Shown here one piece after another: positions 1 through 64,000 of a stretch of DNA of 64,000 bases. The notes below the pieces were generated by a model, which worked only from the letters and a program-made list of their open reading frames with translations, was not told the origin of the DNA and did not search any database. Source of the DNA: a virus; IMG/VR virus record IMGVR_UViG_3300005537_000024, positions 1 through 64,000 of that record, one strand, 5' to 3'. Numbering within the stretch: the first letter of the stretch is position 1; each line of letters starts with the position of its first letter. The position numbers were made by a program, and so were the translations under genes.

Positions 1-128
1 AGACGCGCCAGGACAAGGGCGAGGGCGCCAAGGTCGGCGGCGGCGCGGTCTGGGGCTACATCGTCGGCGCCGCGGGGCTCGTGATCGCCGCGGCGACGCT
101 GGTCGCCCTCGTATTGCGTCGTGGCTAA
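1..128 (+). CDS. Partial membrane protein (5' truncated), possibly lysis module
   Basis: Frame 3 reads ...QDKGEGAKVGGGAVWGYIVGAAGLVIAAATLVALVLRRG*, a C-terminal TM helix. Confidence 0.55.
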   Translation, partial: TRQDKGEGAKVGGGAVWGYIVGAAGLVIAAATLVALVLRRG

Positions 129-333
129 GGGCCGCCGGACCTTGTTCCGCGGGCATATGGCCTGCCGGATGATCCGCAAGAACAACGGCGTGACCGACCT
201 GCTGCTCGTCCAAGAAGCCGGTCACGAAAGCAAGATCCAGCTCTGGGTCCTAATGAACATCGCGTCCGACCATGCGTTGGGCCTAAGCGACGGCGAGGAG
301 CTGTTCGTCGAGGTGAGGAGGTCCATGCCGTGA
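121..333 (+). CDS. Hypothetical protein
   Basis: 70 aa ORF overlapping the upstream stop; GC3-biased codons. Confidence 0.5.
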   Translation: MAKGRRTLFRGHMACRMIRKNNGVTDLLLVQEAGHESKIQLWVLMNIASDHALGLSDGEELFVEVRRSMP

Positions 334-404
334 GCAATTTTAGCCATACGCCGGGTCCGCGGCGCTGCTATAAGCCGTCCATGCCCTAACATGAGGAGCG
401 ACCT

Positions 405-629
405 ATGCAATTCGTCTCGATCATCATCGCGGTCGTCGTCCTCGCGCTCATCTGGTGGGCCTACACGCAGCTCATCCCGATGGCGAAGCTACAGGGCAAC
501 TTCGCGACGCTCGTGAACGTGATCGTCGTCGTCGCGATGGTCTGCTGCGTCATCTGGTTCGTCGTCCTGCCGCTCGCGGCGATCCTGTTCGGGATGCTCA
601 GCGGCGGCGGGTTCCACGTCCCGCGGTGA
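405..629 (+). CDS. Small two-TM membrane protein (holin-like candidate)
   Basis: GAGGAG RBS; two hydrophobic helices in 74 aa. Confidence 0.65.
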   Translation: MQFVSIIIAVVVLALIWWAYTQLIPMAKLQGNFATLVNVIVVVAMVCCVIWFVVLPLAAILFGMLSGGGFHVPR

Positions 630-630
630 C

Positions 631-852
631 CTAGTCGTCGACGGTCAGCCACTCGCGGACGTACTGCGAGATGGCGGTGACCTCCGCGTCCGTGAGCGGC
701 GGGTCGAAGTCGTCCTCCGTGATGACCCACCCGGGCTTGTGCCCGCCGGAGAGCCACCAGTTCGGGAAGTCTCCGTTCCACGAGCCGTCGACCCAGACCT
801 CGTACGTTTGGCCGCGGAGCTCGTAGTCCTCGGTGATTAGACGTTCGGCCAT
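631..852 (-). CDS. Hypothetical acidic protein
   Basis: Last ORF of leftward operon; coding-like composition. Confidence 0.6.
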   Translation of the reverse strand: MAERLITEDYELRGQTYEVWVDGSWNGDFPNWWLSGGHKPGWVITEDDFDPPLTDAEVTAISQYVREWLTVDD

Positions 853-856
853 CGCC

Positions 857-1486
857 CTACCCCAGGAGCTGGAACGAGGACCGCGCGAGCCTGCGCTTCA
901 TGAAGCGCGGGAAGGCCCAGGCGCCCTGCGGCCCGCAGCGTTTCTTGAACCGCTGTAACAGCCGGGCGTGGAGCACCTGGAGGCCGTGGTCTTCTATCCA
1001 CAAGTCGTGCCACGCGTAGTCCCATGGCCCGGCGAGCGGGATCGTCAGGGCGTCGCCGCAGTGGACCTGCACGCGCGGTTCGCCGGCGAACTCCTCCCCG
1101 ACGACGCGGACGATGTCTCGGTCGATCTCGACCACGTCGACGAGGTCCACGTCGGGGTTCGCGAGGAGCCCGCGCACGACGCAGCCGAGCCCGAGACCGG
1201 TGACGAGCACGCGCCCGCGCGCGCGGAGCCAGATGGGAAGGTGCTTGCGGAGCTCGATCCTGCCGTCCTCCAGGACGATCTCGCCGCGGGACTGGTGCAG
1301 GGTCGCCCCGGTGAACCGGGAGAGGACCGTCTGCGAGTCGAACCCGGTGATGAACCGCTCGACGGTGTTGGCCGGGAACTCGATGCGCTCGATCTTCCAG
1401 AGGCCGAACTCCTGCGGCTCGAGCGAGCGCGGGCAGCGGGCGGCTTCGAGGTAGTCGCGGGGCCTTAGTTTAGCGGTGCCGTGCAT
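857..1486 (-). CDS. Class I SAM-dependent methyltransferase (spermidine-synthase-like fold)
   Basis: VLVTGLGLG glycine loop, VVEID acidic motif, CGDA, WHDLW. Confidence 0.75.
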   Translation of the reverse strand: MHGTAKLRPRDYLEAARCPRSLEPQEFGLWKIERIEFPANTVERFITGFDSQTVLSRFTGATLHQSRGEIVLEDGRIELRKHLPIWLRARGRVLVTGLGLGCVVRGLLANPDVDLVDVVEIDRDIVRVVGEEFAGEPRVQVHCGDALTIPLAGPWDYAWHDLWIEDHGLQVLHARLLQRFKKRCGPQGAWAFPRFMKRRLARSSFQLLG

Positions 1487-1958
1487 CGAACTTCCTCCCC
1501 TTCGGGAACGGCCGGGACGGCCACTTGCGCTTCGCGGCGCGGCGCTTCGCCTTCACCCACGCGTCCATCGGGTCCGGCTTCGCCGCCCGGCGGGCGCGCT
1601 TGATCAGGACCCGGTCGGGGTGCTGCGCGCCGTCCCCGCGAACTTGAGTCTTGATGTGGTGCGCGTGCGCGGTACGATAGACCAAATACTCGGGGTCGTT
1701 CGCCGCGGGAACGTAGCGGACGACCTCACCCCTCCCATTCTTGAACTGCTGGCGGGTCGCGAGCGCGGGGTCGTGGTCGAGGCGGAGCTCGGCGTCGCCG
1801 AGGAGCGAGGAGAGCTTCGCGAGGAGCATAGCGAGGAGGGCGGCATGGCCCCCGCGCGTCTGCGCGAGGACGTCGTCGGGCCAAAGCTCGCCGAGCTGGC
1901 GAAGGGCCACGCGGCAGCGGACCTCGACGGGGACGTGGGGGCGGTAGAGGCGGGGCAA
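1470..1958 (-). CDS. HNH-like protein
   Basis: TTG start after GGAGG; LDHDPAL...ANDP...HxxKT pattern of phage HNH proteins. Confidence 0.5.
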   Translation of the reverse strand: MPRLYRPHVPVEVRCRVALRQLGELWPDDVLAQTRGGHAALLAMLLAKLSSLLGDAELRLDHDPALATRQQFKNGRGEVVRYVPAANDPEYLVYRTAHAHHIKTQVRGDGAQHPDRVLIKRARRAAKPDPMDAWVKAKRRAAKRKWPSRPFPKGRKFDARHR

Positions 1959-1960
1959 CG

Positions 1961-2266
1961 TCAAGCCTCCCTGCGCCTGCGATCCTGGGGCAGGTCCAAG
2001 GCGTTGTCGTCCGGGAGCGAGAGCTTCTGGGTCGCAACGATCTGGTCGACCGTCTGCTTCCACATGCGAATCTGCCGCATGAGGTCCTGCATCGCGTGGT
2101 ACGCGTCGGCGGGGACCTCGTAGGTCGACCATCGGTGCGGGCACGCCAAGCACTTCCGGCGGCGCCTAACTATCGGCGCGCTCCCGGTCGCGAGCGGGCG
2201 GCTGTCGGTGATCCGGACCCTCGGCCCGCCGCACGCCGGGCACCGATGCGCGTAACTAACGGTCAT
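1961..2266 (-). CDS. NrdR-like N-terminal zinc-ribbon protein without ATP-cone
   Basis: CPACG...ITDSR...VRRRRKCLACPHRWSTYE matches the NrdR Zn ribbon. Confidence 0.8.
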   Translation of the reverse strand: MTVSYAHRCPACGGPRVRITDSRPLATGSAPIVRRRRKCLACPHRWSTYEVPADAYHAMQDLMRQIRMWKQTVDQIVATQKLSLPDDNALDLPQDRRRREA

Positions 2267-2589
2267 CCGAGCTTCTCCCGTTCAAGGGCGATGCGTACGG
2301 CCGGCCACCGGCCAACGAGTTCCTCCCCGACGCCCCGCAGGGCGCGGGCGCGGCTCTCCGGGTCCCTGGCGAGGCGGACGGCCTCGAGCCTGCTCCCGAG
2401 GGCGCGGGAGGCGACGGAGGTCGCCCCGTTGAGCCGGCCGCGCAGGTCCCTCGCGATCGCCTTGAGGACGCGGTAGGTCCGCTCCTCGGACGTGCCCTCC
2501 TGGGACCGGGCCCAGCGGAACTCCTCGATCAGGCGCTCGACCTCGAGGAGCTGCTCGCCGACGTCGAACTCCTCCCCGCGCGCCCTCAT
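2263..2589 (-). CDS. Hypothetical protein
   Basis: ATG coupled to upstream stop; helical 108 aa. Confidence 0.55.
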   Translation of the reverse strand: MRARGEEFDVGEQLLEVERLIEEFRWARSQEGTSEERTYRVLKAIARDLRGRLNGATSVASRALGSRLEAVRLARDPESRARALRGVGEELVGRWPAVRIALEREKLG

Positions 2590-2759
2590 GCTTTCAGCCA
2601 CGCGTCGTAGTCGCGGACCGCGTTGATCGCCGCTCGCGCCTGCTTCATGTATTGCTCCTTGACCTCGGGAGGGGCGGCGGCGGTCTCCCACACGTCCCAC
2701 CCGCCGTTCCGCTCCTTGCAGATCGCCCGCGCGACCTTCTCGGTGAGGATCTTGCTCAC
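2586..2759 (-). CDS. Hypothetical phage protein
   Basis: GTGA overlap; EKVARAIC...YMKQARAAI motif common in small phage proteins. Confidence 0.6.
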   Translation of the reverse strand: MSKILTEKVARAICKERNGGWDVWETAAAPPEVKEQYMKQARAAINAVRDYDAWLKA

Positions 2760-2926
2760 GGCCACCTCCACTCGCCGGTTTGTATCCACCGCAGGCGCGC
2801 GACGGCGGAGGCGCCGAGGGCGTAGCAGAGGACGCCGGCCACGACGGGGTCGTGGGAAACCGTGACGACGAACACCACGGCGACGAGCGCCGCCAGGTCG
2901 ATCGCTACTCGAAACGTCTTAGGCAT
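2756..2926 (-). CDS. Small membrane protein
   Basis: 56 aa ORF not in the track (MPKTFRVAIDLAALVAVVFVV...); two hydrophobic stretches; coupled at both ends. Confidence 0.5.
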   Translation of the reverse strand: MPKTFRVAIDLAALVAVVFVVTVSHDPVVAGVLCYALGASAVARLRWIQTGEWRWP

Positions 2927-3470
2927 TCTTCCCCGCCTCCTTCCGCAGCGTCCCGCGCGAGACGCCGACCATGTGCTCGAGCCTGCCGAGGACGGCCTTC
3001 TTCGACGCCTCGAACTCGTCCTTGCCCATCGCCGCGGCGCTCTGCGACTTCGGCTCGAAGATGCGGACGATATTGCCGCGGACGGCGATCACGACGAACT
3101 CGTTGAACCGGCGGACGCCCTTGGCGAGCTCCATCGCGTGCTCGGGGCTATCGCAGACGTAGTTGTTCTCCGTGCAGAACCCCTCCATCACGAGCGCCCA
3201 CTTCCTAAAGTGCTCGGAGGTCGGGAACCGCGTCTCTCCCTCGGGGAGGTTCTCGAACCCCTCGTTGAGGGCGGCAAAAAAGTGGTTATGGGAGGCGCGG
3301 GAGCGCGGCTCGATCGGCGCGAGCGGGTACTCCTCGCCCTCCTCGAACTGCCGCTTGCAGACGTTGCCGTAGCGCGGGAGCGGGACCATCGCGAGCCGGC
3401 GCTCGGCGACGCCGTCCGCGTCGACCACGTCGACCTCGCGCCAGACGAAAACGACCGGGAGGGTCCTCAC
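2919..3470 (-). CDS. NinB/DUF1367-like recombination-associated protein
   Basis: GTG start coupled to upstream stop; PRSRASHNHFFA and SEHFRKWAL motifs. Confidence 0.5.
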   Translation of the reverse strand: MRTLPVVFVWREVDVVDADGVAERRLAMVPLPRYGNVCKRQFEEGEEYPLAPIEPRSRASHNHFFAALNEGFENLPEGETRFPTSEHFRKWALVMEGFCTENNYVCDSPEHAMELAKGVRRFNEFVVIAVRGNIVRIFEPKSQSAAAMGKDEFEASKKAVLGRLEHMVGVSRGTLRKEAGKNA

Positions 3471-3871
3471 GCGAGCGGCTCCCACCGAACGAGGACGCCC
3501 TCGAAGACGGAGAGGCCGTGCTCCTCGCGCCAGAACGAGCGCATATCGGCGAAGTCGGAGAATCCGTCCGACCTCGCGAACTTGTCGAGTATGTCGGTCC
3601 GGATGAAAGCCTGACGGTTGACAGCGACGAGCCCCGTGAAGTCGAGCTTGACGTAGTCGACGCCGGCGCAGCGCGCGCGGCCGATCAGGAAGCACCCCTT
3701 GGTCCGCATCCCGCAGTAGAGCTGGAGCTCCTCGCCGGGGCGGGCGTGGCGCCTGCGGTCGGCGCGGATCGTCTGCCGCTTCGGGCATATACCCGCTTGG
3801 TCGGGATACGCCGATGCGAGGCCGCGCCGGATCGGTTCGACGAACCGCCGCTTGAACGAGTACGCGACCAT
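3467..3871 (-). CDS. ASCH/PUA-like domain protein
   Basis: YSFKRRF...KRQTIR...GEELQLYCGMRTK is the ASCH-type signature. Confidence 0.7.
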   Translation of the reverse strand: MVAYSFKRRFVEPIRRGLASAYPDQAGICPKRQTIRADRRRHARPGEELQLYCGMRTKGCFLIGRARCAGVDYVKLDFTGLVAVNRQAFIRTDILDKFARSDGFSDFADMRSFWREEHGLSVFEGVLVRWEPLA

Positions 3872-4572
3872 CAGCGGACGCTCCCCTTCGCCTTGACGCG
3901 CTCGACGAGGCGCCGGAGGTCGAAGGCGAAGACCTGCACGGCGCTTATGATCTGCGCGATGTAGTGGTCGTCGCGCTCGACCCGGAACGTCGGGCTGACC
4001 GGCATCCCGGAATAGAAGACCTTGAGGTCGCACCACTTGCGCCCGGTCACCCAGAGCCCGCCGTGGACCTGAGCGCGGTGTTCCGTCGGGAAGCGGCCCT
4101 TGTCGACTAGCTCGATAAGCAGGTCGGGGCGCATCGTCTTGACCTCGAGCAGGCCGTCGTCGCCGACGAACCCGTCCGGGCTGCAACCGACGACGAGGTC
4201 CTCGCCGAGGGGATTGTGGATCGTCCGGCGGACGAAGCCGACGCGCTCGACGCGGACGCGGCGCGTGAACGCGTAGTGCTCGACCGCCTCGGCCTCCATC
4301 ATGTTGCCGCGGCGCATGGCGTCGTTCTGGAACGCCTCGGCGGGCTGGCCGCTAAGGATCTCGCCGGCGAGCTGGTTGAGGAGCTTTGCGCGGGTCTTCG
4401 ACTCCCCGCCGTCCCTGCCGTCGGCCATGATCGCGGCGAAGACGGACGAGGTCGGGAAACCGAGGCGCAGGCCGAACCACTCGGCGGAGCCCTGGGGGTA
4501 CTCGTCGCTGCTGAACACCGTCACGTCGGCGGCGGCGGGCGGCTTCCTCTTGTGGGCGGGGCGCGGGGTCAT
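3871..4572 (-). CDS. YqaJ-type (lambda-like) exonuclease
   Basis: QGSAEWFGLRLG, MRRGNMME, GCSPDG...LLEVK PD-(D/E)xK motifs. Confidence 0.9.
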   Translation of the reverse strand: MTPRPAHKRKPPAAADVTVFSSDEYPQGSAEWFGLRLGFPTSSVFAAIMADGRDGGESKTRAKLLNQLAGEILSGQPAEAFQNDAMRRGNMMEAEAVEHYAFTRRVRVERVGFVRRTIHNPLGEDLVVGCSPDGFVGDDGLLEVKTMRPDLLIELVDKGRFPTEHRAQVHGGLWVTGRKWCDLKVFYSGMPVSPTFRVERDDHYIAQIISAVQVFAFDLRRLVERVKAKGSVR

Positions 4573-4589
4573 CTTGGGAATTTTAGTCC

Positions 4590-4777
4590 TTGGTTCGGAG
4601 GATGGCAAAGCGGTCCCGCCCGGGGGCCTCTGCTCGGGGCCGCGCGCGCCTCTCGGGGGTACACCGGGAAGCCGGCGCGAGCGGCTGAAAAGCCTCGGGC
4701 CTTGCCGGGCGGGGGTCGTTCCGGGGCAGTAGCAGACCCCGGACTCGCTGCTCGGGGGCAGGGTCGGATAACGGTTC
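4590..4777. ncRNA. Candidate structured RNA or cis-regulatory element
   Basis: Non-coding gap in a packed operon; nested stems 4615-4623/4705-4713, GGCT-GAAA-AGCC at 4683-4694, TCCGGGG/CCCCGGA at 4720-4743. Confidence 0.35.
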
Positions 4778-5365
4778 CTACCCCTCCGCGGCGAACTTTT
4801 TCTCCGTCTCGGGCTCGCGCCCTTCGGAGACGACCTCGCGCAGCTCGCGCATTACGGCCTCCGCGGACGGCACGCGGGGCGCCGGCCAGGGCCGCTCCCC
4901 GAGGGCGAGCGGCGGGGCCTGGAGGGACGAGAGCACGTCCCGCGCCCGGTTGGCGGTCACGACCTGGTCGATCAGGTGCTCTCGCTCCTCCTCGAGCCGC
5001 TGGCAGCGGGCGTGGACGGAGACGCGGTCGTTGTGCATGCGGGAGGCGGTGTCGACCATGCGGGAGAGGGCATCGCGCGTGGCGGCGACGCGGTCGCGCA
5101 TCTCCTCGTGCAGCGGCAGGGCGGCCTCCGGGACTTCCTGGGGCTGCGGGCGCGGAGCCCGGGCGAGCGCGGCCCTCTCCTCCCGCCGCTCGGCCTCGCG
5201 CCCCTCGCGGTGGAATGAGACCGAGAACCCGAGGACCGCGGCGAACGCCGCCCCGGCAGCGACGAGGGCGACGTTGACGCTGTCCGGAGCGAGCAGGAAG
5301 GCGACCGCGACGCCGCCCATGACGAACCCGCACCCGCACTGGACGACCCTATGCCAGTTAACCAT
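4778..5365 (-). CDS. Membrane-anchored coiled-coil protein
   Basis: Two N-terminal TM segments then a charged heptad region; GAGG RBS. Confidence 0.6.
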   Translation of the reverse strand: MVNWHRVVQCGCGFVMGGVAVAFLLAPDSVNVALVAAGAAFAAVLGFSVSFHREGREAERREERAALARAPRPQPQEVPEAALPLHEEMRDRVAATRDALSRMVDTASRMHNDRVSVHARCQRLEEEREHLIDQVVTANRARDVLSSLQAPPLALGERPWPAPRVPSAEAVMRELREVVSEGREPETEKKFAAEG

Positions 5366-5573
5366 TGACCTCTCCTCTTTTCTTGACCTCGGCGAGCACA
5401 AACAGCCGGACCGCGGACGACAGGTTGACGACCCCGTCGTCGAGCTGACTAACGATCGCGGACGGCGTCGTCCGCCGACGCGCGCAGATCAGTTTCAGCT
5501 CGCGCAGGAACTCGGGTTCAAGCGAGATCCCGGTCCTGTGCCCGTTCACGACGACGCTCAACTTCTTAATCAC
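5358..5573 (-). CDS. Ribbon-helix-helix (RHH_4-type) DNA-binding protein
   Basis: KLSVVVNGHRTGISLEPEF...NLSSAVRLFVL, typical alphaproteobacterial RHH_4. Confidence 0.85.
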   Translation of the reverse strand: MIKKLSVVVNGHRTGISLEPEFLRELKLICARRRTTPSAIVSQLDDGVVNLSSAVRLFVLAEVKKRGEVNG

Positions 5574-6565
5574 GACGCTTTCTTCCCCTCGCGTTCTTTC
5601 TTGTTCGCCTCGTAGGACCGGAGGTCGGCGATCGCCTCCTCGAGGCGGGAGCGAGGTAGGTCGGCGAGCGCCGCGAGCTCCGGGTGGCCTTTCGGGCGCG
5701 TCTCGCTCAGGTGCTTGATAAGGTGCTCGTTCGGGCACCCGACCGCGTCGCGGAACTCGCAGAGGCGCGCGAGTTCCTCGTCGTTGAGGGCCTCGCCGAC
5801 GACGACCGGGCGGCCGGCAGACTTGCCATCGTCGTCCTCGCCCTGGGCGACGAGCCCGAGTGAGGCGAAGGCGGTGTGCCGCTTCGCGTAGGACACGGAG
5901 GACGCCCACGCCTGGACGTTGTTCTTGCTCCCGCCCGTGTCGGCCGGGAGGTCGAAGTAGCAGGAGTCGTCGGTGTGCCCGTGGCCGCGGAGGACCGCAG
6001 TGACGCGTATACGCCCGTCCGGGGCGGTCCCGATCCGGTGCGTGATGGCGAGCCCGTGCCGCGCTAGGACCGGCTTGATCAGCGGGAGGACGGTCTCCCA
6101 CTTGGCGTACGGCGTCGCCTGCGACCGGGTCTTGCCGCCCTGGGGCCGGTCCCGCGCCTCGACGACGATCCGGCCGTCCTTGGTCAGGACCGGGAGTTCC
6201 GGCGCGGCGTCGATCATCGCCCGGTCGAAGTCGACCCGGGCCTGCCGGTCGAGGAGGCGCTCCTGGATCTGCAAAAGCCGCTCAAATTTCTCCGCATCGA
6301 CTTCCTTTACGCCCGCGAGGCGCTCGATCATCTCCGTGATCCCGACGACGGCCGGAACGGGGATAGCCTGCGGCGGGCCGGAGTTGCCCGCCGGCTGGCC
6401 TTTCGCCGCCCCCCTCTTACGGGGCGCGGCGATCAGCTCCCCCTTGCCGGCGGGGCCTCCGGGCTGATCCGCGGGCGCCTCCGCCGAAACGGTCGGTTCG
6501 GCCCCCGGGACGGTCGCGAACAGGCTGTCCTCCGGGGTCGCCTTGGTCTTCGCTTTCTTGGTCAT
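5570..6565 (-). CDS. erf: ERF-family single-strand annealing protein
   Basis: YAKWE..IKPVLARHGL and SSVSYAKRH...GEDDDG ERF motifs. Confidence 0.9.
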   Translation of the reverse strand: MTKKAKTKATPEDSLFATVPGAEPTVSAEAPADQPGGPAGKGELIAAPRKRGAAKGQPAGNSGPPQAIPVPAVVGITEMIERLAGVKEVDAEKFERLLQIQERLLDRQARVDFDRAMIDAAPELPVLTKDGRIVVEARDRPQGGKTRSQATPYAKWETVLPLIKPVLARHGLAITHRIGTAPDGRIRVTAVLRGHGHTDDSCYFDLPADTGGSKNNVQAWASSVSYAKRHTAFASLGLVAQGEDDDGKSAGRPVVVGEALNDEELARLCEFRDAVGCPNEHLIKHLSETRPKGHPELAALADLPRSRLEEAIADLRSYEANKKEREGKKAS

Positions 6566-6885
6566 CGTTCAATCTCCACCATTGGCCACCGACCGCCGTC
6601 GATGGCGAGCTTCGCTGCGAACATCACGCCATCGTTGAAGATAGTTCCATGCTTGCCGAGCGTCGGCGGCGGACCTTTCGCATCCATCGCGATCGCGATG
6701 GGTCGGACTTGGCTCGCCTTGATGTACCCGACGTGGACGCCGCGGGCCCAGACTTGGACCGCGTTCGGGTCATAGCGGTTGTCGGGCTCGCGGACGAGCG
6801 TCAGGGGCTCGCCCCGCGGGAGGGAGGAGACGAGCCCCTCCGTCCCGCGGTGCTTCATGCCGACGAGGGCGACTAGCGACTTCAC
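6562..6885 (-). CDS. HIRAN domain protein
   Basis: [16 protein letters not shown]...HVGYI signature. Confidence 0.88.
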
Positions 6886-7142
6886 CTGAGCCCCCCCTTC
6901 TCGTCGTAGAGCTGCTCGCGGCAGGCGTCGAAAAACCGGACCTTCATGCTGTCCACGTAGTCGACCCTCATCCCGGACGGGTTCGGCGCGGGGATGCAGC
7001 CCACGATTAGCTTCAGCCGCGTCTCGAGGACGGCGACCGTCGTCCGCAGGCTCTCGATCGCGCGCGGCGCCTCTTCGGCGCAGCGGTCGCAGTGACCGCA
7101 CGCGGTCCCGAGTATCCACGATCCCGTACAGATCGCGGTCAT
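6882..7142 (-). CDS. Hypothetical protein with Cys cluster
   Basis: [15 protein letters not shown]; coupled ORF. Confidence 0.55.
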
Positions 7143-7636
7143 CGCGCCCTCTCCGCTAGATCGGGGCGATGCCATCGCGCCGGTTCAGCGATCGCCCTTT
7201 CAGGCGTCCAACCCTGCTCTATGCGGCTACATACGAGGCGACGGTTTAGCCCGAGAGACTTGATTACGTCGGAGAGCGGCATCCTGCGCCCGTTGACCAT
7301 GACGAACCGCGTCGTCCTGCGGTTGGCGTTCTGCTCGCCGCGGGTGGCCCAGCGAACGTTCCCCGGCTCATAATTGCCGTCGTTGTCCGGAAAGCGGTCG
7401 ATCGTGTGCTTGGACGTCGGACGCCTCCCCACATCCAGGAGGAAGTTACAGAAGCTGTCGCGCCACCGGTCGCAGACTATGATCCCTCGCCCTCCGTAGT
7501 GATCGAACCATTCGTGGTTCGGGTTTAAGCAACGGGCCTTCATGTCCTGCCAGCATTGATATTCAGGAGACCGCCGACCTTTCGGGGAATGCCCGTGGCG
7601 GAGCCCGTTCTTGTTGCCTGGTTTAGCTCCCCTCAT
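7139..7636 (-). CDS. HNH-like homing endonuclease
   Basis: [19 protein letters not shown]...[19 protein letters not shown]; lower GC than flanks. Confidence 0.85.
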
Positions 7637-8544
7637 CGGACGACACTCCGGTTGCGGCGCCCGACCTCGGCGCCGTCCATCGTCTTTCGGTAGTCGTGGA
7701 CCTTCGCCCAGGCGGTCAGCGCCTGCTCGATCGCCTTGAGCGGGAGGAACGGCCAGAGGGCCTCCATGTCGAGCTTCGTCCTATCGACGACTTCCGCGTA
7801 CTTCTCCTGCCCCATCGTCGAAAGCGTCCCGTCCGCGCCCCGGGACCGCATGATGTCGGCCGGTTTCGCGAGGGTGGCGATGTGCGCCTCCTCGGCTCGC
7901 GCGGTCGAGACCGTCGCCTCGACCTTGGCGGCGTCGGCGGCGGCCTCCTGCCCGCGGGCGGCCTCGCCCTTCACCGCGATCGTCTCGGGCTTTCGAGCGC
8001 GCTCGGCGGCCAAGCGGGCCTCCTCCGCTTGGCGCGCCTCGCGGTCCGCCTTCTCCTGCGCCTCGCGCGCAAGCCTAGCCTGTTCCGCCGCCTCGCGCTC
8101 GCGCCTCGCGCGCTCCTCCGCGAGCTTTCGGTTGTCATAGTCGGTCAGCCGCGCATTAAGCACGTCGGCCGCGCCGGGGTTGTTGGTCTTCGCCCGCCGC
8201 GCGAGCTTGTCGACGAGCCCGAAGAAGAACTGGTCGACGGCCTGCCCGCCGCGGAGGTACGGCTGTTTTTCCTTGGAATGGAACGCCTCGATCGCCTTCG
8301 CGGTGTCGCGGAGGCGCTTGATTAGCGGAACGACCCGAGCCTTCGTCGCGTCGTCCTCGATCGTCTTCGGGATCTCTCGGGCCTCTTCGAGGAGCGCGGC
8401 CACGATTTGCGGCTGCCTCGCGTACTCATCCTCGAGGAAGGCGGTCGTAACGGCGGCGAAGTCGCCCTCCTCGGCGGCGATCGACCGGGCGAGGGGCGGA
8501 AAATTTGCGCCAACTTGCAGGCGCGGGTCTGCGGTCTCGTTCAA
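7633..8544 (-). CDS. Coiled-coil phage protein of the recombination region
   Basis: TTG start; GANFPP N-terminal motif, EKQPYL..GQAVD, long E/A/R-rich helix. Confidence 0.65.
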   Translation of the reverse strand: MNETADPRLQVGANFPPLARSIAAEEGDFAAVTTAFLEDEYARQPQIVAALLEEAREIPKTIEDDATKARVVPLIKRLRDTAKAIEAFHSKEKQPYLRGGQAVDQFFFGLVDKLARRAKTNNPGAADVLNARLTDYDNRKLAEERARREREAAEQARLAREAQEKADREARQAEEARLAAERARKPETIAVKGEAARGQEAAADAAKVEATVSTARAEEAHIATLAKPADIMRSRGADGTLSTMGQEKYAEVVDRTKLDMEALWPFLPLKAIEQALTAWAKVHDYRKTMDGAEVGRRNRSVVR

Positions 8545-8978
8545 AACGTGATCTCTTCGTTGTTGGGCTGGCCGGACGGCGAGCCGGAAGCGTATAGGGG
8601 CATGTCGACCGGCGGCGGCTCGACCCGGACCGGTTCGACCGGGACCGGGCACCGTTCCAGGTTCTTGCCGCGGACCGTCGCGAACTCCCCGTGCTCTCGG
8701 CGCCACGGGGACCGCTCGTCGACCCTGATCCAGACCGCGTCGTCGCAGATGGCGACGACCTCCCCGACGCAGCTAGCATCGTCCTTGCACACCACGCGCT
8801 CCCCCACGTCGAACTTGAGGAGCGCGATCCCGACGACCTTGCTGAGGGTTACCGCGAACCCGTTGTGCTCGACCTTGACGTGGACGAGGTCTTCGCCGGG
8901 CTGGACGTCGAACTTGACCTTCGCGTGGACGACGAGGACGTCGCCCTCGCGCGGCAGGTATCCTTTTGGCAGGCTCAT
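8541..8978 (-). CDS. Hypothetical protein
   Basis: ATG after GGAG; coupled ORF. Confidence 0.55.
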   Translation of the reverse strand: MSLPKGYLPREGDVLVVHAKVKFDVQPGEDLVHVKVEHNGFAVTLSKVVGIALLKFDVGERVVCKDDASCVGEVVAICDDAVWIRVDERSPWRREHGEFATVRGKNLERCPVPVEPVRVEPPPVDMPLYASGSPSGQPNNEEITF

Positions 8979-9190
8979 TCGGGGTCTCTCCTTCGATGCT
9001 CCTCGCAGGCGAACGACCCGTCCCGGAAACACCCGCAGAGGAGCTCGAAGCGCGGGTATCGGTCGACGGTCAGGCGGCCGCCCTCGGCGACCACGACGTG
9101 GCCGGCGTAGAGGGCGGGGCGGAGGTCGGGCGGGGAGTCCTCGCCGGACATGATGGCGTTGACGGCGGCCTGGGCGGGGTGCTCCTTCAC
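8975..9190 (-). CDS. Hypothetical protein
   Basis: GTGA-coupled 71 aa ORF. Confidence 0.5.
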   Translation of the reverse strand: MKEHPAQAAVNAIMSGEDSPPDLRPALYAGHVVVAEGGRLTVDRYPRFELLCGCFRDGSFACEEHRRRDPE

Positions 9191-9312
9191 GACGCCCTCG
9201 CGAGCATCACGAAGTAGAGCCGCGCCAGGGCGAACACGCCGACGCAGAAGGCGGCCGCGGCCAGGCGGTCGAACCAGGTGGGCAACAGGTCTCTCGTGGG
9301 AAGGTTTCTCAT
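9187..9312 (-). CDS. Small single-TM peptide, first gene of leftward operon
   Basis: 41 aa MRNLPTRDLLPTWFDRLAAAAFCVGVFALARLYFVMLARAS; GAGGGA RBS. Confidence 0.45.
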   Translation of the reverse strand: MRNLPTRDLLPTWFDRLAAAAFCVGVFALARLYFVMLARAS

Positions 9313-9349
9313 CCGATCGTCCCTCAGGTCAGGTTACGTCGCGAATCAG

Positions 9350-9378
9350 ATATAGGGAATTTCCTCCCCGCCGTCTAG
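9350..9378 (-). promoter_or_regulatory. Leftward early sigma70-type promoter
   Basis: Minus strand CTAGAC-N17-CTATAT, close to the rhizobial RpoD consensus CTTGAC-N17-CTATAT, at the divergence point. Confidence 0.65.
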
Positions 9379-9446
9379 CCCCCCTAGTCAACCGCGAGGT
9401 AAAGGGTTAATTTTCTACCATCAACCTGGGAACGGAGAAAACGCAC

Positions 9447-9704
9447 GTGATCGCGGAGATCGTCAAAAACAACCTGATCGCCATCGCCACCGCCTACCGC
9501 CGCGGGACGGGCGCCTCGCTCACGCAGATCAGCAAGGACTTCTACGGGAACTCGAACTTCTTCGCGTCGCTCAAGAACGGGTCGCACAGCGTCAGCGTGC
9601 GCAAGCTCGACGAGATGATCGAGCAGTTCCGGGAGCGGTGGCCGGCTGATACCCACTGGCCCCCCGTCCGGGTGATCTCGATGGGGCAGAAGCCGCAAGA
9701 GTGA
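9447..9704 (+). CDS. Cro-like HTH transcriptional regulator
   Basis: First rightward gene; SLTQISKDFYGNSNFFASLKNG resembles alphaproteobacterial phage Cro-like proteins. Confidence 0.65.
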   Translation: MIAEIVKNNLIAIATAYRRGTGASLTQISKDFYGNSNFFASLKNGSHSVSVRKLDEMIEQFRERWPADTHWPPVRVISMGQKPQE

Positions 9705-9786
9705 GAAAATTAGCCCCCGGACTCTTGCCGCGGACTCTCGAATCGCCTACCTGCGCGCTGTCGAGCCCAAGCGACGGAGGCGACCG

Positions 9787-9966
9787 ATGGCGCGCCGGAA
9801 GGACGATAACGTGGAGCAGAACATCGCCGTCCCGCTCGACGGCGACACGCGAGAGTGGCTCTCAAGGCTATCCCTCGCGACCGGCGACCCGATGGGCCGG
9901 ATCGTCGCGTCCATGCTAAGGGACATACGCGCCGACGACGAAGCGTGTCATAGTCAACTGCACTGA
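9787..9966 (+). CDS. Small RHH/CII-like protein
   Basis: 59 aa ORF not in the track (MARRKDDNVEQNIAVPLDGDTREWL...); GGAGG RBS. Confidence 0.5.
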   Translation: MARRKDDNVEQNIAVPLDGDTREWLSRLSLATGDPMGRIVASMLRDIRADDEACHSQLH

Positions 9967-9984
9967 ACAAGCGAAAGGACCACG

Positions 9985-10353
9985 ATGGCCAGGAAGCCAA
10001 AGACGGACGGTGCGAGGCCCGCGATCTCGCAGCCGAAGCTCAAGTCGCTCATGGCGACCGCGCGGGGCGCGAAGAAGGACATCGCCGAGATCTCGGGGAG
10101 CCTCGGCGAGCAGATCAAGACGGCGGTCGAGAACAACCACCTCAACCGGAAGGTCTTCCGGCAGATCGTCGCGCTCGACCGCATGGAACCGGCGACGCTG
10201 CGGCGCTGGCTCGAGGACTTCGAGCACTACCTCGACATCAGCGGGCTCCAGGCGCGCGCGGACTCGGCCCCCGAGCTCCCGATCGCCGGGGAGGAGGACG
10301 GCGAGGACAACGTCAAGCCGTTCCCGTCGCCGACGTCGGTCGCCGCGGAGTGA
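9985..10353 (+). CDS. GapR/DUF2312-like nucleoid-associated protein
   Basis: KLKSL...IKTAVE..LNRKVFRQIVALDRM...EHYLDISG follows the GapR helical pattern. Confidence 0.6.
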   Translation: MARKPKTDGARPAISQPKLKSLMATARGAKKDIAEISGSLGEQIKTAVENNHLNRKVFRQIVALDRMEPATLRRWLEDFEHYLDISGLQARADSAPELPIAGEEDGEDNVKPFPSPTSVAAE

Positions 10354-10856
10354 TCGTCCTCGGGATCGACCCGGGGCTGAGCGGCGCCCTCGCGCTCGTC
10401 GAGGGCGGCCCGGACGTACACCCGCGCCTGCTCGCGGTCGCGGACATCCCCACGACGGGGGAGAAAGCGAAGCGGCGCGTCCACGTCGCCGGCGTGCTCG
10501 AGTTCGTCCGGCGGTTCCCGCCGGCCCACGCGTTTATCGAGCGGGCGCAGGCGATGCCGGACCAGGGGGCGAGCAGCGGGTTCGTGTACGGGCGGGCCGT
10601 CGGCGCGCTCGAAGCGTGCGTCGACGGCCTCATGATCCCGAGCACGGTCATCGAGTCGACGGCCTGGAAGAAGGCGCACGCCCTGATCAAGCGCGAGAAG
10701 GAGGATAGCCGGCAACGGGCGATCAAGCTGTTCCCGGGGGTCCCCGGCTTCGAGCGCATGAAGGACCACAACCGGGCCGAGGCGGCGCTGATCGCGTGGT
10801 ACGGGCTCGCGCTCCTGCGCGGCCAGGGCCTCGACTTCGAGCGCACGGCGGCGTGA
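10350..10856 (+). CDS. ruvC: RuvC-like Holliday junction resolvase
   Basis: IVLGIDPG, FIER, WKK, DHNRAEAALIA. Confidence 0.88.
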   Translation: MIVLGIDPGLSGALALVEGGPDVHPRLLAVADIPTTGEKAKRRVHVAGVLEFVRRFPPAHAFIERAQAMPDQGASSGFVYGRAVGALEACVDGLMIPSTVIESTAWKKAHALIKREKEDSRQRAIKLFPGVPGFERMKDHNRAEAALIAWYGLALLRGQGLDFERTAA

Positions 10857-10861
10857 CGCCC

Positions 10862-11254
10862 GTGACCGACTTCCGCGACGCTATCGTGAGGAGGCTTAGG
10901 GAGGAGAACGACGAGCTACGCGAGCGGGTCAGGCAGCTCGAGGAGCTATTCTACGGCGGCGACGAGTTCACGCCGCCCGAGTGGGGCCTCACGGCGCAGG
11001 AGCAGATCCTATTCTGGCTCCTCGTCCGGCGCCGGCACGTGACGCGGGACCAGGCCATGACGGCGCTCTACAGCGACCGGGCGGACTGCGACGTCGACCC
11101 GAAGGTCGTCGACGTGTTCGTCTGCAAGATGCGCGCGAAGCTCGGGCGCCACGGCATCAGCATCGCGACGCACTGGGGGAGAGGCTTCGAGCTCGACGCG
11201 GCGACGCGGGCGCGGTTCCGGCGCCCGCTCCCCGCCGCGCAGAGGAGGGCGTGA
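10862..11254 (+). CDS. OmpR/PhoB-type winged-helix protein, CtrA-like, no receiver domain
   Basis: LTAQE...PKVVDVFVCKMRAKL...IATHWGRGF; N-terminal coiled coil. Confidence 0.8.
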   Translation: MTDFRDAIVRRLREENDELRERVRQLEELFYGGDEFTPPEWGLTAQEQILFWLLVRRRHVTRDQAMTALYSDRADCDVDPKVVDVFVCKMRAKLGRHGISIATHWGRGFELDAATRARFRRPLPAAQRRA

Positions 11255-11895
11255 TGCTCGACCGGACCGAGCGCCTGGACGACCCGCTCCTCGCCGGCCT
11301 CCCGGACGGGCACTTCGGCGCGATCCTCTGCGACCCGCCGTGGCGGTTCAAGACGTGGAACAACGTGACCGCTATCAAGCGGCGCGGGAAGGGGACGAAC
11401 GTTTCCAGCGCGGTTCACTATAGGACGATGACGCTCGCAGAGATCGCCGCGGTCCCGGTCGGCAGCGCCGCCGCGCCGGACTGCGCGCTATTCCTATGGA
11501 TCTCCTGGCCGATGCTGAGGGACGCGCTCAAGGTCATCGAGTGGTGGGGGTTCGAGTACAAGACCTGCGCGTTCGACTGGGCGAAGGCGCGCGTCGACCA
11601 GATCGACATGTTCCGCGACGACGCGGACGCGAGCATGGGGATGGGCTACTGGACGCGGGCCAACACGGAGCCGTGCCTCCTCGCGACGCGCGGCCGGCCG
11701 CGGCGCCTGCACAGGGACGTTCGCATGGGGGTCATCGAGCCGCGGCGCGAGCACTCGCGCAAGCCGGACTGCGTGCACAAGCGGATCGAGCGGCTCGTCG
11801 GCGGACCGTACCTGGAGCTCTGGGCCCGGCAGGACCGGCCCGGGTGGACGGTCCGGGGCGACGAGGTCGGGAAGTTCAGGGAGGCGGCAGAGTAA
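11254..11895 (+). CDS. MT-A70 family N6-adenine methyltransferase
   Basis: ILCDPPW, LFLW, GMGYWTRANTE, REHSRKP, YLELWAR. Confidence 0.92.
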   Translation: MLDRTERLDDPLLAGLPDGHFGAILCDPPWRFKTWNNVTAIKRRGKGTNVSSAVHYRTMTLAEIAAVPVGSAAAPDCALFLWISWPMLRDALKVIEWWGFEYKTCAFDWAKARVDQIDMFRDDADASMGMGYWTRANTEPCLLATRGRPRRLHRDVRMGVIEPRREHSRKPDCVHKRIERLVGGPYLELWARQDRPGWTVRGDEVGKFREAAE

Positions 11896-12274
11896 GCCGC
11901 AATTCATGTTGAAAGCGGAGTTTTCAAGATACCCTTGCGCCGCAGAGCTTTGAGCAAGATCGCCGACCTTGCGGTCATGAGTGCAGTGATCGCCGGGGCG
12001 ATCGCCGCCGGCCGGCTCCTCGCCTGGCTCCCGGCAGCGGCCGACAAAGAATGTTACGCCGCCCTTGGGGCGATCGAGTCTGGACGGGCGGGGTTCCCAT
12101 CGGAATAGAATCGGACTAAAAAGGTCGCCCCGGTCGGGCCATCACACCCGCCGGGGCCGATCCGCGAATCTGTTCTGGAGGGGCGCGCGGACCACGAGGT
12201 TTATATATCGCGAGACCTCGTGTTCGACAACCCCTCCGACCGATGGAATCCTTCGCCCTTGGAGGGGCTTGAGC

Positions 12275-13108
12275 ATGGTCTCTTACTATCAGCACGACAT
12301 CGCGTCCTGGATGGACGGGACGGAGAACCTCAGCGACGGCGCCTACCGGCTATACCACGTTATCTGTCAGCTCATTTACCTGCACGAAGGGCCGATCGTA
12401 TACAACGCGCGAGGGCTCGCTGGCCGATGCAGCATGCGCCACGAGCTAGTCACCCGCTACTATATCCCGCAGCTCCTCAAGGCCGGGAAAATAACGATCG
12501 AAAACGGCAAGATCAGCAACGTCCGGTGCCGGTCTGAGCTGTCGAAGATCGAGGACCGCCGCGTCGCCCGCCGCAGTGCCCCGCCTACGCCCCGCTCCCC
12601 GTCCGCTATAGGTCCGCCCCTAGTCCGCTCCCCTCCCGCTTCCCCTCCGCTCCCTTCTAAGCCTTTGAAAAACAACGGCCCGGAACCTCCTACTATACTA
12701 GACTCACTAGACTTAATAGACTCAAGGGAAGAAACGCGCGCGCGGCGCGCTTGGCCCTTCGACGAGTTCTGGAAGGTGTTCCCGAACAAGGTGGGCAAGC
12801 AGGCTGCGGAGAAGTCGTTCCGCAGGGTCGAGCGGTCTAGGGCAGTCTCGTTCGAGGAGCTAATGGCGGCGCTGCGGCGCTATGCCGGGAAGACGGACGA
12901 CCGCCCGTGGTGCAATCCGACGACCTGGCTGAACCAGGGGCGGTGGGAGGACCGCCCGGCGAGCGGCCCGCAGCCGCCGCCCCATCCCCCGGCGCCGGTC
13001 GACCCGGCGAAGGAGGCCGCGCGGGCGGAGCGCCGCGCCCGGGAGCAGGCTGAGTACGACGAGTGGAAACGACAGAATGGAGGTCAGGATGCCCGGCTTT
13101 CGCTTTGA
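12275..13108 (+). CDS. Phage replication initiator (DUF1376/YdaU-like)
   Basis: YYQHDIASWMDGTENLS N-terminus; FDEFWKVFP.KVGK...NPTTWLNQGRWED C-terminus; GGAGG RBS. Confidence 0.85.
   Translation: MVSYYQHDIASWMDGTENLSDGAYRLYHVICQLIYLHEGPIVYNARGLAGRCSMRHELVTRYYIPQLLKAGKITIENGKISNVRCRSELSKIEDRRVARRSAPPTPRSPSAIGPPLVRSPPASPPLPSKPLKNNGPEPPTILDSLDLIDSREETRARRAWPFDEFWKVFPNKVGKQAAEKSFRRVERSRAVSFEELMAALRRYAGKTDDRPWCNPTTWLNQGRWEDRPASGPQPPPHPPAPVDPAKEAARAERRAREQAEYDEWKRQNGGQDARLSL
12576..12723 (+). repeat. Putative replication origin inside the initiator gene
   Basis: Seven 11-bp phased units with CCGC core (12576-12652), then an AT-richer tract with three 9-bp A(C/A)TAGACT(C/T) repeats (12697-12723). 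Confidence 0.7.
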
Positions 13109-13709
13109 CGGCATGGGGACGAAGCAGCGCGTCTACTGGGAGCGGGCGCTCGCGTTCATGGGCGCGGAGGCCACGCGCGGCTCGACGTTCGAGCTGCGGG
13201 AGGGGACGTCGCAGTGGCGCAAGTGGCGGCAGTATTTCGAGCGGCACCTCGGATTCATGCCGAAGGGGATGCTGATGCTCGCGCGCGGCCAGATCGGCTG
13301 CTTCCTCGTCCCGACGGAGTGGCCGGACGAGTTCGACCCGCTGTTCTCCTACGACCAGGCCCGCGACCCGCCGAGGCCGGCCGCGCCGAGCCCGCAAGAG
13401 CAGGCGCGGGTGTCGGGGAAGTTCGACAAGCTCCTCGGGACGATGCGGATGCGCTCGATGAACGAAGCCGAGCGGGAGAAGGCTCGCGCGGAGGCGACGC
13501 GCCGATCGGCGGAAACCTCGCAGCGCATGATCGAGGCGGAGTATCGCCGCCTCGGGATCGAACCGGTGACCTCGAACGGCCTCACCGTCTCGCTCGCGAT
13601 GCTTAGGCGGCAGGGGTGGACGGTCGAGGAGGTCGGCGGGGCAAGGGTCCTCGTGGCCCCGGCCCGCATGGCCGCGCAGGTGGAGGGACGAAAGAGCTGG
13701 GAGGAATGA
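13089..13709 (+). CDS. Hypothetical protein in replication module
   Basis: GGAGG RBS; directly follows the initiator. Confidence 0.6.
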   Translation: MPGFRFDGMGTKQRVYWERALAFMGAEATRGSTFELREGTSQWRKWRQYFERHLGFMPKGMLMLARGQIGCFLVPTEWPDEFDPLFSYDQARDPPRPAAPSPQEQARVSGKFDKLLGTMRMRSMNEAEREKARAEATRRSAETSQRMIEAEYRRLGIEPVTSNGLTVSLAMLRRQGWTVEEVGGARVLVAPARMAAQVEGRKSWEE

Positions 13710-13713
13710 ACCC

Positions 13714-13896
13714 GTGAAGGTCGGCGACGTGGTTGAGGTCCGCAGGATGCAACAGTTAGGCCCGGACGAGTGGAGGCCGGCGCTAGTCGCAGAAGTGCAA
13801 CAAGAAAAGTTCCGCGTGGAGTTTATCGCAACTAAGGACGGACCGCCGACTTGGTTGCCAAAAAGTCAGGGCGGTTGGATGTGGAAGACGGAGTGA
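13714..13896 (+). CDS. Small Tudor/SH3-like protein
   Basis: KVGDVVEV...WRPALV...FRVEF. Confidence 0.5.
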   Translation: MKVGDVVEVRRMQQLGPDEWRPALVAEVQQEKFRVEFIATKDGPPTWLPKSQGGWMWKTE

Positions 13897-13898
13897 AC

Positions 13899-14255
13899 AT
13901 GCGAGTGGCGTCTGATCAGATGACGGGAATGCTCAAGAGCTTCGACAACCGGAAGGGGTTCGGGTTCCTGATCCCGGACGACCCGGGGCCGACGATGGGC
14001 CGGGACGTGTTCGTGCACGTGACCCAGACGGGGTCGATGAGGTTGACGATCGGGCAGAGGTTCGCGTTCGACCTCGCGGCCCACGACGGGAAGGGGCTTC
14101 AGGCCACGAACCTGCGGTCGCTCTCCGACCCCATGCGGGTCGCCGCGGCGGCCGCGATGGAATGGCTCAAGGCGAACGTCGACGCGACGCACGACGTTAG
14201 CGGGGTCCGCGGCGTGATCGCCGCGCTCGAAAACGCCCTGAGCAGATCGCGGTGA
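13899..14255 (+). CDS. Cold-shock domain protein with C-terminal helical extension
   Basis: RNP1 KGFGFL and RNP2 VFVH motifs. Confidence 0.85.
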   Translation: MRVASDQMTGMLKSFDNRKGFGFLIPDDPGPTMGRDVFVHVTQTGSMRLTIGQRFAFDLAAHDGKGLQATNLRSLSDPMRVAAAAAMEWLKANVDATHDVSGVRGVIAALENALSRSR

Positions 14256-14476
14256 GGGAGAGCAAGAGGGCGGACGCTTGGCTCGGGGCGCTGGTCCCGG
14301 CGCCGAGTATGACAAGGCCGCTGGTTCAGGCGTTCCTCGCGATCGACCCGGACTTCCTGCCGCCCGCGCGGTGGGTCAGCGACGACGTCCTGTGGGACTA
14401 CGCCGCGTACGTGGCCGACGCGGAGCGCCGCGGCGAGCGGCGGTCGAGGTACGCGAAGCCGAAGAGCTACCGGTGA
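14252..14476 (+). CDS. Hypothetical protein
   Basis: GTGA-coupled ORF. Confidence 0.5.
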   Translation: MRESKRADAWLGALVPAPSMTRPLVQAFLAIDPDFLPPARWVSDDVLWDYAAYVADAERRGERRSRYAKPKSYR

Positions 14477-14832
14477 CGTTCGAGCACCCACACGACGCGG
14501 CGATGGCGGGGATGCGCGACGGCATCCTCGGGTCGCCGCCGCGGCACGTGGGGAACTTCTGCGAGGTCTACGAGCGCGGCTACGTGCTCGGGGGCGGCGA
14601 GCGGCGGCGGAGGGAGAAGCTGATGAAGCGCGGGACGAAGGTGAGCTACCGGTCGATCGACGGGCAGGTCTACGAGGGCGTCCTGTTCTGCGACGTGCGC
14701 GCGGACGGGACCGTGGGGGTCGACGTGGACGTGCCGACGTGCAAGGACAACCCGCTCTCGCTCACGCGGGTCAACTGGAGCGACGCCCCGAGCGACAAGA
14801 GCTACACGGCGTGGCCGAGGGAGGGCGCGTGA
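14473..14832 (+). CDS. Hypothetical protein
   Basis: GTGA-coupled at both ends. Confidence 0.5.
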   Translation: MTFEHPHDAAMAGMRDGILGSPPRHVGNFCEVYERGYVLGGGERRRREKLMKRGTKVSYRSIDGQVYEGVLFCDVRADGTVGVDVDVPTCKDNPLSLTRVNWSDAPSDKSYTAWPREGA

Positions 14833-15410
14833 CTAAGCCGAGGATCGAGAGCTCCTGGCCGGCGTCGAAGGTCTCGCTGTGGCCGATCGACAAGATCATC
14901 CCGTACGAGAACAACCCGCGCACGCACCCCCCGGCGCAGATAGACCTCCTCGCGCGGTCGATGCTGGAGGACGGGGTGACGACGCCGATCCTCGTCGACG
15001 AGGAGGGAGTGATCATCGCCGGCCACGGGCGACTGATGGCGTCGATGCAGAACGGGTTCAAAAAGTACCCCGTCGCCGTCGCGCGCGGGTGGACCGAGGA
15101 GCGCAAGCGCGCGGTCCGCGTCAAGGACAACCAGTACGGCCTCATGAGCGGGTGGGACCGCGAGCTGATCCGCGGCGAGATCGCGTTCCTCTCGGGCGCC
15201 GGCGAGGACGTGTCCCTGCTCGGCTTCGGCGACGCGCAGCTCGTCCAGTTCACGACGCTGCCGGGTCCGCCGTCCGAGTTCCAGGCGTTCGGCGAGGACA
15301 TCCCCGTGACCCACCGCTGCCCGAAGTGCGGGTACACGGGTTCTGGCGACTGGAGGGCGAAGCCGCAGGAGCCGGCGGCGCCGAAGAAGGGGAACGGGAA
15401 GAACCGGTGA
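14829..15410 (+). CDS. ParB/Srx-like N-terminal domain protein with C-terminal CPKCG
   Basis: IIPYENNPRTH...PILVDE..IIAGHGRL. Confidence 0.88.
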   Translation: MTKPRIESSWPASKVSLWPIDKIIPYENNPRTHPPAQIDLLARSMLEDGVTTPILVDEEGVIIAGHGRLMASMQNGFKKYPVAVARGWTEERKRAVRVKDNQYGLMSGWDRELIRGEIAFLSGAGEDVSLLGFGDAQLVQFTTLPGPPSEFQAFGEDIPVTHRCPKCGYTGSGDWRAKPQEPAAPKKGNGKNR

Positions 15411-16906
15411 AGCCCCCGTACCGCGTCCCTACGATGGCGGAGGTCGCCGCCACCCCTCGAAACGGCCTCAAGATCTTATCGACCTTCAGCGGCGCCGGGG
15501 GCTCGTGCCTCGGCTTCCGGATGGCCGGGTTCGAGGTCCTCTGGGCGAGCGAGTTCGTCGAGGCGGCGCGCGAGGTCTACGCGGCGAACGCCGGCCCGGG
15601 GACCGTGCTTGACGGAAGGGACATCCGGCTTGTCGACCCGGTCGAAGTGCTTGACGAGCTCGGCCTCGCGGTTGGCGAGCTCGACGTGCTCGAAGGGTCG
15701 CCCCCCTGCGCGAGCTTCTCGACGGCGGGCAAGCGGTCGGCGCATTGGGGGAAGGTCAAGAAGTACTCCGACACGGAGCAGCGGACCGACGACCTGTTCT
15801 TCGAGTACGTCCGCTTCCTGCGGGCGATGCGGCCGCGGGCGTTCGTCGCGGAGAACGTGAGCGGGCTCGTGAAGGGGGTCGCGAAGGGGTACTTCCTCGA
15901 GGTCCTCGCCGCGATGAAGGGCTGCGGCTACCGGGTCGAGGCGCGGCTCCTCGACGCGCAGTGGCTCGGGGTTCCGCAGCAGCGCCAGCGGATCATCTTC
16001 GTCGGCGCGCGCGAGGACCTCGGGGTCGACCCGGCGTTCCCTTCGCCGCTTCCCTACCGCTACAGCGTCCGCGACGCGATCCCGCACGCCTCCGCCGTCG
16101 GAGGCGTGCGGGCAACCGGCTTCAGCGGGTCCAAGATGGCCCGGTCGTCGAGCCCGTCGCCGACGATCATGGCCGGCGGCGGGAACGGGATGAACACGTC
16201 GCAGTTCGGGATCGAGGTCGAGCCGGAATGCGACATCTCCCGCTTCGCGATCGGCCGATCCGCCGGCGAACTCAACCCCGGGAAGTACCACCCGAAGCAC
16301 AAGCAGCTCATCGTCGCCGACCCGTCCGAGCCGAACCCGACGATTTCCCAGCGGCACGGCGGCGCCGGCGTGGCGTCCGTCGTGATCGAGGCGCGCAGGG
16401 TCGCTCACAGCGACACGGTCCCGGAGAACGTCGGCGCGTCGCTAGAGGGCTACGCCGTCGGCGCAGAGTACGATCGCCTGAACCCGGGGCAGTCGTCGGA
16501 CCGGTTCTTCAACCTCGTGCGGGCCGACCTAGACCAGCCGTCCCCGACCATAACCGGGCAGGGAAGCGGGGCCGGCGCGGGAGTCCCCGGTAGCGTGGCC
16601 TCGGTCTGCCATCCGACCGAGAAGCGCAAGTTCGCGATCGCCGAGCTGCGGCGGATATGCGGGTTTCCGGACGACTTCGCGCTCTCGGGGACCTACGCGC
16701 AGCAGTGGGAGCGGCTCGGCCGCGCCGTGCCGCCCCCGATGGCCTGCGCGATCGCGTTCAAGGTCGCGGAGATGCTCGCAAAAGCTCCGCCCAAAACGAC
16801 TGCGCGCGCTCGACGTTCTCGGGCCGGTTCCACCAAAGGCTTTTCCCCGAAGGGTGGGGGCAGACGGCCACGTGCGCGCAGTCGCGGGCGAAGCGCGACC
16901 ACTTGA
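15407..16906 (+). CDS. DNA cytosine-C5 methyltransferase fold; probable carboxymethyltransferase
   Basis: Motifs I FSGAGG, IV GSPPC, VI ENV, VIII QQRQR; motif X reads LGRAVPP rather than GNAV. Confidence 0.9.
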   Translation: MKPPYRVPTMAEVAATPRNGLKILSTFSGAGGSCLGFRMAGFEVLWASEFVEAAREVYAANAGPGTVLDGRDIRLVDPVEVLDELGLAVGELDVLEGSPPCASFSTAGKRSAHWGKVKKYSDTEQRTDDLFFEYVRFLRAMRPRAFVAENVSGLVKGVAKGYFLEVLAAMKGCGYRVEARLLDAQWLGVPQQRQRIIFVGAREDLGVDPAFPSPLPYRYSVRDAIPHASAVGGVRATGFSGSKMARSSSPSPTIMAGGGNGMNTSQFGIEVEPECDISRFAIGRSAGELNPGKYHPKHKQLIVADPSEPNPTISQRHGGAGVASVVIEARRVAHSDTVPENVGASLEGYAVGAEYDRLNPGQSSDRFFNLVRADLDQPSPTITGQGSGAGAGVPGSVASVCHPTEKRKFAIAELRRICGFPDDFALSGTYAQQWERLGRAVPPPMACAIAFKVAEMLAKAPPKTTARARRSRAGSTKGFSPKGGGRRPRARSRGRSATT

Positions 16907-17216
16907 GCGGCTCAAGCTGCCGGAGCCCTAACGCCCCGGCGACGCTGGCCCCGAGCAGGACGACGACGTCCCTGGCCGCGACGACCTCCGCCATCGCCGC
17001 CGCGGCGGCCTTTGCCTCCGCCATCGGGAAGCGATCGCCGCCGGAGGGCGAGGGGCCGGGCCAGTATGAGAGCAGGTTCGCCCGGTCGAACCGCGCCAGG
17101 AAGCTGGTCCGACCGAGCCCGCAGAGGGCGGCGAGCCGCCGGCCGGAACGACCGGACAGCGGCTCCCCGAGGACGGAGCGGCGCGAGGGCGCCTGCCCGA
17201 TGATGAGGGGCTTCAT
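16758..17216 (-). CDS. Uracil-DNA glycosylase superfamily protein
   Basis: IIGQAP, GRSGRRL, ANLL, VLLG, PHPSG motifs. Confidence 0.8.
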   Translation of the reverse strand: MKPLIIGQAPSRRSVLGEPLSGRSGRRLAALCGLGRTSFLARFDRANLLSYWPGPSPSGGDRFPMAEAKAAAAAMAEVVAARDVVVLLGASVAGALGLRQLEPLKWSRFARDCAHVAVCPHPSGKSLWWNRPENVERAQSFWAELLRASPRP

Positions 17217-17476
17217 GCAGCATCGTCCTCGACTTCGTCCCGGAGGACGATCTGGTCGGAGGTCCACTCCGTGCCGTCTTCGGCTAGGAAAACCGGCTTG
17301 TCGTCCCGAATCACGGTCTCCTGGTCGTCCCAAAAAACCGTTGTTGCTCCCAGCCAGTCGAAAGTGACGTTGCCGTCCTTGTCTCTCTCGAAGGAGTCGT
17401 CGGTGATCTCGGCGCGAGCCGAAACCACTTCCAGGGTGCCCATGATGGGCGACCCGTTGGGAGCGAACGCCCTCAT
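17213..17476 (-). CDS. Hypothetical acidic protein
   Basis: ATGA-coupled 87 aa ORF. Confidence 0.55.
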   Translation of the reverse strand: MRAFAPNGSPIMGTLEVVSARAEITDDSFERDKDGNVTFDWLGATTVFWDDQETVIRDDKPVFLAEDGTEWTSDQIVLRDEVEDDAA

Positions 17477-18240
17477 GCTGCTACCCCTTTCTGGGTGACG
17501 ACGAAGCGTCCCTCGACGCGCTCGACCTTGGCGCCGACCTTCTCGCAGACGCGGCGGAGCGTGACGGCGCACTTCTTCCAGCCGCCGAGCTTCTTGCACA
17601 GCTCCGCCTCGGTCGCGCCGATCGAGCCGGCCGCCACCGCGGCGTCGAGGAGGAGCGCCTGCTTAGATCCCGCCCGGAGGCCGTCCGGCCGGCTAGAAGC
17701 TGCCGCCGGCTGGCCTTCCGCCGGGGCGGCGACCTTTGGCGCCCGCGGCGCCTTCCGCTGCTTGGCGCCCTTCTCAAGGGCTGCGACGGCGTCCGTCCCG
17801 GCCGGGGCAGTCATGAGGGTCATCACGTCGTCGGCCGCGGCCTCGCCGAGCGTCTTCGCCTTGCGCGCCTTGGCCGGCTTGGGCGCCTTGGCGGCCTTAG
17901 GCTTGGCGCCGGAGCTACGGAGCTGCGAAGGGTTCGCGCCGAGCATCTTCGCCGCGGCGCTCGCCTTGGACTTCGGGTTCTTGATCTTCGCCGCCTTGGC
18001 GTCCTTCGCCTTGAGCGCCTTGCGCTCCTCGGGGGTCAGCTTCGGCCGGACGAGGAAGCTCGGCACGCTAAGGTCGTCTGCCAAGCCTGCGGGCGCCGGG
18101 GCGTTGTCGGTTTCGTTAGCGTTCATGGTAGTTTCCTTCGGGTTCGCCGGAGCGGCACGCGCCGGCTTGGTGGGTCGCTTGGTGATCCAGTTAGCGTTGC
18201 GGGCCTCGCGGAGCCTCGCCTCCTTCGGCCCGATCTTCAC
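17473..18240 (-). CDS. Lys/Ala-rich H1-like protein with C-terminal DUF3489-like winged helix
   Basis: KPKAAKAPKPAKARKAK tract; LRAGSKQALL...ATEAELCKKLGGW; alternative start 18126. Confidence 0.6.
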   Translation of the reverse strand: MKIGPKEARLREARNANWITKRPTKPARAAPANPKETTMNANETDNAPAPAGLADDLSVPSFLVRPKLTPEERKALKAKDAKAAKIKNPKSKASAAAKMLGANPSQLRSSGAKPKAAKAPKPAKARKAKTLGEAAADDVMTLMTAPAGTDAVAALEKGAKQRKAPRAPKVAAPAEGQPAAASSRPDGLRAGSKQALLLDAAVAAGSIGATEAELCKKLGGWKKCAVTLRRVCEKVGAKVERVEGRFVVTQKGVAA

Positions 18241-18677
18241 GACGGCACAAACCGGCCATGCTTGTCGCGGCGAGGTTCCCAGTTGTTCGCCTTGCGAGTA
18301 GCCCAGCCGCGAAGGACGCGATCTCTATCGTTCTGCTCGCGTTGATTCTCGCGCTGCTCTGACGGCGTAGCCCAGCGGCAGTTGGTCGGCTCGTAATTGC
18401 CGTCGACGTCCGGGTAGCGGTCGATCGTGTGGCGCTGCGACGGCTTCGGTCCCATGTCCGCGAGGAAGGCGGAGAAGTCTTTGCGCCACCTCTCGCAAAC
18501 TTTGATGCCTCGACCGCCGTAGTATTTGAACCCTATGTGGCTAGGGCGCTTGCAACGGTCGATCATGGCGCACCACGTTCGATATTCCGCCGTTAGTTTT
18601 CCCCGCGCCGCGTGGCCGTGCTTGGTATTTCGTGCAACGAGATCAGCCCTTGTGGTTATGCCAACTCCTTCCAGCAT
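18237..18677 (-). CDS. HNH-like homing endonuclease, paralogue of 7139-7636
   Basis: EYRTWCAMIDRC..YGGRGIKVCERW...TIDRYPDVDGNYEPTNCRWAT; start uncertain. Confidence 0.8.
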   Translation of the reverse strand: MLEGVGITTRADLVARNTKHGHAARGKLTAEYRTWCAMIDRCKRPSHIGFKYYGGRGIKVCERWRKDFSAFLADMGPKPSQRHTIDRYPDVDGNYEPTNCRWATPSEQRENQREQNDRDRVLRGWATRKANNWEPRRDKHGRFVPS

Positions 18678-18990
18678 CGTGAGAGTGAACTCCCCGGGCG
18701 ACGGCCTTGCGGTCGACGCCGCGGCCGGCAAGCTGCTCGGCCTTGGCGATCTCCGCCCGGGCGAGCGCGCTCCCCGTCGCCATGATGCGGCGGTAGGCGC
18801 AGGCGTCCGTGACGCCGTTGCGCTCGGCCGCGTCGTCCCAGCCCTTGAACGTGATCGCGCCCTGGGGGCCGACGACCGCCTTTACGAGGCCCTTCTTGAG
18901 CTTCGCCTCGAGGGCGGCGACTGCCTTGAGGACCTCGGCGATCCGTTCCTGCACGGTCTGCTTGGGCTTCCGCATGGTTTCGCAGGCCAT
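18643..18990 (-). CDS. Uncharacterised protein, AAA-associated
   Basis: GVTDACAYRR and HSHDAGRSWHNH motifs; TAATG-coupled. Confidence 0.75.
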   Translation of the reverse strand: MACETMRKPKQTVQERIAEVLKAVAALEAKLKKGLVKAVVGPQGAITFKGWDDAAERNGVTDACAYRRIMATGSALARAEIAKAEQLAGRGVDRKAVARGVHSHDAGRSWHNHKG

Positions 18991-19805
18991 TAGCGCGGCT
19001 CCCCCTGCTCGGCGGCGCGGAGGTCGGCGTTCGACGCCTTCCAGATCGCGGAGTCCTCGAGGTCGAGCGCGGCCGCGGCCTTCGGGGCGGCGGCGGCGAC
19101 CTCGTCCTCGCCGAAGTCTAGGAAGGCGGCGCGCAGCTCCGTGATCTTGCGGATCGCGGACTTGTCGACGCCGATCGCCTTGCCGTCCTTCTGGTCCCGG
19201 ACGATCTGCGACGCCGCCGCGCGCGCGGTCGCGACGGCCATCTCGACCTTGGTCTGCGCGTCGACCGTGAGCATCTCGCCGATGCCCTTGACGCGGCTCG
19301 CGGCCTCGCGGATCGCCGCCGCGTCGCCCCCCTCGACGCCGCCCGCCATCGCGGCCATCAGCTCCGTGATCTCGGAATTGATCGCGCGGACGGCCTCGAC
19401 GTCGTCCGGCATGACGCGGCCGGCGAGGACGTAGAGCGTGACGGTGGTCAGGGACGAGCTGGCGTTGAACTCCTCGACGACGACCTTCGCGGCGGCGACC
19501 GCGGCGTCGAGCTTGTCGGAGCTAACCTCCGGGCAGAGGAGACCGAAGGCGGTCTGCGAGCAGACGGAGCGGATGAGGCCGCACGCGCGGGTCCGTGCCT
19601 TCTTGGCCCGGTCGTGTTCGACGGGGTCGTCGATCGTACGCTCCATCTCCCAGCGGGCGACGGCGGCGCCCTCGGGCGTAGCGGCGGCGCCGTCGATCGC
19701 GGGCGTGCTTTCGAGGTCGCGGCGAGCGTAGTGGACGTTCCCGCGGACGCTCGTCTTGAGGGCGACGAGGAACCCGGGGCGGAGGGTCGTGCTGCTGATG
19801 GTCAT
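18990..19805 (-). CDS. Uncharacterised helical protein, AAA-associated
   Basis: AGGAG RBS; LRPGFLVALKTS N-terminus. Confidence 0.75.
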   Translation of the reverse strand: MTISSTTLRPGFLVALKTSVRGNVHYARRDLESTPAIDGAAATPEGAAVARWEMERTIDDPVEHDRAKKARTRACGLIRSVCSQTAFGLLCPEVSSDKLDAAVAAAKVVVEEFNASSSLTTVTLYVLAGRVMPDDVEAVRAINSEITELMAAMAGGVEGGDAAAIREAASRVKGIGEMLTVDAQTKVEMAVATARAAASQIVRDQKDGKAIGVDKSAIRKITELRAAFLDFGEDEVAAAAPKAAAALDLEDSAIWKASNADLRAAEQGEPR

Positions 19806-19814
19806 TTGGTGGTC

Positions 19815-19879
19815 TCCTATCGGCGGGGTGATTCCCCGGCGCGGCCCTACTAGGAAGCTGCGCGCCGGGGGATGTACAG
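19815..19879 (-). promoter_or_regulatory. Duplicated upstream element, copy A
   Basis: CTGTACATC..GCGCGCAGCTT..TAGG..GCGCCGGGG..CGCCGATAGGA shared with 21653-21724. Confidence 0.65.
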
Positions 19880-19900
19880 GGCGTCGTGGAAAAATATCCC

Positions 19901-21475
19901 CTAGATGTCGAGCGAGCGGAGGCGGGGGGCGGAGGTCTTCTCCTCGGCGACGCCGGCCGGCCGAGCCTTGCCGACCGCCCATTCCCGCAGCGCCTTGATC
20001 TTCGGCGCGGCGGTCTTCGAGAGCGGGACGACGCCCTTCGCGGCGGCGAGCAGGTCGTCCGTCGCGATCGCGCGCTCGCCGTCGTTGAAGGCGGCGAACA
20101 TCGCCTCGGGGACGACGGCCGCGATCTCGGCGCCGGTGAACCCCTCGGTCGCGTCGGCGACCGCGCCGCAGTCGACCGAGTTCGGGTCGCGCTCGAAGCC
20201 GCGAAGCGTGGCGAACGCGATCTGCGCGCGCTCCTGGTTCGTCGGGAGGTCGACGAAGAACAGCTCGTCAAACCGGCCCTTGCGGAGGAGCTCCGGCGGG
20301 AGGGCGGAGACGTCGTTCGCGGTCGCGATCACGAACGCCTCGGACGAGCGATCCTGCATCCACGTGAGGACGGCGCCGAGCTGGTCGGCGGAGGTCCCGC
20401 CGTCGGAGGAGCCGGAGGTCGCGCCCTGCATCGCCTTCTCGATCTCGTCGAGCCAGACTACGCACCTGCCCACGGCCTCGATGACCTTGAACGCCTTGCG
20501 GATGTTCTGCTCGGACTCGCCGACGAACTTCGACTTGAGGGCGCCGAGGTCCATGCGGATCAGCGGGACGCCGAAGAACGTCGCGGTCGCCTTCGCGGTG
20601 TACGTTTTGCCCGTGCCCGGGATGCCGACGATCAAGACGCCCTTCGGGGTCGGGATCTTCGCGGCCCGCGCCTTCGCGGAGAACGCAGCGACGCGCGACT
20701 TGAGCCACGCCTTCAGGTTCTCGAGGCCGCCGACCGCGTCGAGGCCGCCGGGCAGGGGGTCGCACCACTCGAGGATTCGCTCGCGGGCGATCACGCGCTG
20801 CTTCTCCTTCGAGACGACGGCGGGGTCGACGCGGCGGAGCTTGACGAGCGAGTGGTTGAAACAAGCGACGGCCTCCTCCTCGGTCAGGCCGACCGCGGCG
20901 TCGATCGCCGCCTCGCGCTTGCCGTTGAGCGGCTCGACCTTGTCGCCGCCGGACCGGACGGCCTCGTCGAGCACCTCGCCGATCTCGGCGCGGTCGGGGA
21001 GCGGCCACTCGATGACGGTCGCGTGGTTGGCAAGCTCCGGGGGGACCTCGCCGCCCGGGGAAAGGACGACGACTGCCTGCGTGCTCGCGAGGTCGGCGGC
21101 CGGGAGGGAGCGGGCCAGGTTGCGGAGCTGGCGGAGTGTCGTCGAGCCACCTATCCCGGAGAGCCACGCCGGGAGGTCGCGCATGATCCAGAGGCCGCGG
21201 AACGGGTCGGAAGTGCGCCGGGAAGCGTTGCGGACCTCGTCGAGCGCGGTCCCGGCGTCGCGGGAGCCCTCAGGCTCGGGGAGCGGGTCGCCCTGATCGT
21301 TGGCAAGCCCGACCGCGCAGTCCCACGTCGTGACGCGGTACTTGAGCGCCGCGGCGGCGGCGGCGAGGTATCGCTCGACCCGAGCCTCCTCGCGGCTCAC
21401 GATCCAGATTAGGGGCTTGCGGGCGCGGAGGAGGGCGGCGACGTCGGCGGCGACTTCTTGCGAGCGGGTTTTCAT
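19901..21475 (-). CDS. Ycf46-like AAA+ ATPase
   Basis: Walker A GIPGTGKT, Walker B VWLDEIEK, SRH ATAN..LPPELLRKGRFDELFFVDLP; degenerate N-terminal AAA-like region. Confidence 0.92.
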   Translation of the reverse strand: MKTRSQEVAADVAALLRARKPLIWIVSREEARVERYLAAAAAALKYRVTTWDCAVGLANDQGDPLPEPEGSRDAGTALDEVRNASRRTSDPFRGLWIMRDLPAWLSGIGGSTTLRQLRNLARSLPAADLASTQAVVVLSPGGEVPPELANHATVIEWPLPDRAEIGEVLDEAVRSGGDKVEPLNGKREAAIDAAVGLTEEEAVACFNHSLVKLRRVDPAVVSKEKQRVIARERILEWCDPLPGGLDAVGGLENLKAWLKSRVAAFSAKARAAKIPTPKGVLIVGIPGTGKTYTAKATATFFGVPLIRMDLGALKSKFVGESEQNIRKAFKVIEAVGRCVVWLDEIEKAMQGATSGSSDGGTSADQLGAVLTWMQDRSSEAFVIATANDVSALPPELLRKGRFDELFFVDLPTNQERAQIAFATLRGFERDPNSVDCGAVADATEGFTGAEIAAVVPEAMFAAFNDGERAIATDDLLAAAKGVVPLSKTAAPKIKALREWAVGKARPAGVAEEKTSAPRLRSLDI

Positions 21476-21642
21476 TGGGCGAGCTCCGTGGTGAAACCGG
21501 GAAGGGTACGGGCCGAGCGGTAGAGCGCGACCGAGGCGGCGAGCTCCGCGGTCGCGCACCTGATCGGCTGGCCCCGCGCGTCGCACGCGATCTTGAGCAG
21601 GCCGGCCGCGTCGCGGTAGCGGGCGAAGTAGAATTGTTCCAT
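21472..21642 (-). CDS. Small hypothetical protein
   Basis: 56 aa MEQFYFARYRDAAG..., ATGA-coupled to the ATPase. Confidence 0.5.
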   Translation of the reverse strand: MEQFYFARYRDAAGLLKIACDARGQPIRCATAELAASVALYRSARTLPGFTTELAQ

Positions 21643-21652
21643 CGAGGTATTT

Positions 21653-21724
21653 TCCTATCGGCGAGGGACGGGAATCTCCCCCGGCGCAATTCCTATTGAA
21701 AGCTGCGCGCTGGCCGATGTACAG
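21653..21724 (-). promoter_or_regulatory. Duplicated upstream element, copy B
   Basis: Same block order as 19815-19879. Confidence 0.65.
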
Positions 21725-21725
21725 T
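21696..21725 (+). promoter_or_regulatory. Candidate sigma70 promoter for the cmoA-like gene (near-leaderless)
   Basis: TTGAAA-N18-TACAGT ending 5 nt before ATG 21731; no SD sequence. Confidence 0.45.
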
Positions 21726-21730
21726 CCCCC

Positions 21731-22420
21731 ATGAAGAAAAATGTCCCCGTCCCCAGCAAGTTCAAGATCCCCGACAATTGGACGTTCCGGAGCGAAAGCG
21801 TCGCGCGGAACTTCGACCAGCACGTCCGCGAATCGCTCCCGTGGTACGACCTCGCGACGGGCATCATCGTCCACGTCGCCCGGTCGTACCTCCCGCGGCG
21901 CGGCGTCGTCGTCGACGTCGGGGCCTCGACCGGCAACATCGGCCGCGCGCTCGCCCCGATCCTGAAGGTGCGCGAGGCGCAGCTCGTCGCGATCGACTCG
22001 GCGGCGGAGATGGCCGCGGTCTACGACGCTCCGGGCCAGTTCGTCGTCATGGACGCCGTCGAGTTCAACTTCGCGAACCGTCGTCCCGACCTGATCGTCT
22101 GTTTCCTCGCGCTCCAGTTCGTCCCGGTCGCCGAGCGGGGTGGCCTAGTTCAACGCATGATCGGAGCGATTCGTCCGGGGGGCGCCGTCGTCGTTTTCGA
22201 TAAGATGGTGCCGCGGCCCGGCTACGTCGGGACGGTCGCCTACCGGATGACGCTCGCTGCGAAGTCGGAAGCCGGGGCGTCGCCGGCGGAGATCGTCGCG
22301 AAGGAGCTCTCGATCGCCGGCGTCCAGCGCCCGCTCGCAGAGGAGGAGCTCGCCGGCTTCGTCGAGGTCTTCCGGTTCGGCGACTTCGCCGGCTTCGTCC
22401 GCGAGCGCCCGGCGCTGTAG
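21731..22420 (+). CDS. cmoA: CmoA-like carboxy-SAM synthase / SAM-dependent methyltransferase
   Basis: WTF...VARNFDQHVRESLPWYD, VDVGASTG, AIDS, LQFVP, EIVAKELSIAGV. Confidence 0.8.
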   Translation: MKKNVPVPSKFKIPDNWTFRSESVARNFDQHVRESLPWYDLATGIIVHVARSYLPRRGVVVDVGASTGNIGRALAPILKVREAQLVAIDSAAEMAAVYDAPGQFVVMDAVEFNFANRRPDLIVCFLALQFVPVAERGGLVQRMIGAIRPGGAVVVFDKMVPRPGYVGTVAYRMTLAAKSEAGASPAEIVAKELSIAGVQRPLAEEELAGFVEVFRFGDFAGFVRERPAL

Positions 22421-22445
22421 ACGCCGGGGACTTCCGTCCCTATAC
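22417..22445 (+). promoter_or_regulatory. Sigma70-type promoter
   Basis: GTAGAC-N17-CTATAC, same architecture as 9350-9378, upstream of GGAGG-ATG 22469. Confidence 0.6.
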
Positions 22446-22468
22446 AGGCGCATCTGGAGGACCGCCGC

Positions 22469-22684
22469 ATGAGCAAGAAGCCGACCAAGCAGTCGCGCGC
22501 GACCGCCCGGCGCAAGGCGCGCCAGGAGCGGGCGATAGAGGCGTTCCGCAAGTGGTACATCGGCCGGCAGAGGCGCCACGGCCTCAGCGCCCGCGACCTG
22601 CGCGGATACCTGTTCACGGTCGGCGTCCCGTTCCGCGACCTGCCGCAGAGGTCGAAGCAAAAGCTCGTGGAGGACTTCGGATGA
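22469..22684 (+). CDS. Basic hypothetical protein
   Basis: GGAGG RBS; 71 aa. Confidence 0.6.
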   Translation: MSKKPTKQSRATARRKARQERAIEAFRKWYIGRQRRHGLSARDLRGYLFTVGVPFRDLPQRSKQKLVEDFG

Positions 22685-22857
22685 TCTCCGTCACCGTCCG
22701 ATCTGAGGAGGAGTTCGACAAGGTCGTGAACGAGAAGGAGGTCGAGGGCCTTCGCCTAGCGTGCATGAGCAACTGCGGCCTGCCGCCCGGCGTCGTGCGC
22801 CTCACGTTCCTGCCGGCCAGCAGCTTCGCGAACCCCAAAGGGAAGACTGCCAAGTGA
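22681..22857 (+). CDS. Hypothetical protein
   Basis: ATGA-coupled; GGAGG RBS. Confidence 0.5.
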   Translation: MISVTVRSEEEFDKVVNEKEVEGLRLACMSNCGLPPGVVRLTFLPASSFANPKGKTAK

Positions 22858-23459
22858 CCTTCGACCCCTACGCCGAGCTCGGCGTCCCGCGCGACGCGGG
22901 TCCCGAGCAGATCAAGAAGGCACACCGCAAGCGGGCGAAGCGCACGCACCCGGACGGCGGCGGCGACCCGGACGCGTTCGTCCGTACGCAGCGCGCGCTC
23001 GCGGTCCTCTCGGACCCCGGCAAGCGGAAGGTCTTCGACGAGACGGGGCGCCTCGAGGAGGACAAGGCCGACAACGAGCGCGCGACGGCGCTCCAGATCA
23101 TCGAGGCGTTCATAAACGGCGTCATCGACGCGCACTTCCAGGGAAAGGCGGTCGACCCGCGCTGCCGCGACCTCTTCAACGAGTTCAGGATCGCGGCCGA
23201 GAACGAGATCGAGCAGGCAACGGCCGGCATGGCGCAGGGGCGCCAGGTGAAGGCGTTCCTCGAGGACCTCGCCGGCCGGGTCAAGGGCAGCGACCCCGCG
23301 CGGCCGATCGAGAGAATGCTCGAGCGCCGTATCCACTACGTGGCCGACCAGCTCAAAAAGGCGGAGGACTCCATCGCCGCCCGCAAGCTCGCCATCGAGA
23401 TCGCGGCGCGGTACTCGATGGCGAGCGCCTACACCGTGACCGTCACGGTGAGGTCATGA
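22854..23459 (+). CDS. J-domain (DnaJ-like) protein
   Basis: DPYAELGV...IKKAHRKRAKRTHPD...VLSDP..RKVFD with intact HPD. Confidence 0.9.
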   Translation: MTFDPYAELGVPRDAGPEQIKKAHRKRAKRTHPDGGGDPDAFVRTQRALAVLSDPGKRKVFDETGRLEEDKADNERATALQIIEAFINGVIDAHFQGKAVDPRCRDLFNEFRIAAENEIEQATAGMAQGRQVKAFLEDLAGRVKGSDPARPIERMLERRIHYVADQLKKAEDSIAARKLAIEIAARYSMASAYTVTVTVRS

Positions 23460-23779
23460 CGCGGCGCGACACCGTCCTCGCCCTCACGGCGGCCGTCTGC
23501 GTCGCGTACGTGCTGGCGGTCGCCGTTTCGCGCAACGCGGTCAAGGGGTCGACGGAGATCGACCTCACGCTCGCCTACGCGTGCGGCTTCCGCGCCGGAC
23601 AGCACGACATCGGCGAGGTCCTCGCCCCGTCCGTCGCGTTCTCGCCGCTCTCGCCGCACTGCCTGGGGATCGGCGAGGTCGCGGCGCGCCACGGCTTCGA
23701 CCCCGCCGCGGAGAAATGCACGAACGACCCCGAGAAAAGAGACGTCCACCGCTGCCCGATGGTGAAGAGCGACCCGTGA
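23456..23779 (+). CDS. Hypothetical membrane protein
   Basis: N-terminal TM; coupled. Confidence 0.5.
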   Translation: MTRRDTVLALTAAVCVAYVLAVAVSRNAVKGSTEIDLTLAYACGFRAGQHDIGEVLAPSVAFSPLSPHCLGIGEVAARHGFDPAAEKCTNDPEKRDVHRCPMVKSDP

Positions 23780-23991
23780 CGCACTCGGCGAAGAAGCGCG
23801 ACCGGCGGTGGGCGAAGGACCGCGACGGCGCGATCAAGGCGCTCCAGCTCGCCCGTCGCGTGATCGAGGATGAGCGTCAGCGCCTGCGCTGGGAACCGCT
23901 AGAATGCGTCACCGTCCGCCGCTTCGACCGCGCGATCAAGAAGATCAACGCGGCGATCGGCGGCCTCGAACGGAAGGAGATAGGGCCATGA
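23776..23991 (+). CDS. Hypothetical protein
   Basis: GTGA-coupled. Confidence 0.5.
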   Translation: MTHSAKKRDRRWAKDRDGAIKALQLARRVIEDERQRLRWEPLECVTVRRFDRAIKKINAAIGGLERKEIGP

Positions 23992-24251
23992 GGCTCATGC
24001 GCAACCAGCTTACCGGCAAGGGCAAGTACACCGTCTTCGACAATCGCAAGCGTTTGGTCGTGGCCAACGACGGCCCGGGCGAGGAGAATGAGCACTTTGT
24101 TTTGATGTTAAAGGACAAGTACGCGCGGGCGGCGCTGCTCGCCTACGCGCGGGCGGCGACGGAGGACGGGGACCACGAGTACGCCGCCGACGTGACGGAG
24201 CTCGCCGACCGGGCCGGCGAATGTCACCCCAAGTGCAAGAGGCCGGACTGA
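23988..24251 (+). CDS. Hypothetical phage protein
   Basis: AGGAG RBS; FVLMLKDKYARAALLAYA motif. Confidence 0.6.
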   Translation: MRLMRNQLTGKGKYTVFDNRKRLVVANDGPGEENEHFVLMLKDKYARAALLAYARAATEDGDHEYAADVTELADRAGECHPKCKRPD

Positions 24252-25084
24252 TGGGCGAGAACACGAAGATCGAGTGGGCCACGCACACCTTTAACCCCTG
24301 GTTTGGTTGCCAGAAGGTCTCGCCGGGCTGCGACAACTGCTACGCCGAGGCGCTGATGGACAAGCGGCTCGGTCGCGTCCAGTGGGGGCCGCACGGCGAG
24401 CGCGTGCGCACGAGTACGGCGAACTGGAACCTACCATTGAAGTGGGCGATGGCCGCCCGCGGCGCGCGCGAGCGCCCGCGAGTGTTCTGCGCCTCGCTCG
24501 CCGACGTGTTCGACAACCAGGTCTCGGACGAGTGGCGCAGCGACCTATTCGCGCTGATCGAGAACACGCCGGAGCTTGACTGGCTCCTGCTAACGAAGCG
24601 GCCGGAGAACGTCCGCGCGATGCTGCCGGCGTGGTGGCAACCGCCGCTAAGCGCGCCTATGTGGCTCGGCGTGACGGCCGAGGACCAGCACAACTTCGAC
24701 CGGCGCTGGGCGATCCTCCGCATGGTCTGGGCGCGCGTCCGGTTCGTGAGCTACGAGCCCGCGCTCGGCCCGCTGCTGATCGACCACCTCGAGGACGACG
24801 CATACCCGGACTGGATAATCTGCGGCGGCGAGAGCGGGCCGAACGCGCGGCCGATGAACCCCGCCTGGGCCCGGGACCTGCGCGACCAATGCGCCGCCAA
24901 CGGCGTCCCGTTCCTGTTCAAGCAGTGGGGCGAGTGGGCGCCGTTTTACTATCGCGACGACGGTGAGCCTCGAAGGAGTCACGAGTTCGGTGACGTGCGC
25001 GTCCATCGGATAGGCAAGCTGAACGCCGGGCGTCTCCTCGACGGCGCCGAGCACAACGCGTTCCCAACCTGGGAGGAAAGGTGA
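24251..25084 (+). CDS. Phage Gp37/Gp68 (DUF5131) three-Cys radical-SAM-like protein
   Basis: TKIEW..TFNPW.GC.KVSPGCDNCYA, LLLTKR, FVSYEP, GGESG, FKQWG. Confidence 0.92.
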   Translation: MGENTKIEWATHTFNPWFGCQKVSPGCDNCYAEALMDKRLGRVQWGPHGERVRTSTANWNLPLKWAMAARGARERPRVFCASLADVFDNQVSDEWRSDLFALIENTPELDWLLLTKRPENVRAMLPAWWQPPLSAPMWLGVTAEDQHNFDRRWAILRMVWARVRFVSYEPALGPLLIDHLEDDAYPDWIICGGESGPNARPMNPAWARDLRDQCAANGVPFLFKQWGEWAPFYYRDDGEPRRSHEFGDVRVHRIGKLNAGRLLDGAEHNAFPTWEER

Positions 25085-25755
25085 TGGAAGAATCCCTAGA
25101 CTGGCACACGATGAACCTGCCCGACGAGGTCGAGCTCGCCGAGCTCCTATACCCGCGCAACCCGGTCAAGGACAAGCTCCACCTCTACGGCGGCGACTGC
25201 CTCAACTGGCAGCAGGCGAAGGGGTCGAGGCTCGACCCGCCGTACTACGCCGCGGCCGCGGCCATGCTCGCGGTGATCCGGGTCGCGCAGAAGCGAACGG
25301 CGGAGCTCGACCCGCGCTCCAACGGCGGCGACCACTCTTACGACCTCAAGGGCAGCGACGGCGGCCCGATGCCCCTGAACGCGATCGACGCCGAGCGCAA
25401 GCTCGAGGCCGCGATCGAGGCGCTCGGGAAGCCCGAGCCGCTCCTGCCGGAAGGGTTCTGCTGGATGATCTGCGAGCTCCTCGGCCACAACGTACACGTC
25501 GGCCGCGTGATGCAGGTCGAGCAGTTCGGCGCGAAGATGGCCCGCGTCGACGTCCCGTACGTGGACGCCGAGGGCAAGCTCTCCCGGTGGCAGACGCATT
25601 GGTTCACCGCGGCCTCGGTCTACCGGCTGACGGAGACCGACGAGGCGACGGTGATGAAGCGCGCGTTCAAGCCGCCCCCGCAGATCGGCCGCTACATCCA
25701 CCTGAACGACGACGACCCCAATGACGCGAGCGGCGTCGACGAGGACGGTTACTGA
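25081..25755 (+). CDS. Hypothetical protein, possibly two fused domains
   Basis: C-terminal ELLGH..VGRV..EQFG..MARVDVP phage motif. Confidence 0.6.
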   Translation: MMEESLDWHTMNLPDEVELAELLYPRNPVKDKLHLYGGDCLNWQQAKGSRLDPPYYAAAAAMLAVIRVAQKRTAELDPRSNGGDHSYDLKGSDGGPMPLNAIDAERKLEAAIEALGKPEPLLPEGFCWMICELLGHNVHVGRVMQVEQFGAKMARVDVPYVDAEGKLSRWQTHWFTAASVYRLTETDEATVMKRAFKPPPQIGRYIHLNDDDPNDASGVDEDGY

Positions 25756-25961
25756 TGTGGACGCTCTGGCTCGCCGCCGTCGGCCTCTCGTTCGCCGCCC
25801 TCGAGGCGTGGCGAATCCACACGGGCAAGCCGACCCTTTCCCGCGCGACGTGGGTTTTGAGTAAGCAGTGGCCCCCGCTACCTTGGCTCGTCGGCCTCGT
25901 CGTCGGGTTCCTGGCGGCGCATTTCTTTTGGATCGGCGAAGGGTGCGATCTGGTGAAATAG
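25755..25961 (+). CDS. Small two-TM membrane protein
   Basis: Hydrophobic; PTLS..W..LAAHFFW. Confidence 0.6.
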   Translation: MWTLWLAAVGLSFAALEAWRIHTGKPTLSRATWVLSKQWPPLPWLVGLVVGFLAAHFFWIGEGCDLVK

Positions 25962-26068
25962 AGCGATGATCATGTTCTGCCGGCGCGGGATCTGGTGGCC
26001 CACGGCCGCCTATTACAAGGCGCACAAGCCCGTGCGCGGCAAGTACCGGCGGCGATGGAGGAATTGAC

Positions 26069-26455
26069 GTGGCCTACGGCAACTGGGGCGCGTTCGTCTA
26101 CCGCAACGGCGACCGCATGAAGGACAACGAGGACGCCTCGCCCTTCCCGAAAAGGGAAGGCGACGGCTTTGTCGAGACGTTTCACGCCGTGCTCGGGAAC
26201 GGCCGCGTCCGCCTGATCGGCTACAAGCACACGCCGAAGGTCTACGTCGACGGCGTCGCCCTGAACATGGACCGGTTCGTGGTAGCTAAGCCCGGCGTCG
26301 ACAACGACGAGGAGTTCGTCGGCGAGGTGCAGGGCTACGAGTTCAAGGCCGCCCAGCACGATGGCAACATGGTCGACCTCTGGCTCAAGGAGCCGGACGG
26401 GACGCAGTGGAACGCGACCTGCGGCTACTGCTACGGCGCCGGGCACATGGACTGA
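26069..26455 (+). CDS. Hypothetical protein
   Basis: GGAGG RBS; 128 aa. Confidence 0.65.
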   Translation: MAYGNWGAFVYRNGDRMKDNEDASPFPKREGDGFVETFHAVLGNGRVRLIGYKHTPKVYVDGVALNMDRFVVAKPGVDNDEEFVGEVQGYEFKAAQHDGNMVDLWLKEPDGTQWNATCGYCYGAGHMD

Positions 26456-26468
26456 CGCGAGTTTGATC

Positions 26469-26963
26469 ATGCCCCGAGGGGGAAAGCGAAAAGGAGCGGG
26501 GGGCAAGCGCGGCCAGAAGAAGGGCACGCTCCAGAAGATCGACGAGGCCAACGTCCAGGAGCAGATCGCGGCCGCGCTCGCGACCGCCGAGAAGATGCGC
26601 AACGCGCGCAAGAAGCTCGCGAAGGAGGAGCTCGAGGACTTCGTCCCGATCCTGCGCGAGGTCGTGGCGCGGTTCCAGCGGCGGGCGATGCGGCCCGGGG
26701 AGGACGGGCGGGCGACCGCCGGACCGGACCAGACGCAGTTCGACCCCGGCGACTGGAAGATGCTCAAGGAGTGGATGGAGTTCTACGTCTACACGCTCGA
26801 CGCGCTCGCGGACTACCAGTCGCCGAAGTTCAAGGCGATCGCCGTGATGGCGCCGCCGCCCTCGGAGCCGGCGCCGGCCGAGCGCAAGGACAACGTCGTG
26901 CAGATCGACGACCCGGCCGCGCTCGCCCGGGTCTACCAGCGACGGATCACCGCGGCGCGCTGA
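26469..26963 (+). CDS. Putative terminase small subunit
   Basis: Basic MPRGGKRKGAGG N-terminus, LADYQSPKFKAI, upstream of TerL. Confidence 0.55.
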   Translation: MPRGGKRKGAGGKRGQKKGTLQKIDEANVQEQIAAALATAEKMRNARKKLAKEELEDFVPILREVVARFQRRAMRPGEDGRATAGPDQTQFDPGDWKMLKEWMEFYVYTLDALADYQSPKFKAIAVMAPPPSEPAPAERKDNVVQIDDPAALARVYQRRITAAR

Positions 26964-26979
26964 GCCGAAGGGAAGAACG

Positions 26980-27513
26980 ATGAGCACGCCGCCGCTATTG
27001 TCTAAGATGCTTGAGGTCACGGTTGGTGACCTGATCGTGCGGGAAACTCGAATTGTCGAGCCACGGACGAATTGCACCGTTGCGAGAAACTTCCCGAGCC
27101 GAGAGAAGGCCATCGCCGCGGCGCGAGAAATGAATGAGGTCGCGGATTGGGTAGGTGTGCTCAAGACGCGGGCCGAAGGAAAGCGGCCCAACTGCCAAGC
27201 GGAACTCAGACGCATCGCTGAAACGCATGGTGGATCGTTCGCCGAGAACGCCAATGTCGCTACCCACATGCTCTGTGCGGCCGTCGTCGAATCGATCGAA
27301 ACTGCTAAAGCGAGGGAATCGGTGAACAAGGCGAAGGAACCGCGAACCTGCGTCGAGTGCGGCAAGCCGTTCGTTTATCGGCACGTGCTCCAGAAGACCT
27401 GCTCGTCGGAGTGCTCGGCGGCGAACCGCGACAAGGTCATGAAGCGGGCGCGGGATCGGGCGCGCGAGAGGTTGAGGGAGATACGCGCCAAGGCGCAGGC
27501 AAAGCACGGATGA
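26980..27513 (+). CDS. Hypothetical protein with C-terminal Zn ribbon
   Basis: CVECGKPF...KTCSSEC; lower-GC 5' half. Confidence 0.6.
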   Translation: MSTPPLLSKMLEVTVGDLIVRETRIVEPRTNCTVARNFPSREKAIAAAREMNEVADWVGVLKTRAEGKRPNCQAELRRIAETHGGSFAENANVATHMLCAAVVESIETAKARESVNKAKEPRTCVECGKPFVYRHVLQKTCSSECSAANRDKVMKRARDRARERLREIRAKAQAKHG

Positions 27514-29171
27514 CCCTCCCGGCGGTCCGCGTCGACTGGAAAAACCCCGACTACGGCGCGATCATCCGCGTGCGGCTCGAAAACCTCGACCAGATTCGGG
27601 CGCACCCGGAGGACCTGCCGGCGCTCAAGGCATACTACCGCGAGAACCCCTGGGACTTCGTGAGCGACTTCGGATGGACGTTCGAGCCGCGCAACGTCGA
27701 GGTCGGCCTGCCGGCGATGATCCCGTTCGTCCTAATGCCGCGGCAGGTCGAGCTCGCGCGCTGGATGATCGACAAGTGGCGCGCGCGGTCGTCGGGCGCG
27801 GTCGAGAAGGCGCGCGACTGCGGGGCGACGTGGGTCGCGATCTCGCTCTCGTGCACGCTGTGCATATTCAACAGCGGCGTCACGGTCGGCTTCGGCTCCC
27901 GCAAGGCGGAGTACGTCGACAAGCTCGGGACGATGAAGCCCATCCTCCCGAAGGGGCGGATCTTCATGGAGAACCTGCCGGAGGAGTTCCGGGCGGGCTT
28001 CGTGCCGTGGCGCGACGCGCCCTCGATGCGGATCGGCTTCCCGGAGACCGGGTCGCTGATCACGGGCGAGGGCGGCGACGACATCGGCCGCGGCGACCGG
28101 ACCTCGATGTTCATCGTCGACGAGGCGGAGCACCTCGAGCGGCCGGACCTCGTCGAGTTCTCGCTGTCGCGGACGACGAACTGCCGGATCGACATGTCGT
28201 CGGTCAACGGGTCGGCGAACCCGATCGCGCGCAAGATCCTCGAGAAGCGGGTCGACGTGTTCTACTTCGACTGGCGGGACGACCTGCGGAAGGACGACGC
28301 GTGGTACGCGGCGGAGAGCGCGCGGCTCGACCCGGTCGTCGTGGCGCAGGAGATCGACCGCGACCGGTCGGCCTCGGTCTCGGGCATCGTCATCCCGGGC
28401 GCCTGGGTACGCTCGGCGATCGGGTTCCGCGAATGGGCCGGGCTCGGCCCGTCGGGCGAGTGGACGTTCGCGCTCGACGTGGCGGACGAGGGGCGGGACA
28501 AGAACGCCGCGGTGGGCGGGCGGGGCATCGAGATCAGCCTCGCCGAGGAGTGGAGCGGCAAGGGGTCGGATACTTTCGCGACCGTCGAGCGGGCGTTCGC
28601 GATCGCCGAGGAGCACGACTGCCGCCACTGGCGGTACGACGCCGACGGGATGGGCGCGGGGGTCCGCGGGGACGCGCGGGTGATCAACGAGCGCCGGAGG
28701 TCCCAGCGCCTGCCGGAGCACGCGGCCGTCGGTTTCCGGGGCTCGGAGGCCGTCTTCGACCCTGAGGGCGTCGTCGAGGGCACGACGGGCCGCGAGGGCG
28801 ACCCCGGGCGCCTCAACCAGGACTACTTCCTGAACCGGAAGGCGCAGGGCTGGTGGCGGCTCCGCAAGATGTTCCAGCGGACGCATAGGTGGCGGACGGA
28901 GAACGTTCGCTGCGGCGCCGACGAGGTCGTCTCGCTCGACCCGAGGATGCCGAACCTAAGCAAGCTCGTCGCGGAGCTCTCGCAGCCCACGTACGGGCAG
29001 AACATCGCCGGCAAGATGCTCATCAACAAGCGGCCGGACGGCATGCCGTCGCCGAACCTGGCGGACGGGGCGATGATGCGGTTCGCGCCGATCGACGCGC
29101 CCGGCGTCCTGTTCACGCAAGAGCACGTCAAGCAGCTCTACGCGGCGTCCCCGAAGCGGAGGAGGTACTAA
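27510..29171 (+). CDS. terL: Terminase large subunit
   Basis: EKARDCGATW Walker A variant, GRGDR..FIVDEA Walker B, ALDVADEG.D nuclease motif, SPNLAD. Confidence 0.93.
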   Translation: MTLPAVRVDWKNPDYGAIIRVRLENLDQIRAHPEDLPALKAYYRENPWDFVSDFGWTFEPRNVEVGLPAMIPFVLMPRQVELARWMIDKWRARSSGAVEKARDCGATWVAISLSCTLCIFNSGVTVGFGSRKAEYVDKLGTMKPILPKGRIFMENLPEEFRAGFVPWRDAPSMRIGFPETGSLITGEGGDDIGRGDRTSMFIVDEAEHLERPDLVEFSLSRTTNCRIDMSSVNGSANPIARKILEKRVDVFYFDWRDDLRKDDAWYAAESARLDPVVVAQEIDRDRSASVSGIVIPGAWVRSAIGFREWAGLGPSGEWTFALDVADEGRDKNAAVGGRGIEISLAEEWSGKGSDTFATVERAFAIAEEHDCRHWRYDADGMGAGVRGDARVINERRRSQRLPEHAAVGFRGSEAVFDPEGVVEGTTGREGDPGRLNQDYFLNRKAQGWWRLRKMFQRTHRWRTENVRCGADEVVSLDPRMPNLSKLVAELSQPTYGQNIAGKMLINKRPDGMPSPNLADGAMMRFAPIDAPGVLFTQEHVKQLYAASPKRRRY

Positions 29172-29398
29172 TGGCGAATACGACCCAGATGATCGAGTGG
29201 CTCCGCAAGCTGGCGGGCAAGCGCGACCGGCGGGGCGCGGTGCACGGCGTCGACGGGGTGAGCCTCGCTCGGATCGCCGACCGGCTCGAGGAGCTCTACG
29301 TCGACCGCAACCGCCTGATCGAGCAGCAGTACCAGCTCATGCGAAAGGCCGAGCTCCCGCGCCAGCCCCTCGACTTCGCCCCGCTCGAAAAGTCGTGA
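29171..29398 (+). CDS. Hypothetical protein
   Basis: TAATG-coupled; GGAGG RBS. Confidence 0.55.
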   Translation: MANTTQMIEWLRKLAGKRDRRGAVHGVDGVSLARIADRLEELYVDRNRLIEQQYQLMRKAELPRQPLDFAPLEKS

Positions 29399-29515
29399 GC
29401 GTGTATAAAACGGGACAGACGAGAGCCTTCGGTTGAAGGATGATGACAGGCAACCATACTGGGTTATAAGAAAGGGGAGCTGCCCTGCTTATGCTTCAGT
29501 CGTGGGAATGCCGGA

Positions 29516-29743
29516 ATGAGCGACTACGAGGACGACGTCAAGCGTCAGCCGACCGGTCCGCTTACGGAAAGGGAACTCCAGGAGATACGATACGGTTTCG
29601 AGCTAGACAGGGCCGGGAGGCTGTACAGGCGCCGGGCCGTGCTGTGGTTCAAATACGTCGGAGCGGGGATAGCCACGGCGGTCGCGGCCACCCAACTGCC
29701 GGACGGGATCGCCAAGGTCGTCAAGCTCCTCCTCGGAAAGTGA
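29516..29743 (+). CDS. Small membrane protein
   Basis: C-terminal hydrophobic segment. Confidence 0.5.
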   Translation: MSDYEDDVKRQPTGPLTERELQEIRYGFELDRAGRLYRRRAVLWFKYVGAGIATAVAATQLPDGIAKVVKLLLGK

Positions 29744-29750
29744 GGCTTGC

Positions 29751-30260
29751 ATGGACGCGTCGAAGGTTCTCCTAGTCTTCGACCCGACCCACGTCATCGG
29801 CAAGGCCGCCGCGCTCCTCGTCTCGATCGGCCTTAGCTTCCTCGGCATCACGTGGCTCGACCGCAGCAGCCCGGTCATCATAGCGGGGGGCGAGGTCCGC
29901 CCCGACACCGTGAGAGCCGGGAACTGGGCCGAGGTTTTCTGGCACATCCGCTGGAAATCGCACTGCTCGTCGGTTATCCTCAACCAACAGCTCGTGAGCC
30001 CGTCGGGCGCCGTCACGCCGCTGGAAAGCGTCAGGGTGGCGCAGGTCCAGCCGTCCAATTCGTTCGTCGAAGTCGGCCGGCCTTTTCATGTTCCGTGGAC
30101 GTGGACGGCCGGGACCGGGCGCTACGAGGCGACGGTGATCGCCGAGTGCAACCCCGTGCAGGCGCTGTTCCCGCTCACGGTCTCGGCGCCGAACGTGCCG
30201 TTCGCCGTGAAGGAGTCCCCGGTGACGACCCAGGAGCGGATGCTCGACCTCCCGCACTGA
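29751..30260 (+). CDS. Membrane-anchored beta-rich protein
   Basis: N-terminal TM, two Cys, Ig-like pattern (G.YEATV..CNP). Confidence 0.6.
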   Translation: MDASKVLLVFDPTHVIGKAAALLVSIGLSFLGITWLDRSSPVIIAGGEVRPDTVRAGNWAEVFWHIRWKSHCSSVILNQQLVSPSGAVTPLESVRVAQVQPSNSFVEVGRPFHVPWTWTAGTGRYEATVIAECNPVQALFPLTVSAPNVPFAVKESPVTTQERMLDLPH

Positions 30261-30322
30261 CTATCTTTCCGCGCCGGCTTGAATTACCCTAAGAATCAAG
30301 ATGAAAAACAGGGTAAGCCGAG

Positions 30323-30793
30323 ATGGCCAACAGCCACGGGGGGAAGCGCGTCGGCGCCGGCCGAAAAAGGAAACCTCAAGGGACTACGAAACCTCGAGGA
30401 ATCAAGCCTGACCACGGCGGCAGACGTGCGGGGGCCGGGCGCAAAGGCAAATACCCGAAGGTTGATGCGGATCGCGGTTCGCACGTTTACATCATTCACG
30501 AGGTTGACGCCGCAGACATATGCAAGATCGGTATCACAAACAACGTCGCTCATCGTCTTTCCGACCTACAGATCTCGAACTGGCGCCAGCTCGTCCTTGC
30601 CGCGACGGTTCCCGTCATAGCCCAGTCGGAGGCCCTCAAGATCGAGCGCTACGTGCACCAGATCTTCGCAGGGAAACGCCTTAACGGAGAATGGTTCCGC
30701 GTCACTGTCCAAGAGGCTCTGACGGCAATAGGCACCGCGATGGTAGAGATCGCGATCGAGCGAAGAACACCAAAACAGAGGGAGCTATTTTGA
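30323..30793 (+). CDS. GIY-YIG superfamily (T5orf172/Mug113-like) protein with basic repeats
   Basis: VYII..KIGIT..RLSDLQ...IERYVH...GEWF; two HGGxRxGAGRK repeats. Confidence 0.8.
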   Translation: MANSHGGKRVGAGRKRKPQGTTKPRGIKPDHGGRRAGAGRKGKYPKVDADRGSHVYIIHEVDAADICKIGITNNVAHRLSDLQISNWRQLVLAATVPVIAQSEALKIERYVHQIFAGKRLNGEWFRVTVQEALTAIGTAMVEIAIERRTPKQRELF

Positions 30794-31056
30794 TGTCGGC
30801 GGAGACGATGCTGCGCGAGGCGCTCGACCCGAAGAACTTCCCCCGGTGGGCGCAGGCGTGCCCGAAGTCGTTCGAGGAGATGCAGAAGTCGATCGCCAGG
30901 GCCGCGGTGATGATGGCGAAGCTCCCGCTCGCCGACAGTACGCGGGCGACCCTGACAATGACGCTCGGCGACGTGGCGGCGTCGTGCTGGGCCGCGGGCC
31001 AGCGGTCGGTCAAGGAGGGCAACCTCGACGTCGACGCCTTGCAGGGGAAGGGCTGA
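30793..31056 (+). CDS. Hypothetical protein
   Basis: TGATG-coupled at both ends. Confidence 0.55.
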   Translation: MSAETMLREALDPKNFPRWAQACPKSFEEMQKSIARAAVMMAKLPLADSTRATLTMTLGDVAASCWAAGQRSVKEGNLDVDALQGKG

Positions 31057-33263
31057 TGGCGAACGGGCACGGGGGCGCCCGCCCTGGCGCGGGGCGGAAG
31101 AAGGGATCGTCGCCGGCGAACGACAACAGGGGACAGCCGGAGAAACCCGCGTCCCCCCCTCAGCGCCTGGCCTCGTTCGAGGCGCTCGCGGCGCTCGTCG
31201 AGGCGAGCAGGGAGCGGGCCAAGACGCGCGAGCGGACGCGCGACTGGTGCCCGTTCAAGATCGCCGAGCACCCGCCGATGGCGATGCCCCGCAAAGAGCT
31301 CACGATGGCGATGGACGACGCCCTTATGGGGAACAACAACTGGGCCGCCGATTCGTGGATGGCCGGCGGCATGCTCTCGAGCGTGGCGTCGGAGGGCCTC
31401 CTGTTCCTCGGCTATCCTTTCCTCTCCGAGCTCGCGCAGCGCGCCGAGTACCGCATCATCTCGGAGACGATCGCGACGGAGCTGACCCGCAAGTGGGTGC
31501 GGTTCAAGGGGAAGGGGGACGCCGACAAGACCGACAAGATCAGCGAGCTGAACGACTTCCTCGACGACCTGAAGCTCCGCGACCGGTTCTGCGACATCGC
31601 CCTCCAAGACGGGGAGTTCGGCCGCTCGCACCTGTTCCTCGACCCCGGCGACGTGAGCGACGACGAGCTCAAGACGCCGATCGGGACGGGGCGCGACCGG
31701 ACGACGAAGGGCAAGCTCGGGACCGCGAAGGGCTGGCTCAAGTCGCTTAGGGTAATCGAGCCGCTATGGGTCTACCCGACGACCTACAACGCGCAGAACC
31801 CCCTCCGCGGCGACTGGTACAACCCGCAGGTCTGGTACGTGATGGGGCGCGAGATCCACCGGTCGCGCATCCCGACGTTCATAGGGCGCCCGGTCCCGGA
31901 CCTCCTCAAGCCCGCCTACTCGTTCGGCGGGCTCTCGCTCTCGCAGATGGCGAAGCCATACGTCGACATCTGGCTCCAGACGCGGGAGAGCGTCGCGGAG
32001 ATCGTCCGCTCGTTCTCGGTGATGGTCCTCGAGACGGACCTCGCCACGCGGCTGATGCCGGGGGGCGGCGGCGCGGCCGACGTGCTCGCGCGCGTCGCGG
32101 CGTTCAACGCGCTGCGCGACAACCAGGGCACGTTCGTCATCAACAAGAACACGGAGGGGTTCCAGAACGTCTCGGCGCCGCTCTCGGGCCTGCACGAGCT
32201 CCAGGCGCAGTCGCAGGAACACGTCGCCTCCGTCGCCCGCATCCCGCTCGTAAAGTATACGGGCATCGAGCCGTCGGGGCTCAACGCCTCGTCGGAGGGG
32301 TCGATCCGGACGTTCTACGACTCGATCGCGGCTTTCCAGCCGAAGCTGTTCGACCCGAACCTCGACTTCGTGATCGACGTGGCCATGATCACGCTCTGGG
32401 GCGAGCGCGACCCCGACATCGTCAAGGAGTACGTCCCGCTCCACTCGCTGACCGAGAAGGAGGAGGCCGAGCTCCGCAAGACGAACGCCGAGACCGCGCA
32501 GATCCATATCGACTCGGGCGTCCTATGGCAGGAGGAGGAGCGGGCGCGCGTCGCGAGCGACCCGCAGGGCCTCTACCCCGGCCTCGACCCCGAGGACGTG
32601 CCGGACCTCAAGGAGGAGGAGGAAGCGGGCCTCGTCCCGCCGGGCGCCGGCAAGGGGCTAGAAGCGGTCCTTGAGGAACCAGGGGAGCGCGGCGGCGAGG
32701 ACGCGGCCATCCTCCCTTTTGCCGAGGACGCTGAGTGGCGGGAAGGGGACCACCCGCGCGACGCGAGCGGCAAGTTCGGGGCCGGGGGCGGGCACGCTGC
32801 GGCAACCGCGTACAAGGAGCACGCCGCCGTCAATGAATGGCTCCGCGGCGAGCGAGACCCGTCGACCGGCTCGGCGAAGGAGAACAAGAAGATCATCGCT
32901 GAAATGGACGAGCTGATCGCGTCGAGCAAGACCGACAAGGCTCAGACGCTCTACCGCGGCTTCGGCGACGCCGACGTGGTGAAAAACGCTAGCGGCAAGG
33001 GCTACGTCCGCGACCCGGCATTCCTCTCGACCTCGACCGATGAGGGCATCGCGCGCGAGTTCGCCGGGTCGGGGTACGTAGCGGCGATCAAGGTCCCGGC
33101 AGGGACGAACGCCTATTCGTTCGGCGACGATGACCCGCAGAAAGAGGTAGTGCTACCGCGCCGGACGCGCCTAAAGATCTCTGGCGCCGACCACCAGAAG
33201 AAGATCCTTCACCTAACGCTGGTCGAGGCCCCCGCGGCGGCCGACGATGAAACGGAAGAATGA
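31056..33263 (+). CDS. Portal protein (DUF1073-type) fused to a C-terminal ADP-ribosyltransferase domain
   Basis: FLGYPFLSELAQRAEY, LKPAYSFGG.SL.Q, IPLVKYTGIEPSGLNASS portal motifs; C-terminal LYRG, FLSTS, QKEVVLPR (R-S-E ART). Confidence 0.9.
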   Translation: MANGHGGARPGAGRKKGSSPANDNRGQPEKPASPPQRLASFEALAALVEASRERAKTRERTRDWCPFKIAEHPPMAMPRKELTMAMDDALMGNNNWAADSWMAGGMLSSVASEGLLFLGYPFLSELAQRAEYRIISETIATELTRKWVRFKGKGDADKTDKISELNDFLDDLKLRDRFCDIALQDGEFGRSHLFLDPGDVSDDELKTPIGTGRDRTTKGKLGTAKGWLKSLRVIEPLWVYPTTYNAQNPLRGDWYNPQVWYVMGREIHRSRIPTFIGRPVPDLLKPAYSFGGLSLSQMAKPYVDIWLQTRESVAEIVRSFSVMVLETDLATRLMPGGGGAADVLARVAAFNALRDNQGTFVINKNTEGFQNVSAPLSGLHELQAQSQEHVASVARIPLVKYTGIEPSGLNASSEGSIRTFYDSIAAFQPKLFDPNLDFVIDVAMITLWGERDPDIVKEYVPLHSLTEKEEAELRKTNAETAQIHIDSGVLWQEEERARVASDPQGLYPGLDPEDVPDLKEEEEAGLVPPGAGKGLEAVLEEPGERGGEDAAILPFAEDAEWREGDHPRDASGKFGAGGGHAAATAYKEHAAVNEWLRGERDPSTGSAKENKKIIAEMDELIASSKTDKAQTLYRGFGDADVVKNASGKGYVRDPAFLSTSTDEGIAREFAGSGYVAAIKVPAGTNAYSFGDDDPQKEVVLPRRTRLKISGADHQKKILHLTLVEAPAAADDETEE

Positions 33264-34044
33264 GCGAACGCTGCGGCCCGTCCGCGCGAACGCGGGGATC
33301 GCCGCGGCCTACAGGCGCCGGATCGTCGCCCTCCTCGACGAGATGGCAGCGTCGTACGAGCACTGGATAGCGGCGCAGTACCGGGCGAAGCCCCCGGCGA
33401 TGGCGCAGGACGCGAGCGCGGCGAAGGAGCTAGAGCGCGAGCTGCGCAAGCTCGGGAAGCGCTGGCAGCGTCGCATCGACGAGGCGGCGCCGAAGCTCGC
33501 GGCGTGGTTCGCCCGGGCGGCGGAACTCCGGTCGGAGACAGCGCTGCGCAAGATCCTCCGGGACGCCGGGATCAGCGTCAAGTTCACGGTCACGAGGGAG
33601 ATGCGCGACGTACTCGACGCGACGGTCGCGCAGAACGTGTCGCTCATCCGCTCGATCCCGGAGCAATACCACACGGAAGTCGAGGGCCTGGTGATGCGCT
33701 CGGTCACGGCGGGGCGCGACCTCGAACAGCTGACCAAGGACCTCCGGAGGCGATACGATATTACGCAGCGCCGAGCAGTGCTGATCGCCAGGACACAAAA
33801 CGGAATGGCAACCGCTGCGATGACGCGGGCTCGACACACCGCAATAGGGATCGAGGAAGCTCTATGGCTACACTCTCATGCGGGGCGCGAGCCGAGGCCG
33901 ACTCACCTGGCCAACGACCGGAAAAAGTACAAAATTGCGGAAGGCTGGTACGATCCTGACCCCAAGGTCCGCCGTCACATTTGGCCTGGGGAATTGATCA
34001 ACTGCCGTTGCGTTCCAAAGCCGATCGTGAAGGGGTTCTCGTGA
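33247..34044 (+). CDS. MuF / SPP1 gp7-like minor head protein
   Basis: NVSLIRSIP, RAVLIARTQ, W.HS..PRPTH, PGELINCRC. Confidence 0.92.
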   Translation: MKRKNERTLRPVRANAGIAAAYRRRIVALLDEMAASYEHWIAAQYRAKPPAMAQDASAAKELERELRKLGKRWQRRIDEAAPKLAAWFARAAELRSETALRKILRDAGISVKFTVTREMRDVLDATVAQNVSLIRSIPEQYHTEVEGLVMRSVTAGRDLEQLTKDLRRRYDITQRRAVLIARTQNGMATAAMTRARHTAIGIEEALWLHSHAGREPRPTHLANDRKKYKIAEGWYDPDPKVRRHIWPGELINCRCVPKPIVKGFS

Positions 34045-34292
34045 TGTCGAGGAAGTGGGCCGGAGGCGACAAGCTGACGGACGCGTTCACTTACGATGAG
34101 CGCCTGCGCGTCGCGGCAGGCGACGAGCGGCCGGAGCACGACTGGCGGCCGTGGCCGGGACATGGGGTCCGGTTGCTCTGCGCGCGATGCGGCCTAGACT
34201 CGTTCCGCCTTTCGCTCCGCAACGTCATGTGCCTGCTCGACCGGGAAGTCGGTGCGAGGCGGGCGATGCGCAAGATGGACAAGCTACGGTGA
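34044..34292 (+). CDS. Hypothetical protein
   Basis: Coupled ORF; HDW..CARCG. Confidence 0.45.
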   Translation: MSRKWAGGDKLTDAFTYDERLRVAAGDERPEHDWRPWPGHGVRLLCARCGLDSFRLSLRNVMCLLDREVGARRAMRKMDKLR

Positions 34293-34410
34293 CCCTGCGG
34301 CTGCGGCGCGGCCGGCGGCGCGCGCGGCCCCGGGCGACGAGCGAGCGGTGGTCGAGGGAACGGCGGATCAAGCGCAAGCGCGTGAGGCGCGGAAAGGACG
34401 GGTGGAGGTC

Positions 34411-34632
34411 GTGAGCGACGAAGGTGGGGTGCCGAGGCTCGTAACGACGAAGCCGGAGACGGAGGTCGCCGCGGACCTCAAGCGGCGCCTCGAGGAGGCG
34501 TTCGAGCCGGTCGCGCGGCTTATGGACGAAGCCGCGGGGCACGGTTTCATGGTCCAGTGGGACTCGTTCTCGTCCGGGCCGCCGACGATGCGGAACGCCG
34601 TCCGCGGGCTCCGGCTCGTCAAGTATTTCTGA
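34411..34632 (+). CDS. Hypothetical protein
   Basis: GGAGG RBS, GTG start. Confidence 0.55.
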   Translation: MSDEGGVPRLVTTKPETEVAADLKRRLEEAFEPVARLMDEAAGHGFMVQWDSFSSGPPTMRNAVRGLRLVKYF

Positions 34633-34702
34633 TCGCTTCCCGCCGCGCGGGGGGCGTGTTAGACAGCGGACGGCGCCCGAATCCCGCCGGGGGTGAACGT
34701 CG

Positions 34703-35086
34703 ATGAAGAAGCTCGTCCTGACCGTGCCGATCCTCGCGGCCGTCGCCCTCACGTTCTTCGCCGTAGTGGGGCCGCCAGGCGCGCGGGCGCAGAACGGCCT
34801 CCGGCAGGTCCCGCTCGGGTTCTGCCCGCTGTCCTCGATGACCTCCTCGACGGGGCTCGCGAGCTGCTCGGGGGGCATCCCGGCCGGGACGACGTACGCG
34901 GTCATCTGCGCGTACACGGCCGGCATAGTCTGGCGGGACGACGGCACGGCTCCGACCGGGACGCCCGGGAGCGGCGGGCAGGGGCTCGGCGCGGGCTCGT
35001 GCATCCCGTACAACGGCACGTTCACGGCGATCCGCTTCATCCAGCAGGCCACCGGGGCGCTCCTCGGGGTCACATTCTACCAATAG
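34703..35086 (+). CDS. Signal-peptide beta-sandwich protein, paralogous to C-terminus of 61869-62363
   Basis: MKK-hydrophobic-ARA|Q; 4 Cys; WRDDGTAPT...IRFIQ..LGVTFY. Confidence 0.8.
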   Translation: MKKLVLTVPILAAVALTFFAVVGPPGARAQNGLRQVPLGFCPLSSMTSSTGLASCSGGIPAGTTYAVICAYTAGIVWRDDGTAPTGTPGSGGQGLGAGSCIPYNGTFTAIRFIQQATGALLGVTFYQ

Positions 35087-35096
35087 GTCCCCGCAC

Positions 35097-38000
35097 ATGA
35101 CTCGTGGAAAACGTTGGCTGGCGCTCCTCGGCCTCCTCGGCCTCGCGGCGGTCTCGCTCGCGCAGGTGCCGAACGGCGGCCCGATGGTTCCGTCCGTCCC
35201 GTTCCCGCTCGCGGCGTCGAACGAGCTTGCGGACTGCGCGCCGTCGACCAGCTGCAGGAGCAACATCGGCCTCGATCCCTCGGTCTCGACCACGGACGGG
35301 TGGGGGGCGGCCGGCAACGCGATCTCGGCGACGTTCGTCGCCTGCTACACGAACAACGGCTCGTTCTGCGGCGGCCAGGCGTTCAACATCGTCAGCTTCC
35401 CGACGACCCAGAACGGCTCGCAGTCGACCACCGTGACGGGAACGTTGGGCGGGAGCGTGATCACGCTTCAGTCTGGATGGTGCCGGTCGGAGATGGCCGG
35501 GTCGCCGATCTACATCCCCGGGGCCGGCCTCGGCGGGGCGCCGCTGTTCACAAAGATCGTCTCGTGCATCAGCACGCAGCCGTCGGTCGCGGCGTCGATC
35601 GAGACGCCTATGTCCGTCGTCCCGAGCGGGACGGTGACGGTCTCTTACGGGGCGCAGGCGCTCAACGGCGGAACGGGCTGGCAGCAGACGGACGTCGGGA
35701 AGGGGATCTACCTCGGCAACTCGGCGGGCGGCCAGCTCGGCGGCACGTTCACGATCACCGCGGTCACTTCTGGCCTGAATATAACGCTCAGCTCAAACGT
35801 TTCGTCGATCAACAACAGCACGGCCTCGAACTTCGTGTGGGGGACCGACGACAGCACCGCGGTTAGCAACGCCTGCGCCGCAGCCGCGGCGATCCCGTCG
35901 CGGCAGCTCCAGGTCCCGCTGAAGCACTTCGTCCCATCGCTCTCGGCGATCTGCTACAACGTCCGCCTGCGCGGCTCCGGTGCGCTCATGAGCACGGAGT
36001 TCGGCCTTCCGGTATCGAGCGGCGCGGGCGCCGGCATCGTGCAGGAGTTCGTCGTCCCGTACGACGCGCCGCCGGCGCAGGGGCCGCGCCGCGAGGTGAT
36101 CGCCGCGCGCGACCTCAACCAGTGCAGGCTCGCCGGCCCCAACCCGATCATCGTCCAGTCGGGCGACAGCCTCGAGCAGCTCGTGCCGAACGAGCTGTCC
36201 GGCCTCGGGACCTACCCGGGATCGTTCAAGGCGGCGTTCCTGCGGCAGAACCAGCGGACGCTCTGGCCGACCTTCCGCAACGCCGCGGCCGGCGGGGCGC
36301 AGTACACCAACTTCGACGGCAACCCGAACCAGGCGACCGGCGACGTCCTCACGTCGACGTCGACGCCGTGGCTCACGCAGATCGCGGCCGTCAACCCGTG
36401 CCTCGTGATCAACGGCATGGGGAACAACGACGGCGCTGGGCTCTCGATCCCGGCCCTCGTCGACAGCTACGTGAAGATGACGACGCCGGGCGCGGTCTTC
36501 GCGACGCCGCCGGACTTCATCTACGTAACGCACCACCCCTACAGCCGCATCAACAATAGCAACATCGACGCGTGGGAAGGTGACGAGTACGCCTCCGGCT
36601 ACATCTGCTCGTTCGCCCACGTCATGGGGCGTCCGTGCATAGACGGCGCGCGCGAGGGCGAGAAGCACCTATTCGGGATCGACCCCGGCGCGATGCGGAT
36701 GACCCGCCGGTACGACGTCCCCTACAACACCAACAACATGGCCCTGCCGTACTCGCTCTCCGGGTCCGTCTACGGCCACTCGGCGCAGTTCTTCAAGAGC
36801 GGGCAGAACGGCGCGACGTTCTGGGCGAACTTCACTGGCAACGGCGGCGTGACGGACCCGCGCGGCAACTTCATCGCGTTCCGGGTCGGCAAGAACTCCG
36901 ACAACGTCGTGTGGCTGTTCTACAACGGGACGAACATCGGCTACGAGTGCGACCCGTCGGCGGGCCTTCCCGGCCTCGGCTGCGACGGCCCGAACGGCCA
37001 GCCCCCCGTCGTCCCTTCGCTCCTGAGCAACGTCACGGTCGCCAACACGGGCGGCGGGGGCGTCGCCCAGGTCTCGACCTCGACCGCGGTCTTGCAGCCT
37101 TGCACGGTCGGCGGGACGGTCGCGATCCCGGGCGCAGGCGCGGTGCTGACGCCGCCCGGTTATACCAGCTACACGGCGCCGCTCGTCACGACGGTCACGG
37201 CCTGCAATTCGACCTCCCTCATGACCCTCGCGGTCGCCGCGACGACGACCTACGCGGCGCAGTCCGGCTTCGTGATGTTCGGGAACCCGGTCACCTACTC
37301 CAACGTGACCGACGCCTCGAACTGCACGAACGAGCCCTTCGGCTTCGAGGTCAACTTCGACACGCTCAGGGTCTGGTTCTGCTCGACGAACCAGATCGTC
37401 TACGAAGGCCCGGTGATGCGGCCGCGGGGGCTCTACCAGCCGTCGATCTTCACCGGCGGCAACCGGCCCTCGTTTACGGTCGGGGTCGACATTAACGGCG
37501 GCACGACGTTCCAGACGCTTCGCCCCAACCCGAGCCAGATCACGTTCAACGACGCCGAGGTTAGCGGCCCCGCGAGCAACGGCCCTCTGTCGAACCAGAC
37601 CTACTCCGGCCCCGACGGCGGCGACGGCAACAACCACAACACGATGCGGTTCGGGACGCGGGTCATCGCGCCCCTGTTCGACGCGCAGGACCTTTCGATC
37701 GCGCCCGCGTATGTCGGGCCGGCGAACAAGCCGGCGCTCGGCCTCGGAATCCCGCAGGCGCGGACGATGGCGCTGTTCGGGGATAGCATTTTCCAGGGCA
37801 ACGACACGATCAACCTCAGCAACTCGTCGTGCTCGTCTGGCAACTGCGCCGCCACCCTCGACGGCGGCTACGGGACGTTCGCTAGCGCGTATTCCGGCTA
37901 CAGGGTGCTGCGGGTCCCGAACACGGGCAACTGCTCGCTAAACGGGTCGACCTCAGCGATCATGGTCAACTACGTGAGCTGCGTCCTGGCGCTCAGGCCC

Positions 38001-39032
38001 GACGTGGTCATGATGGAGATCGGCGGGAACGACGCGGCCGGGAGCACGGCCTGCGCCACGGTCACGGCCACCAACCGGCAGATCTACAAGGCGTTCATGC
38101 AGGCTGGGATCGCCGTGATCAAGTACGGCGTCTACCCGCGCGGCGGCGGGAGCGCGTTCACGACCGCGCAGGCGAACTTGGCCCAGTGCTACAATCTGGA
38201 GGACAAGCGGTTCGCCGAGGGGGTCGGGAACAACGGGTTCTACTTCGTCGACCTCGACCCGCTGTACGTCTCCCCCGGCGGCGGGACGACGTGGACGATC
38301 AACACGAACTGCCTCAAGGACCTCTTCCACCCCGGGACCTCCTGCGCCTCGGCGGGCGGGTACGCGGGCGCGCAGATCATCAACCAACTTTTCCCGCCCG
38401 GCCGCCAGCCGATCTTCACGAACGCGGATGTCTACGACGGGACGAATAACCCGGGCGGCAACCTCCTCCCGAACGGGATCTTGACCGGCTCGGGCGGGTC
38501 GGCGCCGACTAGCGGGTGCACGGGTTCGACCGTCAACAATTCGAGCCTGACCGGCAACAACCTCATCGGAACGACCTGCGCGGGGTCGACGCAGACGCTC
38601 GCCGACGGCCGGGGGGCGCAGATCATCACGGTCGGCGGGACGGGCTCCGGCTCGAACGGTTTCCTGTCCTGGGCCATGAACTCTGCGACCCCGTCGAGCG
38701 TCGCGATCGGCGACGTGCTCGAGGCCGAGTGCTGGCTAAACCTCGGCGCCAATAGCAACATCGCCGCCGTCGACGTGCAGATGCAGACGATCGAAAGCTC
38801 GACCCTTTTCGTTCAGCACGGCGGGTCGGTCTCGACGCTCACGCTGCCGATGCCGTCGGCGGGCTACGCGACCGGGACGTGGACGCCGTTCCGGACGCCG
38901 CGGCGCACGATGACTGCGATCCCCACGGTCGCCGGCATCAACATCGGCTTCAGCTACGTCTCTCCCCTCGCCACCACGGTTTCCGGCACGCTCGGCATCA
39001 CGAGCTGCTCGCTCAGAAAGGTCCTGTCGTGA
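35097..39032 (+). CDS. Signal-peptide tailspike-like protein with two SGNH/GDSL esterase domains
   Basis: SLA|Q signal; 30 Cys counted; SGDSL..GNND and FGDSI..GGND..DLFHP; tailspike motif GWGAAGNA...GTDDSTAV. Confidence 0.85.
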   Translation: MTRGKRWLALLGLLGLAAVSLAQVPNGGPMVPSVPFPLAASNELADCAPSTSCRSNIGLDPSVSTTDGWGAAGNAISATFVACYTNNGSFCGGQAFNIVSFPTTQNGSQSTTVTGTLGGSVITLQSGWCRSEMAGSPIYIPGAGLGGAPLFTKIVSCISTQPSVAASIETPMSVVPSGTVTVSYGAQALNGGTGWQQTDVGKGIYLGNSAGGQLGGTFTITAVTSGLNITLSSNVSSINNSTASNFVWGTDDSTAVSNACAAAAAIPSRQLQVPLKHFVPSLSAICYNVRLRGSGALMSTEFGLPVSSGAGAGIVQEFVVPYDAPPAQGPRREVIAARDLNQCRLAGPNPIIVQSGDSLEQLVPNELSGLGTYPGSFKAAFLRQNQRTLWPTFRNAAAGGAQYTNFDGNPNQATGDVLTSTSTPWLTQIAAVNPCLVINGMGNNDGAGLSIPALVDSYVKMTTPGAVFATPPDFIYVTHHPYSRINNSNIDAWEGDEYASGYICSFAHVMGRPCIDGAREGEKHLFGIDPGAMRMTRRYDVPYNTNNMALPYSLSGSVYGHSAQFFKSGQNGATFWANFTGNGGVTDPRGNFIAFRVGKNSDNVVWLFYNGTNIGYECDPSAGLPGLGCDGPNGQPPVVPSLLSNVTVANTGGGGVAQVSTSTAVLQPCTVGGTVAIPGAGAVLTPPGYTSYTAPLVTTVTACNSTSLMTLAVAATTTYAAQSGFVMFGNPVTYSNVTDASNCTNEPFGFEVNFDTLRVWFCSTNQIVYEGPVMRPRGLYQPSIFTGGNRPSFTVGVDINGGTTFQTLRPNPSQITFNDAEVSGPASNGPLSNQTYSGPDGGDGNNHNTMRFGTRVIAPLFDAQDLSIAPAYVGPANKPALGLGIPQARTMALFGDSIFQGNDTINLSNSSCSSGNCAATLDGGYGTFASAYSGYRVLRVPNTGNCSLNGSTSAIMVNYVSCVLALRPDVVMMEIGGNDAAGSTACATVTATNRQIYKAFMQAGIAVIKYGVYPRGGGSAFTTAQANLAQCYNLEDKRFAEGVGNNGFYFVDLDPLYVSPGGGTTWTINTNCLKDLFHPGTSCASAGGYAGAQIINQLFPPGRQPIFTNADVYDGTNNPGGNLLPNGILTGSGGSAPTSGCTGSTVNNSSLTGNNLIGTTCAGSTQTLADGRGAQIITVGGTGSGSNGFLSWAMNSATPSSVAIGDVLEAECWLNLGANSNIAAVDVQMQTIESSTLFVQHGGSVSTLTLPMPSAGYATGTWTPFRTPRRTMTAIPTVAGINIGFSYVSPLATTVSGTLGITSCSLRKVLS

Positions 39033-39586
39033 AGCGACACCTCACCGCCCTCCTCGTCGGGACGGCTCTCGCGCTCGCGCCGGCGATCGCCGCGGCGCAG
39101 AACATGGGGGCGTCGGGCTACTACGGCGGCCCCCCCGGCGCCGGCCAGCAGCTCGGGGCGCAGAGCAACGCGCAGGCGGTCGCCGGGAACGTCGGCGAGC
39201 CGCTCTCGAACTCGCTCGCCTCCGGCTCGGCGATCACGTACTCGACCGGGACGGCGGCGAACATCACGAACATCACGAGCCTGACGCCCGGCCGCTGGGA
39301 GGTGTGGGGGACCTGCGCCTTCACGTTCGGCGGGACGACAGTGGTAACGCAGGAGAGCTGCGGGATCAGCACGACGTCGGCGACGCAGCCCGGCCTCGCG
39401 TCGGGGGCGGAGGGGCAGCTGGCCACGGGCGCGGGGTTCACGGGAGGCGCCGACAACACCGTGTTCAGCGGCGTCACGCCGATCGCCGTCTCCGCGCCGA
39501 CGGTCGTCTACCTCGTCGGGACGTGCGCGTTCACGACGTCGACGTGCAAGGGCTACGGGCAGATCCAGGCGGTGCGGAGGCCGTGA
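39029..39586 (+). CDS. Signal-peptide tail-fibre-tip-like protein
   Basis: GTG start; AAA|Q signal; AGNVGE...ASGSAI...TSLTPGRWEVWG fibre-tip motif; 4 Cys. Confidence 0.75.
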   Translation: MKRHLTALLVGTALALAPAIAAAQNMGASGYYGGPPGAGQQLGAQSNAQAVAGNVGEPLSNSLASGSAITYSTGTAANITNITSLTPGRWEVWGTCAFTFGGTTVVTQESCGISTTSATQPGLASGAEGQLATGAGFTGGADNTVFSGVTPIAVSAPTVVYLVGTCAFTTSTCKGYGQIQAVRRP

Positions 39587-40914
39587 CCAAGCGGCTCGCC
39601 CTCGCGCTCGCCCTCCTCCTCGCCGCGCCCGCAGGCGCGCAGACGATCGGGGACCTCGTCGCCGTCGGCCCTTCTCAGCTCCAGACGAGCGACGCGGCGT
39701 CGGCCTGCGCCGCGCAGGGCTATTGCAACGCCCCGCTCGGGCTCAACTTCACCGGCTCGATCACCTACGGGAGCGGGGCTGGTTCTCCGAGCGGCCCCGC
39801 GAACGCGCTCATATGGGCCGGCGGGAACGGCGCGTACGTGCCCGCGACCGGCGTCTGCGCGCTGACGACCGGCCAGCTCTGCGCCTACGTGAGCTTCGCG
39901 TTCCTCGACCAGGTCGACGCGTCGGCGAACTTCAACGGCCTCGCCGCCTTCGTGATCCAGGACGTCGTGCAGGCGCCGGCCAAGGGGGGGCGCGGCGTCT
40001 TCAACACCTACTTCACCTACCAGGGTTCGGCCGATACGAACCAGCAGTACGGCACCGGCTCCTCGTACGTGAAGGCGATCGCCAACAACGGCGGTACGAG
40101 CCTGGCCGCGGCCGGTGCTCTGTTCGGCGGCAACCCGTTCGTCGACTTTCAGCCGGGCGCGACGTTCTGGGCGCAGGGGATCGGCATCGAGACGGACATG
40201 CGCATCATGAACGGCGCGCAGGTCCGTGAGATGATCTTCCACCAATACGTGCACGAGTTCAACTACACGCAGCCCCCGCAGTTCGCGGTCGGGCTTTCGG
40301 TCAACGCGCAGACGGCCTGGAAGGGGACCGGCTTCATAAGCGGGACGACGTTCGACGCGGTCACGTCGACCTTCGGGCAGCTGCTCGTCGGGCACACCCT
40401 CCAGGGGACGGGGATCGCGCCCGGCACGGTCATAACGGCCTACCAGGGCGGCTCGGGGGGGACCGGGACCTACACGGTCAACATCAACCAGAACGTCGGG
40501 AACATCAATTCGACGGTCGCGACGTGGGGCAACCCGGTCGGCCTCGACGCGATGCTGCAAGACGGCTCGTTCGCCGGCGTCTCCGAGATCAGCGCGACCG
40601 GCGGCGTCTTCCGCTGCTTCAACACGCTGAACTCGAACCCGAGCGGCGGGGCCGGCGGCTGCGGGACGATCGGCTACGGCCTCGACTTCGGCAACTACAT
40701 CGCCGTGACCGGCAACCTCCTAAACGGCCCGCAGGGCAACGGGCGGATCGACGGGAACTTCAACGTCGTCGCCGCCACGCTGACCCTGAACAGCTCCGCC
40801 TCGTTCACGGCCACGAAGACGAACTGCGGCAACCTCGCGAGCTCGACGGGATGCCTGATCCTGAAGGACAACAACGGCAATTCGGTCTACGCGCCGCTCT
40901 ACGGCACCCTCTGA
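39583..40914 (+). CDS. Signal-peptide fibre/spike-like protein
   Basis: GTG start; AGA|Q signal; 8 Cys; one copy of the GGxGTY virion repeat domain. Confidence 0.78.
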   Translation: MTKRLALALALLLAAPAGAQTIGDLVAVGPSQLQTSDAASACAAQGYCNAPLGLNFTGSITYGSGAGSPSGPANALIWAGGNGAYVPATGVCALTTGQLCAYVSFAFLDQVDASANFNGLAAFVIQDVVQAPAKGGRGVFNTYFTYQGSADTNQQYGTGSSYVKAIANNGGTSLAAAGALFGGNPFVDFQPGATFWAQGIGIETDMRIMNGAQVREMIFHQYVHEFNYTQPPQFAVGLSVNAQTAWKGTGFISGTTFDAVTSTFGQLLVGHTLQGTGIAPGTVITAYQGGSGGTGTYTVNINQNVGNINSTVATWGNPVGLDAMLQDGSFAGVSEISATGGVFRCFNTLNSNPSGGAGGCGTIGYGLDFGNYIAVTGNLLNGPQGNGRIDGNFNVVAATLTLNSSASFTATKTNCGNLASSTGCLILKDNNGNSVYAPLYGTL

Positions 40915-40926
40915 ACGGAGACCCTC

Positions 40927-41382
40927 GTGAAACGACTCCTGCTCGCCGCCTTTATCCTCGCCCTCGCGTCCAACCCCGCGGCCGCGGCGGAGACGCCTCC
41001 CCCTCCCGCGCTGCACGTCGTCGACATGGCCGCCGTCCTCCGCGGCATCGACGGCAAGCCGATCAAGGACGCGTTCCAGCAGACGGCGGCGGATCAGGCG
41101 TGCGAGAAGTGCGACGACCTAACCCTCGCCGCGGCCGTGACGCGCGTCCTCCTCATTCGCACGAAGGACGACGCGAACATGGACCCGCTCCAGAGCTGGG
41201 CGCTCCAGGACCTCGCCCGCCGGGTCAACGCGCCCGGGCCGGTCACGCTCAACGCGCGGGAACGCGCGGTGATCGTCGAGCGCCTGCTCAAGGTGTACGG
41301 GGGGCTCAACATGCAGTCGATCGTGCTCGGCGCTGCGATCCCGCTGGTCGACCCCGAGCGCCGCGTCCCGGAGCTCAAATGA
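40927..41382 (+). CDS. Signal-peptide tail-fibre-chaperone-like protein
   Basis: AAA|A signal; IDGKPIKD..LTL...LARRV...VTL..ERAVI pattern of proteins that follow phage fibres; CxxC. Confidence 0.65.
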   Translation: MKRLLLAAFILALASNPAAAAETPPPPALHVVDMAAVLRGIDGKPIKDAFQQTAADQACEKCDDLTLAAAVTRVLLIRTKDDANMDPLQSWALQDLARRVNAPGPVTLNARERAVIVERLLKVYGGLNMQSIVLGAAIPLVDPERRVPELK

Positions 41383-41588
41383 CCGACGCGCAGAAGCGGT
41401 GGCTCGACGCGCACCCGTCCTACCGGCCCACGCACCCCGTCTGCGGGCACTTCAAGTTCGTCGGGCTCGGCTGGCTGCACGAGAACGGCCGGTTCGACCG
41501 CTCGGCCTCGGCGCCGGGGGCGTTCAAGGTCGGCAAGCTCACCGAGACGGTCACGCCGCCGTCGGACGAATTCGTTCCCCTGCGCTGA
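41379..41588 (+). CDS. Hypothetical protein
   Basis: ATGA-coupled 69 aa. Confidence 0.5.
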   Translation: MTDAQKRWLDAHPSYRPTHPVCGHFKFVGLGWLHENGRFDRSASAPGAFKVGKLTETVTPPSDEFVPLR

Positions 41589-41607
41589 TTCGTGTTACAT
41601 CGGGCGC

Positions 41608-44220
41608 ATGCCCCTCTCGCTCGACCCCAACTCGGGAATCCCGGCGGGCCTGCGCAAGCGGGCCTTCGACGACGTGTCGGGCGTCAAGGGCCACGCGGCG
41701 GGCGTCCTCTACGTCGCCCCGGACGGCGACGTGCTCCTTTGCCGGCGGTCGCCGGGCGAGGAAAACTACGGGGGGTGGTGGAGCCTCCCGGGCGGCGGCG
41801 CAGAGGACGGCGAGACGCCGGAGGAGGCGGCCAAGCGCGAGGTGGGCGAGGAGCTCGGGCGGCACGGGGTATTTGGCCTGCGGCTCCTCGACCGGCGGGT
41901 GACCCCGACCGGCAAGGCTTTCCACACTTTCGTGAAGACCACCGAGGAGAAGTTCCAGCCGACGCTCAACGGCGAGCACGTCGGTTACGCGTGGTTCCCG
42001 CTCGACGGGCTCCCGGAGAAGACCCACCCCGCGGTGCGGCGGACGCTCGACGAGCGGCTCGGCATCGGGGCGGCCGACATGACGCCGGAGGACTGGAACG
42101 GGCTGCGCGAGGGGTTCCTGAAGTGGACGGCCGAGGAGGAGGCGGAGGGCGAGCACGCGCTCGACGACGCCGACCCGCTCGACTGGGGCGCGGACCTCGA
42201 CGACCTGCCGGTCGACAGCTCGCACGACGGGCCGTGGATGAGCGTCATGGCGCGCGACGGCTCGCGCATGTACCGGAACAAGAACCTCCCGGGCTCGGCG
42301 GAGATCGCCGGGAAGACGGTCGACGTGGACGACATGCTCAAGGCGCACGAGGCGCCGGAGTGGGTCGAGATCAAGGCGCTCCTCGCCGCGTTCGAGAAGG
42401 AGCACGGCCGCGAGCCTGACGAGAAGGAGCGGGTCGCCCTCTACAACGAGGCCCACCGCAAGAAGGGCGTCCCGGGCGAGCGCGCCCACGCGAAGGCGCA
42501 GGGCGTCGACTGGGGCGCCTGGAACGCCTGGTGCCGCGGCGAGGAAGAGAAGCTCGAGAAGGGGCCGTTCACGAACGAGCCGACGGACGCCGACGTGCGC
42601 CCGATCCCGCACGACCACGGCGAGCTCGAGGTGACGACCGATTCGGCCCTCGTGATCGCGCTCGACCGCGAGTCGGTCCGGCAGCTCGACCAGGACGGCC
42701 GGCTCCGGGTCGCGATCACGGCGATCTCGAAGGCCAACATCTGCCCCTACCGCGGCGGGGAGATCCCGCGGTGGCGGGATCTCGGCCTCGACCAGAACAA
42801 GATCTACAACCTGCTGCGGGACCCGGACGAGCTCGCGAAGGCGGCGCCGACGTTCAACGGCATACAGTTGCTGAGGATTCACAAGCCGGTCAACGCGACG
42901 GCGCCGCAGGTCGAGGAGGTCGTCGGGACGACCGGGACGGAGGCGGAGTTCGTCTACCCGTACCTGCGCAACAGCCTCGTCGTGTGGACGCAGGAGGGGA
43001 TCGACTTCATCGAGTCGGAGGAGAAGAAGGAGCTGAGCTCCGGCTATCACTACGACGCGGACATGACACCGGGAACTTTCGATGGTAAGCAGTACGACGG
43101 CGTCATGAGGAACCTGCGCGGCAACCACGTCGCGCTCGTCGAGCAGGGAAGGGCGGGACCCGACGTGGTCGTCGCCGATAGCATGGAGGGCCTGATGGCC
43201 AACGCGAAGCCGACTCGTCTCGCCGCCGCCGCCCTGAGGCTGACCGCGCGGGGGATCAACCCGCTGCTCGCGCACGACGCAAAAGTCGAGCTGATGCCGT
43301 TTTTCGCGGACCTCAACACGAAGAACTTCAAGGAGCGCAAGCCGAAGGTCCTCGACGGCCTCAAGGCGGCGCTCAAGGGGAAGACGATCGCGAAGGACGC
43401 CGACATCTCCCACGTCGCGCTCGCGCTCGACGAGGTCGAGAAGGTCGGGGAGAAGGACAAGGCGGCCGACGAATCAGTCTCCGAGCCGCAGCACAAGGCG
43501 ATGGAGGCGGCGGCCCACGGGCACTCGAACCTCGGCATCCCCAAGTCGGTGGGCGAGGAGTTCTCCGACGCCGACAAGGGCAAGAAGTTCGACGAGCTCC
43601 CGGCGTTCCTGAAAGAGAAGGGGATGTCGGAGGACGACGTCGAGCACGTCATGGGGATGTTTCCGCAGGCGGACAAGTCGGCGGCCGGCGACGTGCACCA
43701 CCACCACCACTACGGCCACGACGAGTCGGAGACCGACGAGGAGAAGAAGGCCCGCGAGAAGAAGGCCGAGGACTCGGCCATGATCGAGGGCGGCTCCCAC
43801 ATGCACCACCACCACGCGGCCGACTCCAAGGGAGCAAAGGACAAGGCGATGGTCACGAAGGACGAGATGGACGCGACCCTCAAGGCCGCGCTCGCGGCGA
43901 ACGCCAAGGAGATCCGCGCGGCGGAGAAGGACATCCGGATCGCGATGGACGAGGTCCGCCCGTACGTCGGCGACCTGCCGGCGACGCTCGGGCTCGATAG
44001 CGGCTCGGCCGTGCGGCGCCACGCGCTGAAGGTCCTTCAGGTCGAGGGGGCGGACGCGATCCACGAGTCGGCGCTCTCGACGATCCTCAAGATGCAGCCG
44101 AAGGCCGGCGCGCGGGAGCCCGACCCCGACCGCCGCCGGACGTCGCTCGGCATGGACGCCGCGACGGTCAAGGGCTTCAACGAGCGGTTCCCCGACGCGG
44201 ACCGGATCAAGCTGGCCTGA
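41608..44220 (+). CDS. Nudix + unknown domain + DUF2213 prohead protease/scaffold fusion
   Basis: Perfect Nudix box GGAEDGETPEEAAKREVGEELG; DUF2213 motifs SKANICPYRG.EI, ELSSGY, NHVALVEQGRAG; acidic scaffold tail. Confidence 0.9.
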   Translation: MPLSLDPNSGIPAGLRKRAFDDVSGVKGHAAGVLYVAPDGDVLLCRRSPGEENYGGWWSLPGGGAEDGETPEEAAKREVGEELGRHGVFGLRLLDRRVTPTGKAFHTFVKTTEEKFQPTLNGEHVGYAWFPLDGLPEKTHPAVRRTLDERLGIGAADMTPEDWNGLREGFLKWTAEEEAEGEHALDDADPLDWGADLDDLPVDSSHDGPWMSVMARDGSRMYRNKNLPGSAEIAGKTVDVDDMLKAHEAPEWVEIKALLAAFEKEHGREPDEKERVALYNEAHRKKGVPGERAHAKAQGVDWGAWNAWCRGEEEKLEKGPFTNEPTDADVRPIPHDHGELEVTTDSALVIALDRESVRQLDQDGRLRVAITAISKANICPYRGGEIPRWRDLGLDQNKIYNLLRDPDELAKAAPTFNGIQLLRIHKPVNATAPQVEEVVGTTGTEAEFVYPYLRNSLVVWTQEGIDFIESEEKKELSSGYHYDADMTPGTFDGKQYDGVMRNLRGNHVALVEQGRAGPDVVVADSMEGLMANAKPTRLAAAALRLTARGINPLLAHDAKVELMPFFADLNTKNFKERKPKVLDGLKAALKGKTIAKDADISHVALALDEVEKVGEKDKAADESVSEPQHKAMEAAAHGHSNLGIPKSVGEEFSDADKGKKFDELPAFLKEKGMSEDDVEHVMGMFPQADKSAAGDVHHHHHYGHDESETDEEKKAREKKAEDSAMIEGGSHMHHHHAADSKGAKDKAMVTKDEMDATLKAALAANAKEIRAAEKDIRIAMDEVRPYVGDLPATLGLDSGSAVRRHALKVLQVEGADAIHESALSTILKMQPKAGAREPDPDRRRTSLGMDAATVKGFNERFPDADRIKLA

Positions 44221-44265
44221 CGCTCGTTCACTGAACGAGGTTAACCCCCTCACGGAGAAGCGAAG

Positions 44266-45249
44266 ATGCCCAGCGGATTCCAGACCCAGGTCTACAACCA
44301 GCCGGCCATCGGTATCCCGGGCGACTTCGCCTCGGCGAACCCGTACTTCACGTACGACGCGGGCCCAGGAGGGCTGGTCGCCGGCCCCGGCGGCGTGACG
44401 ACCGGCCGGTTCGCGTGGGTCTACCCGCCGCTCGACCCCGACAACGCGCCGACGGTCGTCCAGAGCTTCGGCTTCGGGCCGGTCGCCGGCTTCGTCAAGC
44501 ATTCGCTGCAGGCGCTCAACTCTACGTTCCTCTCGGACGCCGGGCAGACGATCCTCCAGGGCCTCCCGGTTACGCTCCTAACCGGCGGCGACTTCATCGT
44601 CACGAACGCCGGCTCGGCGCAGGCGCTCGTCGGCCAGAAGGCTTTCGCGAACCTCCTAACCGGCGCCGTCCAGTTCGCAGCGGCGGGGTCGAACCCCGGC
44701 GGGGCGACGGACAGCGGCGGCGCGGTCGTCAACACGACGCTCACGCTCGTCGGCGGCGTGCAGGGCAACATCCTCACGGTCGCGTCGGTCAGCGCCGGCA
44801 CGATCTACCCGGGCGCGGTCCTCAACAGCAACGCGGTCGGCCAGGTCCAGCCGTACGGGACGATCAACCCCGCCACCGGCCTCGCGACGACCGGGACCGG
44901 GGGCGCCGGGACGTACGCGCTAAGCACCGGCGAGCAGAACGTCGCGGCCGGCACGACGATCGGCGGCAACTACGGGGTCTACACGGTCGGAACGGCCACG
45001 GGCACGTTCGCCGTCGGCATGTACCTCTCGGGCGGCACGACGCTCCCGACGGGCGCCGCGTCGCCGGTCCTCACGTTCCTGATCTCGGGCACGGGCGGCA
45101 ACGGCAGCACGTTCGCGACGAACTCGGGGACCGCGGCGCAGACCTCGCACGCGCTGACCGGGAACGTGGCGATCGAGACCAAGTGGTACGCGATGAACCA
45201 GGCTCTCACGAACGAGCCCGTGAAGATCACGGACCACCCGACCGGCTGA
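44266..45249 (+). CDS. Head decoration/cement protein with inserted repeat domains
   Basis: FQTQV..QPA.G.PGDFASANP; between scaffold and capsid genes. Confidence 0.8.
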   Translation: MPSGFQTQVYNQPAIGIPGDFASANPYFTYDAGPGGLVAGPGGVTTGRFAWVYPPLDPDNAPTVVQSFGFGPVAGFVKHSLQALNSTFLSDAGQTILQGLPVTLLTGGDFIVTNAGSAQALVGQKAFANLLTGAVQFAAAGSNPGGATDSGGAVVNTTLTLVGGVQGNILTVASVSAGTIYPGAVLNSNAVGQVQPYGTINPATGLATTGTGGAGTYALSTGEQNVAAGTTIGGNYGVYTVGTATGTFAVGMYLSGGTTLPTGAASPVLTFLISGTGGNGSTFATNSGTAAQTSHALTGNVAIETKWYAMNQALTNEPVKITDHPTG

Positions 45250-45299
45250 CCGTAAGCGGCAGAGGCTCACTCAGGGGAACCACGCAGGAGCGACCGACG

Positions 45300-46409
45300 A
45301 TGAACCGCCAAGAAGCTATCGCCGCCTACCAGGCGGACCGGGCGATGCTCCAGCAGAAGGGCATCATCCTCCCCGGCGTGAAGATGTACCTCCCCGACGA
45401 GTGGAAGCACGACTTCCCGCTCGCGATGGACCAGCTCGCGATGGACGCCCCGGCGGGGACGCTGTCGACGGACCCGAACTCGGCGATCCCGGCGATCCTC
45501 ACGACGACGATCGACCCGGAGGTCATCAAGGCGATCTTCTCGCCGCTCGAGTTCCCGCAGATCCTCGGCGAGCGGAAGGCCGGCGACTGGGTCGAGGACG
45601 TGCGGATGTTCCCGATCGTGGAGAGCACCGGCGAGGTCTCGTCCTACGGGGACTTCAACAATAGCGGCCGGGCCGGCGTGAACATCAACTGGCCGCAGTT
45701 CCAGTCGTACCTCTTCCAGACCATCGTCAAGTACGGCGAGCGCGAGATCGCGCGGGCGGGCTTGGCGAAGATCTCCTACGTGTCGGAGCTCGGGCTCTCG
45801 GCGGCGGACCTGCTCAACCGGTTCCAGAACCTGACCTACGCGTTCGGGGTCCTCAACCTCCAGAACTACGGGATCATCAACAACCCGTTCCTGTCAGCCT
45901 ACCTCACGCCGGCGACGAAGGCGGCGGGCGGGACGGCGTGGTTCAACGGCAACACGCCGAACGCGACCGCGAACGAGGTCTACAACGACATCATCGCGCT
46001 CGTGACCAAGCTGGTCGCGCAGACGAACGGCGCGCTGAACGTCAAGTCGCCGATGACGCTCGCCATGTCGCCGCAGTCCGAGATCGCGATGACGTTCGCG
46101 AACTCGTTCGGCGTGTACGTCTCGGCGCTGCTCGAGAAGGGCTACCCGAACATCAAGGTCAAGACGGCGCCGCAGTACGGGACGCAGTCGACCACGAACC
46201 CGCAGGGCTACTCGACGGCCGGGAACGTGATGCAGCTCATCGCCGACAAGATCCAAGGCCAGACCGTCGCCTATTGCGCCTTCAACGAGAAGCTCCGCGC
46301 GCACAAGATCGTGCCGGAGCTCTCGGCGTGGATGCAGAAGCACACGTCGGGCACGTGGGGAACGATCCTGCGGAGCCCGGTCGCCGTGACGGGGATGCTC
46401 GGCATCTGA
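45300..46409 (+). CDS. Major capsid protein (DUF2184-type)
   Basis: AMDA..NSAIP..LTT.IDP, GE.K.GDW, GEVSSYGD, EKLRAH, SGTWG; AGGAG RBS. Confidence 0.92.
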   Translation: MNRQEAIAAYQADRAMLQQKGIILPGVKMYLPDEWKHDFPLAMDQLAMDAPAGTLSTDPNSAIPAILTTTIDPEVIKAIFSPLEFPQILGERKAGDWVEDVRMFPIVESTGEVSSYGDFNNSGRAGVNINWPQFQSYLFQTIVKYGEREIARAGLAKISYVSELGLSAADLLNRFQNLTYAFGVLNLQNYGIINNPFLSAYLTPATKAAGGTAWFNGNTPNATANEVYNDIIALVTKLVAQTNGALNVKSPMTLAMSPQSEIAMTFANSFGVYVSALLEKGYPNIKVKTAPQYGTQSTTNPQGYSTAGNVMQLIADKIQGQTVAYCAFNEKLRAHKIVPELSAWMQKHTSGTWGTILRSPVAVTGMLGI

Positions 46410-46732
46410 CCCCTCTCCCCCGGCTGGGGGCGCGCGGCAGGTGCCCTGGACCGTCCCCGCCCGCGGTCATCGGTTCGGCTAGGCACCTCGTTCAAGCCGC
46501 CGGGGCGGGCCGCGCGTGAGGAGTACCTAAGCATGGTCACGAGGCACCCGAGCGGCCGACCGGTCCGCCCTTCGTCGAGGTCCCAGCGCCGCGACCCCGT
46601 CTGGCAGTGCCCGCTCGAGCAGCCGGCCACGCCGAGGCTGCGCGACCCGAAGAAGGCGGAGCTCGCGCCCGCGATCGGCTTCCACCGCTTCGACTCGACC
46701 TACGACCTCGACAGGAGCTGGGCGAAGAAGCG

Positions 46733-46918
46733 ATGAATGTTTCACGACTATGCGTGCGGTGCGGCGAGCGACCCGTCGCCGCCGGGCGCTTGACGAACCC
46801 GACGCTTTGCCGAGAATGCTGCCTCAAGTCGCGCCGGGCGGCGTCCTCCAAGGGCCGGCGAACGCGCAGGCGCATGATCGCCGCCAGGAAAGGAAGCCGA
46901 GACCATGCCGTCGCCTAA
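46733..46918 (+). CDS. Small basic Zn-finger protein
   Basis: CVRCG...LCREC followed by an Arg-rich tail. Confidence 0.45.
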   Translation: MNVSRLCVRCGERPVAAGRLTNPTLCRECCLKSRRAASSKGRRTRRRMIAARKGSRDHAVA

Positions 46919-47432
46919 ACCGTCGACCGCCCCCTCCCTCCCGAAGTCGGCGCGGACCGTCACGGTCGCCTCGAAGCTGCCGATGACGATCGAGCTCCAG
47001 CTATGCCGGCCCGAGACGAAGGCGGTCTCCGGGCGCTACGGCACGGAGAAGGAGACCGTCAACGTCAAGCACGGGAAGGTCTACTTCGTCCGCGGGACGG
47101 CGCGCCCCTCCGGGACGATCCCGAAGGGCTACCCGAAGGCCCCGGAGATGGTCGAGGGCGCGGCGCTGACGCCGAACGTGCCGGCCGACTTCTTCGAGGA
47201 GTGGCTCGCGCAGAACGCCGACACGGAGATGGTCCGCAACAACATGATCTTCGCGCACTCGAGCCTCGACCACGTCGAGGGGGTCGCGGCGGAGCACCGG
47301 TCGGAGGTCAGCGGCCTGGACCCGATCAACCCCGAGCAGGACGCGAAGGGGGACATGGTCGACCGCCGAATCCCGAAGCCGATCGACGCGAACGTCGGGG
47401 GCATCCAGACGGCGGACCGCCCGGCGGCCTAG
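46905..47432 (+). CDS. Conserved head-associated hypothetical protein
   Basis: VTVASKLP...LTPNVPADFFEEWL...SGLDPINP, position after capsid gene. Confidence 0.75.
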   Translation: MPSPKPSTAPSLPKSARTVTVASKLPMTIELQLCRPETKAVSGRYGTEKETVNVKHGKVYFVRGTARPSGTIPKGYPKAPEMVEGAALTPNVPADFFEEWLAQNADTEMVRNNMIFAHSSLDHVEGVAAEHRSEVSGLDPINPEQDAKGDMVDRRIPKPIDANVGGIQTADRPAA

Positions 47433-47433
47433 C

Positions 47434-47934
47434 ATGGGCAACGGGAGCCAGGGGTCTCCGGTCGCCTTCAACTACGCGACGTGGGTCGCGTCGTTCCCCG
47501 AGCTCGCGAACGTCAACCCCACGCAGGCCGCGATGTACTTCAGCTTCGCGACCCTCTACTTCGACAACACGGGGGGGTGGCAGTCCGCGCTCGCGCAGGC
47601 GCCGGCGCTCCTCAACCTCCTGACCGCGCACATCGCGTTCCTATTCGCCCCGCGCGACGCGCAGGGCAACCCGTCGTCGACCGGCACGGTGCCGCCCCCG
47701 GCCCTCGTCGGCCGCATCTCCTCGGCGACGCAGGGCTCGATCACGGTCCAGGCCGACTACGAGAGCAACGCCGGGAGCCCGTCGCAGGACTGGTACATGC
47801 AGTCGCGCTACGGTGCGGCTTACTGGGGGGCGACGGCGCAGTTCCGCATGGCCCACTACATGGGCGGGCAGCAGCGGGCGCGCCGGGCGGCGACGAGCGG
47901 CGTCTTCCCCGGCTGGCCGTGGTGGGGGCGATGA
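47434..47934 (+). CDS. Head-tail adaptor (DUF4054-like)
   Basis: FPEL, LNLLTAH, VGRISSATQGS, W.MQSRYGAAYW. Confidence 0.88.
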   Translation: MGNGSQGSPVAFNYATWVASFPELANVNPTQAAMYFSFATLYFDNTGGWQSALAQAPALLNLLTAHIAFLFAPRDAQGNPSSTGTVPPPALVGRISSATQGSITVQADYESNAGSPSQDWYMQSRYGAAYWGATAQFRMAHYMGGQQRARRAATSGVFPGWPWWGR

Positions 47935-48389
47935 CGATCGACGTTCACAAGGTCGTCGACGCGGCCGCCGAGCAGGAGGTGACGAAGCTCGTCGCCGTCA
48001 TGTTCCTGAACGAGGCGGGCGGCATGCCGCGCGAGGAGGCGCTCGCCAAGTTCGAGGACGGCGTGATACTTCTTGCGGACGTGGTCGAGGCGGCGCACAA
48101 GCGTCTGACCGAGATCGTTAGCCGGAGTCGAGGGAGAACCGCCGTGGACATCGACATCATCGAGCGCCGCGTGCGCGAGCTGAGCGAGTGGAAGGACCGG
48201 GTCGCGCCGATGCTCGAGGAGGCCCTCAAGCATTGGGAGGACCACGCGGACGAGCGCAGGGACAGGCTCAGGGACGCGATCGAGGCCGGGGCCGAAGCCC
48301 TCGGCGCGGGCCGGAAGGACGAACCGGCCGCCGAGGCCCGGGACGAGGGCGGGCAGAGAAGGGACTCGGCGAGCGGCCGGTTCACTTGA
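47931..48389 (+). CDS. Hypothetical protein, possibly two genes (internal GTG near 48144)
   Basis: ATGA-coupled helical ORF. Confidence 0.45.
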   Translation: MTIDVHKVVDAAAEQEVTKLVAVMFLNEAGGMPREEALAKFEDGVILLADVVEAAHKRLTEIVSRSRGRTAVDIDIIERRVRELSEWKDRVAPMLEEALKHWEDHADERRDRLRDAIEAGAEALGAGRKDEPAAEARDEGGQRRDSASGRFT

Positions 48390-48724
48390 CCGAGCGGACG
48401 CGGGGGACGCTTCGCGGGATAGCAGCGGGGATCGACGCGGTCCTCGCCCAACTCGTTACGATGGAGAAGACGATGGTAACCCAAGCACAAGCCGACGCCG
48501 ACCTCGCGGCCGCCGTGACGGCGCTGACGACGGCGATCACCGCCGAGACGGCCAACGTGACCGCGGCGCTCGCCGCGCTCAAGGACGCGAGCGCGGCCAA
48601 CGACTCGGCGGCGGTCGAGGCCGCGGCGCAGTCGATCACCGCCTCGGTCACGGCGCTCAACAACGCGAACGCCGCGATCACGGCCGCGCTCCCGCCGGCC
48701 CCGCCGCCCCCCGCCGGGGGCTGA
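48386..48724 (+). CDS. Ala/Thr-rich coiled-coil protein
   Basis: Heptad-like LAAAVTALTTAI...; start uncertain (48386, 48461 or 48473). Confidence 0.6.
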   Translation: MTERTRGTLRGIAAGIDAVLAQLVTMEKTMVTQAQADADLAAAVTALTTAITAETANVTAALAALKDASAANDSAAVEAAAQSITASVTALNNANAAITAALPPAPPPPAGG

Positions 48725-48725
48725 G

Positions 48726-48920
48726 ATGGCCGAGGAGGCGGAGGCCGCCACGCCGGAGGAGCAGGAGCGCGCGCGCATGCTCGCGCGGCTCGAGGAGCTC
48801 GGACCCGAGCAGGTGCGCAGCATGATGGCGCACGACGGCTTCCCGAGCACCTGGCGGCTCGGCGTGCACGAGTGGCTCGCCGGCAAGGATCGGAAGGCCG
48901 CCAAGCCGAAGGCGGGCTGA
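48726..48920 (+). CDS. Hypothetical protein
   Basis: 64 aa, operonic. Confidence 0.55.
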   Translation: MAEEAEAATPEEQERARMLARLEELGPEQVRSMMAHDGFPSTWRLGVHEWLAGKDRKAAKPKAG

Positions 48921-48921
48921 C

Positions 48922-49368
48922 GTGGCGACGATCAGCGGCGGCAAGGTCTTCGAGGCGAAGATCCGCGAGCTCGCCGCCAGGGTGTCGCGTCCGGCGCTCC
49001 TGCGGGTCGGTTTCCTCGAGAACGCCCGCTACCCGGACGGCAAGCCGGTCGCGATGATCGCGGCGATCCACAACTGGGGCGCCCCGTCGCGCGGAATCCC
49101 GCCGCGGCCGTTCTTCTCGAACATGATCAAGGACAAGCAGGGGGAGTGGCCTGCGGCGATCGCCGGGCTCCTCCGCGACAACGACTGGGACGCGGAGCGG
49201 GCGCTCGACATCGCCGGCGCGGAGATCGCCGGGCAGCTCCGGCAGGCGATCACCGACTTCTATGGGGTGCCGCTCAAACCTGCTACGATCGCCCGGAAGG
49301 GATTCGACAAGCAGCTGATCGACACCGCCCACATGCTCCAGAGCGTCGACCACGAGGTGCGAACGTGA
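48922..49368 (+). CDS. Neck/tail-completion protein
   Basis: RVGFLE..YPDG..VA.IA..HNWG..IPPRPF, TIARKG.DK.LIDT. Confidence 0.85.
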   Translation: MATISGGKVFEAKIRELAARVSRPALLRVGFLENARYPDGKPVAMIAAIHNWGAPSRGIPPRPFFSNMIKDKQGEWPAAIAGLLRDNDWDAERALDIAGAEIAGQLRQAITDFYGVPLKPATIARKGFDKQLIDTAHMLQSVDHEVRT

Positions 49369-49832
49369 CCAGCGGAGTCGTCTATCGAATCGCGGTCCGA
49401 GGTGCTGAGGTCAGGTATTACATCGGGCAGGCGGTCGACTTCGCCAAAAGGAAAAAGAGGCACCTTAACGCTCTTAGAGGCGGCTATCATCGAAACGTCG
49501 TTCTTCAGAGGCTATTCGACAAGTACGGCGAGGACGCCTTTGCGTTCGAGGTTCTACTAGTCTGTTCCCGTAAGATGCTTAGCTTCTACGAGCAGATCAT
49601 CTTGGACAGCTACGGGGACAAGGCCGTGAACATCCGCAAGCTTTGTGTAGATAGCCAATTGGGCATAAAGCTCTCTCCGGAGTGTCGCGCGAAACTGTCG
49701 TCCCAGCGTATCGGAACTAAGCGATCTCTCGGCTATCGACATACTTTAGAAACCAAGGCTCACCTTGCGCAAAGGATGCGTGCTATTAGAGCCGAGAGAT
49801 TCTGGAACCACAAAGGCGAGGTGAAAACATGA
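49365..49832 (+). CDS. GIY-YIG homing endonuclease with NUMOD3-like repeats
   Basis: SGVVYRI...YYIGQA..R..H; HTLETKAHL; markedly lower GC. Confidence 0.85.
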   Translation: MTSGVVYRIAVRGAEVRYYIGQAVDFAKRKKRHLNALRGGYHRNVVLQRLFDKYGEDAFAFEVLLVCSRKMLSFYEQIILDSYGDKAVNIRKLCVDSQLGIKLSPECRAKLSSQRIGTKRSLGYRHTLETKAHLAQRMRAIRAERFWNHKGEVKT

Positions 49833-50473
49833 TCGAGGCTATCAAGAAGCTCATCCCGTCCGCCGCCGCGGCGCTGCTCGCCGGGACGATCGTCGCCCTC
49901 GCCGCCAACACGACCTTCTTCACGTCGATCGGCGACCAGGTTTTCCCGTTCACGGCGCCGACGACGAACCCGGCGGCCCCCGGCCTGATCGACAACATGA
50001 CGATCGGCGCGACGACGCCGGCCGCGGTCAACGCGACGACGCTATCCGCATCCGGCGCGGTCACGGGCACCGGCTTCACGAACCGCCTGGCGGCGCCGGG
50101 GCCGATCGGGAACACGACGCCGAGCACGGGCGCGTTCACGAGCCTGACGGCGAGCGGGCAGATCACGTCGACGGCGGGGCTCCCGACGATCGCGAGCGGC
50201 GCCTGCGGGGCGACGTCGAACGGCGCGGTCGTGGCGGGAAGCACGAACCAGTCGGGCAACATCACGATCGGCGCGGCGGCGACGACGACGTGCACGGTGT
50301 CGTTCTCGGCGACGCTCGCGTCGGCGCCTAAGTCGTGCCAGATCGAGCCGACGAACGCGGCGGCCGCCGCGCAGGGGACGACGGTCGCCTACGTGTCGTC
50401 GGTGACGACGGCGGGGTTCGTCATCACCGGGACGGCGCTCGCGAACGCGAACTACGGCTTCTTGTGCCTCTGA
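49829..50473 (+). CDS. Signal-peptide fibre-like protein
   Basis: KK-hydrophobic-ALA|A; IDNMTIGATTP and IGNTTPSTGAFTSL fibre repeats; 4 Cys. Confidence 0.75.
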   Translation: MIEAIKKLIPSAAAALLAGTIVALAANTTFFTSIGDQVFPFTAPTTNPAAPGLIDNMTIGATTPAAVNATTLSASGAVTGTGFTNRLAAPGPIGNTTPSTGAFTSLTASGQITSTAGLPTIASGACGATSNGAVVAGSTNQSGNITIGAAATTTCTVSFSATLASAPKSCQIEPTNAAAAAQGTTVAYVSSVTTAGFVITGTALANANYGFLCL

Positions 50474-50477
50474 CGCC

Positions 50478-51083
50478 GTGGACCTAAACGCGGTCGCAGG
50501 CCCCGTCATCGGGGCGGTCCTCCCGCCCATGCAGGTCACCGTGCAGGTTAGCGCGGGGCAGGTCCCGAACGCCGCCGGCGACGGCGGCGAGGTCCCGGCC
50601 TACGAGACGCCGGGCGCGGTATCCGCGGCCACGATCGCCGGGAACGTCCTCACGGTCTCCGGGTCGGTCACGGCCGGGGTCCTCGCGGCAGGTCAGACGA
50701 TCGCCGGACCCGGGGTCGCGCCGGGCACGCTGATCACCGACCAGCTCTCCGGGCCTCCCGGGGGCGCCGGGACGTACAGCCTCAACAACCAGCAGACGGT
50801 CACGCCGGCGGTGGCGATGACGACCTCGCTCGTGCTCAACGGCAGCGTCCAGCCGATGACGTGGCGGGACCTCCAGCAGCTCGACGGCGTCAACGTCGAG
50901 GGCGCGCGCTGGAAGATCTACCTCGAGGGCCAGGTCGACGGCGTGGTCCGGCCGGAGAAGAAGGGCGGGGACCTCGTCGTGATCTCGAGCGGGCCGCACG
51001 CGGGGACGTGGCTCGTCGGGCAGGTCCTCGAGCAGTTCCCGAACTGGGTGTGCGCGGCTATAGTCCTCCAGAATCAATTCTGA
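50478..51083 (+). CDS. Head-closure protein with inserted repeat domain
   Basis: QPMTWRDLQQLDG...VVRPEKKGGDLV...WLV..VLEQFP.W. Confidence 0.8.
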   Translation: MDLNAVAGPVIGAVLPPMQVTVQVSAGQVPNAAGDGGEVPAYETPGAVSAATIAGNVLTVSGSVTAGVLAAGQTIAGPGVAPGTLITDQLSGPPGGAGTYSLNNQQTVTPAVAMTTSLVLNGSVQPMTWRDLQQLDGVNVEGARWKIYLEGQVDGVVRPEKKGGDLVVISSGPHAGTWLVGQVLEQFPNWVCAAIVLQNQF

Positions 51084-51093
51084 GGGCCGAGCC

Positions 51094-51306
51094 ATGACCG
51101 GTGAACGGGTCGTCCGGATGTTCGACTACGAGCGCAAGTCGCGCGAGCCCGACGCCCAGGGGGAGGCGCGCGACCCGGCCGACGCGAAGGTCATCGCCTT
51201 CCCGAGGAGGGACGTCGAGCCCCCGTGCGACGTCGAGCTCGGCGCGGCGCTCCTGCTCTGCCCACTCGCCGTCGTCCTCGCGCTCTGCGGGGTCGCCCTC
51301 GCATGA
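51094..51306 (+). CDS. Hypothetical protein
   Basis: 70 aa, C-terminal hydrophobic. Confidence 0.4.
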   Translation: MTGERVVRMFDYERKSREPDAQGEARDPADAKVIAFPRRDVEPPCDVELGAALLLCPLAVVLALCGVALA

Positions 51307-52529
51307 CCGTGGCGACGTACGCCCAGACCTTCGGCGACGGGTCGAGCACGAACTTCACGATCAACCACGGCCTCGGCACGCTCGACGTCCTAGTCGAGGT
51401 CTACGTCGTGGCGACCGGGGTGATCGTCCAGCTCTACACGGCGACGATCGTCAACCCCGACTCGGTGACGCTGGCGTTCCAGAGCGCGCCGGCGAGCAAC
51501 AGCCTCCGCGTCGTCGTCGCCGGGTCGACGCCCACGTCCATGTTTGGGCTGGGAGCAATTTCGGGGATCTCCCCGACGCAGTCGAACGTGCAGGCGGCGC
51601 TGAAGTCTTTCATCAACGCGGCGCTCCCGCAGTTCGGCGCCGACGGCAACCCGATCTCCGTGATCGCGGCCGTCCAGAACCGGGTCCCGCAGCCCTCGGG
51701 GACCGACTTCGTCGTCATGAGCCCGTCGCGGATCGACCGGCTCTCGACCAACGTCGACTCGTACGCCGACGTGAAGATCACGGGCTCGATCGCCCCGGCG
51801 GTCGCGACGTTCACGGCGGCGATCGCCGCGCCGACGAGCCCGGGTCCCTCCGTGATGACGGCGAGCGCGGTGACCGGGACGATCGCGCCCGGGTCGGCGC
51901 TCACGGGCGCAGGGATCGAGGCGGGGACGACGATCATCGCGCAGCTCACGGGCACGCCCGGGGGCGCCGGGACCTACTCCGTGACCCCGCCGCAGGGCGC
52001 CCCGTCGACGAGCGCGACGGCCGCCTACGGCCTCCTGACGGCCACGGCGGTCCCGATCGGCGCGATCTCCGCCGGGGAGGGCCTCTCCGGGGCCAACGTC
52101 GCGCCCGGGACGACCGTGACGGGGATCCAGGCCGGGGCCGGGGGGCCGGGGACCTACTACGTCGCGCCGAGCCAGACGGCCGCGGCGGGGACGATCACGG
52201 GCGGCCAGAAGACGATCACGCAGAGCGCGGAGGTCACCGTCCAGCTCGACTTCCACTCGGCGGGCAACCAGGCGTCGGACTACGCGCAGACGGTCTCGAC
52301 GCTCCTGCGCGACGAGTTCGGGACGAGCTACTTCTCGCAGCTCCCGACGCCGCTCAACGGCGTGTCGCCGCTCCACGCGGACGACCCCAAGCACGCGCCG
52401 TTCACGAACGAGGCGCAGCAGGTCGAGTGGCGGTGGGTCCTCGACGCGTGCCTCCAGATCTACCAGTCGATCGTCGTGCCGCAGGACTTCGCGGACTCCG
52501 TGGCGCTCTCGCTCGTCCGCATCGCATAG
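51303..52529 (+). CDS. Tail terminator / neck protein with extra domains
   Basis: QNRVP.P, RLSTN, VQLDF..A.TVSTLLRD, SPLHADDP..EQQ.E.RW core; GDGSSTNFTINHGLG N-domain; two repeat inserts. Confidence 0.78.
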   Translation: MTVATYAQTFGDGSSTNFTINHGLGTLDVLVEVYVVATGVIVQLYTATIVNPDSVTLAFQSAPASNSLRVVVAGSTPTSMFGLGAISGISPTQSNVQAALKSFINAALPQFGADGNPISVIAAVQNRVPQPSGTDFVVMSPSRIDRLSTNVDSYADVKITGSIAPAVATFTAAIAAPTSPGPSVMTASAVTGTIAPGSALTGAGIEAGTTIIAQLTGTPGGAGTYSVTPPQGAPSTSATAAYGLLTATAVPIGAISAGEGLSGANVAPGTTVTGIQAGAGGPGTYYVAPSQTAAAGTITGGQKTITQSAEVTVQLDFHSAGNQASDYAQTVSTLLRDEFGTSYFSQLPTPLNGVSPLHADDPKHAPFTNEAQQVEWRWVLDACLQIYQSIVVPQDFADSVALSLVRIA

Positions 52530-52598
52530 TGTCAACCCCGCTGGTTCGTGCTATCCAACCAGCCGGTGCGCTCCGACTCGGACCGAGGGGAAGCCTGA

Positions 52599-54569
52599 AT
52601 GACGACCATTCCCGCCTCTGAGCTCGTCGCCGTAAACCCAAGCGTCGTTGCGGCGTCGGGGGACGGCCTCGACCTAATCGGCCTGTTCCTGACGCCGAAC
52701 ACGCGGGCGCCGATCGGCTCGGTCCTCAGCTTCCCGACCCAGATCGCGGTCCAGAACTTCTTCGGCGCGGCGAGCTTCGAAGGCGCGCTGGCGGGGATCT
52801 ATTTCACCGGCTTCAACGGGGCGACGAAGACCCCCGGCTCGATGCTATTCGTGCAGTACAACCAGACCGCCGTCTCGGCCTACCTGCGCGGCGGCAATAT
52901 CTCGGCGCTCCCGATCGCCACGCTTAACACGTACAACGGGACCCTGAGCGTCACGATCGACGGCACGCTCAAGTCGGCGACGGTCAACCTCGCGGCGGCG
53001 ACGACGTTCTCGAACGCGGCGGAGATCATCGGGCAGTCGCTCGGGATCGAGGGCGCGGCGGCCGGCGTGTTTACCGGCTCCGTCGGCGGCACGTTTGGCA
53101 CATGCACGACCTCGGGCACGACGCTGACGCTCGGCACGGTGACGACGGGGAGCCTCTGGCCCGGCGACACGGTCACCGGCTCGGACGGCACGAACTCGAT
53201 CAACACGACGATCGTCAAGCAGCTCACCGGCGCGGCCGGCGGAGCGGCCGGGGCGACGTTCCAGCTCACCGCCGCGGCCTCGCCCGGCAACATGGGCAGC
53301 GCGACCGTCACGGCGGTCTCGAGCACGCTCAACGTGACCGGCGTGACCTCGGGCGCGCTCGCGGTCGCCGACGTGATCTCCGGCACCAATGTTCCCGCGA
53401 ACACGTACGTCTCGGGGCTCGGGACGGGGACCGGCGGGACCGGGACCTACACCCTCAGCGGTTCGCAGTTCCGGACGACGGCGGGCGCGGAGACGATCAA
53501 CGCGTTCACGCCCGGGGTGACGTACGACAGCGTCTCGGGCGCCTTCGTCGTCACCTCCGCGACGACCGGGACGACGTCGACGATCACCTTCGGGTCCGGC
53601 GCGATGGCGACGAACCTGCTGCTCACGCAGGCGACGGGCGCGACGCTCTCGCAGGGGGCGGCGGCGAACACCGCGACCACGGTCTCGGGGTTCATGAACG
53701 CCATCATCGTGCAGACGACGAACTGGGCGACCTTCACGACGACCTACGACCCGGACGGCGGCTCGGGGAGCACGATCAAGCAAGCGTTCGCGGCGTGGAA
53801 GAACGCGCAGAACAACCGGTACGGCTACGTCGCCTTCGACAACGACCCGACGCCGACGACGACGCTCCCGGCGCCCGCGAGCTTCGCCCAGATCCTCACG
53901 AACAACAACGACTCGGGGACGATGCCTCAGTGGGCGCCCGACGCGACGACCGGCCCGGAGCAAACGGCGTTCATCATGGGGACGGTCGCCTCGATCAACT
54001 TCAACCAGCCGAACGGGCGGATCACGTTCGCCTACAAGAACCAGGCGGGGCTCACGGCGACGGTCACGACCGCGGCCGCGGCGCAGAACCTCCTCGGCAA
54101 CAACTACAATTTCTACGGCGCGTACGGCGCGGCGGGGAACACGTTCGTCTGGGAGCAGGACGGCGGGTGCACCGGCCCCTACAACTGGTTCGACAGCTAC
54201 GTCAACCAGATCTGGCTCAACAACCTGTGTCAGCAGGCGCTCCTCACGATGATGGGGAACAACCTCTCGATCCCGTTCAACTTCGCGGGGGCGAGCCTCA
54301 TCCACCAGACGCTCGCCGACCCGATCGCCCGGGGTCTCTCCTTCGGCGCTTTCGCGCCCGGGACGATCTCCTCCGCGGAGATCGCGTCCGTGAACGCGCA
54401 GGCGAACGCGAACATCGCGGGCACGCTCCAGTCGCAGGGCTGGTACTTGCAGGTTCTCCAGCAGAGCGCGGCGGTCCGGAAGACGCGCGGGCCGTGGCTA
54501 ATCACGCTCTGGTACTTGGACCGCGGCTCGGTGCAGTCGATCGACCTCAGCAGCGTGTTGGTCCAATAG
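52599..54569 (+). CDS. Tail sheath protein (DUF3383-type)
   Basis: IPAS..V.VNP.V, SAYLRG, NWATF, NGRITFAYK.Q.GL, YN.YGAY, DSYVNQIWL. Confidence 0.92.
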   Translation: MTTIPASELVAVNPSVVAASGDGLDLIGLFLTPNTRAPIGSVLSFPTQIAVQNFFGAASFEGALAGIYFTGFNGATKTPGSMLFVQYNQTAVSAYLRGGNISALPIATLNTYNGTLSVTIDGTLKSATVNLAAATTFSNAAEIIGQSLGIEGAAAGVFTGSVGGTFGTCTTSGTTLTLGTVTTGSLWPGDTVTGSDGTNSINTTIVKQLTGAAGGAAGATFQLTAAASPGNMGSATVTAVSSTLNVTGVTSGALAVADVISGTNVPANTYVSGLGTGTGGTGTYTLSGSQFRTTAGAETINAFTPGVTYDSVSGAFVVTSATTGTTSTITFGSGAMATNLLLTQATGATLSQGAAANTATTVSGFMNAIIVQTTNWATFTTTYDPDGGSGSTIKQAFAAWKNAQNNRYGYVAFDNDPTPTTTLPAPASFAQILTNNNDSGTMPQWAPDATTGPEQTAFIMGTVASINFNQPNGRITFAYKNQAGLTATVTTAAAAQNLLGNNYNFYGAYGAAGNTFVWEQDGGCTGPYNWFDSYVNQIWLNNLCQQALLTMMGNNLSIPFNFAGASLIHQTLADPIARGLSFGAFAPGTISSAEIASVNAQANANIAGTLQSQGWYLQVLQQSAAVRKTRGPWLITLWYLDRGSVQSIDLSSVLVQ

Positions 54570-54578
54570 GAGCCCTCT

Positions 54579-55010
54579 ATGTCTTTGAGCGCCGCCAACT
54601 CGATCATCACGCTCTCGCAGCCGGTCCTGTTCCCCGGCTCGCCGCAGCAGCTCCAGGGCTTCGGGGCGGACGACGTGACCGACATCGAGGCCGCGAAGAT
54701 CCTCGAGCACCTGATGGGCGTCGACGGCGTCCTCTCGTTCGGCTTCGTGTGGGTCGAGCGGATTCAGGAGATCACGCTCCAGGCCGACTCGGCGTCGAAC
54801 TCGTTCTTCGACGTGGTCAACGCGCAGCAGGAAGCGGTGCAGGACGTCTACGCGCTGAGCGGGACCATCCTCCTCCCGTCGCTCGGGCTCAAGTTCACGT
54901 GCATCAACGGCGGGCTCGAAAACTACAAGCCCATGCCGAAGGTCCAGAAGATCACCCGGCCGCGCACGTACCGGATCGTCTGGAACAAGGTCATCCCGTC
55001 GCTGAGCTGA
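54579..55010 (+). CDS. Tail tube protein
   Basis: QLQGF..DD, MGVDG.LS.G, ITLQADS; follows sheath. Confidence 0.88.
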   Translation: MSLSAANSIITLSQPVLFPGSPQQLQGFGADDVTDIEAAKILEHLMGVDGVLSFGFVWVERIQEITLQADSASNSFFDVVNAQQEAVQDVYALSGTILLPSLGLKFTCINGGLENYKPMPKVQKITRPRTYRIVWNKVIPSLS

Positions 55011-55014
55011 CCAG

Positions 55015-55224
55015 ATGGCGGACGAGGAGAGCGGCACCTGCCGGTGGTGCGGCGAGGCCCACGGCCCACGGTGCCCGTGGGTCAAGGCGGTCGAGTTCAA
55101 CGCCAAGAACGGGGCGGTCACGCGCGTCGAGTTCATGACGCCGGCCGACTGCGCCGCCCCGCGCCGCTCCCCCGAGGAGGAGCCCGCCCCCGACTATCCC
55201 AGGCTCAAACCGTCGCGAGGTTGA
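55015..55224 (+). CDS. Small Cys/His protein
   Basis: CRWCG..H..CP.VKAVEF. Confidence 0.5.
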   Translation: MADEESGTCRWCGEAHGPRCPWVKAVEFNAKNGAVTRVEFMTPADCAAPRRSPEEEPAPDYPRLKPSRG

Positions 55225-55722
55225 ATGCGCAAGCGAGAGGTCGTCGAGGTCCCCGAGTGGGGGAAGCGCGACAAGGGCAAGTCGTTCCTGATCACGGAGT
55301 GGCCGGCCGCGACCGCGGAGCGGTGGGGCATCAAGGCGCTCTTGGCCTACAACCGCGGCGGCGGGAACATCGACCCGGACGCAGCGATCGGCGCCGGCAT
55401 GGAAGGCATCTTCTTCCTCGGCGTGCAGGCGTTCCTGCGGGGGAAGATGGAGGCGGAGGAGACCATCCCGATCCTCGACGAGCTCCTCGACTGCGTGAAG
55501 ATCGTCCGGGACCCGAAAGCGCGCAACGCCGAGACGGGCGACCCGGTGGCGACGCCGATCGTGAGCGACGACGACATCCAGGAGGTCCAGACGCGGATGT
55601 GGCTGCGGAGCGAGGTGGTCCGCGTCCATACGGGTTTTTCGCCAGCCGCCGCCGTCTCGAACTTGATCTCCCTGATCATGACGCCGGCGGCTTCGCGAGG
55701 TACGCAAACGTCCCAGACCTGA
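55225..55722 (+). CDS. Tail assembly chaperone
   Basis: RDKGK.FLITE.PA..E.W, LLDCV, DI.EV.T..LR.E; upstream of tape measure. Confidence 0.85.
   Translation: MRKREVVEVPEWGKRDKGKSFLITEWPAATAERWGIKALLAYNRGGGNIDPDAAIGAGMEGIFFLGVQAFLRGKMEAEETIPILDELLDCVKIVRDPKARNAETGDPVATPIVSDDDIQEVQTRMWLRSEVVRVHTGFSPAAAVSNLISLIMTPAASRGTQTSQT
55632..55638 (+). other. Programmed -1 frameshift site G GGT TTT
   Basis: In-frame XXXYYYZ heptamer; -1 frame open to 55874 and encodes TLAELQTIYGLEDLYDMLEV. Confidence 0.8.
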
Positions 55723-55870
55723 TCGCGCTCGCGCTCTCGTTCGGGGCGCCGCGGGTCACGCTCGCCGAGCTCCAGACCATCTACGGCCTCGAGGACCTCT
55801 ATGATATGCTCGAGGTCTACCTCGTGAACGCGCACAACGCGCGGGTCGCGGCGAAACGGCGGGAGCGGAA

Positions 55871-56239
55871 GTGAAGATCGTCCGGCTCGACAAGCACTAC
55901 TGGCCGCGCGGCGGCTTCGGGCACTGGTGCCCAGGCTGCGGGTACGGGCACGAGATCGACACCGAGCAGCCCAACTCGCTCGGGGCGAAGTGGTCGTTCG
56001 ACGGGAACATGGCGAGCCCGACGTTCACGCCGAGCGTCAACATCCGGTGGGGGAAGTACGCGGACCCGTCGCACGTCGGCGACCCCGCGCACGACCGCGT
56101 CTGCCACTACAACATCACGGCGGGTCGGATCTATTACCACGGCGACTGCACGCACGCGTTGCGCGGGCAGGTCGTCGACCTCCCGGACATCCCGGACGGC
56201 AAGTACGAGACCTCCAAGCGGCTAACGGGGAGAGGCTGA
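55871..56239 (+). CDS. DUF6527-like Cys/His protein
   Basis: HWCPGCG..H, WSFDGN..PTFTPSV, CHY.IT.G.I..DCTH. Confidence 0.75.
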   Translation: MKIVRLDKHYWPRGGFGHWCPGCGYGHEIDTEQPNSLGAKWSFDGNMASPTFTPSVNIRWGKYADPSHVGDPAHDRVCHYNITAGRIYYHGDCTHALRGQVVDLPDIPDGKYETSKRLTGRG

Positions 56240-57795
56240 TGGCCGGGACTATCATCGACTCGCTAGTCCTCTCGCTCGCGCTCGACGCGTCGCAGTTCAC
56301 GGCCGCGCAGCGCAAGGCGATCGACGACCTGCGCAAGTTCCAAGAGCAGGCAGTCGGCGGCGGGAAGGAGATCGAGTCGCAGGGCAAGAAGCTGTTCGAG
56401 GTCCTCGGGGGCCTCCGGACGGCGTTCCTCACGACGATCGGCGGGTTCATAGGCGGCCAGGTCGGCGCGCAGCTCGCGGGCTTCGCGAACAACCTCCTCA
56501 ACGCGGACGCGGCGCTCGCGCGGCTCGGGAAGACGATGAACGTCTCGGCCGTGGACCTCTCGGCGTGGCAGGGGGCGTTTAGGCAGATGGGGATGTCGGG
56601 GGAGAGCGCGACGGGGGCGATCCAGGGGCTAAGCGGCGAGATGACCCGCTTCTCGATCACCGGTCAGTCGTCGATGCTCCCGGTCCTCTCGCGGCTCGGC
56701 GTGAGCCTGACGGACTCGAACGGCCGCCTCAAGACGGCGACGCAGATGTGGCTCGACCTCGCGGAGGCGGTCCAGGGGATGGATCCCCGCGAAGCGGCGG
56801 CTTTCCTCGCGATGATCCCGGGCGCGAACCAGGAGATGATCAACTTCGCGCTCCGCGGCCGGAAGGCAATGGAGGACTACGTCGCGGCCGGGCGCCCGAC
56901 CGAGGAGATGATGCGCAGGAACATAGAGCTCGCCGAGGACTATCAGAAGTCTATCGGCCGGCTCGAGGTCGCCGCGACGGACCTGGGGCGGACGTTCACG
57001 GTGGCGGTCGCCCCGCCGGTCTCGGCGATCGCCGACAAGACCACGGCGTGGCTCAACAGCCTGCGCGAGGGGCGCGACGCGGCCTCCCAGATCGGCAAGG
57101 ACATCGAGGCGGGGATCGAGGCGGCGAAGAAGGGGGACGTGGGGGAGGCGGGGAGCCGCTTCTGGGCGGCGATGTTCGGGAACCTGTTCACCGGGGCCGC
57201 CGGGACGCTCTCGCCGGAGGAGGAGGCGATCAGGGCGAGGTTCGCTCCCGGCGCGGCGCCGGGCGCATCCCCGGGCTCAACCCTCCGGGTCAAGGTGGGG
57301 GCGGGCGCGGCCACGCCGGCGGTGGCGGCCCTGGCGCGGACCATCCAGGCCGGCGTCCCCGGCCTCAAGCAGTTCACCGCGTTCAACGACGCCTTCCACG
57401 GGGGCGCCGGGGGGCACGGAGCTGGCCGGGCTCTCGACTTCACGGTCGAGGACCCGTCGCAGTACGCGGCCACGGCGGCGCGCGTGCGCGCCCTTCTAGC
57501 CTCCCAGGGGGTCGACGCGACGGTCGTCGACGAGGCCAGCCGCCCGTCGGCGAGGGCGACCGCTCCGCACATCCACGTCGAGCTCAACGGCGCGGCGCTG
57601 GCGCCGGGCCTGCAAGGGGCGGGCGGCAGGCGCCCGGAGGCCGCCGCGGCCGCCGGGGGCGGGGTGACGCTCAACGTCGGGACGATCAACGTCTCCGCCG
57701 GGGCCGCGACCGACGCGGAGGGCATAGCCGGCGTCATCGAGCCGGCCCTGCGGCGGACCCTCGAGGCGGGCGCAGCGAGCTACGGGGCACGGTAA
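56239..57795 (+). CDS. Tape measure protein with C-terminal LAS/M15-like peptidase domain
   Basis: TIIDSLVLSL.LD N-terminus, helical body; GHGAGRALDF (H-x6-D) and HIH. Confidence 0.82.
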   Translation: MAGTIIDSLVLSLALDASQFTAAQRKAIDDLRKFQEQAVGGGKEIESQGKKLFEVLGGLRTAFLTTIGGFIGGQVGAQLAGFANNLLNADAALARLGKTMNVSAVDLSAWQGAFRQMGMSGESATGAIQGLSGEMTRFSITGQSSMLPVLSRLGVSLTDSNGRLKTATQMWLDLAEAVQGMDPREAAAFLAMIPGANQEMINFALRGRKAMEDYVAAGRPTEEMMRRNIELAEDYQKSIGRLEVAATDLGRTFTVAVAPPVSAIADKTTAWLNSLREGRDAASQIGKDIEAGIEAAKKGDVGEAGSRFWAAMFGNLFTGAAGTLSPEEEAIRARFAPGAAPGASPGSTLRVKVGAGAATPAVAALARTIQAGVPGLKQFTAFNDAFHGGAGGHGAGRALDFTVEDPSQYAATAARVRALLASQGVDATVVDEASRPSARATAPHIHVELNGAALAPGLQGAGGRRPEAAAAAGGGVTLNVGTINVSAGAATDAEGIAGVIEPALRRTLEAGAASYGAR

Positions 57796-57798
57796 AAG

Positions 57799-58068
57799 AT
57801 GGCGAACGACGCGAAGTACGTCCGCATCATGTGCGAGGTCTCGGACGGGAAAAGCACGACGCGCCCGATGACGTCGATCGTCGTCCGCTTCGGCGACGGC
57901 GAGACGGACTTCCACGCCGCCAAGGCTAGGGCTCTCGGCTACATCACCGAGGAGCTGTGCCGCTACGGGCTCCACGAGGCCCTCAACGCGATCGGGATCT
58001 ACGACGACGCGATGAGGGCGCGCATGGCCGAGTTCGACGCTCGCCACGGGAGGAAGCCAGGTGGCTAA
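57799..58068 (+). CDS. Hypothetical protein
   Basis: 89 aa, operonic. Confidence 0.5.
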   Translation: MANDAKYVRIMCEVSDGKSTTRPMTSIVVRFGDGETDFHAAKARALGYITEELCRYGLHEALNAIGIYDDAMRARMAEFDARHGRKPGG

Positions 58069-58744
58069 CGGCGGCATCGCCCTCCTGACGGCCGACGCGG
58101 CGGACCTGGCCCTCGGGACGATCCTGACGCCGCAGTGGGGGATCTACCTCAACGGCGCGCCGGTCATCCTGCCGGCGTCGATCTTCAGCCAGCAGGTCTT
58201 CGGCTCGCTCTCGGCCGTCGCGGGGATCGCGAGCGCGGCGATCGCGCTGGTCGCCCCGTCGCTCGGCGCGCCGAACCTCCTTCCCTCGACGGCCTCGACG
58301 GTCGACTTCGAGTTCGCGGCCGAGTCTCCGCTCTCGGACTACACGCAGGAGCAGGGGGCGTTCCAGAGCTACGACAAGGTCACGTTGCCGTTCGACATAA
58401 AAATTAAGCTCAAGTGCTCGGGGAACGCGCAGGTCCGGCAAGCCTTCCTGAGCACGTGCCAGTGGATCAGGAACTCGCTCAACCTGTTCGACATCGTCAC
58501 GCCGGAGCAGAAGTTCCGGAGCGTCAACTGCCACCACGTCGACTGGCGGAGGACGGCGGCGAGCGGGGTCTCGATGATCGTCGTCGACCTGTGGTTCCAG
58601 CAGATCGCGGTGACGAGCTCGTCGACGTTCTCGAGCACGCAGAACCCCGCGGAGGCGGGCCAGCAGTCCCTCGGCAACGTGCAGGCGCAGCCGCCGGGGC
58701 AGTCGGTTACGAGCCAGTTCGGCTCCGGGATAAAGGTCCAGTGA
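58061..58744 (+). CDS. Baseplate/tail tube initiator (Dit-like)
   Basis: QWGIY, SDY.QEQGAFQSYDKV.LP, DIVTPE. Confidence 0.8.
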   Translation: MANGGIALLTADAADLALGTILTPQWGIYLNGAPVILPASIFSQQVFGSLSAVAGIASAAIALVAPSLGAPNLLPSTASTVDFEFAAESPLSDYTQEQGAFQSYDKVTLPFDIKIKLKCSGNAQVRQAFLSTCQWIRNSLNLFDIVTPEQKFRSVNCHHVDWRRTAASGVSMIVVDLWFQQIAVTSSSTFSSTQNPAEAGQQSLGNVQAQPPGQSVTSQFGSGIKVQ

Positions 58745-58745
58745 C

Positions 58746-59060
58746 ATGCTCGTCGTCCCCCTCCAGCCGGTCGCGAGCCAGACCTTGCAGTGCCAGCTCG
58801 GCGGGCAGGCTTGCACGATCGAGGTCGCGCAGAACGCCTTCGGCCTATTCACGACGCTATTCGTCGGATCGAGCCTGATCATCTCGAACGTCCTCTCGCA
58901 GAACCTCAACCGGATCGTGCGGTCGCTCTACCTCGGCTTCGTCGGGGACCTCGCGTTCGTCGACACGGAGGGGACGGACGACCCGTCCTACACGGGGCTC
59001 GGGTCGCGGTGGCAGCTCCTCTACCTCGCGCCGACCGACCTGCCCGCCGGCGAGGGGTGA
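58746..59060 (+). CDS. Small baseplate (hub/plug) protein
   Basis: PL.PV.SQ...LGGQ.C, YLGF.GDL.F.DT.G..DP.Y.GLG.RW.L.Y. Confidence 0.8.
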   Translation: MLVVPLQPVASQTLQCQLGGQACTIEVAQNAFGLFTTLFVGSSLIISNVLSQNLNRIVRSLYLGFVGDLAFVDTEGTDDPSYTGLGSRWQLLYLAPTDLPAGEG

Positions 59061-59064
59061 CGAG

Positions 59065-60048
59065 GTGGCCGGGCCGAGCTTCTCCCAAAAGCTGATCCAG
59101 GTGAGTATCCAGCTCGCGGCGAGCCCGCAGACGAACCAGCCGCCGCAGTTCGTGCAGGGCGGCGTGAAGGTGGGCAACGCGGTCACGCTCCCGTTCCTGC
59201 GGACGAGCGTGCGGGTGCAGAACTCCGGGGCGCCGGTCGACTGCCGGGCCCAGGTGAAGGTGTGGGGCATGGCCCCGAGCCTGATGAACCAGCTCTCGAC
59301 GCTCGGGCTCGTCTTCAACCTGGTCCCGAAGAACACGTTAACGATCTCGGCGGGGACGGACGGCAACCTCTCGACGGTGTTTACCGGGACGATCTGGGCG
59401 GCGTACGGGGACTACAACGCGCAGCCGAAGGTGCCGTTTGTATTCGAGTGCCTGAGCGGGGCGGCCGACGCGGCGATCTCGGTCCCGCCGACGAGCTTCC
59501 CGAGCTCGTTCGACGTGGCGACCGCGATGGCGGGGTTCGCCCGGCAGATGAACGTCGGGTTCCTCAACAGCGGCGGCGTCAACGTCAAGCTCCCTCCGAG
59601 CTACTTCAAGGGGTCGGCGAAGGTGCAGGCGGACGCGTGCGCGCGGGCGGCGAACATCGTCTACGGGTTCCCGAACGCCGGCACGATGGAGATCTGGCCC
59701 CTCGGCGGGAGCCGCAACAACGCGAGCGTCCCGACGATCTCGAAGGCGAACGGGATGATCGACTACCCGGCCTTCACGCAGCAGGGGATCATCGTCAAGA
59801 CGCTGTTCGACCCGCTGATCACGTTCGGGGGCCTCGTCAAGGTCGAGAGCTCGGTCCTCTCGGCGATCGCCGCGGCGCAGCCGACGCAGGCGGGCCTCGG
59901 CGGGGCGTCGACGAGCACGTTCCCGACGCAGTGGGCGATCAACAAGCTCGACCTGGCTCTCGACTCGCAGGTCCCGAAGGGGCAGTGGGCCTCGATCGCC
60001 TACGGCTACAACCCCGGGAAGGCGAAGACGATCCTTCCGCCGGGCTGA
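59065..60048 (+). CDS. Baseplate hub protein
   Basis: VWGM..MNQLS, VF.G.I..A..DYN..P, GMI.YP; position. Confidence 0.8.
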   Translation: MAGPSFSQKLIQVSIQLAASPQTNQPPQFVQGGVKVGNAVTLPFLRTSVRVQNSGAPVDCRAQVKVWGMAPSLMNQLSTLGLVFNLVPKNTLTISAGTDGNLSTVFTGTIWAAYGDYNAQPKVPFVFECLSGAADAAISVPPTSFPSSFDVATAMAGFARQMNVGFLNSGGVNVKLPPSYFKGSAKVQADACARAANIVYGFPNAGTMEIWPLGGSRNNASVPTISKANGMIDYPAFTQQGIIVKTLFDPLITFGGLVKVESSVLSAIAAAQPTQAGLGGASTSTFPTQWAINKLDLALDSQVPKGQWASIAYGYNPGKAKTILPPG

Positions 60049-60058
60049 GGAGGCGACG

Positions 60059-60754
60059 ATGGGCGACACGGGGGCGGGCCAGTACGACCCGTCGGACGCG
60101 AACTCGAGCTTCACGGTAACGTCGTTCATCGTCCGGCAGCTCCTGTCGCTGATCGACACGATGAAAGTCGTGCAGGTCACCGCGGTGCACCCCGGGTCCG
60201 GGACGCCGCCGATCGCCGGGACGGTCGACGTGCAGGTCCTCGTCGCGCAGCTCGACGGCGCCGGCAACGCGGTCCCGGGGGGGATCGTCTACGGCCTCCC
60301 GTACTTCCGCCTCGGCGGGGGGAAATGGGGCGTCGTCTGCGACCCGGCGGTCGACGACATCGGCCTCGCGATCTGCGCGGACCGGGACATCTCCAGCCTC
60401 AAGGGGGCGGTCGCGGCCGGCAAGTCGCCGATGGTCAACCCCGGCTCATACCGGTCCTACGACGTCGCCGACGGCGTCTTCCTCGGCGGGTGCCTCAACG
60501 GGGAGCCGGAGGCGTGGCTGTGGCTCAAGGCGGACGGGACCCTCAACCTGACCGACGCCAAGGGAAACGTGCTACAGACATCGGCGAGCGGATTCGCGTT
60601 GACGGGGAACGTCGCGGTCACCGGGTCGATCACGGCGACCGGCGACGTGACGGCGGGCCAGGGAGGGGCTGACAGCGTGACCCTTCAGAACCACCTCCAC
60701 GGCGGCGTGACCGGAGGCGGCAGCACCACGCTCAAGCCGGTGGCGGGGACATGA
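60059..60754 (+). CDS. Baseplate central spike (gpV/gp138-like)
   Basis: GTVDV, LPYFRL.GG...DP..DIG...DRDIS; C-terminal HxH (NHLHGGV). Confidence 0.88.
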   Translation: MGDTGAGQYDPSDANSSFTVTSFIVRQLLSLIDTMKVVQVTAVHPGSGTPPIAGTVDVQVLVAQLDGAGNAVPGGIVYGLPYFRLGGGKWGVVCDPAVDDIGLAICADRDISSLKGAVAAGKSPMVNPGSYRSYDVADGVFLGGCLNGEPEAWLWLKADGTLNLTDAKGNVLQTSASGFALTGNVAVTGSITATGDVTAGQGGADSVTLQNHLHGGVTGGGSTTLKPVAGT

Positions 60755-61401
60755 CGGCGAACTGCCTGGGCTGCTTCTTCCACCGGGGCTCCAGCGGGTC
60801 GCTGACCTGCAACCGCGACGCCCCGAGCTCGCTCGCGGCGGCGATCCCGCCGAACCGGGCGGCGTGGCTCCCGGTGAACGACACGGACTGGTGCGGGGAG
60901 TTCGCCGTGACGGACCCGGGCGTCTACACGCCTGGGACGCCGCAGCCGGGCGGGGGGCAGTGCTCGACGTGCTTCTTCGCGCACGGGTCGCCGGGCAGCT
61001 ACGTGTGCCGCTGGAACGCCCCGACGGCTTTCGCCGACTTCGGCGGCCTGCCGCACGCGGGCTGGCTCCCGGTCGACGACGCGGCGTGGTGCGGCCAGTA
61101 CGCGGCGAGCGACCCGGACATCTACGGGAGCCGGCGGGGGCCGCCGGGGCCGTCTGGCATCCTAAGCTCCGGCACGTTCGCGTGGCCCGCCGCTGCGAAC
61201 GCCGTCATAAGCGACGCCGCCGTCACGCCGACCTGCTTCATAGCCCTTCGGCCGCTCGACGCCGGCGGGGCGGCGATGATGGCGACGGCGATCGAGAACC
61301 CGTACGAGCTGAGCCGGATCGCGGGGACCAGCATCACCCTGACGACGACGTCCGGCTACCAGAACCCGGCGAACTTCGCCTACGCGCTGCTGGCGACGTG
61401 A
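60751..61401 (+). CDS. Protein with two tandem 4-Cys domains and a short collagen-like linker
   Basis: CxxCFF...C..AP...WLPV...WCG twice; GPPGPSG. Confidence 0.65.
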   Translation: MTANCLGCFFHRGSSGSLTCNRDAPSSLAAAIPPNRAAWLPVNDTDWCGEFAVTDPGVYTPGTPQPGGGQCSTCFFAHGSPGSYVCRWNAPTAFADFGGLPHAGWLPVDDAAWCGQYAASDPDIYGSRRGPPGPSGILSSGTFAWPAAANAVISDAAVTPTCFIALRPLDAGGAAMMATAIENPYELSRIAGTSITLTTTSGYQNPANFAYALLAT

Positions 61402-61410
61402 GGGTGGCGC

Positions 61411-61872
61411 ATGGCCGCGACGCTCCAGCTAAACCCGCAGACCTGGGACCTCACGCTCGACGAGGCGGGCAACATCGCCGTCCTCGCCGACCCGGACTCG
61501 CTCGCCCAGGACGCCGCGAGCGCGATCAAGACGTTCCTCGGAGAGTGCTACTGGGATACGACGGTAGGCGTGAACTACGCCGCGATCCTCGGGCAGTCGC
61601 CGCCGACGATCGCGCTCCTCAAGGCGGCCTTCGTCGACGCGGCGCTCACGGTCCCCGGGGTCGCCGCGGCGCAGGTTTTCATCTCGTCGCTCTCCGACCG
61701 CACGGTATCCGGCCAGGTCCAGGTCGTGAGCTCCTCGACCGGGCAGGTTTCCGCAGCTAACTTCGCGACCAACCTCGCGAGGGTGGTCAACCCCGCGGCC
61801 CCGCTGATTCTGGTCTCGGAATCCGGAGATCCCCTAAGCTCGGAGGGAGGAGAGATCCTCACGTCAGGATGA
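61411..61872 (+). CDS. Baseplate wedge / sheath initiator with C-terminal extension
   Basis: WDLTLD..GNIA, AQDAASAI.TFLGEC.WD...GV.Y, ALTVPGV. Confidence 0.85.
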   Translation: MAATLQLNPQTWDLTLDEAGNIAVLADPDSLAQDAASAIKTFLGECYWDTTVGVNYAAILGQSPPTIALLKAAFVDAALTVPGVAAAQVFISSLSDRTVSGQVQVVSSSTGQVSAANFATNLARVVNPAAPLILVSESGDPLSSEGGEILTSG

Positions 61873-62363
61873 AACGAACAGCAGCCGTCGTCCTCGCGCT
61901 CTCGCTCCTGCTCGCCGTCTACGCGTTCGCGCAGCCGACGACGCAGTCGTTCCCGAACTACGTGCGGAGCCTCCCGCAGGCGTCCCTCCCGCTCACGGGG
62001 ACCGAGATCCTCTACATGATCCAGAACGGGGAATCGGTGCAGGCGGCCTCGCTCCAGCTCGGGGGGAGCGGCGGGTCCGGGGCGCCGTACCAGTTCACGC
62101 CGTCGACCGGGGCCGACCAGCACAACCTCGCCGTCGTCTCGGCCACGCCGCTCACGGTCCCGGGCGACGCGCTGTTCGCCCAGGTGTGCGTGTCGGGCGC
62201 CGCGGTGAACTGGACGTGGACGGGGACGGCGCCGACCGCCCTGGTGGGCCAGCCGCTCGCCGCCGGGGCGTGCGAGTTCTTCTCGGGGAGGGCGGTACTC
62301 ACGGCGCTGCAGTTCATCCAGAAGGTGCCGACGGCCGTCCTCGACGTGACGTACTCGAAGTGA
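61869..62363 (+). CDS. Signal-peptide fibre-adaptor-like protein
   Basis: AFA|Q signal; SLPQASLPLTGTEILYMIQNG fibre N-terminal motif; C-domain paralogous to 34703-35086; 2 Cys. Confidence 0.75.
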   Translation: MKRTAAVVLALSLLLAVYAFAQPTTQSFPNYVRSLPQASLPLTGTEILYMIQNGESVQAASLQLGGSGGSGAPYQFTPSTGADQHNLAVVSATPLTVPGDALFAQVCVSGAAVNWTWTGTAPTALVGQPLAAGACEFFSGRAVLTALQFIQKVPTAVLDVTYSK

Positions 62364-62373
62364 GGCGCGGCTG

Positions 62374-64000
62374 ATGGCGTCGGGAACCGCGGTCCCCCCC
62401 CCGATATTCGGACCCAACGGGTGGCAGGTGCCGCAGGCCCCGGCGATCCTCGCCGGCGTGCAGGCGGACATCACGGCCGCCTTCGGCACGACGCTCAACT
62501 TCAACTTCAATACCCCGCAGGGCCAGCTCGCCTCGAGCGAGGCGGCGATCATCAACAACGCCTATGGGGCGCTCGTCTTCCAGTTCAACCAGCTCGACCC
62601 GTCCTACGCGATCGGGCGCATGCAGGACGCCATCGCGCGCATCTACTTCCTCGACCGCGACCCGGCGGAGCCGACGACGCTCCAGGTCTCGTGCACGGGG
62701 GCGGGCGCGTTCATCCCGGACTCGACGAACCCGAACGTCACGCCGGCGACGATCGTCGACGGGAACAACAACCTGTACACGTGCATCGGCGCCGGGAGCC
62801 TGCCGCCCGGCGGGGGGAGCGTGACGCTCGCCTTCGCGTGCACGGTCCCCGGCCCGGTCCCGGTCCCCTCGGGGGCCGGCGTCCAGATCTATCAGGCGAT
62901 CCCGGGGTGGGACTCGGTCTCGGTCGTCTCGGGCGTCGAGGGCGTCGACGAGGAGGGCCGCTTCGCGCTCGAGCAGAGGCGGCAGGACTCGGTCGCCGGC
63001 AACAGCTTCGGCCCGGTCGGCGCGATCATCGGCGCCGTCGCGAACGTGCCGGGCGTGATCGACTACTACGGCTACAACAACAATACGGCCAACCCGGTCA
63101 CGGTCGGCGGCGTTACGATCGCGGCGTACTCGATCTACATCGCGGTTGCGGGCGGGTCGCCCACGGCGGTCGCGCAGGCGATCCTCTCGAAGAAGGGCGC
63201 GGGCGCGCCGATGACCGGCAACACGACGGTCACGGTCTACGACTCGAACCCCCTCTACGCGGCGCCGATCCCGTACTCGATCACGTACGAGATCCCGCCG
63301 GCCTTCCAGGTCCTCTACAAGGTGACGATCGCGAACGGCCCGCTCGTGCCGAACAACGCGACGCAGCTCGTCCAGGCGGCGCTCCTCGCGGCCTTCGTCG
63401 GGAACGCGCTCTCGGCGTCGTTCACGGGGCAGGTCACCGGGACCTCGCTGAACGTGACGGCGGTGACGTCGGGGACGATCGTCGTCGGTCAGACCATATC
63501 GGACGCGACGAACGCGCTCGCGCCGAACACCACGATCACGGGGCTCGGGACCGGCAACGGCGGCCTCGGGACCTACATGGTCAGCGTGTCGCAGAACGTC
63601 CCCTCGGAGGCCATGACGGCGTCGCCGCCGAGCGGGGTGGCGGTCGTGCCGCGCGCGCGGATCGCGACCACGCTCTATGCGACGCAGTACGCGGCGCCGG
63701 TGAGCCTCCTGGGCCCGTGGGCGCTGGTCGCGGCGCTCGGGATCGGCTCGGCCAACACGCCGGACGCGGTGATCGTCGGGAACATCTCCGGGAGCACGCT
63801 CACGGTCGCGTCGGTCACGTCGGGGTCGGTGGCGATCGGCCAGAACCTCGTCGACCCGCTCGGCCTAACCGTGACGGGGACCTACATCACGGCGGGGAGC
63901 GGGACGACCTGGACGGTCAACAACCCGCAGACGGTCGGCGGCGCGACCTTTACCGGGACGGGGAGCGGCACGAACCTCACGGCGAGCGGGGTGACCGGCT
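62374..64000 (+). CDS. Baseplate J-like protein (3' truncated by window edge)
   Basis: Open frame from ATG 62374: TPQGQLASS...LDPSYAIGRMQDAIARIYF; VAQAILSKK; GxGTY repeat inserts. Confidence 0.9.
   Translation, partial: MASGTAVPPPIFGPNGWQVPQAPAILAGVQADITAAFGTTLNFNFNTPQGQLASSEAAIINNAYGALVFQFNQLDPSYAIGRMQDAIARIYFLDRDPAEPTTLQVSCTGAGAFIPDSTNPNVTPATIVDGNNNLYTCIGAGSLPPGGGSVTLAFACTVPGPVPVPSGAGVQIYQAIPGWDSVSVVSGVEGVDEEGRFALEQRRQDSVAGNSFGPVGAIIGAVANVPGVIDYYGYNNNTANPVTVGGVTIAAYSIYIAVAGGSPTAVAQAILSKKGAGAPMTGNTTVTVYDSNPLYAAPIPYSITYEIPPAFQVLYKVTIANGPLVPNNATQLVQAALLAAFVGNALSASFTGQVTGTSLNVTAVTSGTIVVGQTISDATNALAPNTTITGLGTGNGGLGTYMVSVSQNVPSEAMTASPPSGVAVVPRARIATTLYATQYAAPVSLLGPWALVAALGIGSANTPDAVIVGNISGSTLTVASVTSGSVAIGQNLVDPLGLTVTGTYITAGSGTTWTVNNPQTVGGATFTGTGSGTNLTASGVTG

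Follow-up and report, generated by a model that had tools for sequence, protein, structure and literature searches.

A phage genome encoding a predicted CmoA/CmoX-type pathway for 5-carboxymethylcytosine in DNA

The window, a 64,000-nucleotide stretch of DNA, represents most of a complete 72.6-kb (72,561-bp) tailed phage genome of approximately 69% GC. Its relevant genes and codons were as follows, with the basis for each assignment in parentheses:

14829..15410, plus strand: ParB_N-like (ParBc) gene, 193 aa (Pfam, PHROG, neighbourhoods)
15407..16906, plus strand: predicted CmoX-type DNA cytosine C5-(carboxy)methyltransferase (MTase), 499 aa (Pfam, PDB match 8YF3, motifs)
16721..16723, plus strand: Arg439 codon, CGC (position of SpCmoX Arg350, M.HhaI Asn304 and M.MpeI Asn374)
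16758..17219, minus strand: UDG-superfamily gene, 153 aa (Pfam, AF2/Foldseek, neighbourhoods)
21731..22420, plus strand: CmoA-like gene, putative carboxy-SAM synthase, 229 aa (PDB, NCBIfam, PHROG, Foldseek)
22304..22306, plus strand: Glu192 codon, GAG (aligned to EcCmoA Arg199)
22328..22330, plus strand: Arg200 codon, CGC, in the Q-R-P motif (alignment of the CmoA class)

The ParB-like gene starts with GTG at 14829, in a GTGA overlap with the upstream stop codon, and its end at 15410 overlaps the MTase start in the same GTGA arrangement, by which the two genes are translationally coupled. The encoded protein matched phrog_620, annotated 'ParB-like partition protein' (E = 7e-42), and Pfam ParB_N (E = 1e-4) at 22.6 bits, under the cut-off of 26.3. 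Of the 80 related loci described below, 67 have a ParB homologue upstream of the MTase, and ParBc proteins are reported in 1660 CmoX contigs (PMC12783734). The MTase gene starts with GTG at 15407 and its stop codon ends at 16906. GC3 was 0.86-0.98 across the entire ORF, which is therefore a real coding frame. Motifs I to VIII lie within residues ~22-208 and include FSGAGG (motif I, 15485), GSPPCASF (motif IV, Cys codon at 15707-15709), ENV (15851) and QRQR (15980). Between motifs VIII and X are 244 residues, a long variable/target-recognition region, and the Arg-rich C-terminal tail of ~45 aa overlaps the 3′ end of the UDG-like gene. Motif X reads QQWERLGRAVPP (GRAVPP), with Arg439 encoded by CGC at 16721-16723. 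All sequence statements of the original prediction were reproduced, including this replacement of the motif X Asn by Arg.

Searches with Pfam DNA_methylase (PF00145; 177.3 bits, cut-off 22) and TIGR00675 (154.7 bits, cut-off 100.65) identified the protein as a C5-MTase. Its top PDB match was SpCmoX (8YF3; E = 4.4e-56), followed among distinct proteins by HaeIII (E = 5.7e-23); among solved C5-MTases, it is closest to SpCmoX by far. SpCmoX belongs to the system of Synechococcus phage S-B43, established biochemically and structurally by Yang et al. (Nat Commun 2025; PMC12783734), in which the phage CmoA makes carboxy-SAM (Cx-SAM) and CmoX, a C5-MTase with Arg replacing the motif X Asn, makes 5-carboxymethylcytosine (5cxmC). 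As reported there, R350 of SpCmoX contacts the Cx-SAM carboxylate. In the HMMER alignment, 'rlGRavpp' of the phage MTase stood opposite 'rvGRmvpp' of SpCmoX and 'GNavp' of HaeIII and DNMT1. The text of PMC12783734 names nine residues of SpCmoX for Cx-SAM binding and catalysis, and the alignment shows every one of them to be kept: the cofactor-binding residues F25, E47, F48 and D69 correspond to F27, E49, F50 and D72, S95-P96-P97-C98 to S98-P99-P100-C101, and R350 to R439. SPPC is one of two criteria by which CmoX proteins were sought in that study. The two MTases are ~40% identical over the catalytic domain, and the one studied here has 127 additional residues, most of which fall in the recognition region. 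This region being much longer than that of SpCmoX, the GC specificity of SpCmoX is not transferable.

The CmoA-like gene heads a rightward operon that reaches a DnaJ-domain gene, a DUF5131 gene and the terminase gene. Between 16906 and 21731, all ORFs whose GC pattern resembles that of coding sequence are on the minus strand, so that the CmoA-like ORF is the next plus-strand gene after the MTase, as had been claimed. The best PDB sequence match of the protein was EcCmoA (4GEK; E = 5.5e-10) and the best NCBIfam match was TIGR00740 (CmoA), with scores below the equivalog cut-offs (TIGR00740, 53.3 bits versus 193.3; PRK15451, 47.3 versus 285). It also matched phrog_4752 (E = 2e-49). Foldseek analysis of the AF2 model (pLDDT 90.9) placed 4GEK first (E = 2.8e-14, TM 0.77), with the C-methyltransferases CysG and BelI, and MM_2633, within one order of magnitude (CysG/BelI, 6e-14 versus 3e-14 for CmoA).

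In the alignment with EcCmoA, Y39, D62, G64, S66 and D89 are identical and D117 aligns to D108. E164 is replaced by Asp, the sole alternative reported at this position, and N132 by Phe; SpCmoA has Leu at the latter. EcCmoA Arg199, the only side chain contacting the Cx-SAM carboxylate, through a salt bridge, according to PMC4482062 and PMC3663124, is absent: three independent alignments placed Glu192 there. The original prediction had raised the missing Arg and the Arg of a nearby VQRP as a caveat from alignment by eye. Both observations were confirmed, and the caveat is largely answered by the biochemically validated SpCmoA, which likewise has Glu at this position; thus, Arg199 does not define CmoA activity. 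The Arg of VQRP, Arg200, occurs eight residues after Glu192, in an extended segment just past helix 185-194 of the AF2 model. Every one of the 71 rows of the K-E...Q-R-P class of CmoA has this Arg. We infer that Arg200 is a candidate replacement for Arg199 that would bind the carboxylate.

We propose that two phage-encoded enzymes very likely form a DNA modification pathway of the CmoA/CmoX kind, yielding 5cxmC. According to this proposal, the CmoA-like protein would convert SAM and prephenate to Cx-SAM. In the ParB-coupled C5-MTase homologue, Cys101 would attack C6 of the cytosine while Arg439 holds the Cx-SAM carboxylate, and the carboxymethyl group would be transferred to C5 to give 5cxmC in phage DNA; the transfer step is proposed on the basis of the residue-for-residue conservation with crystallised SpCmoX. 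The likely benefit would be resistance to host restriction, by analogy with the HhaI resistance of SpCmoX-modified DNA (PMC12783734). The original forecast of 5cxmC from an Arg-for-Asn C5-MTase and a CmoA-like gene is thereby supported, the same system having been demonstrated in S-B43 (PMC12783734). The carboxymethylcytosine DNA-camouflage system was first described in late 2025; as this kind of system is now published (PMC12783734), the novelty is much lower than was assumed.

The locus shares with S-B43 a C5-MTase homologue with SPPC, the carboxylate-binding Arg and the named cofactor residues, a phage-encoded CmoA homologue lacking EcCmoA Arg199, and an associated ParBc protein. It differs in that its CmoA is of another class, 24% identical to SpCmoA, with the Arg in Q-R-P rather than at +4 as in SpCmoA, in that the MTase and CmoA-like genes are not contiguous, in its lack of a CmoY ligase, and in its host, presumably a high-GC Gram-negative bacterium rather than a cyanobacterium. 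The closest homologues from cultured phages are in Streptomyces phage TurkishDelight and Moraxella phage Mcat8, whose MTases (53.5% and 40.6% identity, respectively) both have G-R-x-V. Identities for the CmoA-like proteins are 28.8% and 41.1%, respectively, and the Mcat8 protein shares K-E...Q-R-P. In TurkishDelight, gp122-gp125 encode ParB, MTase, GATase/AsnS and CmoA-like proteins in that order, such that, unlike in the window, a ligase gene sits between those of the MTase and the CmoA-like protein; in Mcat8, the MTase and CmoA-like genes (AKI27362/AKI27361) overlap and adjoin the terminase gene. Both clusters are uncharacterised and their records carry no annotation of a carboxymethylation system. 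M.MpeI, too, takes Cx-SAM as its cofactor once the motif X Asn is exchanged for a basic residue, as in the engineered N374K variant (PMC12783734). That enzyme differs in being engineered, in having Lys instead of Arg, in targeting CG and in relying on the host CmoA. The window resembles the bacterial CmoA/CmoB pathway to tRNA cmo5U in that the predicted fold and most SAM-binding residues of its CmoA-like protein match those of EcCmoA (4GEK); it differs in the replacement of Arg199 and in the predicted acceptor, DNA cytosine rather than tRNA ho5U. A tblastn search for a CmoB homologue found none (best E = 1.5).

We evaluated the co-occurrence of the two genes, a check the original prediction had called for. 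Relatives of the CmoA-like protein are encoded in 24 IMG/VR loci, 14 of which also encode a C5-MTase. G-R-x-V occurs in all 14 of these MTases and in those of Mcat8, S-B43, TurkishDelight and the window (18/18). From the MTase side, 80 related viral loci comprised 72 of Arg type, 7 of Asn type and 1 of Leu type. Of the 72 Arg-type loci, 69 had a CmoA homologue nearby, versus none of the 8 others (Fisher p = 6e-9), the rows being related: on a tree built from 80 distinct MTase sequences (the window plus loci L006-L107), Arg was lost in only 2 independent changes, on which the Arg/Asn contrast rests. In each of the three Arg-type loci lacking a CmoA homologue, the MTase is at a contig edge. Eight further Asn-type loci, reached through a UDG search, had no CmoA. 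With respect to CmoA class, 18 loci have the canonical K-R, and the window and 70 loci have K-E...Q-R-P.

These distributions bear on two other readings of the locus. In one, the MTase is an ordinary SAM-dependent 5mC methylase, the 229-aa protein is an unrelated methyltransferase acting on small molecules or RNA, and their pairing is a coincidence of synteny. The genes are indeed 4.8 kb apart, flanking a minus-strand block of seven ORFs, and the 229-aa protein has only generic Pfam matches (Methyltransf_25/11/12/23). We nevertheless judge this reading highly improbable: CmoA homologues accompany Arg-type MTases in several gene orders, the Asn-type sister MTases with an otherwise identical motif, QQWERLGNSVPP, never occur with CmoA, and wild-type SpCmoX is reported to accept only Cx-SAM and not SAM (PMC12783734). 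Of the seven intervening ORFs, five, including an AAA ATPase gene and an HNH gene, are not conserved in the two closest relatives. In the other reading, the K-E...Q-R-P enzyme makes a different SAM analogue or works with a donor that is not prephenate, and the MTase installs a different acidic group. The divergent active site (R199 to E, N132 to F, E164 to D), the scores far under the CmoA equivalog cut-off and the equally good matches to the CysG and BelI folds are in its favour, and SpCmoA and EcCmoA are the only tested CmoAs named in the text of PMC12783734. However, the CmoA partner changes class, from K-R to K-E...Q-R-P or back, at least 15 times on the MTase tree, the two classes alternating beside near-identical CmoX genes that share QQWERLGRAVPP, which is an argument that they provide one and the same cofactor. 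AsnS-type ligases of the same kind also accompany both classes, and validated SpCmoA itself has the Glu. Overall, a different analogue or donor appears improbable.

A third reading retains the core pathway and concerns the fate of 5cxmC, which would be an intermediate whose carboxylate is elaborated to an amide or ester by an unrecognised phage or host enzyme, giving a hypermodified base in the virion. According to PMC12783734, S-B43 virions yielded the glycyl amide alone, with no 5cxmC detected. Moreover, AsnS-type ligases occur at 25 of the 80 related loci, including the closest relative, L006 (74-kb record), in which the ligase gene lies between CmoX and the UDG-like gene, and many ORFs of the window are without a family assignment in Pfam or PHROG. 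Against this, Pfam scans of 64, 12 and 10 ORFs revealed no ligase and no ATP-grasp, AMP-binding or GATase domain. The absence of a ligase, initially noted for the window, holds for the whole 72,561-bp genome, in which a scan with PF00733 (Asn_synthase) gave 0 matches; the control was positive in 14/14 genomes. tblastn searches with SpCmoY and TurkishDelight gp124 identified no ligase (best E = 0.04). Finally, five relatives that encode CmoX and CmoA are complete (CheckV 100%), and the records of four of them are devoid of Asn_synthase matches, indicating that the ligase-less state is stable in the lineage. We therefore consider further elaboration possible but unlikely. As the complete genome has no recognisable amide ligase, the most likely end product, held with moderate confidence, would be unelaborated 5cxmC and not a glycyl amide of the S-B43 type.

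The UDG-fold gene is convergent with the MTase gene, overlapping it by 149 nt. Its product has the motifs GQAPS and PHPSG-x-x-WWN, matched Pfam UDG (PF03167) at 30.4 bits (cut-off 24.3) and fell in phrog_12275, a family of unknown function. The top Foldseek matches of its AF2 model (pLDDT 94.3) were UdgX and family-4 UDGs (TM 0.65-0.69, E = 1e-6). In Dcm-Vsr and M.MthTI-Mig, a C5-MTase is linked with a repair enzyme for deaminated 5mC. The window resembles these in encoding a repair-type enzyme, here of the UDG fold, right beside a C5-MTase, and differs in protein family, its enzyme belonging to the UDG superfamily with UdgX and family 4 as the nearest members. The analogy is offered only as a hypothesis; speculatively, the protein may handle base damage tied to the action of the C5-MTase. 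The UDG-fold gene is tentatively considered part of the modification module, and it is a recurrent neighbour of the MTase family, beside Asn-type and Arg-type members alike.

According to Yang et al. (Nat Commun 2025, PMC12783734), Synechococcus phage S-B43 encodes a carboxy-SAM synthase, SpCmoA, that converts SAM and prephenate to carboxy-SAM (Cx-SAM). SpCmoX, a C5-MTase homologue, generates 5-carboxymethylcytosine (5cxmC) at GC sites, and the wild-type enzyme accepts only Cx-SAM. SpCmoX Arg350 stands in place of M.HhaI Asn304 and, as seen at 1.9 Å in structure 8YF3, contacts the carboxymethyl group; the R350N mutant of SpCmoX showed no activity with either cofactor. SpCmoY joins glycine to the carboxylate of 5cxmC, and the glycyl amide was the only form detected in S-B43 virions. 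The same account counted 5,615 candidate CmoX proteins (SPPC plus R350), with 4,257 CmoA, 2,251 ligases and 1,660 ParBc on the same contigs. The original prediction, a 5cxmC pathway formed by an Arg-for-Asn C5-MTase and a CmoA-like protein, is supported in that it corresponds to the S-B43 system, and the window very likely encodes a CmoA/CmoX-type core pathway. This kind of system is already published; as PMC12783734 appeared in December 2025, the window system is no longer a new kind. Reading motif X and a neighbouring gene from sequence alone is thus enough to identify a DNA hypermodification pathway correctly. The genes concerned are as follows.

14829..15410, + strand: ParB_N-like ORF with a GTG start
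15407..16906, + strand: C5-MTase (CmoX) ORF, 499 aa, with a GTG start, the GTGA being common to the ParB stop
16758..17219, − strand: UDG-like ORF, 153 aa, above the Pfam UDG cut-off, with motifs GQAPS and PHPSGxxWWN
16906-21731, − strand: the UDG-like gene, two unknowns, an HNH endonuclease, two more PHROG families of unknown function and an AAA ATPase
21731-22420, + strand: CmoA-like ORF, 229 aa

Every sequence statement of the original prediction was reproduced. The claimed motif-X Arg codon at 16721-16723 is indeed CGC and lies in the MTase motif QQWERLGRAVPP. The MTase further contains motif I (FSGAGG), motif IV (GSPPCASF), ENV and QRQR, and its third-position GC was 0.86-0.98 along the whole length of the ORF. 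When the protein was compared with all PDB sequences, the top match was SpCmoX (8YF3, E 4.4e-56) and the next distinct protein was HaeIII (E 5.7e-23). The HMMER alignment paired the window GRAVPP with GRMVPP of SpCmoX and with GNAVP of HaeIII and DNMT1. Moreover, in a four-way alignment, the window MTase kept all nine of the SpCmoX residues named by Yang et al.: F27, E49, F50, D72, S98-P99-P100-C101 and R439. Judged by its sequence, the window MTase is a CmoX.

The window MTase is 127 residues longer than SpCmoX, and 244 residues separate its motifs VIII and X versus 74-161 in shorter relatives. Because of this greater length and VIII-X distance, the GC specificity of SpCmoX is not transferable to it. 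The much larger recognition domain may provide a different target motif for applied work; according to the sources drawn on here, methylation sequencing already uses carboxymethylating enzymes. The stretch coding for the Arg-rich, non-conserved C-terminal tail of the MTase shares 149 nt (16758-16906) with the UDG-like gene, whose 3' end lies there on the opposite strand.

The original prediction had named the co-occurrence of GRAV MTases with cmoA as a check. We evaluated this from both sides using related viral loci from IMG/VR (L-numbers). Relatives of the window CmoA-like protein were found in 24 loci, 14 of which contained a C5-MTase; the other 10 had none within the locus stretch examined. 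Motif X was G-R-x-V in 18 of 18 cases, namely these 14 loci, the window and the cultured phages Mcat8, S-B43 and TurkishDelight. On the MTase side, the best 80 of 122 related stretches were kept. Among these 80, motif X carried Arg in 72 (including L052, with A-R-A-V), Asn in seven and Leu in one. Of the 72 Arg-type loci, 69 contained a CmoA homologue, whereas none of the eight others did (Fisher p 6e-9; best 80 of 122). In the three Arg-type loci lacking CmoA (L031, L064 and L105), the MTase is at a contig end. The Asn-type motif X, QQWERLGNSVPP, departs from that of the window essentially at the Arg/Asn residue alone, and CmoA was likewise absent from all eight further Asn-type loci obtained in a UDG-side search.

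Because relatedness inflates co-occurrence counts, we computed a quick maximum-likelihood tree from 80 distinct MTases (window plus L006-L107; identical rows and rows <250 aa left out). The non-Arg state required only two changes on this tree, one for a single Asn clade (SH-aLRT 98) and one for L039, both nested within Arg-type branches. Close sister MTases differing at one Arg/Asn position also differ in CmoA presence, a comparative result that independently supports the CmoA/CmoX model as published.

All coding-like ORFs in 16906-21731 are on the minus strand, so the CmoA-like ORF is the next + strand gene after the MTase, as had been proposed. The top PDB sequence match of the CmoA-like protein was E. 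coli CmoA (EcCmoA; 4GEK, E 5.5e-10), and its top NCBIfam model was the CmoA equivalog TIGR00740, at 53 bits versus a cut-off of 193. It matched PHROG phrog_4752 ("tRNA methyltransferase") at E 2e-49. In tblastn searches of cultured phages, Moraxella phage Mcat8 came first (41%), followed by genes from staphylococcal, Erwinia, Synechococcus and Streptomyces phages, and several matches carry the annotation cmoA. The AlphaFold2 model, based on a 56-row alignment, had a pLDDT of 90.9. Foldseek placed 4GEK first (E 2.8e-14, TM 0.77), with the C-methyltransferases CysG and BelI practically tied; due to this tie, the predicted fold leaves the function unsettled.

Arg199 is described in PMC4482062 and PMC3663124 as the sole EcCmoA side chain touching the Cx-SAM carboxylate. 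The original caveat that the arginine of the CmoA QKR motif is missing was correct: Arg199 aligned with Glu192 of the window protein in HMMER, MAFFT and BLASTP alignments. In BLASTP against EcCmoA, the SpCmoA residue matching Arg199 was likewise Glu. As SpCmoA is biochemically validated, Arg199 is dispensable for carboxy-SAM synthase activity. Among CmoA homologues of the related loci, K-R was kept in 18. A larger class, represented by 71 rows (window plus 70 loci), has K-E followed eight residues on by Q-R-P in 71 of 71 (Glu192 and Arg200 in the window). In this class, the residue at EcCmoA position 164 was Asp in 70 of 71 rows (Glu in L100) and that at position 132 was Phe in 70 of 71 (Met in L059). 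In a few CmoA rows, among them SpCmoA and TurkishDelight, the basic residue is found at +4 instead. Mapped onto the MTase tree, the CmoA partner class switched at least 15 times, and either class was found with MTases of identical motif X. These two observations are the best available evidence, and suggest that the K-E...Q-R-P proteins, a large CmoA class without the textbook Arg199, also supply Cx-SAM.

The original prediction had noted no ligase for further hypermodification, and this held: the whole 72,561-bp record had no Asn_synthase match, and tblastn of SpCmoY, the S-B43 amide ligase, and TurkishDelight gp124 against the window phage found no ligase. In L006, the closest relative and a complete 74-kb record, a GATase/Asn_synthase gene occupies precisely the junction of CmoX and the UDG-like gene. 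The ligase gene is absent at this junction in the window and L013, where the MTase and UDG-like genes overlap tail to tail. Of five complete relatives encoding both CmoX and CmoA, L006 alone had an Asn_synthase match anywhere; on the MTase side, a ligase occurred in 25 of the 80 loci (best 80 of 122). Given a genome without ligase, and its absence from four of five complete relatives, unelaborated 5cxmC is on balance the likely end product in the window phage. Such complete phage genomes, in which CmoX and CmoA occur without a ligase, predict natural DNA containing unelaborated 5cxmC.

The UDG-like gene belongs to a PHROG family of unknown function. The model of its product (pLDDT 94.3) most closely resembled UdgX and family-4 UDGs (TM up to 0.69), and the top PDB sequence match was the uncharacterised 3IKB. 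A homologue adjoins the MTase convergently in five loci (L006, L007, L008, L013 and L031) and in L033, L034 and L035 it is codirectional with CmoX and CmoA and placed between them. We searched from the UDG side using 80 homologue loci (L109-L188), scoring an MTase if within 7 kb; the UDG alignment, A5, contained 42 rows, with L148 and L152 left out for a stop codon in the row. An MTase of this ParB-coupled C5 family was present in 29 of the 80 loci and absent from 51. The 29 comprised 18 Arg-type loci with CmoA, one Arg-type locus without CmoA in the stretch examined, eight Asn-type loci without CmoA, and two without a type call. We therefore rejected a specific tie of the UDG-like gene to the Cx-SAM pathway: since eight of 29 MTase-linked loci are Asn-type and CmoA-less, the link is to the ParB/C5-MTase family rather than to carboxy-SAM. 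By analogy, we hypothesize that the UDG-like protein could, like Vsr, deal with target bases that have been deaminated. The main text of PMC12783734 makes no mention of a glycosylase.

We also considered the minus-strand genes o128, o255, HNH, o115, o330 and AAA ATPase as parts of the module. This was rejected: HNH, o115, o330 and AAA are absent from the two closest relatives, in which only o128 and o255 recur. On the basis of this patchy recurrence, the intervening genes were treated as unrelated cargo. The HNH endonuclease gene (18237-18731, − strand; PHROG E 2e-37) has a third-position GC of 0.73 versus 0.87-0.91 for its neighbours, is missing from L006 and L013, and is probably a mobile insertion.

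In four of the 24 CmoA-side loci (L022, L023, L025 and L026), the gene directly upstream of a K-E...Q-R-P CmoA-like gene encodes a fusion of two ParB_N-like domains and a class I methyltransferase domain (Methyltransf_23), without C5-MTase motifs. The L023 fusion (6469-7989, 506 aa) overlaps its CmoA-like gene (7986-8627). The fusion and CmoA-like genes are operonic; among the four loci, the fusions are as little as 47% identical to one another and GC ranges between 54% and 73%. According to PMC12783734, a preliminary search for a CmoA-associated non-C5 DNA carboxymethyltransferase yielded no candidates; the ParB-ParB-MTase fusion could be the candidate sought. This candidate non-C5 Cx-SAM user, the Arg199-less CmoA class, the ligase-less complete genomes and the UDG-fold partner are leads of moderate interest that extend beyond that text in modest but testable ways. 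A joint reading, which we consider doubtful, would combine a ligase-less form with bare 5cxmC terminal in virions, a CmoA class whose carboxylate-binding Arg moved from helix position 199 to the Q-R-P loop, a UDG-fold, Vsr-like guardian removing deamination products at (carboxy)methylated cytosines, and the fusion as a possible non-C5 carboxymethyltransferase.

The window covers bases 1-64000 of the 72,561-bp IMG/VR record, which is rated complete, with 120-bp direct terminal repeats, and the GC content of the window is 0.66-0.72 throughout. Pfam and PHROG scans revealed a tailed-phage genome type.

Left part of the genome: recombination and replication genes, namely YqaJ, ERF, MT-A70 methylase and DUF1376 replication-initiator-like
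Downstream of the left part: terminase, portal, MuF, head, sheath-type tail and baseplate genes

The nearest terminases are those of Burkholderia and Bordetella phages (~52% identity). An OMP_b-brl outer-membrane beta-barrel gene (E 1e-10) near the right genome end (L108:8278-9078; genome 70277-71077) hints at a Gram-negative host. The portal gene (30846-33263, + strand; Phage_portal_3, E 3e-71) encodes a C-terminal ADP-ribosyltransferase domain (PF03496, E 1.5e-8, residues 659-783) and is followed by a MuF-like gene. At 41608-44220 (+ strand), an 870-aa protein has a NUDIX hydrolase domain fused N-terminally to DUF2213. Finally, a second DNA methyltransferase, of the MT-A70 type (10981-11895, + strand; E 2e-19), and a DUF5131 protein (24221-25084, + strand; E 1e-83) point to possible additional DNA modification functions in the phage.

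Follow-up and report, generated by a model that had tools for sequence, protein, structure and literature searches.

In a soil-type, myovirus-like phage with a contractile tail, five consecutive genes (g1-g5) constitute a lineage-specific accessory cassette whose products begin with what appear to be genuine Sec signal peptides. The reading we lean towards is that these products are exported and work outside the cell, either attached to the particle or set free next to it. The contig, of 72.5 kb, represents a complete genome; the window, that is, the whole stretch of 64,000 nt analysed, corresponds to its positions 1-64,000, and the host, a high-GC diderm, is probably a Bradyrhizobium-like alphaproteobacterium. 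The initial annotation had named seven leader-bearing genes, five in a row at 34703-41382 and two more at 49829 and 61869, and we found all of them at these positions on the plus strand. Two tail fibre genes with leaders lie past the window. A slash marks the predicted cut.

g1: 34703-35086, plus strand, 127 aa; predicted signal peptide 1-29, ARA/Q
g2: 35097-39032, plus strand, 1311 aa; predicted signal peptide 1-22, SLA/Q
g3: 39029-39586, plus strand, 185 aa, GTG start; predicted signal peptide 1-23, AAA/Q
g4: 39583-40914, plus strand, 443 aa, GTG start; predicted signal peptide 1-19, AGA/Q
g5: 40927-41382, plus strand, 151 aa; predicted signal peptide 1-20, AAA/A
g6: 49829-50473, plus strand, 214 aa; predicted signal peptide 1-26, LAA/N
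g7: 61869-62363, plus strand, 164 aa; predicted signal peptide 1-21, AFA/Q
Canonical baseplate fibre: genome positions 65575-66852, just past the window, leader-bearing
Second tail fibre: genome positions 66855-67997, past the window, leader-bearing

Signal peptides and translation starts

Signal peptides were called with a crude home-made rule, which flagged 14 of the 78 called ORFs to which it was applied, two of the 14 probably being spurious antisense ORFs. Applied to all frames, the same rule flagged 13 of the 263 ORFs that measure 100 aa or more, genuine genes among them, and with this background of 4.9% five flagged genes in a row cannot be put down to chance. Capsid, sheath, tube and baseplate J, all described in the initial annotation as devoid of a signal peptide, were indeed not flagged by this rule, and neither was the tape measure. 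All seven genes have the classical leader proposed for them: the n-region is basic, though weaker in g6 (net +1, with Glu at position 3), and is followed by a hydrophobic core and a cut site of the small-x-small type. The N-terminus is of the same kind in two proteins that served as internal positive controls, one an OMP beta-barrel (PF13505) and the other a lipoprotein whose lipobox reads LSGC.

The upstream starts are well supported. The g3 start overlaps the g2 stop and the g4 start overlaps the g3 stop, both as GTGA, and an ATGA overlap links the start of g7 to the stop of the preceding gene, which codes for the gp25-like baseplate wedge. Shine-Dalgarno-like sequences (GGAGG/GGAG/GAGGTG) precede g4, g5 and g6, with GGAGG before g4; GC3 of the first 25 codons is coding-like (0.80-0.96), and the g6 frame has a GC3 of 0.97. 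Homologues of g2, g4, g1/g7 and both tail fibres retain leaders of diverged sequence with the same type of cleavage site. All this supports the view that, at the sequence level, the N-termini behave as genuine, selected Sec signal peptides.

It was also conceivable that these N-termini are not export signals, and that the true starts lie further on, or that the segments stay uncleaved as membrane anchors or serve cytoplasmic proteins as assembly tags. The weaker n-region of g6 and the use of a home-made rule would agree with such an idea, but the GTGA overlaps, Shine-Dalgarno sites, leader codon composition and low background of the rule argue against it, as do the persistence of leaders in homologues despite sequence change and the fact that leader and cysteine content go together. 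Moreover, among 58 leader-bearing relatives of the baseplate fibre, residue -1 is Ala in 55 and Gly in 3, residue -3 is Ala in 53, and the n-region is net positive in 56. We thus consider this explanation highly improbable.

Cysteine pattern and the baseplate fibre

The cysteine counts reported earlier for g1-g7 (4, 30, 4, 8, 2, 4 and 2) are correct and all even, and most of these residues form sequence-local pairs. Cysteines are located at positions 41, 55, 69 and 100 of g1 and at 96, 111, 166 and 173 of g3; the eight of g4 make four local pairs, and the two of g5 a CxxC motif (59, 62). The number of free cysteines after processing is even in 12 of 12 leader-bearing proteins; even counts occur in 13 of 28 leaderless late proteins. 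There are 1.4-4.1 Cys per 100 aa in the seven listed genes, as compared to 0.67 in the leaderless set, and in this phage cysteine enrichment together with an even number is confined to the leader-bearing set. Sec signals and paired cysteines together make it very probable that the cassette products and the tail fibres are exported and fold oxidatively in the periplasm, a compartment other than the one in which particles of tailed phages are assembled.

In the canonical baseplate fibre, position 1 of the PHROG 12796 profile aligns to residue 21, and the match to fibres of cultured phages (PE067, Orisa01, Bcep1 and others) sets in at residue 21-23, where these leaderless proteins begin, directly after the predicted cleavage site. 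Judging by these alignments, the leader is an addition placed exactly ahead of the ancestral N-terminus, which leaves little alternative to an exported virion appendage in the case of this protein. Leaderless PHROG 12796 fibres occur in Burkholderia phages PE067, phiE131 and Bcep1, Pseudomonas phage Orisa01 and Acetobacter phage phiAO1. They share with the present fibre the N-terminal domain (41-53% identity over its residues 21-152), the gene order baseplate J, DUF2612, fibre, and the Tail Collar domain PF07484, but they have no leader and carry Gly plus Val/Ile where the clade of this phage has a C57/C78 pair; this comparison concerns the fibre at 65575-66852 only, not g1-g5.

The suggested search for phages with leaders on their fibre genes was productive, as 58 of the 150 best baseplate-fibre representatives are leader-bearing. 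G001 and a Bradyrhizobium oropedii prophage both have such fibres, with the J-DUF2612-fibre order conserved. The Cys pair is present in 46 of the 58 leader-bearing and in 0 of the 92 leaderless fibres among these 150, an association valid at the clade level only, being largely that of one clade (two independent contrasts on supported branches, sign test p 0.5).

One might assume that two products are made, an exported form from the upstream start, acting as a decoy or exclusion factor, and a leaderless one from an internal start, which stays cytoplasmic and builds the particle. In-frame ATG or GTG codons are indeed found right after the predicted cleavage sites of g2 (codon 24), g3 (codon 26) and the baseplate fibre (codon 21), and the Bradyrhizobium oropedii prophage fibre also has Met at +1. 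However, this residue is Met in only 17 of the 58 leader-bearing relatives (27 Leu, 7 Glu, 4 Ile, 2 Ala, 1 Thr), no Shine-Dalgarno-like sequence was seen before the internal ATG of the baseplate fibre, and the first in-frame start comes no earlier than codon 86 in g4, codon 57 in g6 and codon 73 in the second fibre. Conserved Cys pairs would also bring little benefit to a protein kept in the reducing cytoplasm, and we find production of two forms quite unlikely. With export as the preferred reading, docking after export seems to be required for the canonical baseplate fibre.

Products and setting of the accessory cassette

The g1-g5 genes lie between MuF and the prohead protease, in the head module and not the tail module, and are tied into the late structural operon by translational coupling. 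The cassette was not found in the six related phages compared, and in relatives the slot is filled by unrelated small genes; it is a lineage-specific accessory cassette in a variable slot.

The body of g2, conserved and rich in Cys, extends to about residue 870 and contains two invariant motifs, GDSL (356-359) and GxGNNDG (440-446); an SGNH esterase (893-1079) and a beta-sandwich (about 1140-1311) follow. It matches PF13472 (43.6 bits, cut-off 32.9) and phrog_6102 (E 1.2e-34), and the esterase alignment shows no variation in the GDS, GxND and DxxH columns. The C-terminal model (432 residues, pLDDT 74) has a predicted SGNH fold and then a beta-sandwich. Among its PDB matches are the acetyl-mannan esterase 6hh9/6hfz and SGNH fibre or tailspike esterases of phages, namely G7C gp63.1 (4qnl), SFP21A gp09 (9lna) and those of Shigella phages Moo19 (gp82, 9d81) and B2 (9d84), with a Foldseek probability of 1.00 at 11-13% identity and a whole-chain TM of 0.2-0.38; in BFVD it matches, among others, esterases of phages as well as minor tail and tail fibre proteins. 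The predicted combination of SGNH and beta-sandwich domains and the conserved catalytic blocks are common to g2, these fibre esterases and the two-domain acetyl-mannan esterase, but g2 differs from the fibre esterases by its leader, by its 30 Cys and by the 870 aa of its N-terminal body, which is unrelated to theirs. Known phage SGNH esterases are cytoplasmically made fibre parts with N-terminal particle-binding domains. We see in g2 a likely O-acetyl esterase of glycans, with a beta-sandwich that would bind carbohydrate, a module common on phage tail fibres.

The g2 homologues P0022 and P0024 keep the leader and share 15 invariant Cys in the body. Six of seven stand-alone full-length homologues of the esterase part have a leader and 8-11 Cys, and the only leaderless one, P0185, has 1 Cys. 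Bodies like that of g2 and esterase modules also occur as separate leader-bearing, predicted secreted proteins, an arrangement as compatible with free enzymes as with spikes.

The C-terminal domain of g1 (about 70 aa) is a paralogue of g7 (BLASTP E 1e-10, 38% over 69 aa), and g1 is likely a copy of this small baseplate-operon protein, whose gene lies directly upstream of baseplate J. A leader-bearing g1/g7 relative of 201 aa is encoded upstream of the sheath gene in G001, and g1 has matches in G003-G005 too. The g4 protein matches phrog_38233 'tail fiber protein' (E 1e-9) and phrog_21413 (E 3.4e-7), and its residues from about 250 to 315 form a module of about 60 aa found also in virion proteins of this phage; g4 thus likely carries a surface module of the phage's own virion proteins. 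Its homologue P0004 is 79% identical and has a diverged leader with the AGA/Q site retained; the g4 structure model has a pLDDT of 29. For g5 we obtained a weak phrog_658 match (E 0.0077) and none in cultured phages; the Atlas clusters closest to it consist of small viral proteins, which at a score of 0.90 is no more than a lead. Neither g1 nor g3 matched any Pfam, PHROG or NCBIfam family, g3 had no match in the six related phages, and profile searches linked none of g1, g3 and g5 to a virion family. The g6 gene is situated in the neck region, behind the Neck1 gene and a homing-endonuclease-like ORF. Fibre or spike motifs, initially ascribed to all seven proteins, can be upheld for g2 and g4, which have profile or structure links, but not for g1, g3, g5, g6 and g7, which match no tail family.

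The cassette might instead act on the infected cell, its periplasmic esterase and binding proteins stripping or masking acetylated surface glycans (nascent O-antigen, exopolysaccharide or O-acetylated peptidoglycan) and never joining the particle. As a result, superinfecting phages and progeny would avoid the dying cell and debris, or lysis would be helped. O-antigen acetylation and peptidoglycan O-acetyl turnover are periplasmic, and the predicted complete SGNH esterase with its carbohydrate-binding-type beta-sandwich would suit such a task; the accessory status and the slot with unrelated small genes in relatives are typical of a host-interaction add-on, and PHROGs places the esterase family under 'moron, auxiliary metabolic gene and host takeover'. 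It is less easily reconciled with the translational coupling of the cassette within the late structural operon, with the g4 module that decorates virion proteins, with the paralogy of g1 to a gene of the baseplate operon, or with the same leader and Cys pattern on canonical fibres, whose role cannot be limited to modifying the envelope. We regard this explanation as possible but rather doubtful.

Proposed route of export and comparison with known systems

In the preferred scenario of export and work outside the cell, the five cassette products would be synthesised late, each behind a cleavable signal peptide of the Sec (type I) kind, pass through the inner membrane in unfolded form, be cut after the A-x-A site and acquire disulfide bonds in the oxidising periplasm. 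They would exit, and may dock on the particle, at lysis, when holin, leaderless endolysin and spanin-type proteins would merge periplasm and cytoplasm. A lysis cassette is present and its endolysin has no leader by the home-made rule; a hole-forming holin route is therefore expected. The initial proposal of exported virion appendages is thus borne out in part: leader conservation, the Cys pattern and the baseplate fibre speak for it, while virion membership of g1-g5 does not follow, as the cassette is accessory and has no recognisable particle-anchor domain.

A full-text literature search found no paper on exported, leader-bearing fibre-type proteins of tailed phages. The coat proteins pIII and pVIII of filamentous phage Ff are virion proteins with cleavable signal peptides, and pIII is disulfide-bonded in the periplasm. 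However, filamentous phages assemble at the envelope and extrude through it with no lysis, whereas the phage described here has a lysis cassette and a leaderless capsid, sheath, tube and baseplate. Soluble depolymerases freed at lysis demonstrate that phage glycan enzymes can act as free proteins, and fibres attach in vitro to fibreless T4 particles, so docking on finished particles is possible. Both these depolymerases and T4 fibres are made and folded in the cytoplasm, with no export step, in contrast to the present proteins with their predicted export leaders. We infer a phage-wide pattern, in which the peripheral proteins directed at the host surface (the cassette, g6, g7 and both tail fibres) would be exported, while the particle core would remain cytoplasmic.

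Gene map and N-terminal leaders

The virus record is a single sequence of 72,561 bases with a GC content of about 68%, of which the window covers bases 1-64000; the last 8.5 kb lie in the locus L001. As identical coding sequence is found at both contig ends, the genome is complete and either circular or circularly permuted. The phage is contractile-tailed.

Features of the late region and the genome end
27357-29171: large terminase
30846-33263: portal (phrog_146, 1.1e-92)
33247-34044: MuF-type head morphogenesis protein (phrog_324, 4.9e-75)
34703-41382, + strand: cassette of five leader-bearing genes, g1-g5
41608-44220: prohead protease (phrog_2229, 1.6e-113)
about 45300-46409: major head protein
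48922-49368: Neck1
49829-50473: g6, leader-bearing, neck region
52599-54569: sheath
55927-57795: tape measure
61869-62363: g7, leader-bearing, just upstream of baseplate J
J from 62374: baseplate hub, gp25-like wedge, then baseplate J
genome 65575-66852: canonical tail fibre with leader (425 aa, 12 Cys; L001)
genome 66855-67997: second fibre-like protein with leader (L001)
genome 68000-68827: endolysin without leader (PG_binding_1)
genome 70277-71077 (L001 10277-11077): outer-membrane beta-barrel protein with leader (PF13505, 1.4e-10), downstream of the lysis region
L001: lipoprotein with leader and an LSGC lipobox
L001: 231-aa membrane protein with leader

Some further features of this map deserve mention. 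The ORF at 49370-49832 (+), between Neck1 and g6, has a GC3 far below that of its neighbours (0.57 for the frame 49146-49832) and by eye resembles a GIY-YIG-type homing endonuclease. A long open frame at genome 64250-64901 (L001 4250-4901), between baseplate J and the DUF2612 gene, resembles by eye an HNH/AP2-type homing endonuclease in its downstream part. The 216-aa baseplate-region protein at 60751-61401 (+), which has 9 Cys and neither a leader nor a PHROG match, may be a metal-binding spike tip. The prohead protease has a Nudix-like N-terminal part (phrog_1198, 4.8e-17), and the C-terminal part of the portal weakly resembles an ADP-ribosylase family (phrog_832, 5.5e-6). The barrel protein is possibly an add-on for the host envelope and may point to an alphaproteobacterial host; one related phage (G001) carries a leader-bearing ORF of 231 aa, by eye similar in length to it.

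Leaders, i.e. N-terminal Sec-type signal peptides, were called with a home-made rule, not with SignalP; the rule asks for a positive n-region, a hydrophobic h-region of about 10-15 residues and small residues at -3 and -1. The initial annotation had ascribed Sec-type N-termini to g1-g5 as well as to g6 and g7, and a basic start, a hydrophobic core and a small-x-small site were indeed found in all seven, clearly in g1-g5 and g7 and more weakly in g6 (net charge +1). The rule selected 14 of 78 called ORFs, two of them probably antisense artefacts; its six-frame background, genuine ORFs included, was 13 among 263 ORFs of 100 aa or longer. It flagged none of the core structural proteins, which had been described as lacking a signal peptide. 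Because they belong to classes that must be exported, the lipoprotein and the beta-barrel protein act as internal positive controls for this type of leader. Tat export was considered and rejected, as no twin-arginine pair occurs in the n-region of any leader examined.

The start codons of these genes are genuine and lie upstream of the hydrophobic segment, as the earlier reading presupposed. This is supported by the GTG starts of g3 and g4, which overlap the preceding stop (GTGA), by SD-like sites upstream of g4 (GGAGG), g5 (GGAG) and g6 (GAGGTG), by the GC3 of codons 1-25, which at 0.80-0.96 in each gene is coding-like for this genome, and by leaders in homologues. The one close g4 homologue among 5.8 billion clusters (P0004) is 79% identical to g4, and its leader differs in sequence from that of g4, both ending in AGA|Q. 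The first approximately 870 residues of g2 have three homologues at 58-62% identity, in which 15 Cys are invariant; two of them (P0022 and P0024) each carry a leader of different sequence, and the third (P0023) begins within its leader. The domain found in g1 and g7, which are paralogues, occurs in G001 as a 201-aa protein encoded upstream of the sheath gene, with a leader ending in ARA|Q. In these proteins, and in the fibre relatives described below, the predicted leader function is kept while the leader sequence diverges.

The Cys counts given earlier for g1-g7 (4, 30, 4, 8, 2, 4 and 2) proved correct, and the residues lie mostly in sequence-local pairs. After leader removal, the number of free Cys is even in all 12 leader-bearing proteins, compared with 13 of 28 leaderless late proteins; Cys density is 1.4-4.1 per 100 aa in g1-g7 and 0.67 in the leaderless set. 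The observation of leader-bearing, Cys-paired genes stands.

A predicted leader in front of the canonical tail fibre

The baseplate fibre, whose gene follows those for baseplate J and DUF2612, matches phrog_12796 ('tail fiber protein') at 3.9e-23, with residues 21-403 aligned to profile positions 1-378, and contains a Collar domain (PF07484, 8.2e-15). The first position of the profile thus falls on fibre residue 21. In 221 cultured-phage records the best matches likewise start at query residue 21-23, and the fibres annotated in Burkholderia phage PE067 and Acetobacter phage phiAO1 begin at that very point, without a leader. These alignments show that the predicted leader immediately precedes a canonical fibre. 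For the second fibre the only matches were two uncultured records, both outside its N-terminus.

A HMMER search with fibre residues 1-170 returned 4457 representatives at E up to 0.001, and the best 150 of these 4457 were compared. Among them, 58 bear a leader of about 20 residues and 92 do not. A Cys pair at alignment columns 57 and 78 is present in 46 of the 58 and in none of the 92, which have Gly and Val/Ile/Thr at these columns. Within the same best 150, the mature protein has an even Cys count in 48/58 with and 37/92 without a leader, and Cys density is 1.66 versus 0.60 per 100 aa. Sec-type features are seen in the 58 leaders themselves: at -1, 55 have Ala and 3 have Gly; at -3, 53 have Ala; and 56 carry a net positive charge over their first eight residues. 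Met occupies +1 in no more than 17 of the 58 proteins, which makes a conserved internal start in the fibre unlikely.

It would be tempting to read the link between leader and Cys pair as repeated co-evolution. We rejected this interpretation, as the Fisher test on raw counts (p 9e-28) ignores relatedness, and a FastTree phylogeny of the fibre domain (151 rows, none removed, Cys columns 57, 78 and 132 masked) contains only 2 independent leader/Cys-pair contrasts on supported branches. The association between predicted leader and Cys pair is thus shown for one clade, not as repeated co-evolution.

The initial annotation had proposed looking for phages whose fibre genes carry signal peptides, and such genes do exist elsewhere, in metagenomic relatives, in IMG/VR loci and in one isolate prophage. 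Metagenomes are the source of the leader-bearing proteins, several of which lie on contigs of 68-75 kb, and 31 IMG/VR loci were found; no leader-bearing relative was present among the matches listed from the INPHARED cultured phages. The isolate genome is that of Bradyrhizobium oropedii Pear76, whose prophage encodes baseplate J, DUF2612, a fibre with a leader and a second fibre with a leader. A leader-clade fibre was also seen on a 5-kb contig (L014, CAZVYV010000240.1) binned into a Terracidiphilus (Acidobacteriota) MAG, such short-contig binning being an unreliable guide to the host.

The five-gene cassette and its products

Six related phage records (G001 and G003-G007) have terminase, portal, MuF, protease, sheath and baseplate J in common with this phage at 42-62% identity, and g2, g3, g4, g5 and g6 are absent from all six. 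The gap between MuF and protease measures 7.6 kb here as opposed to 0.6-1.7 kb in the relatives, where it holds unrelated small ORFs (G001, G003, G004 and G007) or no ORF above the filter (G005 and G006). The absence of g2-g5 together with this variable gap shows that the five-gene cluster is an accessory ('moron'-type) cassette placed in a variable slot. On another metagenomic contig (L067) a g2-like gene adjoins a portal of a different family, which implies that the module moves among phages. No counterpart of the region was found by blastn among 50,697 phage records, a search with the g2 alignment A1 found no related locus in viral, genome and metagenome contigs, and a search for loci related to g4 returned only its 60-aa module on one IMG/VR contig.

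Residues 893-1079 of g2 match PF13472 (GDSL_2) with 43.6 bits against a curated cut-off of 32.9, and phrog_6102 at 1.2e-34. In the alignment of this part (A5), G16, D17, N99, D100, D196 and H199, belonging to the GDS, GxND and DxxH blocks, are invariant, and eight of the nine rows have Ser after GD, the exception being P0185 with Ile. A model of residues 880-1311 (pLDDT 74, pTM 0.65) contains an SGNH fold followed by a beta-sandwich. It matches sialate O-acetylesterases and GDSL proteins (target TM 0.6-0.8), the two-domain acetyl-mannan esterase 6hh9/6hfz, carbohydrate-binding modules and the phage tail-fibre structures 4qnl, 9d81, 9d84 and 9lna, and among its BFVD matches are many esterases, minor tail proteins and tail fibre proteins of phages. 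Family match, conserved blocks and modelled fold together identify the C-terminal part of g2 as an SGNH/GDSL esterase.

Separate proteins of about 460 aa correspond to the last 432 residues of g2. A leader and 8-11 Cys are found in six of the seven full-length members of this group; the leaderless one, P0185, has a single Cys. With Ile in place of the GDS serine as well, P0185 may be a cytoplasmic, possibly inactive form. A candidate second SGNH-like core lies at about residues 350-530 of g2, where GDSL (356-359) and GxGNNDG (440-446) are invariant in all four sequences; it has no Pfam match at E 0.1 and no clear DxxH. The A1 profile found no match among PDB sequences at E up to 1, and tblastn of g2 against cultured phages gave only six distant 'lipase' or hypothetical matches (24-29% identity).

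The bodies of these proteins had also been said to carry fibre and spike motifs, which held only in part, for two of them. One is g2, with an esterase fold as in fibre esterases, and the other is g4, which contains at about residues 250-315 a module of about 60 aa (PHROGs 21413 and 38233, the latter 'tail fiber'). This module recurs in the proteins encoded at 50478-51083 (head) and 51225-52529 (upstream of the sheath), in the sheath, in baseplate J (62374-64000) and in unrelated phage proteins with PF11134 or PF12708. No such motif was found in g1, g3 or g5. The g4 model, built from a 2-row alignment, reached a pLDDT of 29.3, and its ESM Atlas scores (0.81-0.84) are below the meaningful level. 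Tblastn of g1 and g5 against cultured phages gave no match, and an NCBIfam search with ten proteins yielded nothing meaningful. For g5, which has a CxxC motif, only weak look-alikes among small viral proteins were seen (ESM Atlas 0.90, a lead); a thioredoxin-fold oxidoreductase, suggested by the motif, found no supporting family match in Pfam, PHROG or NCBIfam and remains a guess.

Proposed export and docking, and their possible consequences

The proteins of the cassette and the other leader-bearing products would be exported through Sec, cleaved by signal peptidase and provided with Dsb-dependent disulfides, and would meet the particles built in the cytoplasm once lysis joins the two compartments. 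As the endolysin has no leader, the phage should rely on a hole-forming holin. The holes made by such holins are large. The baseplate fibre seems bound to dock once it has been exported, unless a leaderless isoform is made.

The role of g1-g5 is less constrained. No particle-anchor family was detected in them, and their cassette sits between MuF and protease and is absent from the six relatives. They might act on the infected cell's own envelope, which we regard as unlikely. We lean slightly towards an extracellular role, with the proteins either docked on the particle or released as free enzymes or adhesins.

Beyond this extracellular role, we put forward a wider scheme as a tentative and rather doubtful possibility. 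This phage and the large uncultured clade to which it belongs might build their particle in two compartments, with capsid, tail and baseplate made in the cytoplasm and all host-surface-directed parts in the periplasm. The host-surface-directed parts would comprise the fibres of the baseplate, the add-ons of neck and baseplate and the products of the swappable five-gene esterase/adhesin cassette. These parts would be Sec-exported, disulfide-bonded in the periplasm and docked when the holin opens the inner membrane, with g5 as a periplasmic assembly helper.

The fibre and esterase families are known ones, here combined with a predicted export route. The prevailing view is that tailed phages assemble their particles entirely in the cytoplasm. 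The earlier remark that no described system of this kind was known agrees with a full-text literature search, which returned no account of Sec-exported fibres in tailed phages; the passages matched in PMC3556154, PMC3517404, PMC13001222 and PMC1079782 contain nothing bearing on Sec-exported tail fibres.

The export hypothesis lends itself to ordinary methods. Leader-bearing fibres of the same kind are encoded by the prophage of the Bradyrhizobium oropedii isolate. If the hypothesis is true, such genomes would be misread by annotation pipelines in which leader-bearing proteins are thrown out as non-structural, and the durability of particles in soil might be due to disulfide bonds in the receptor-binding proteins. 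If the fibres and spikes of a widespread clade of soil phages do mature in the periplasm, assembly would involve a second compartment, with docking as a late step coupled to lysis, and the Sec and Dsb functions of the host would become determinants of phage infectivity.
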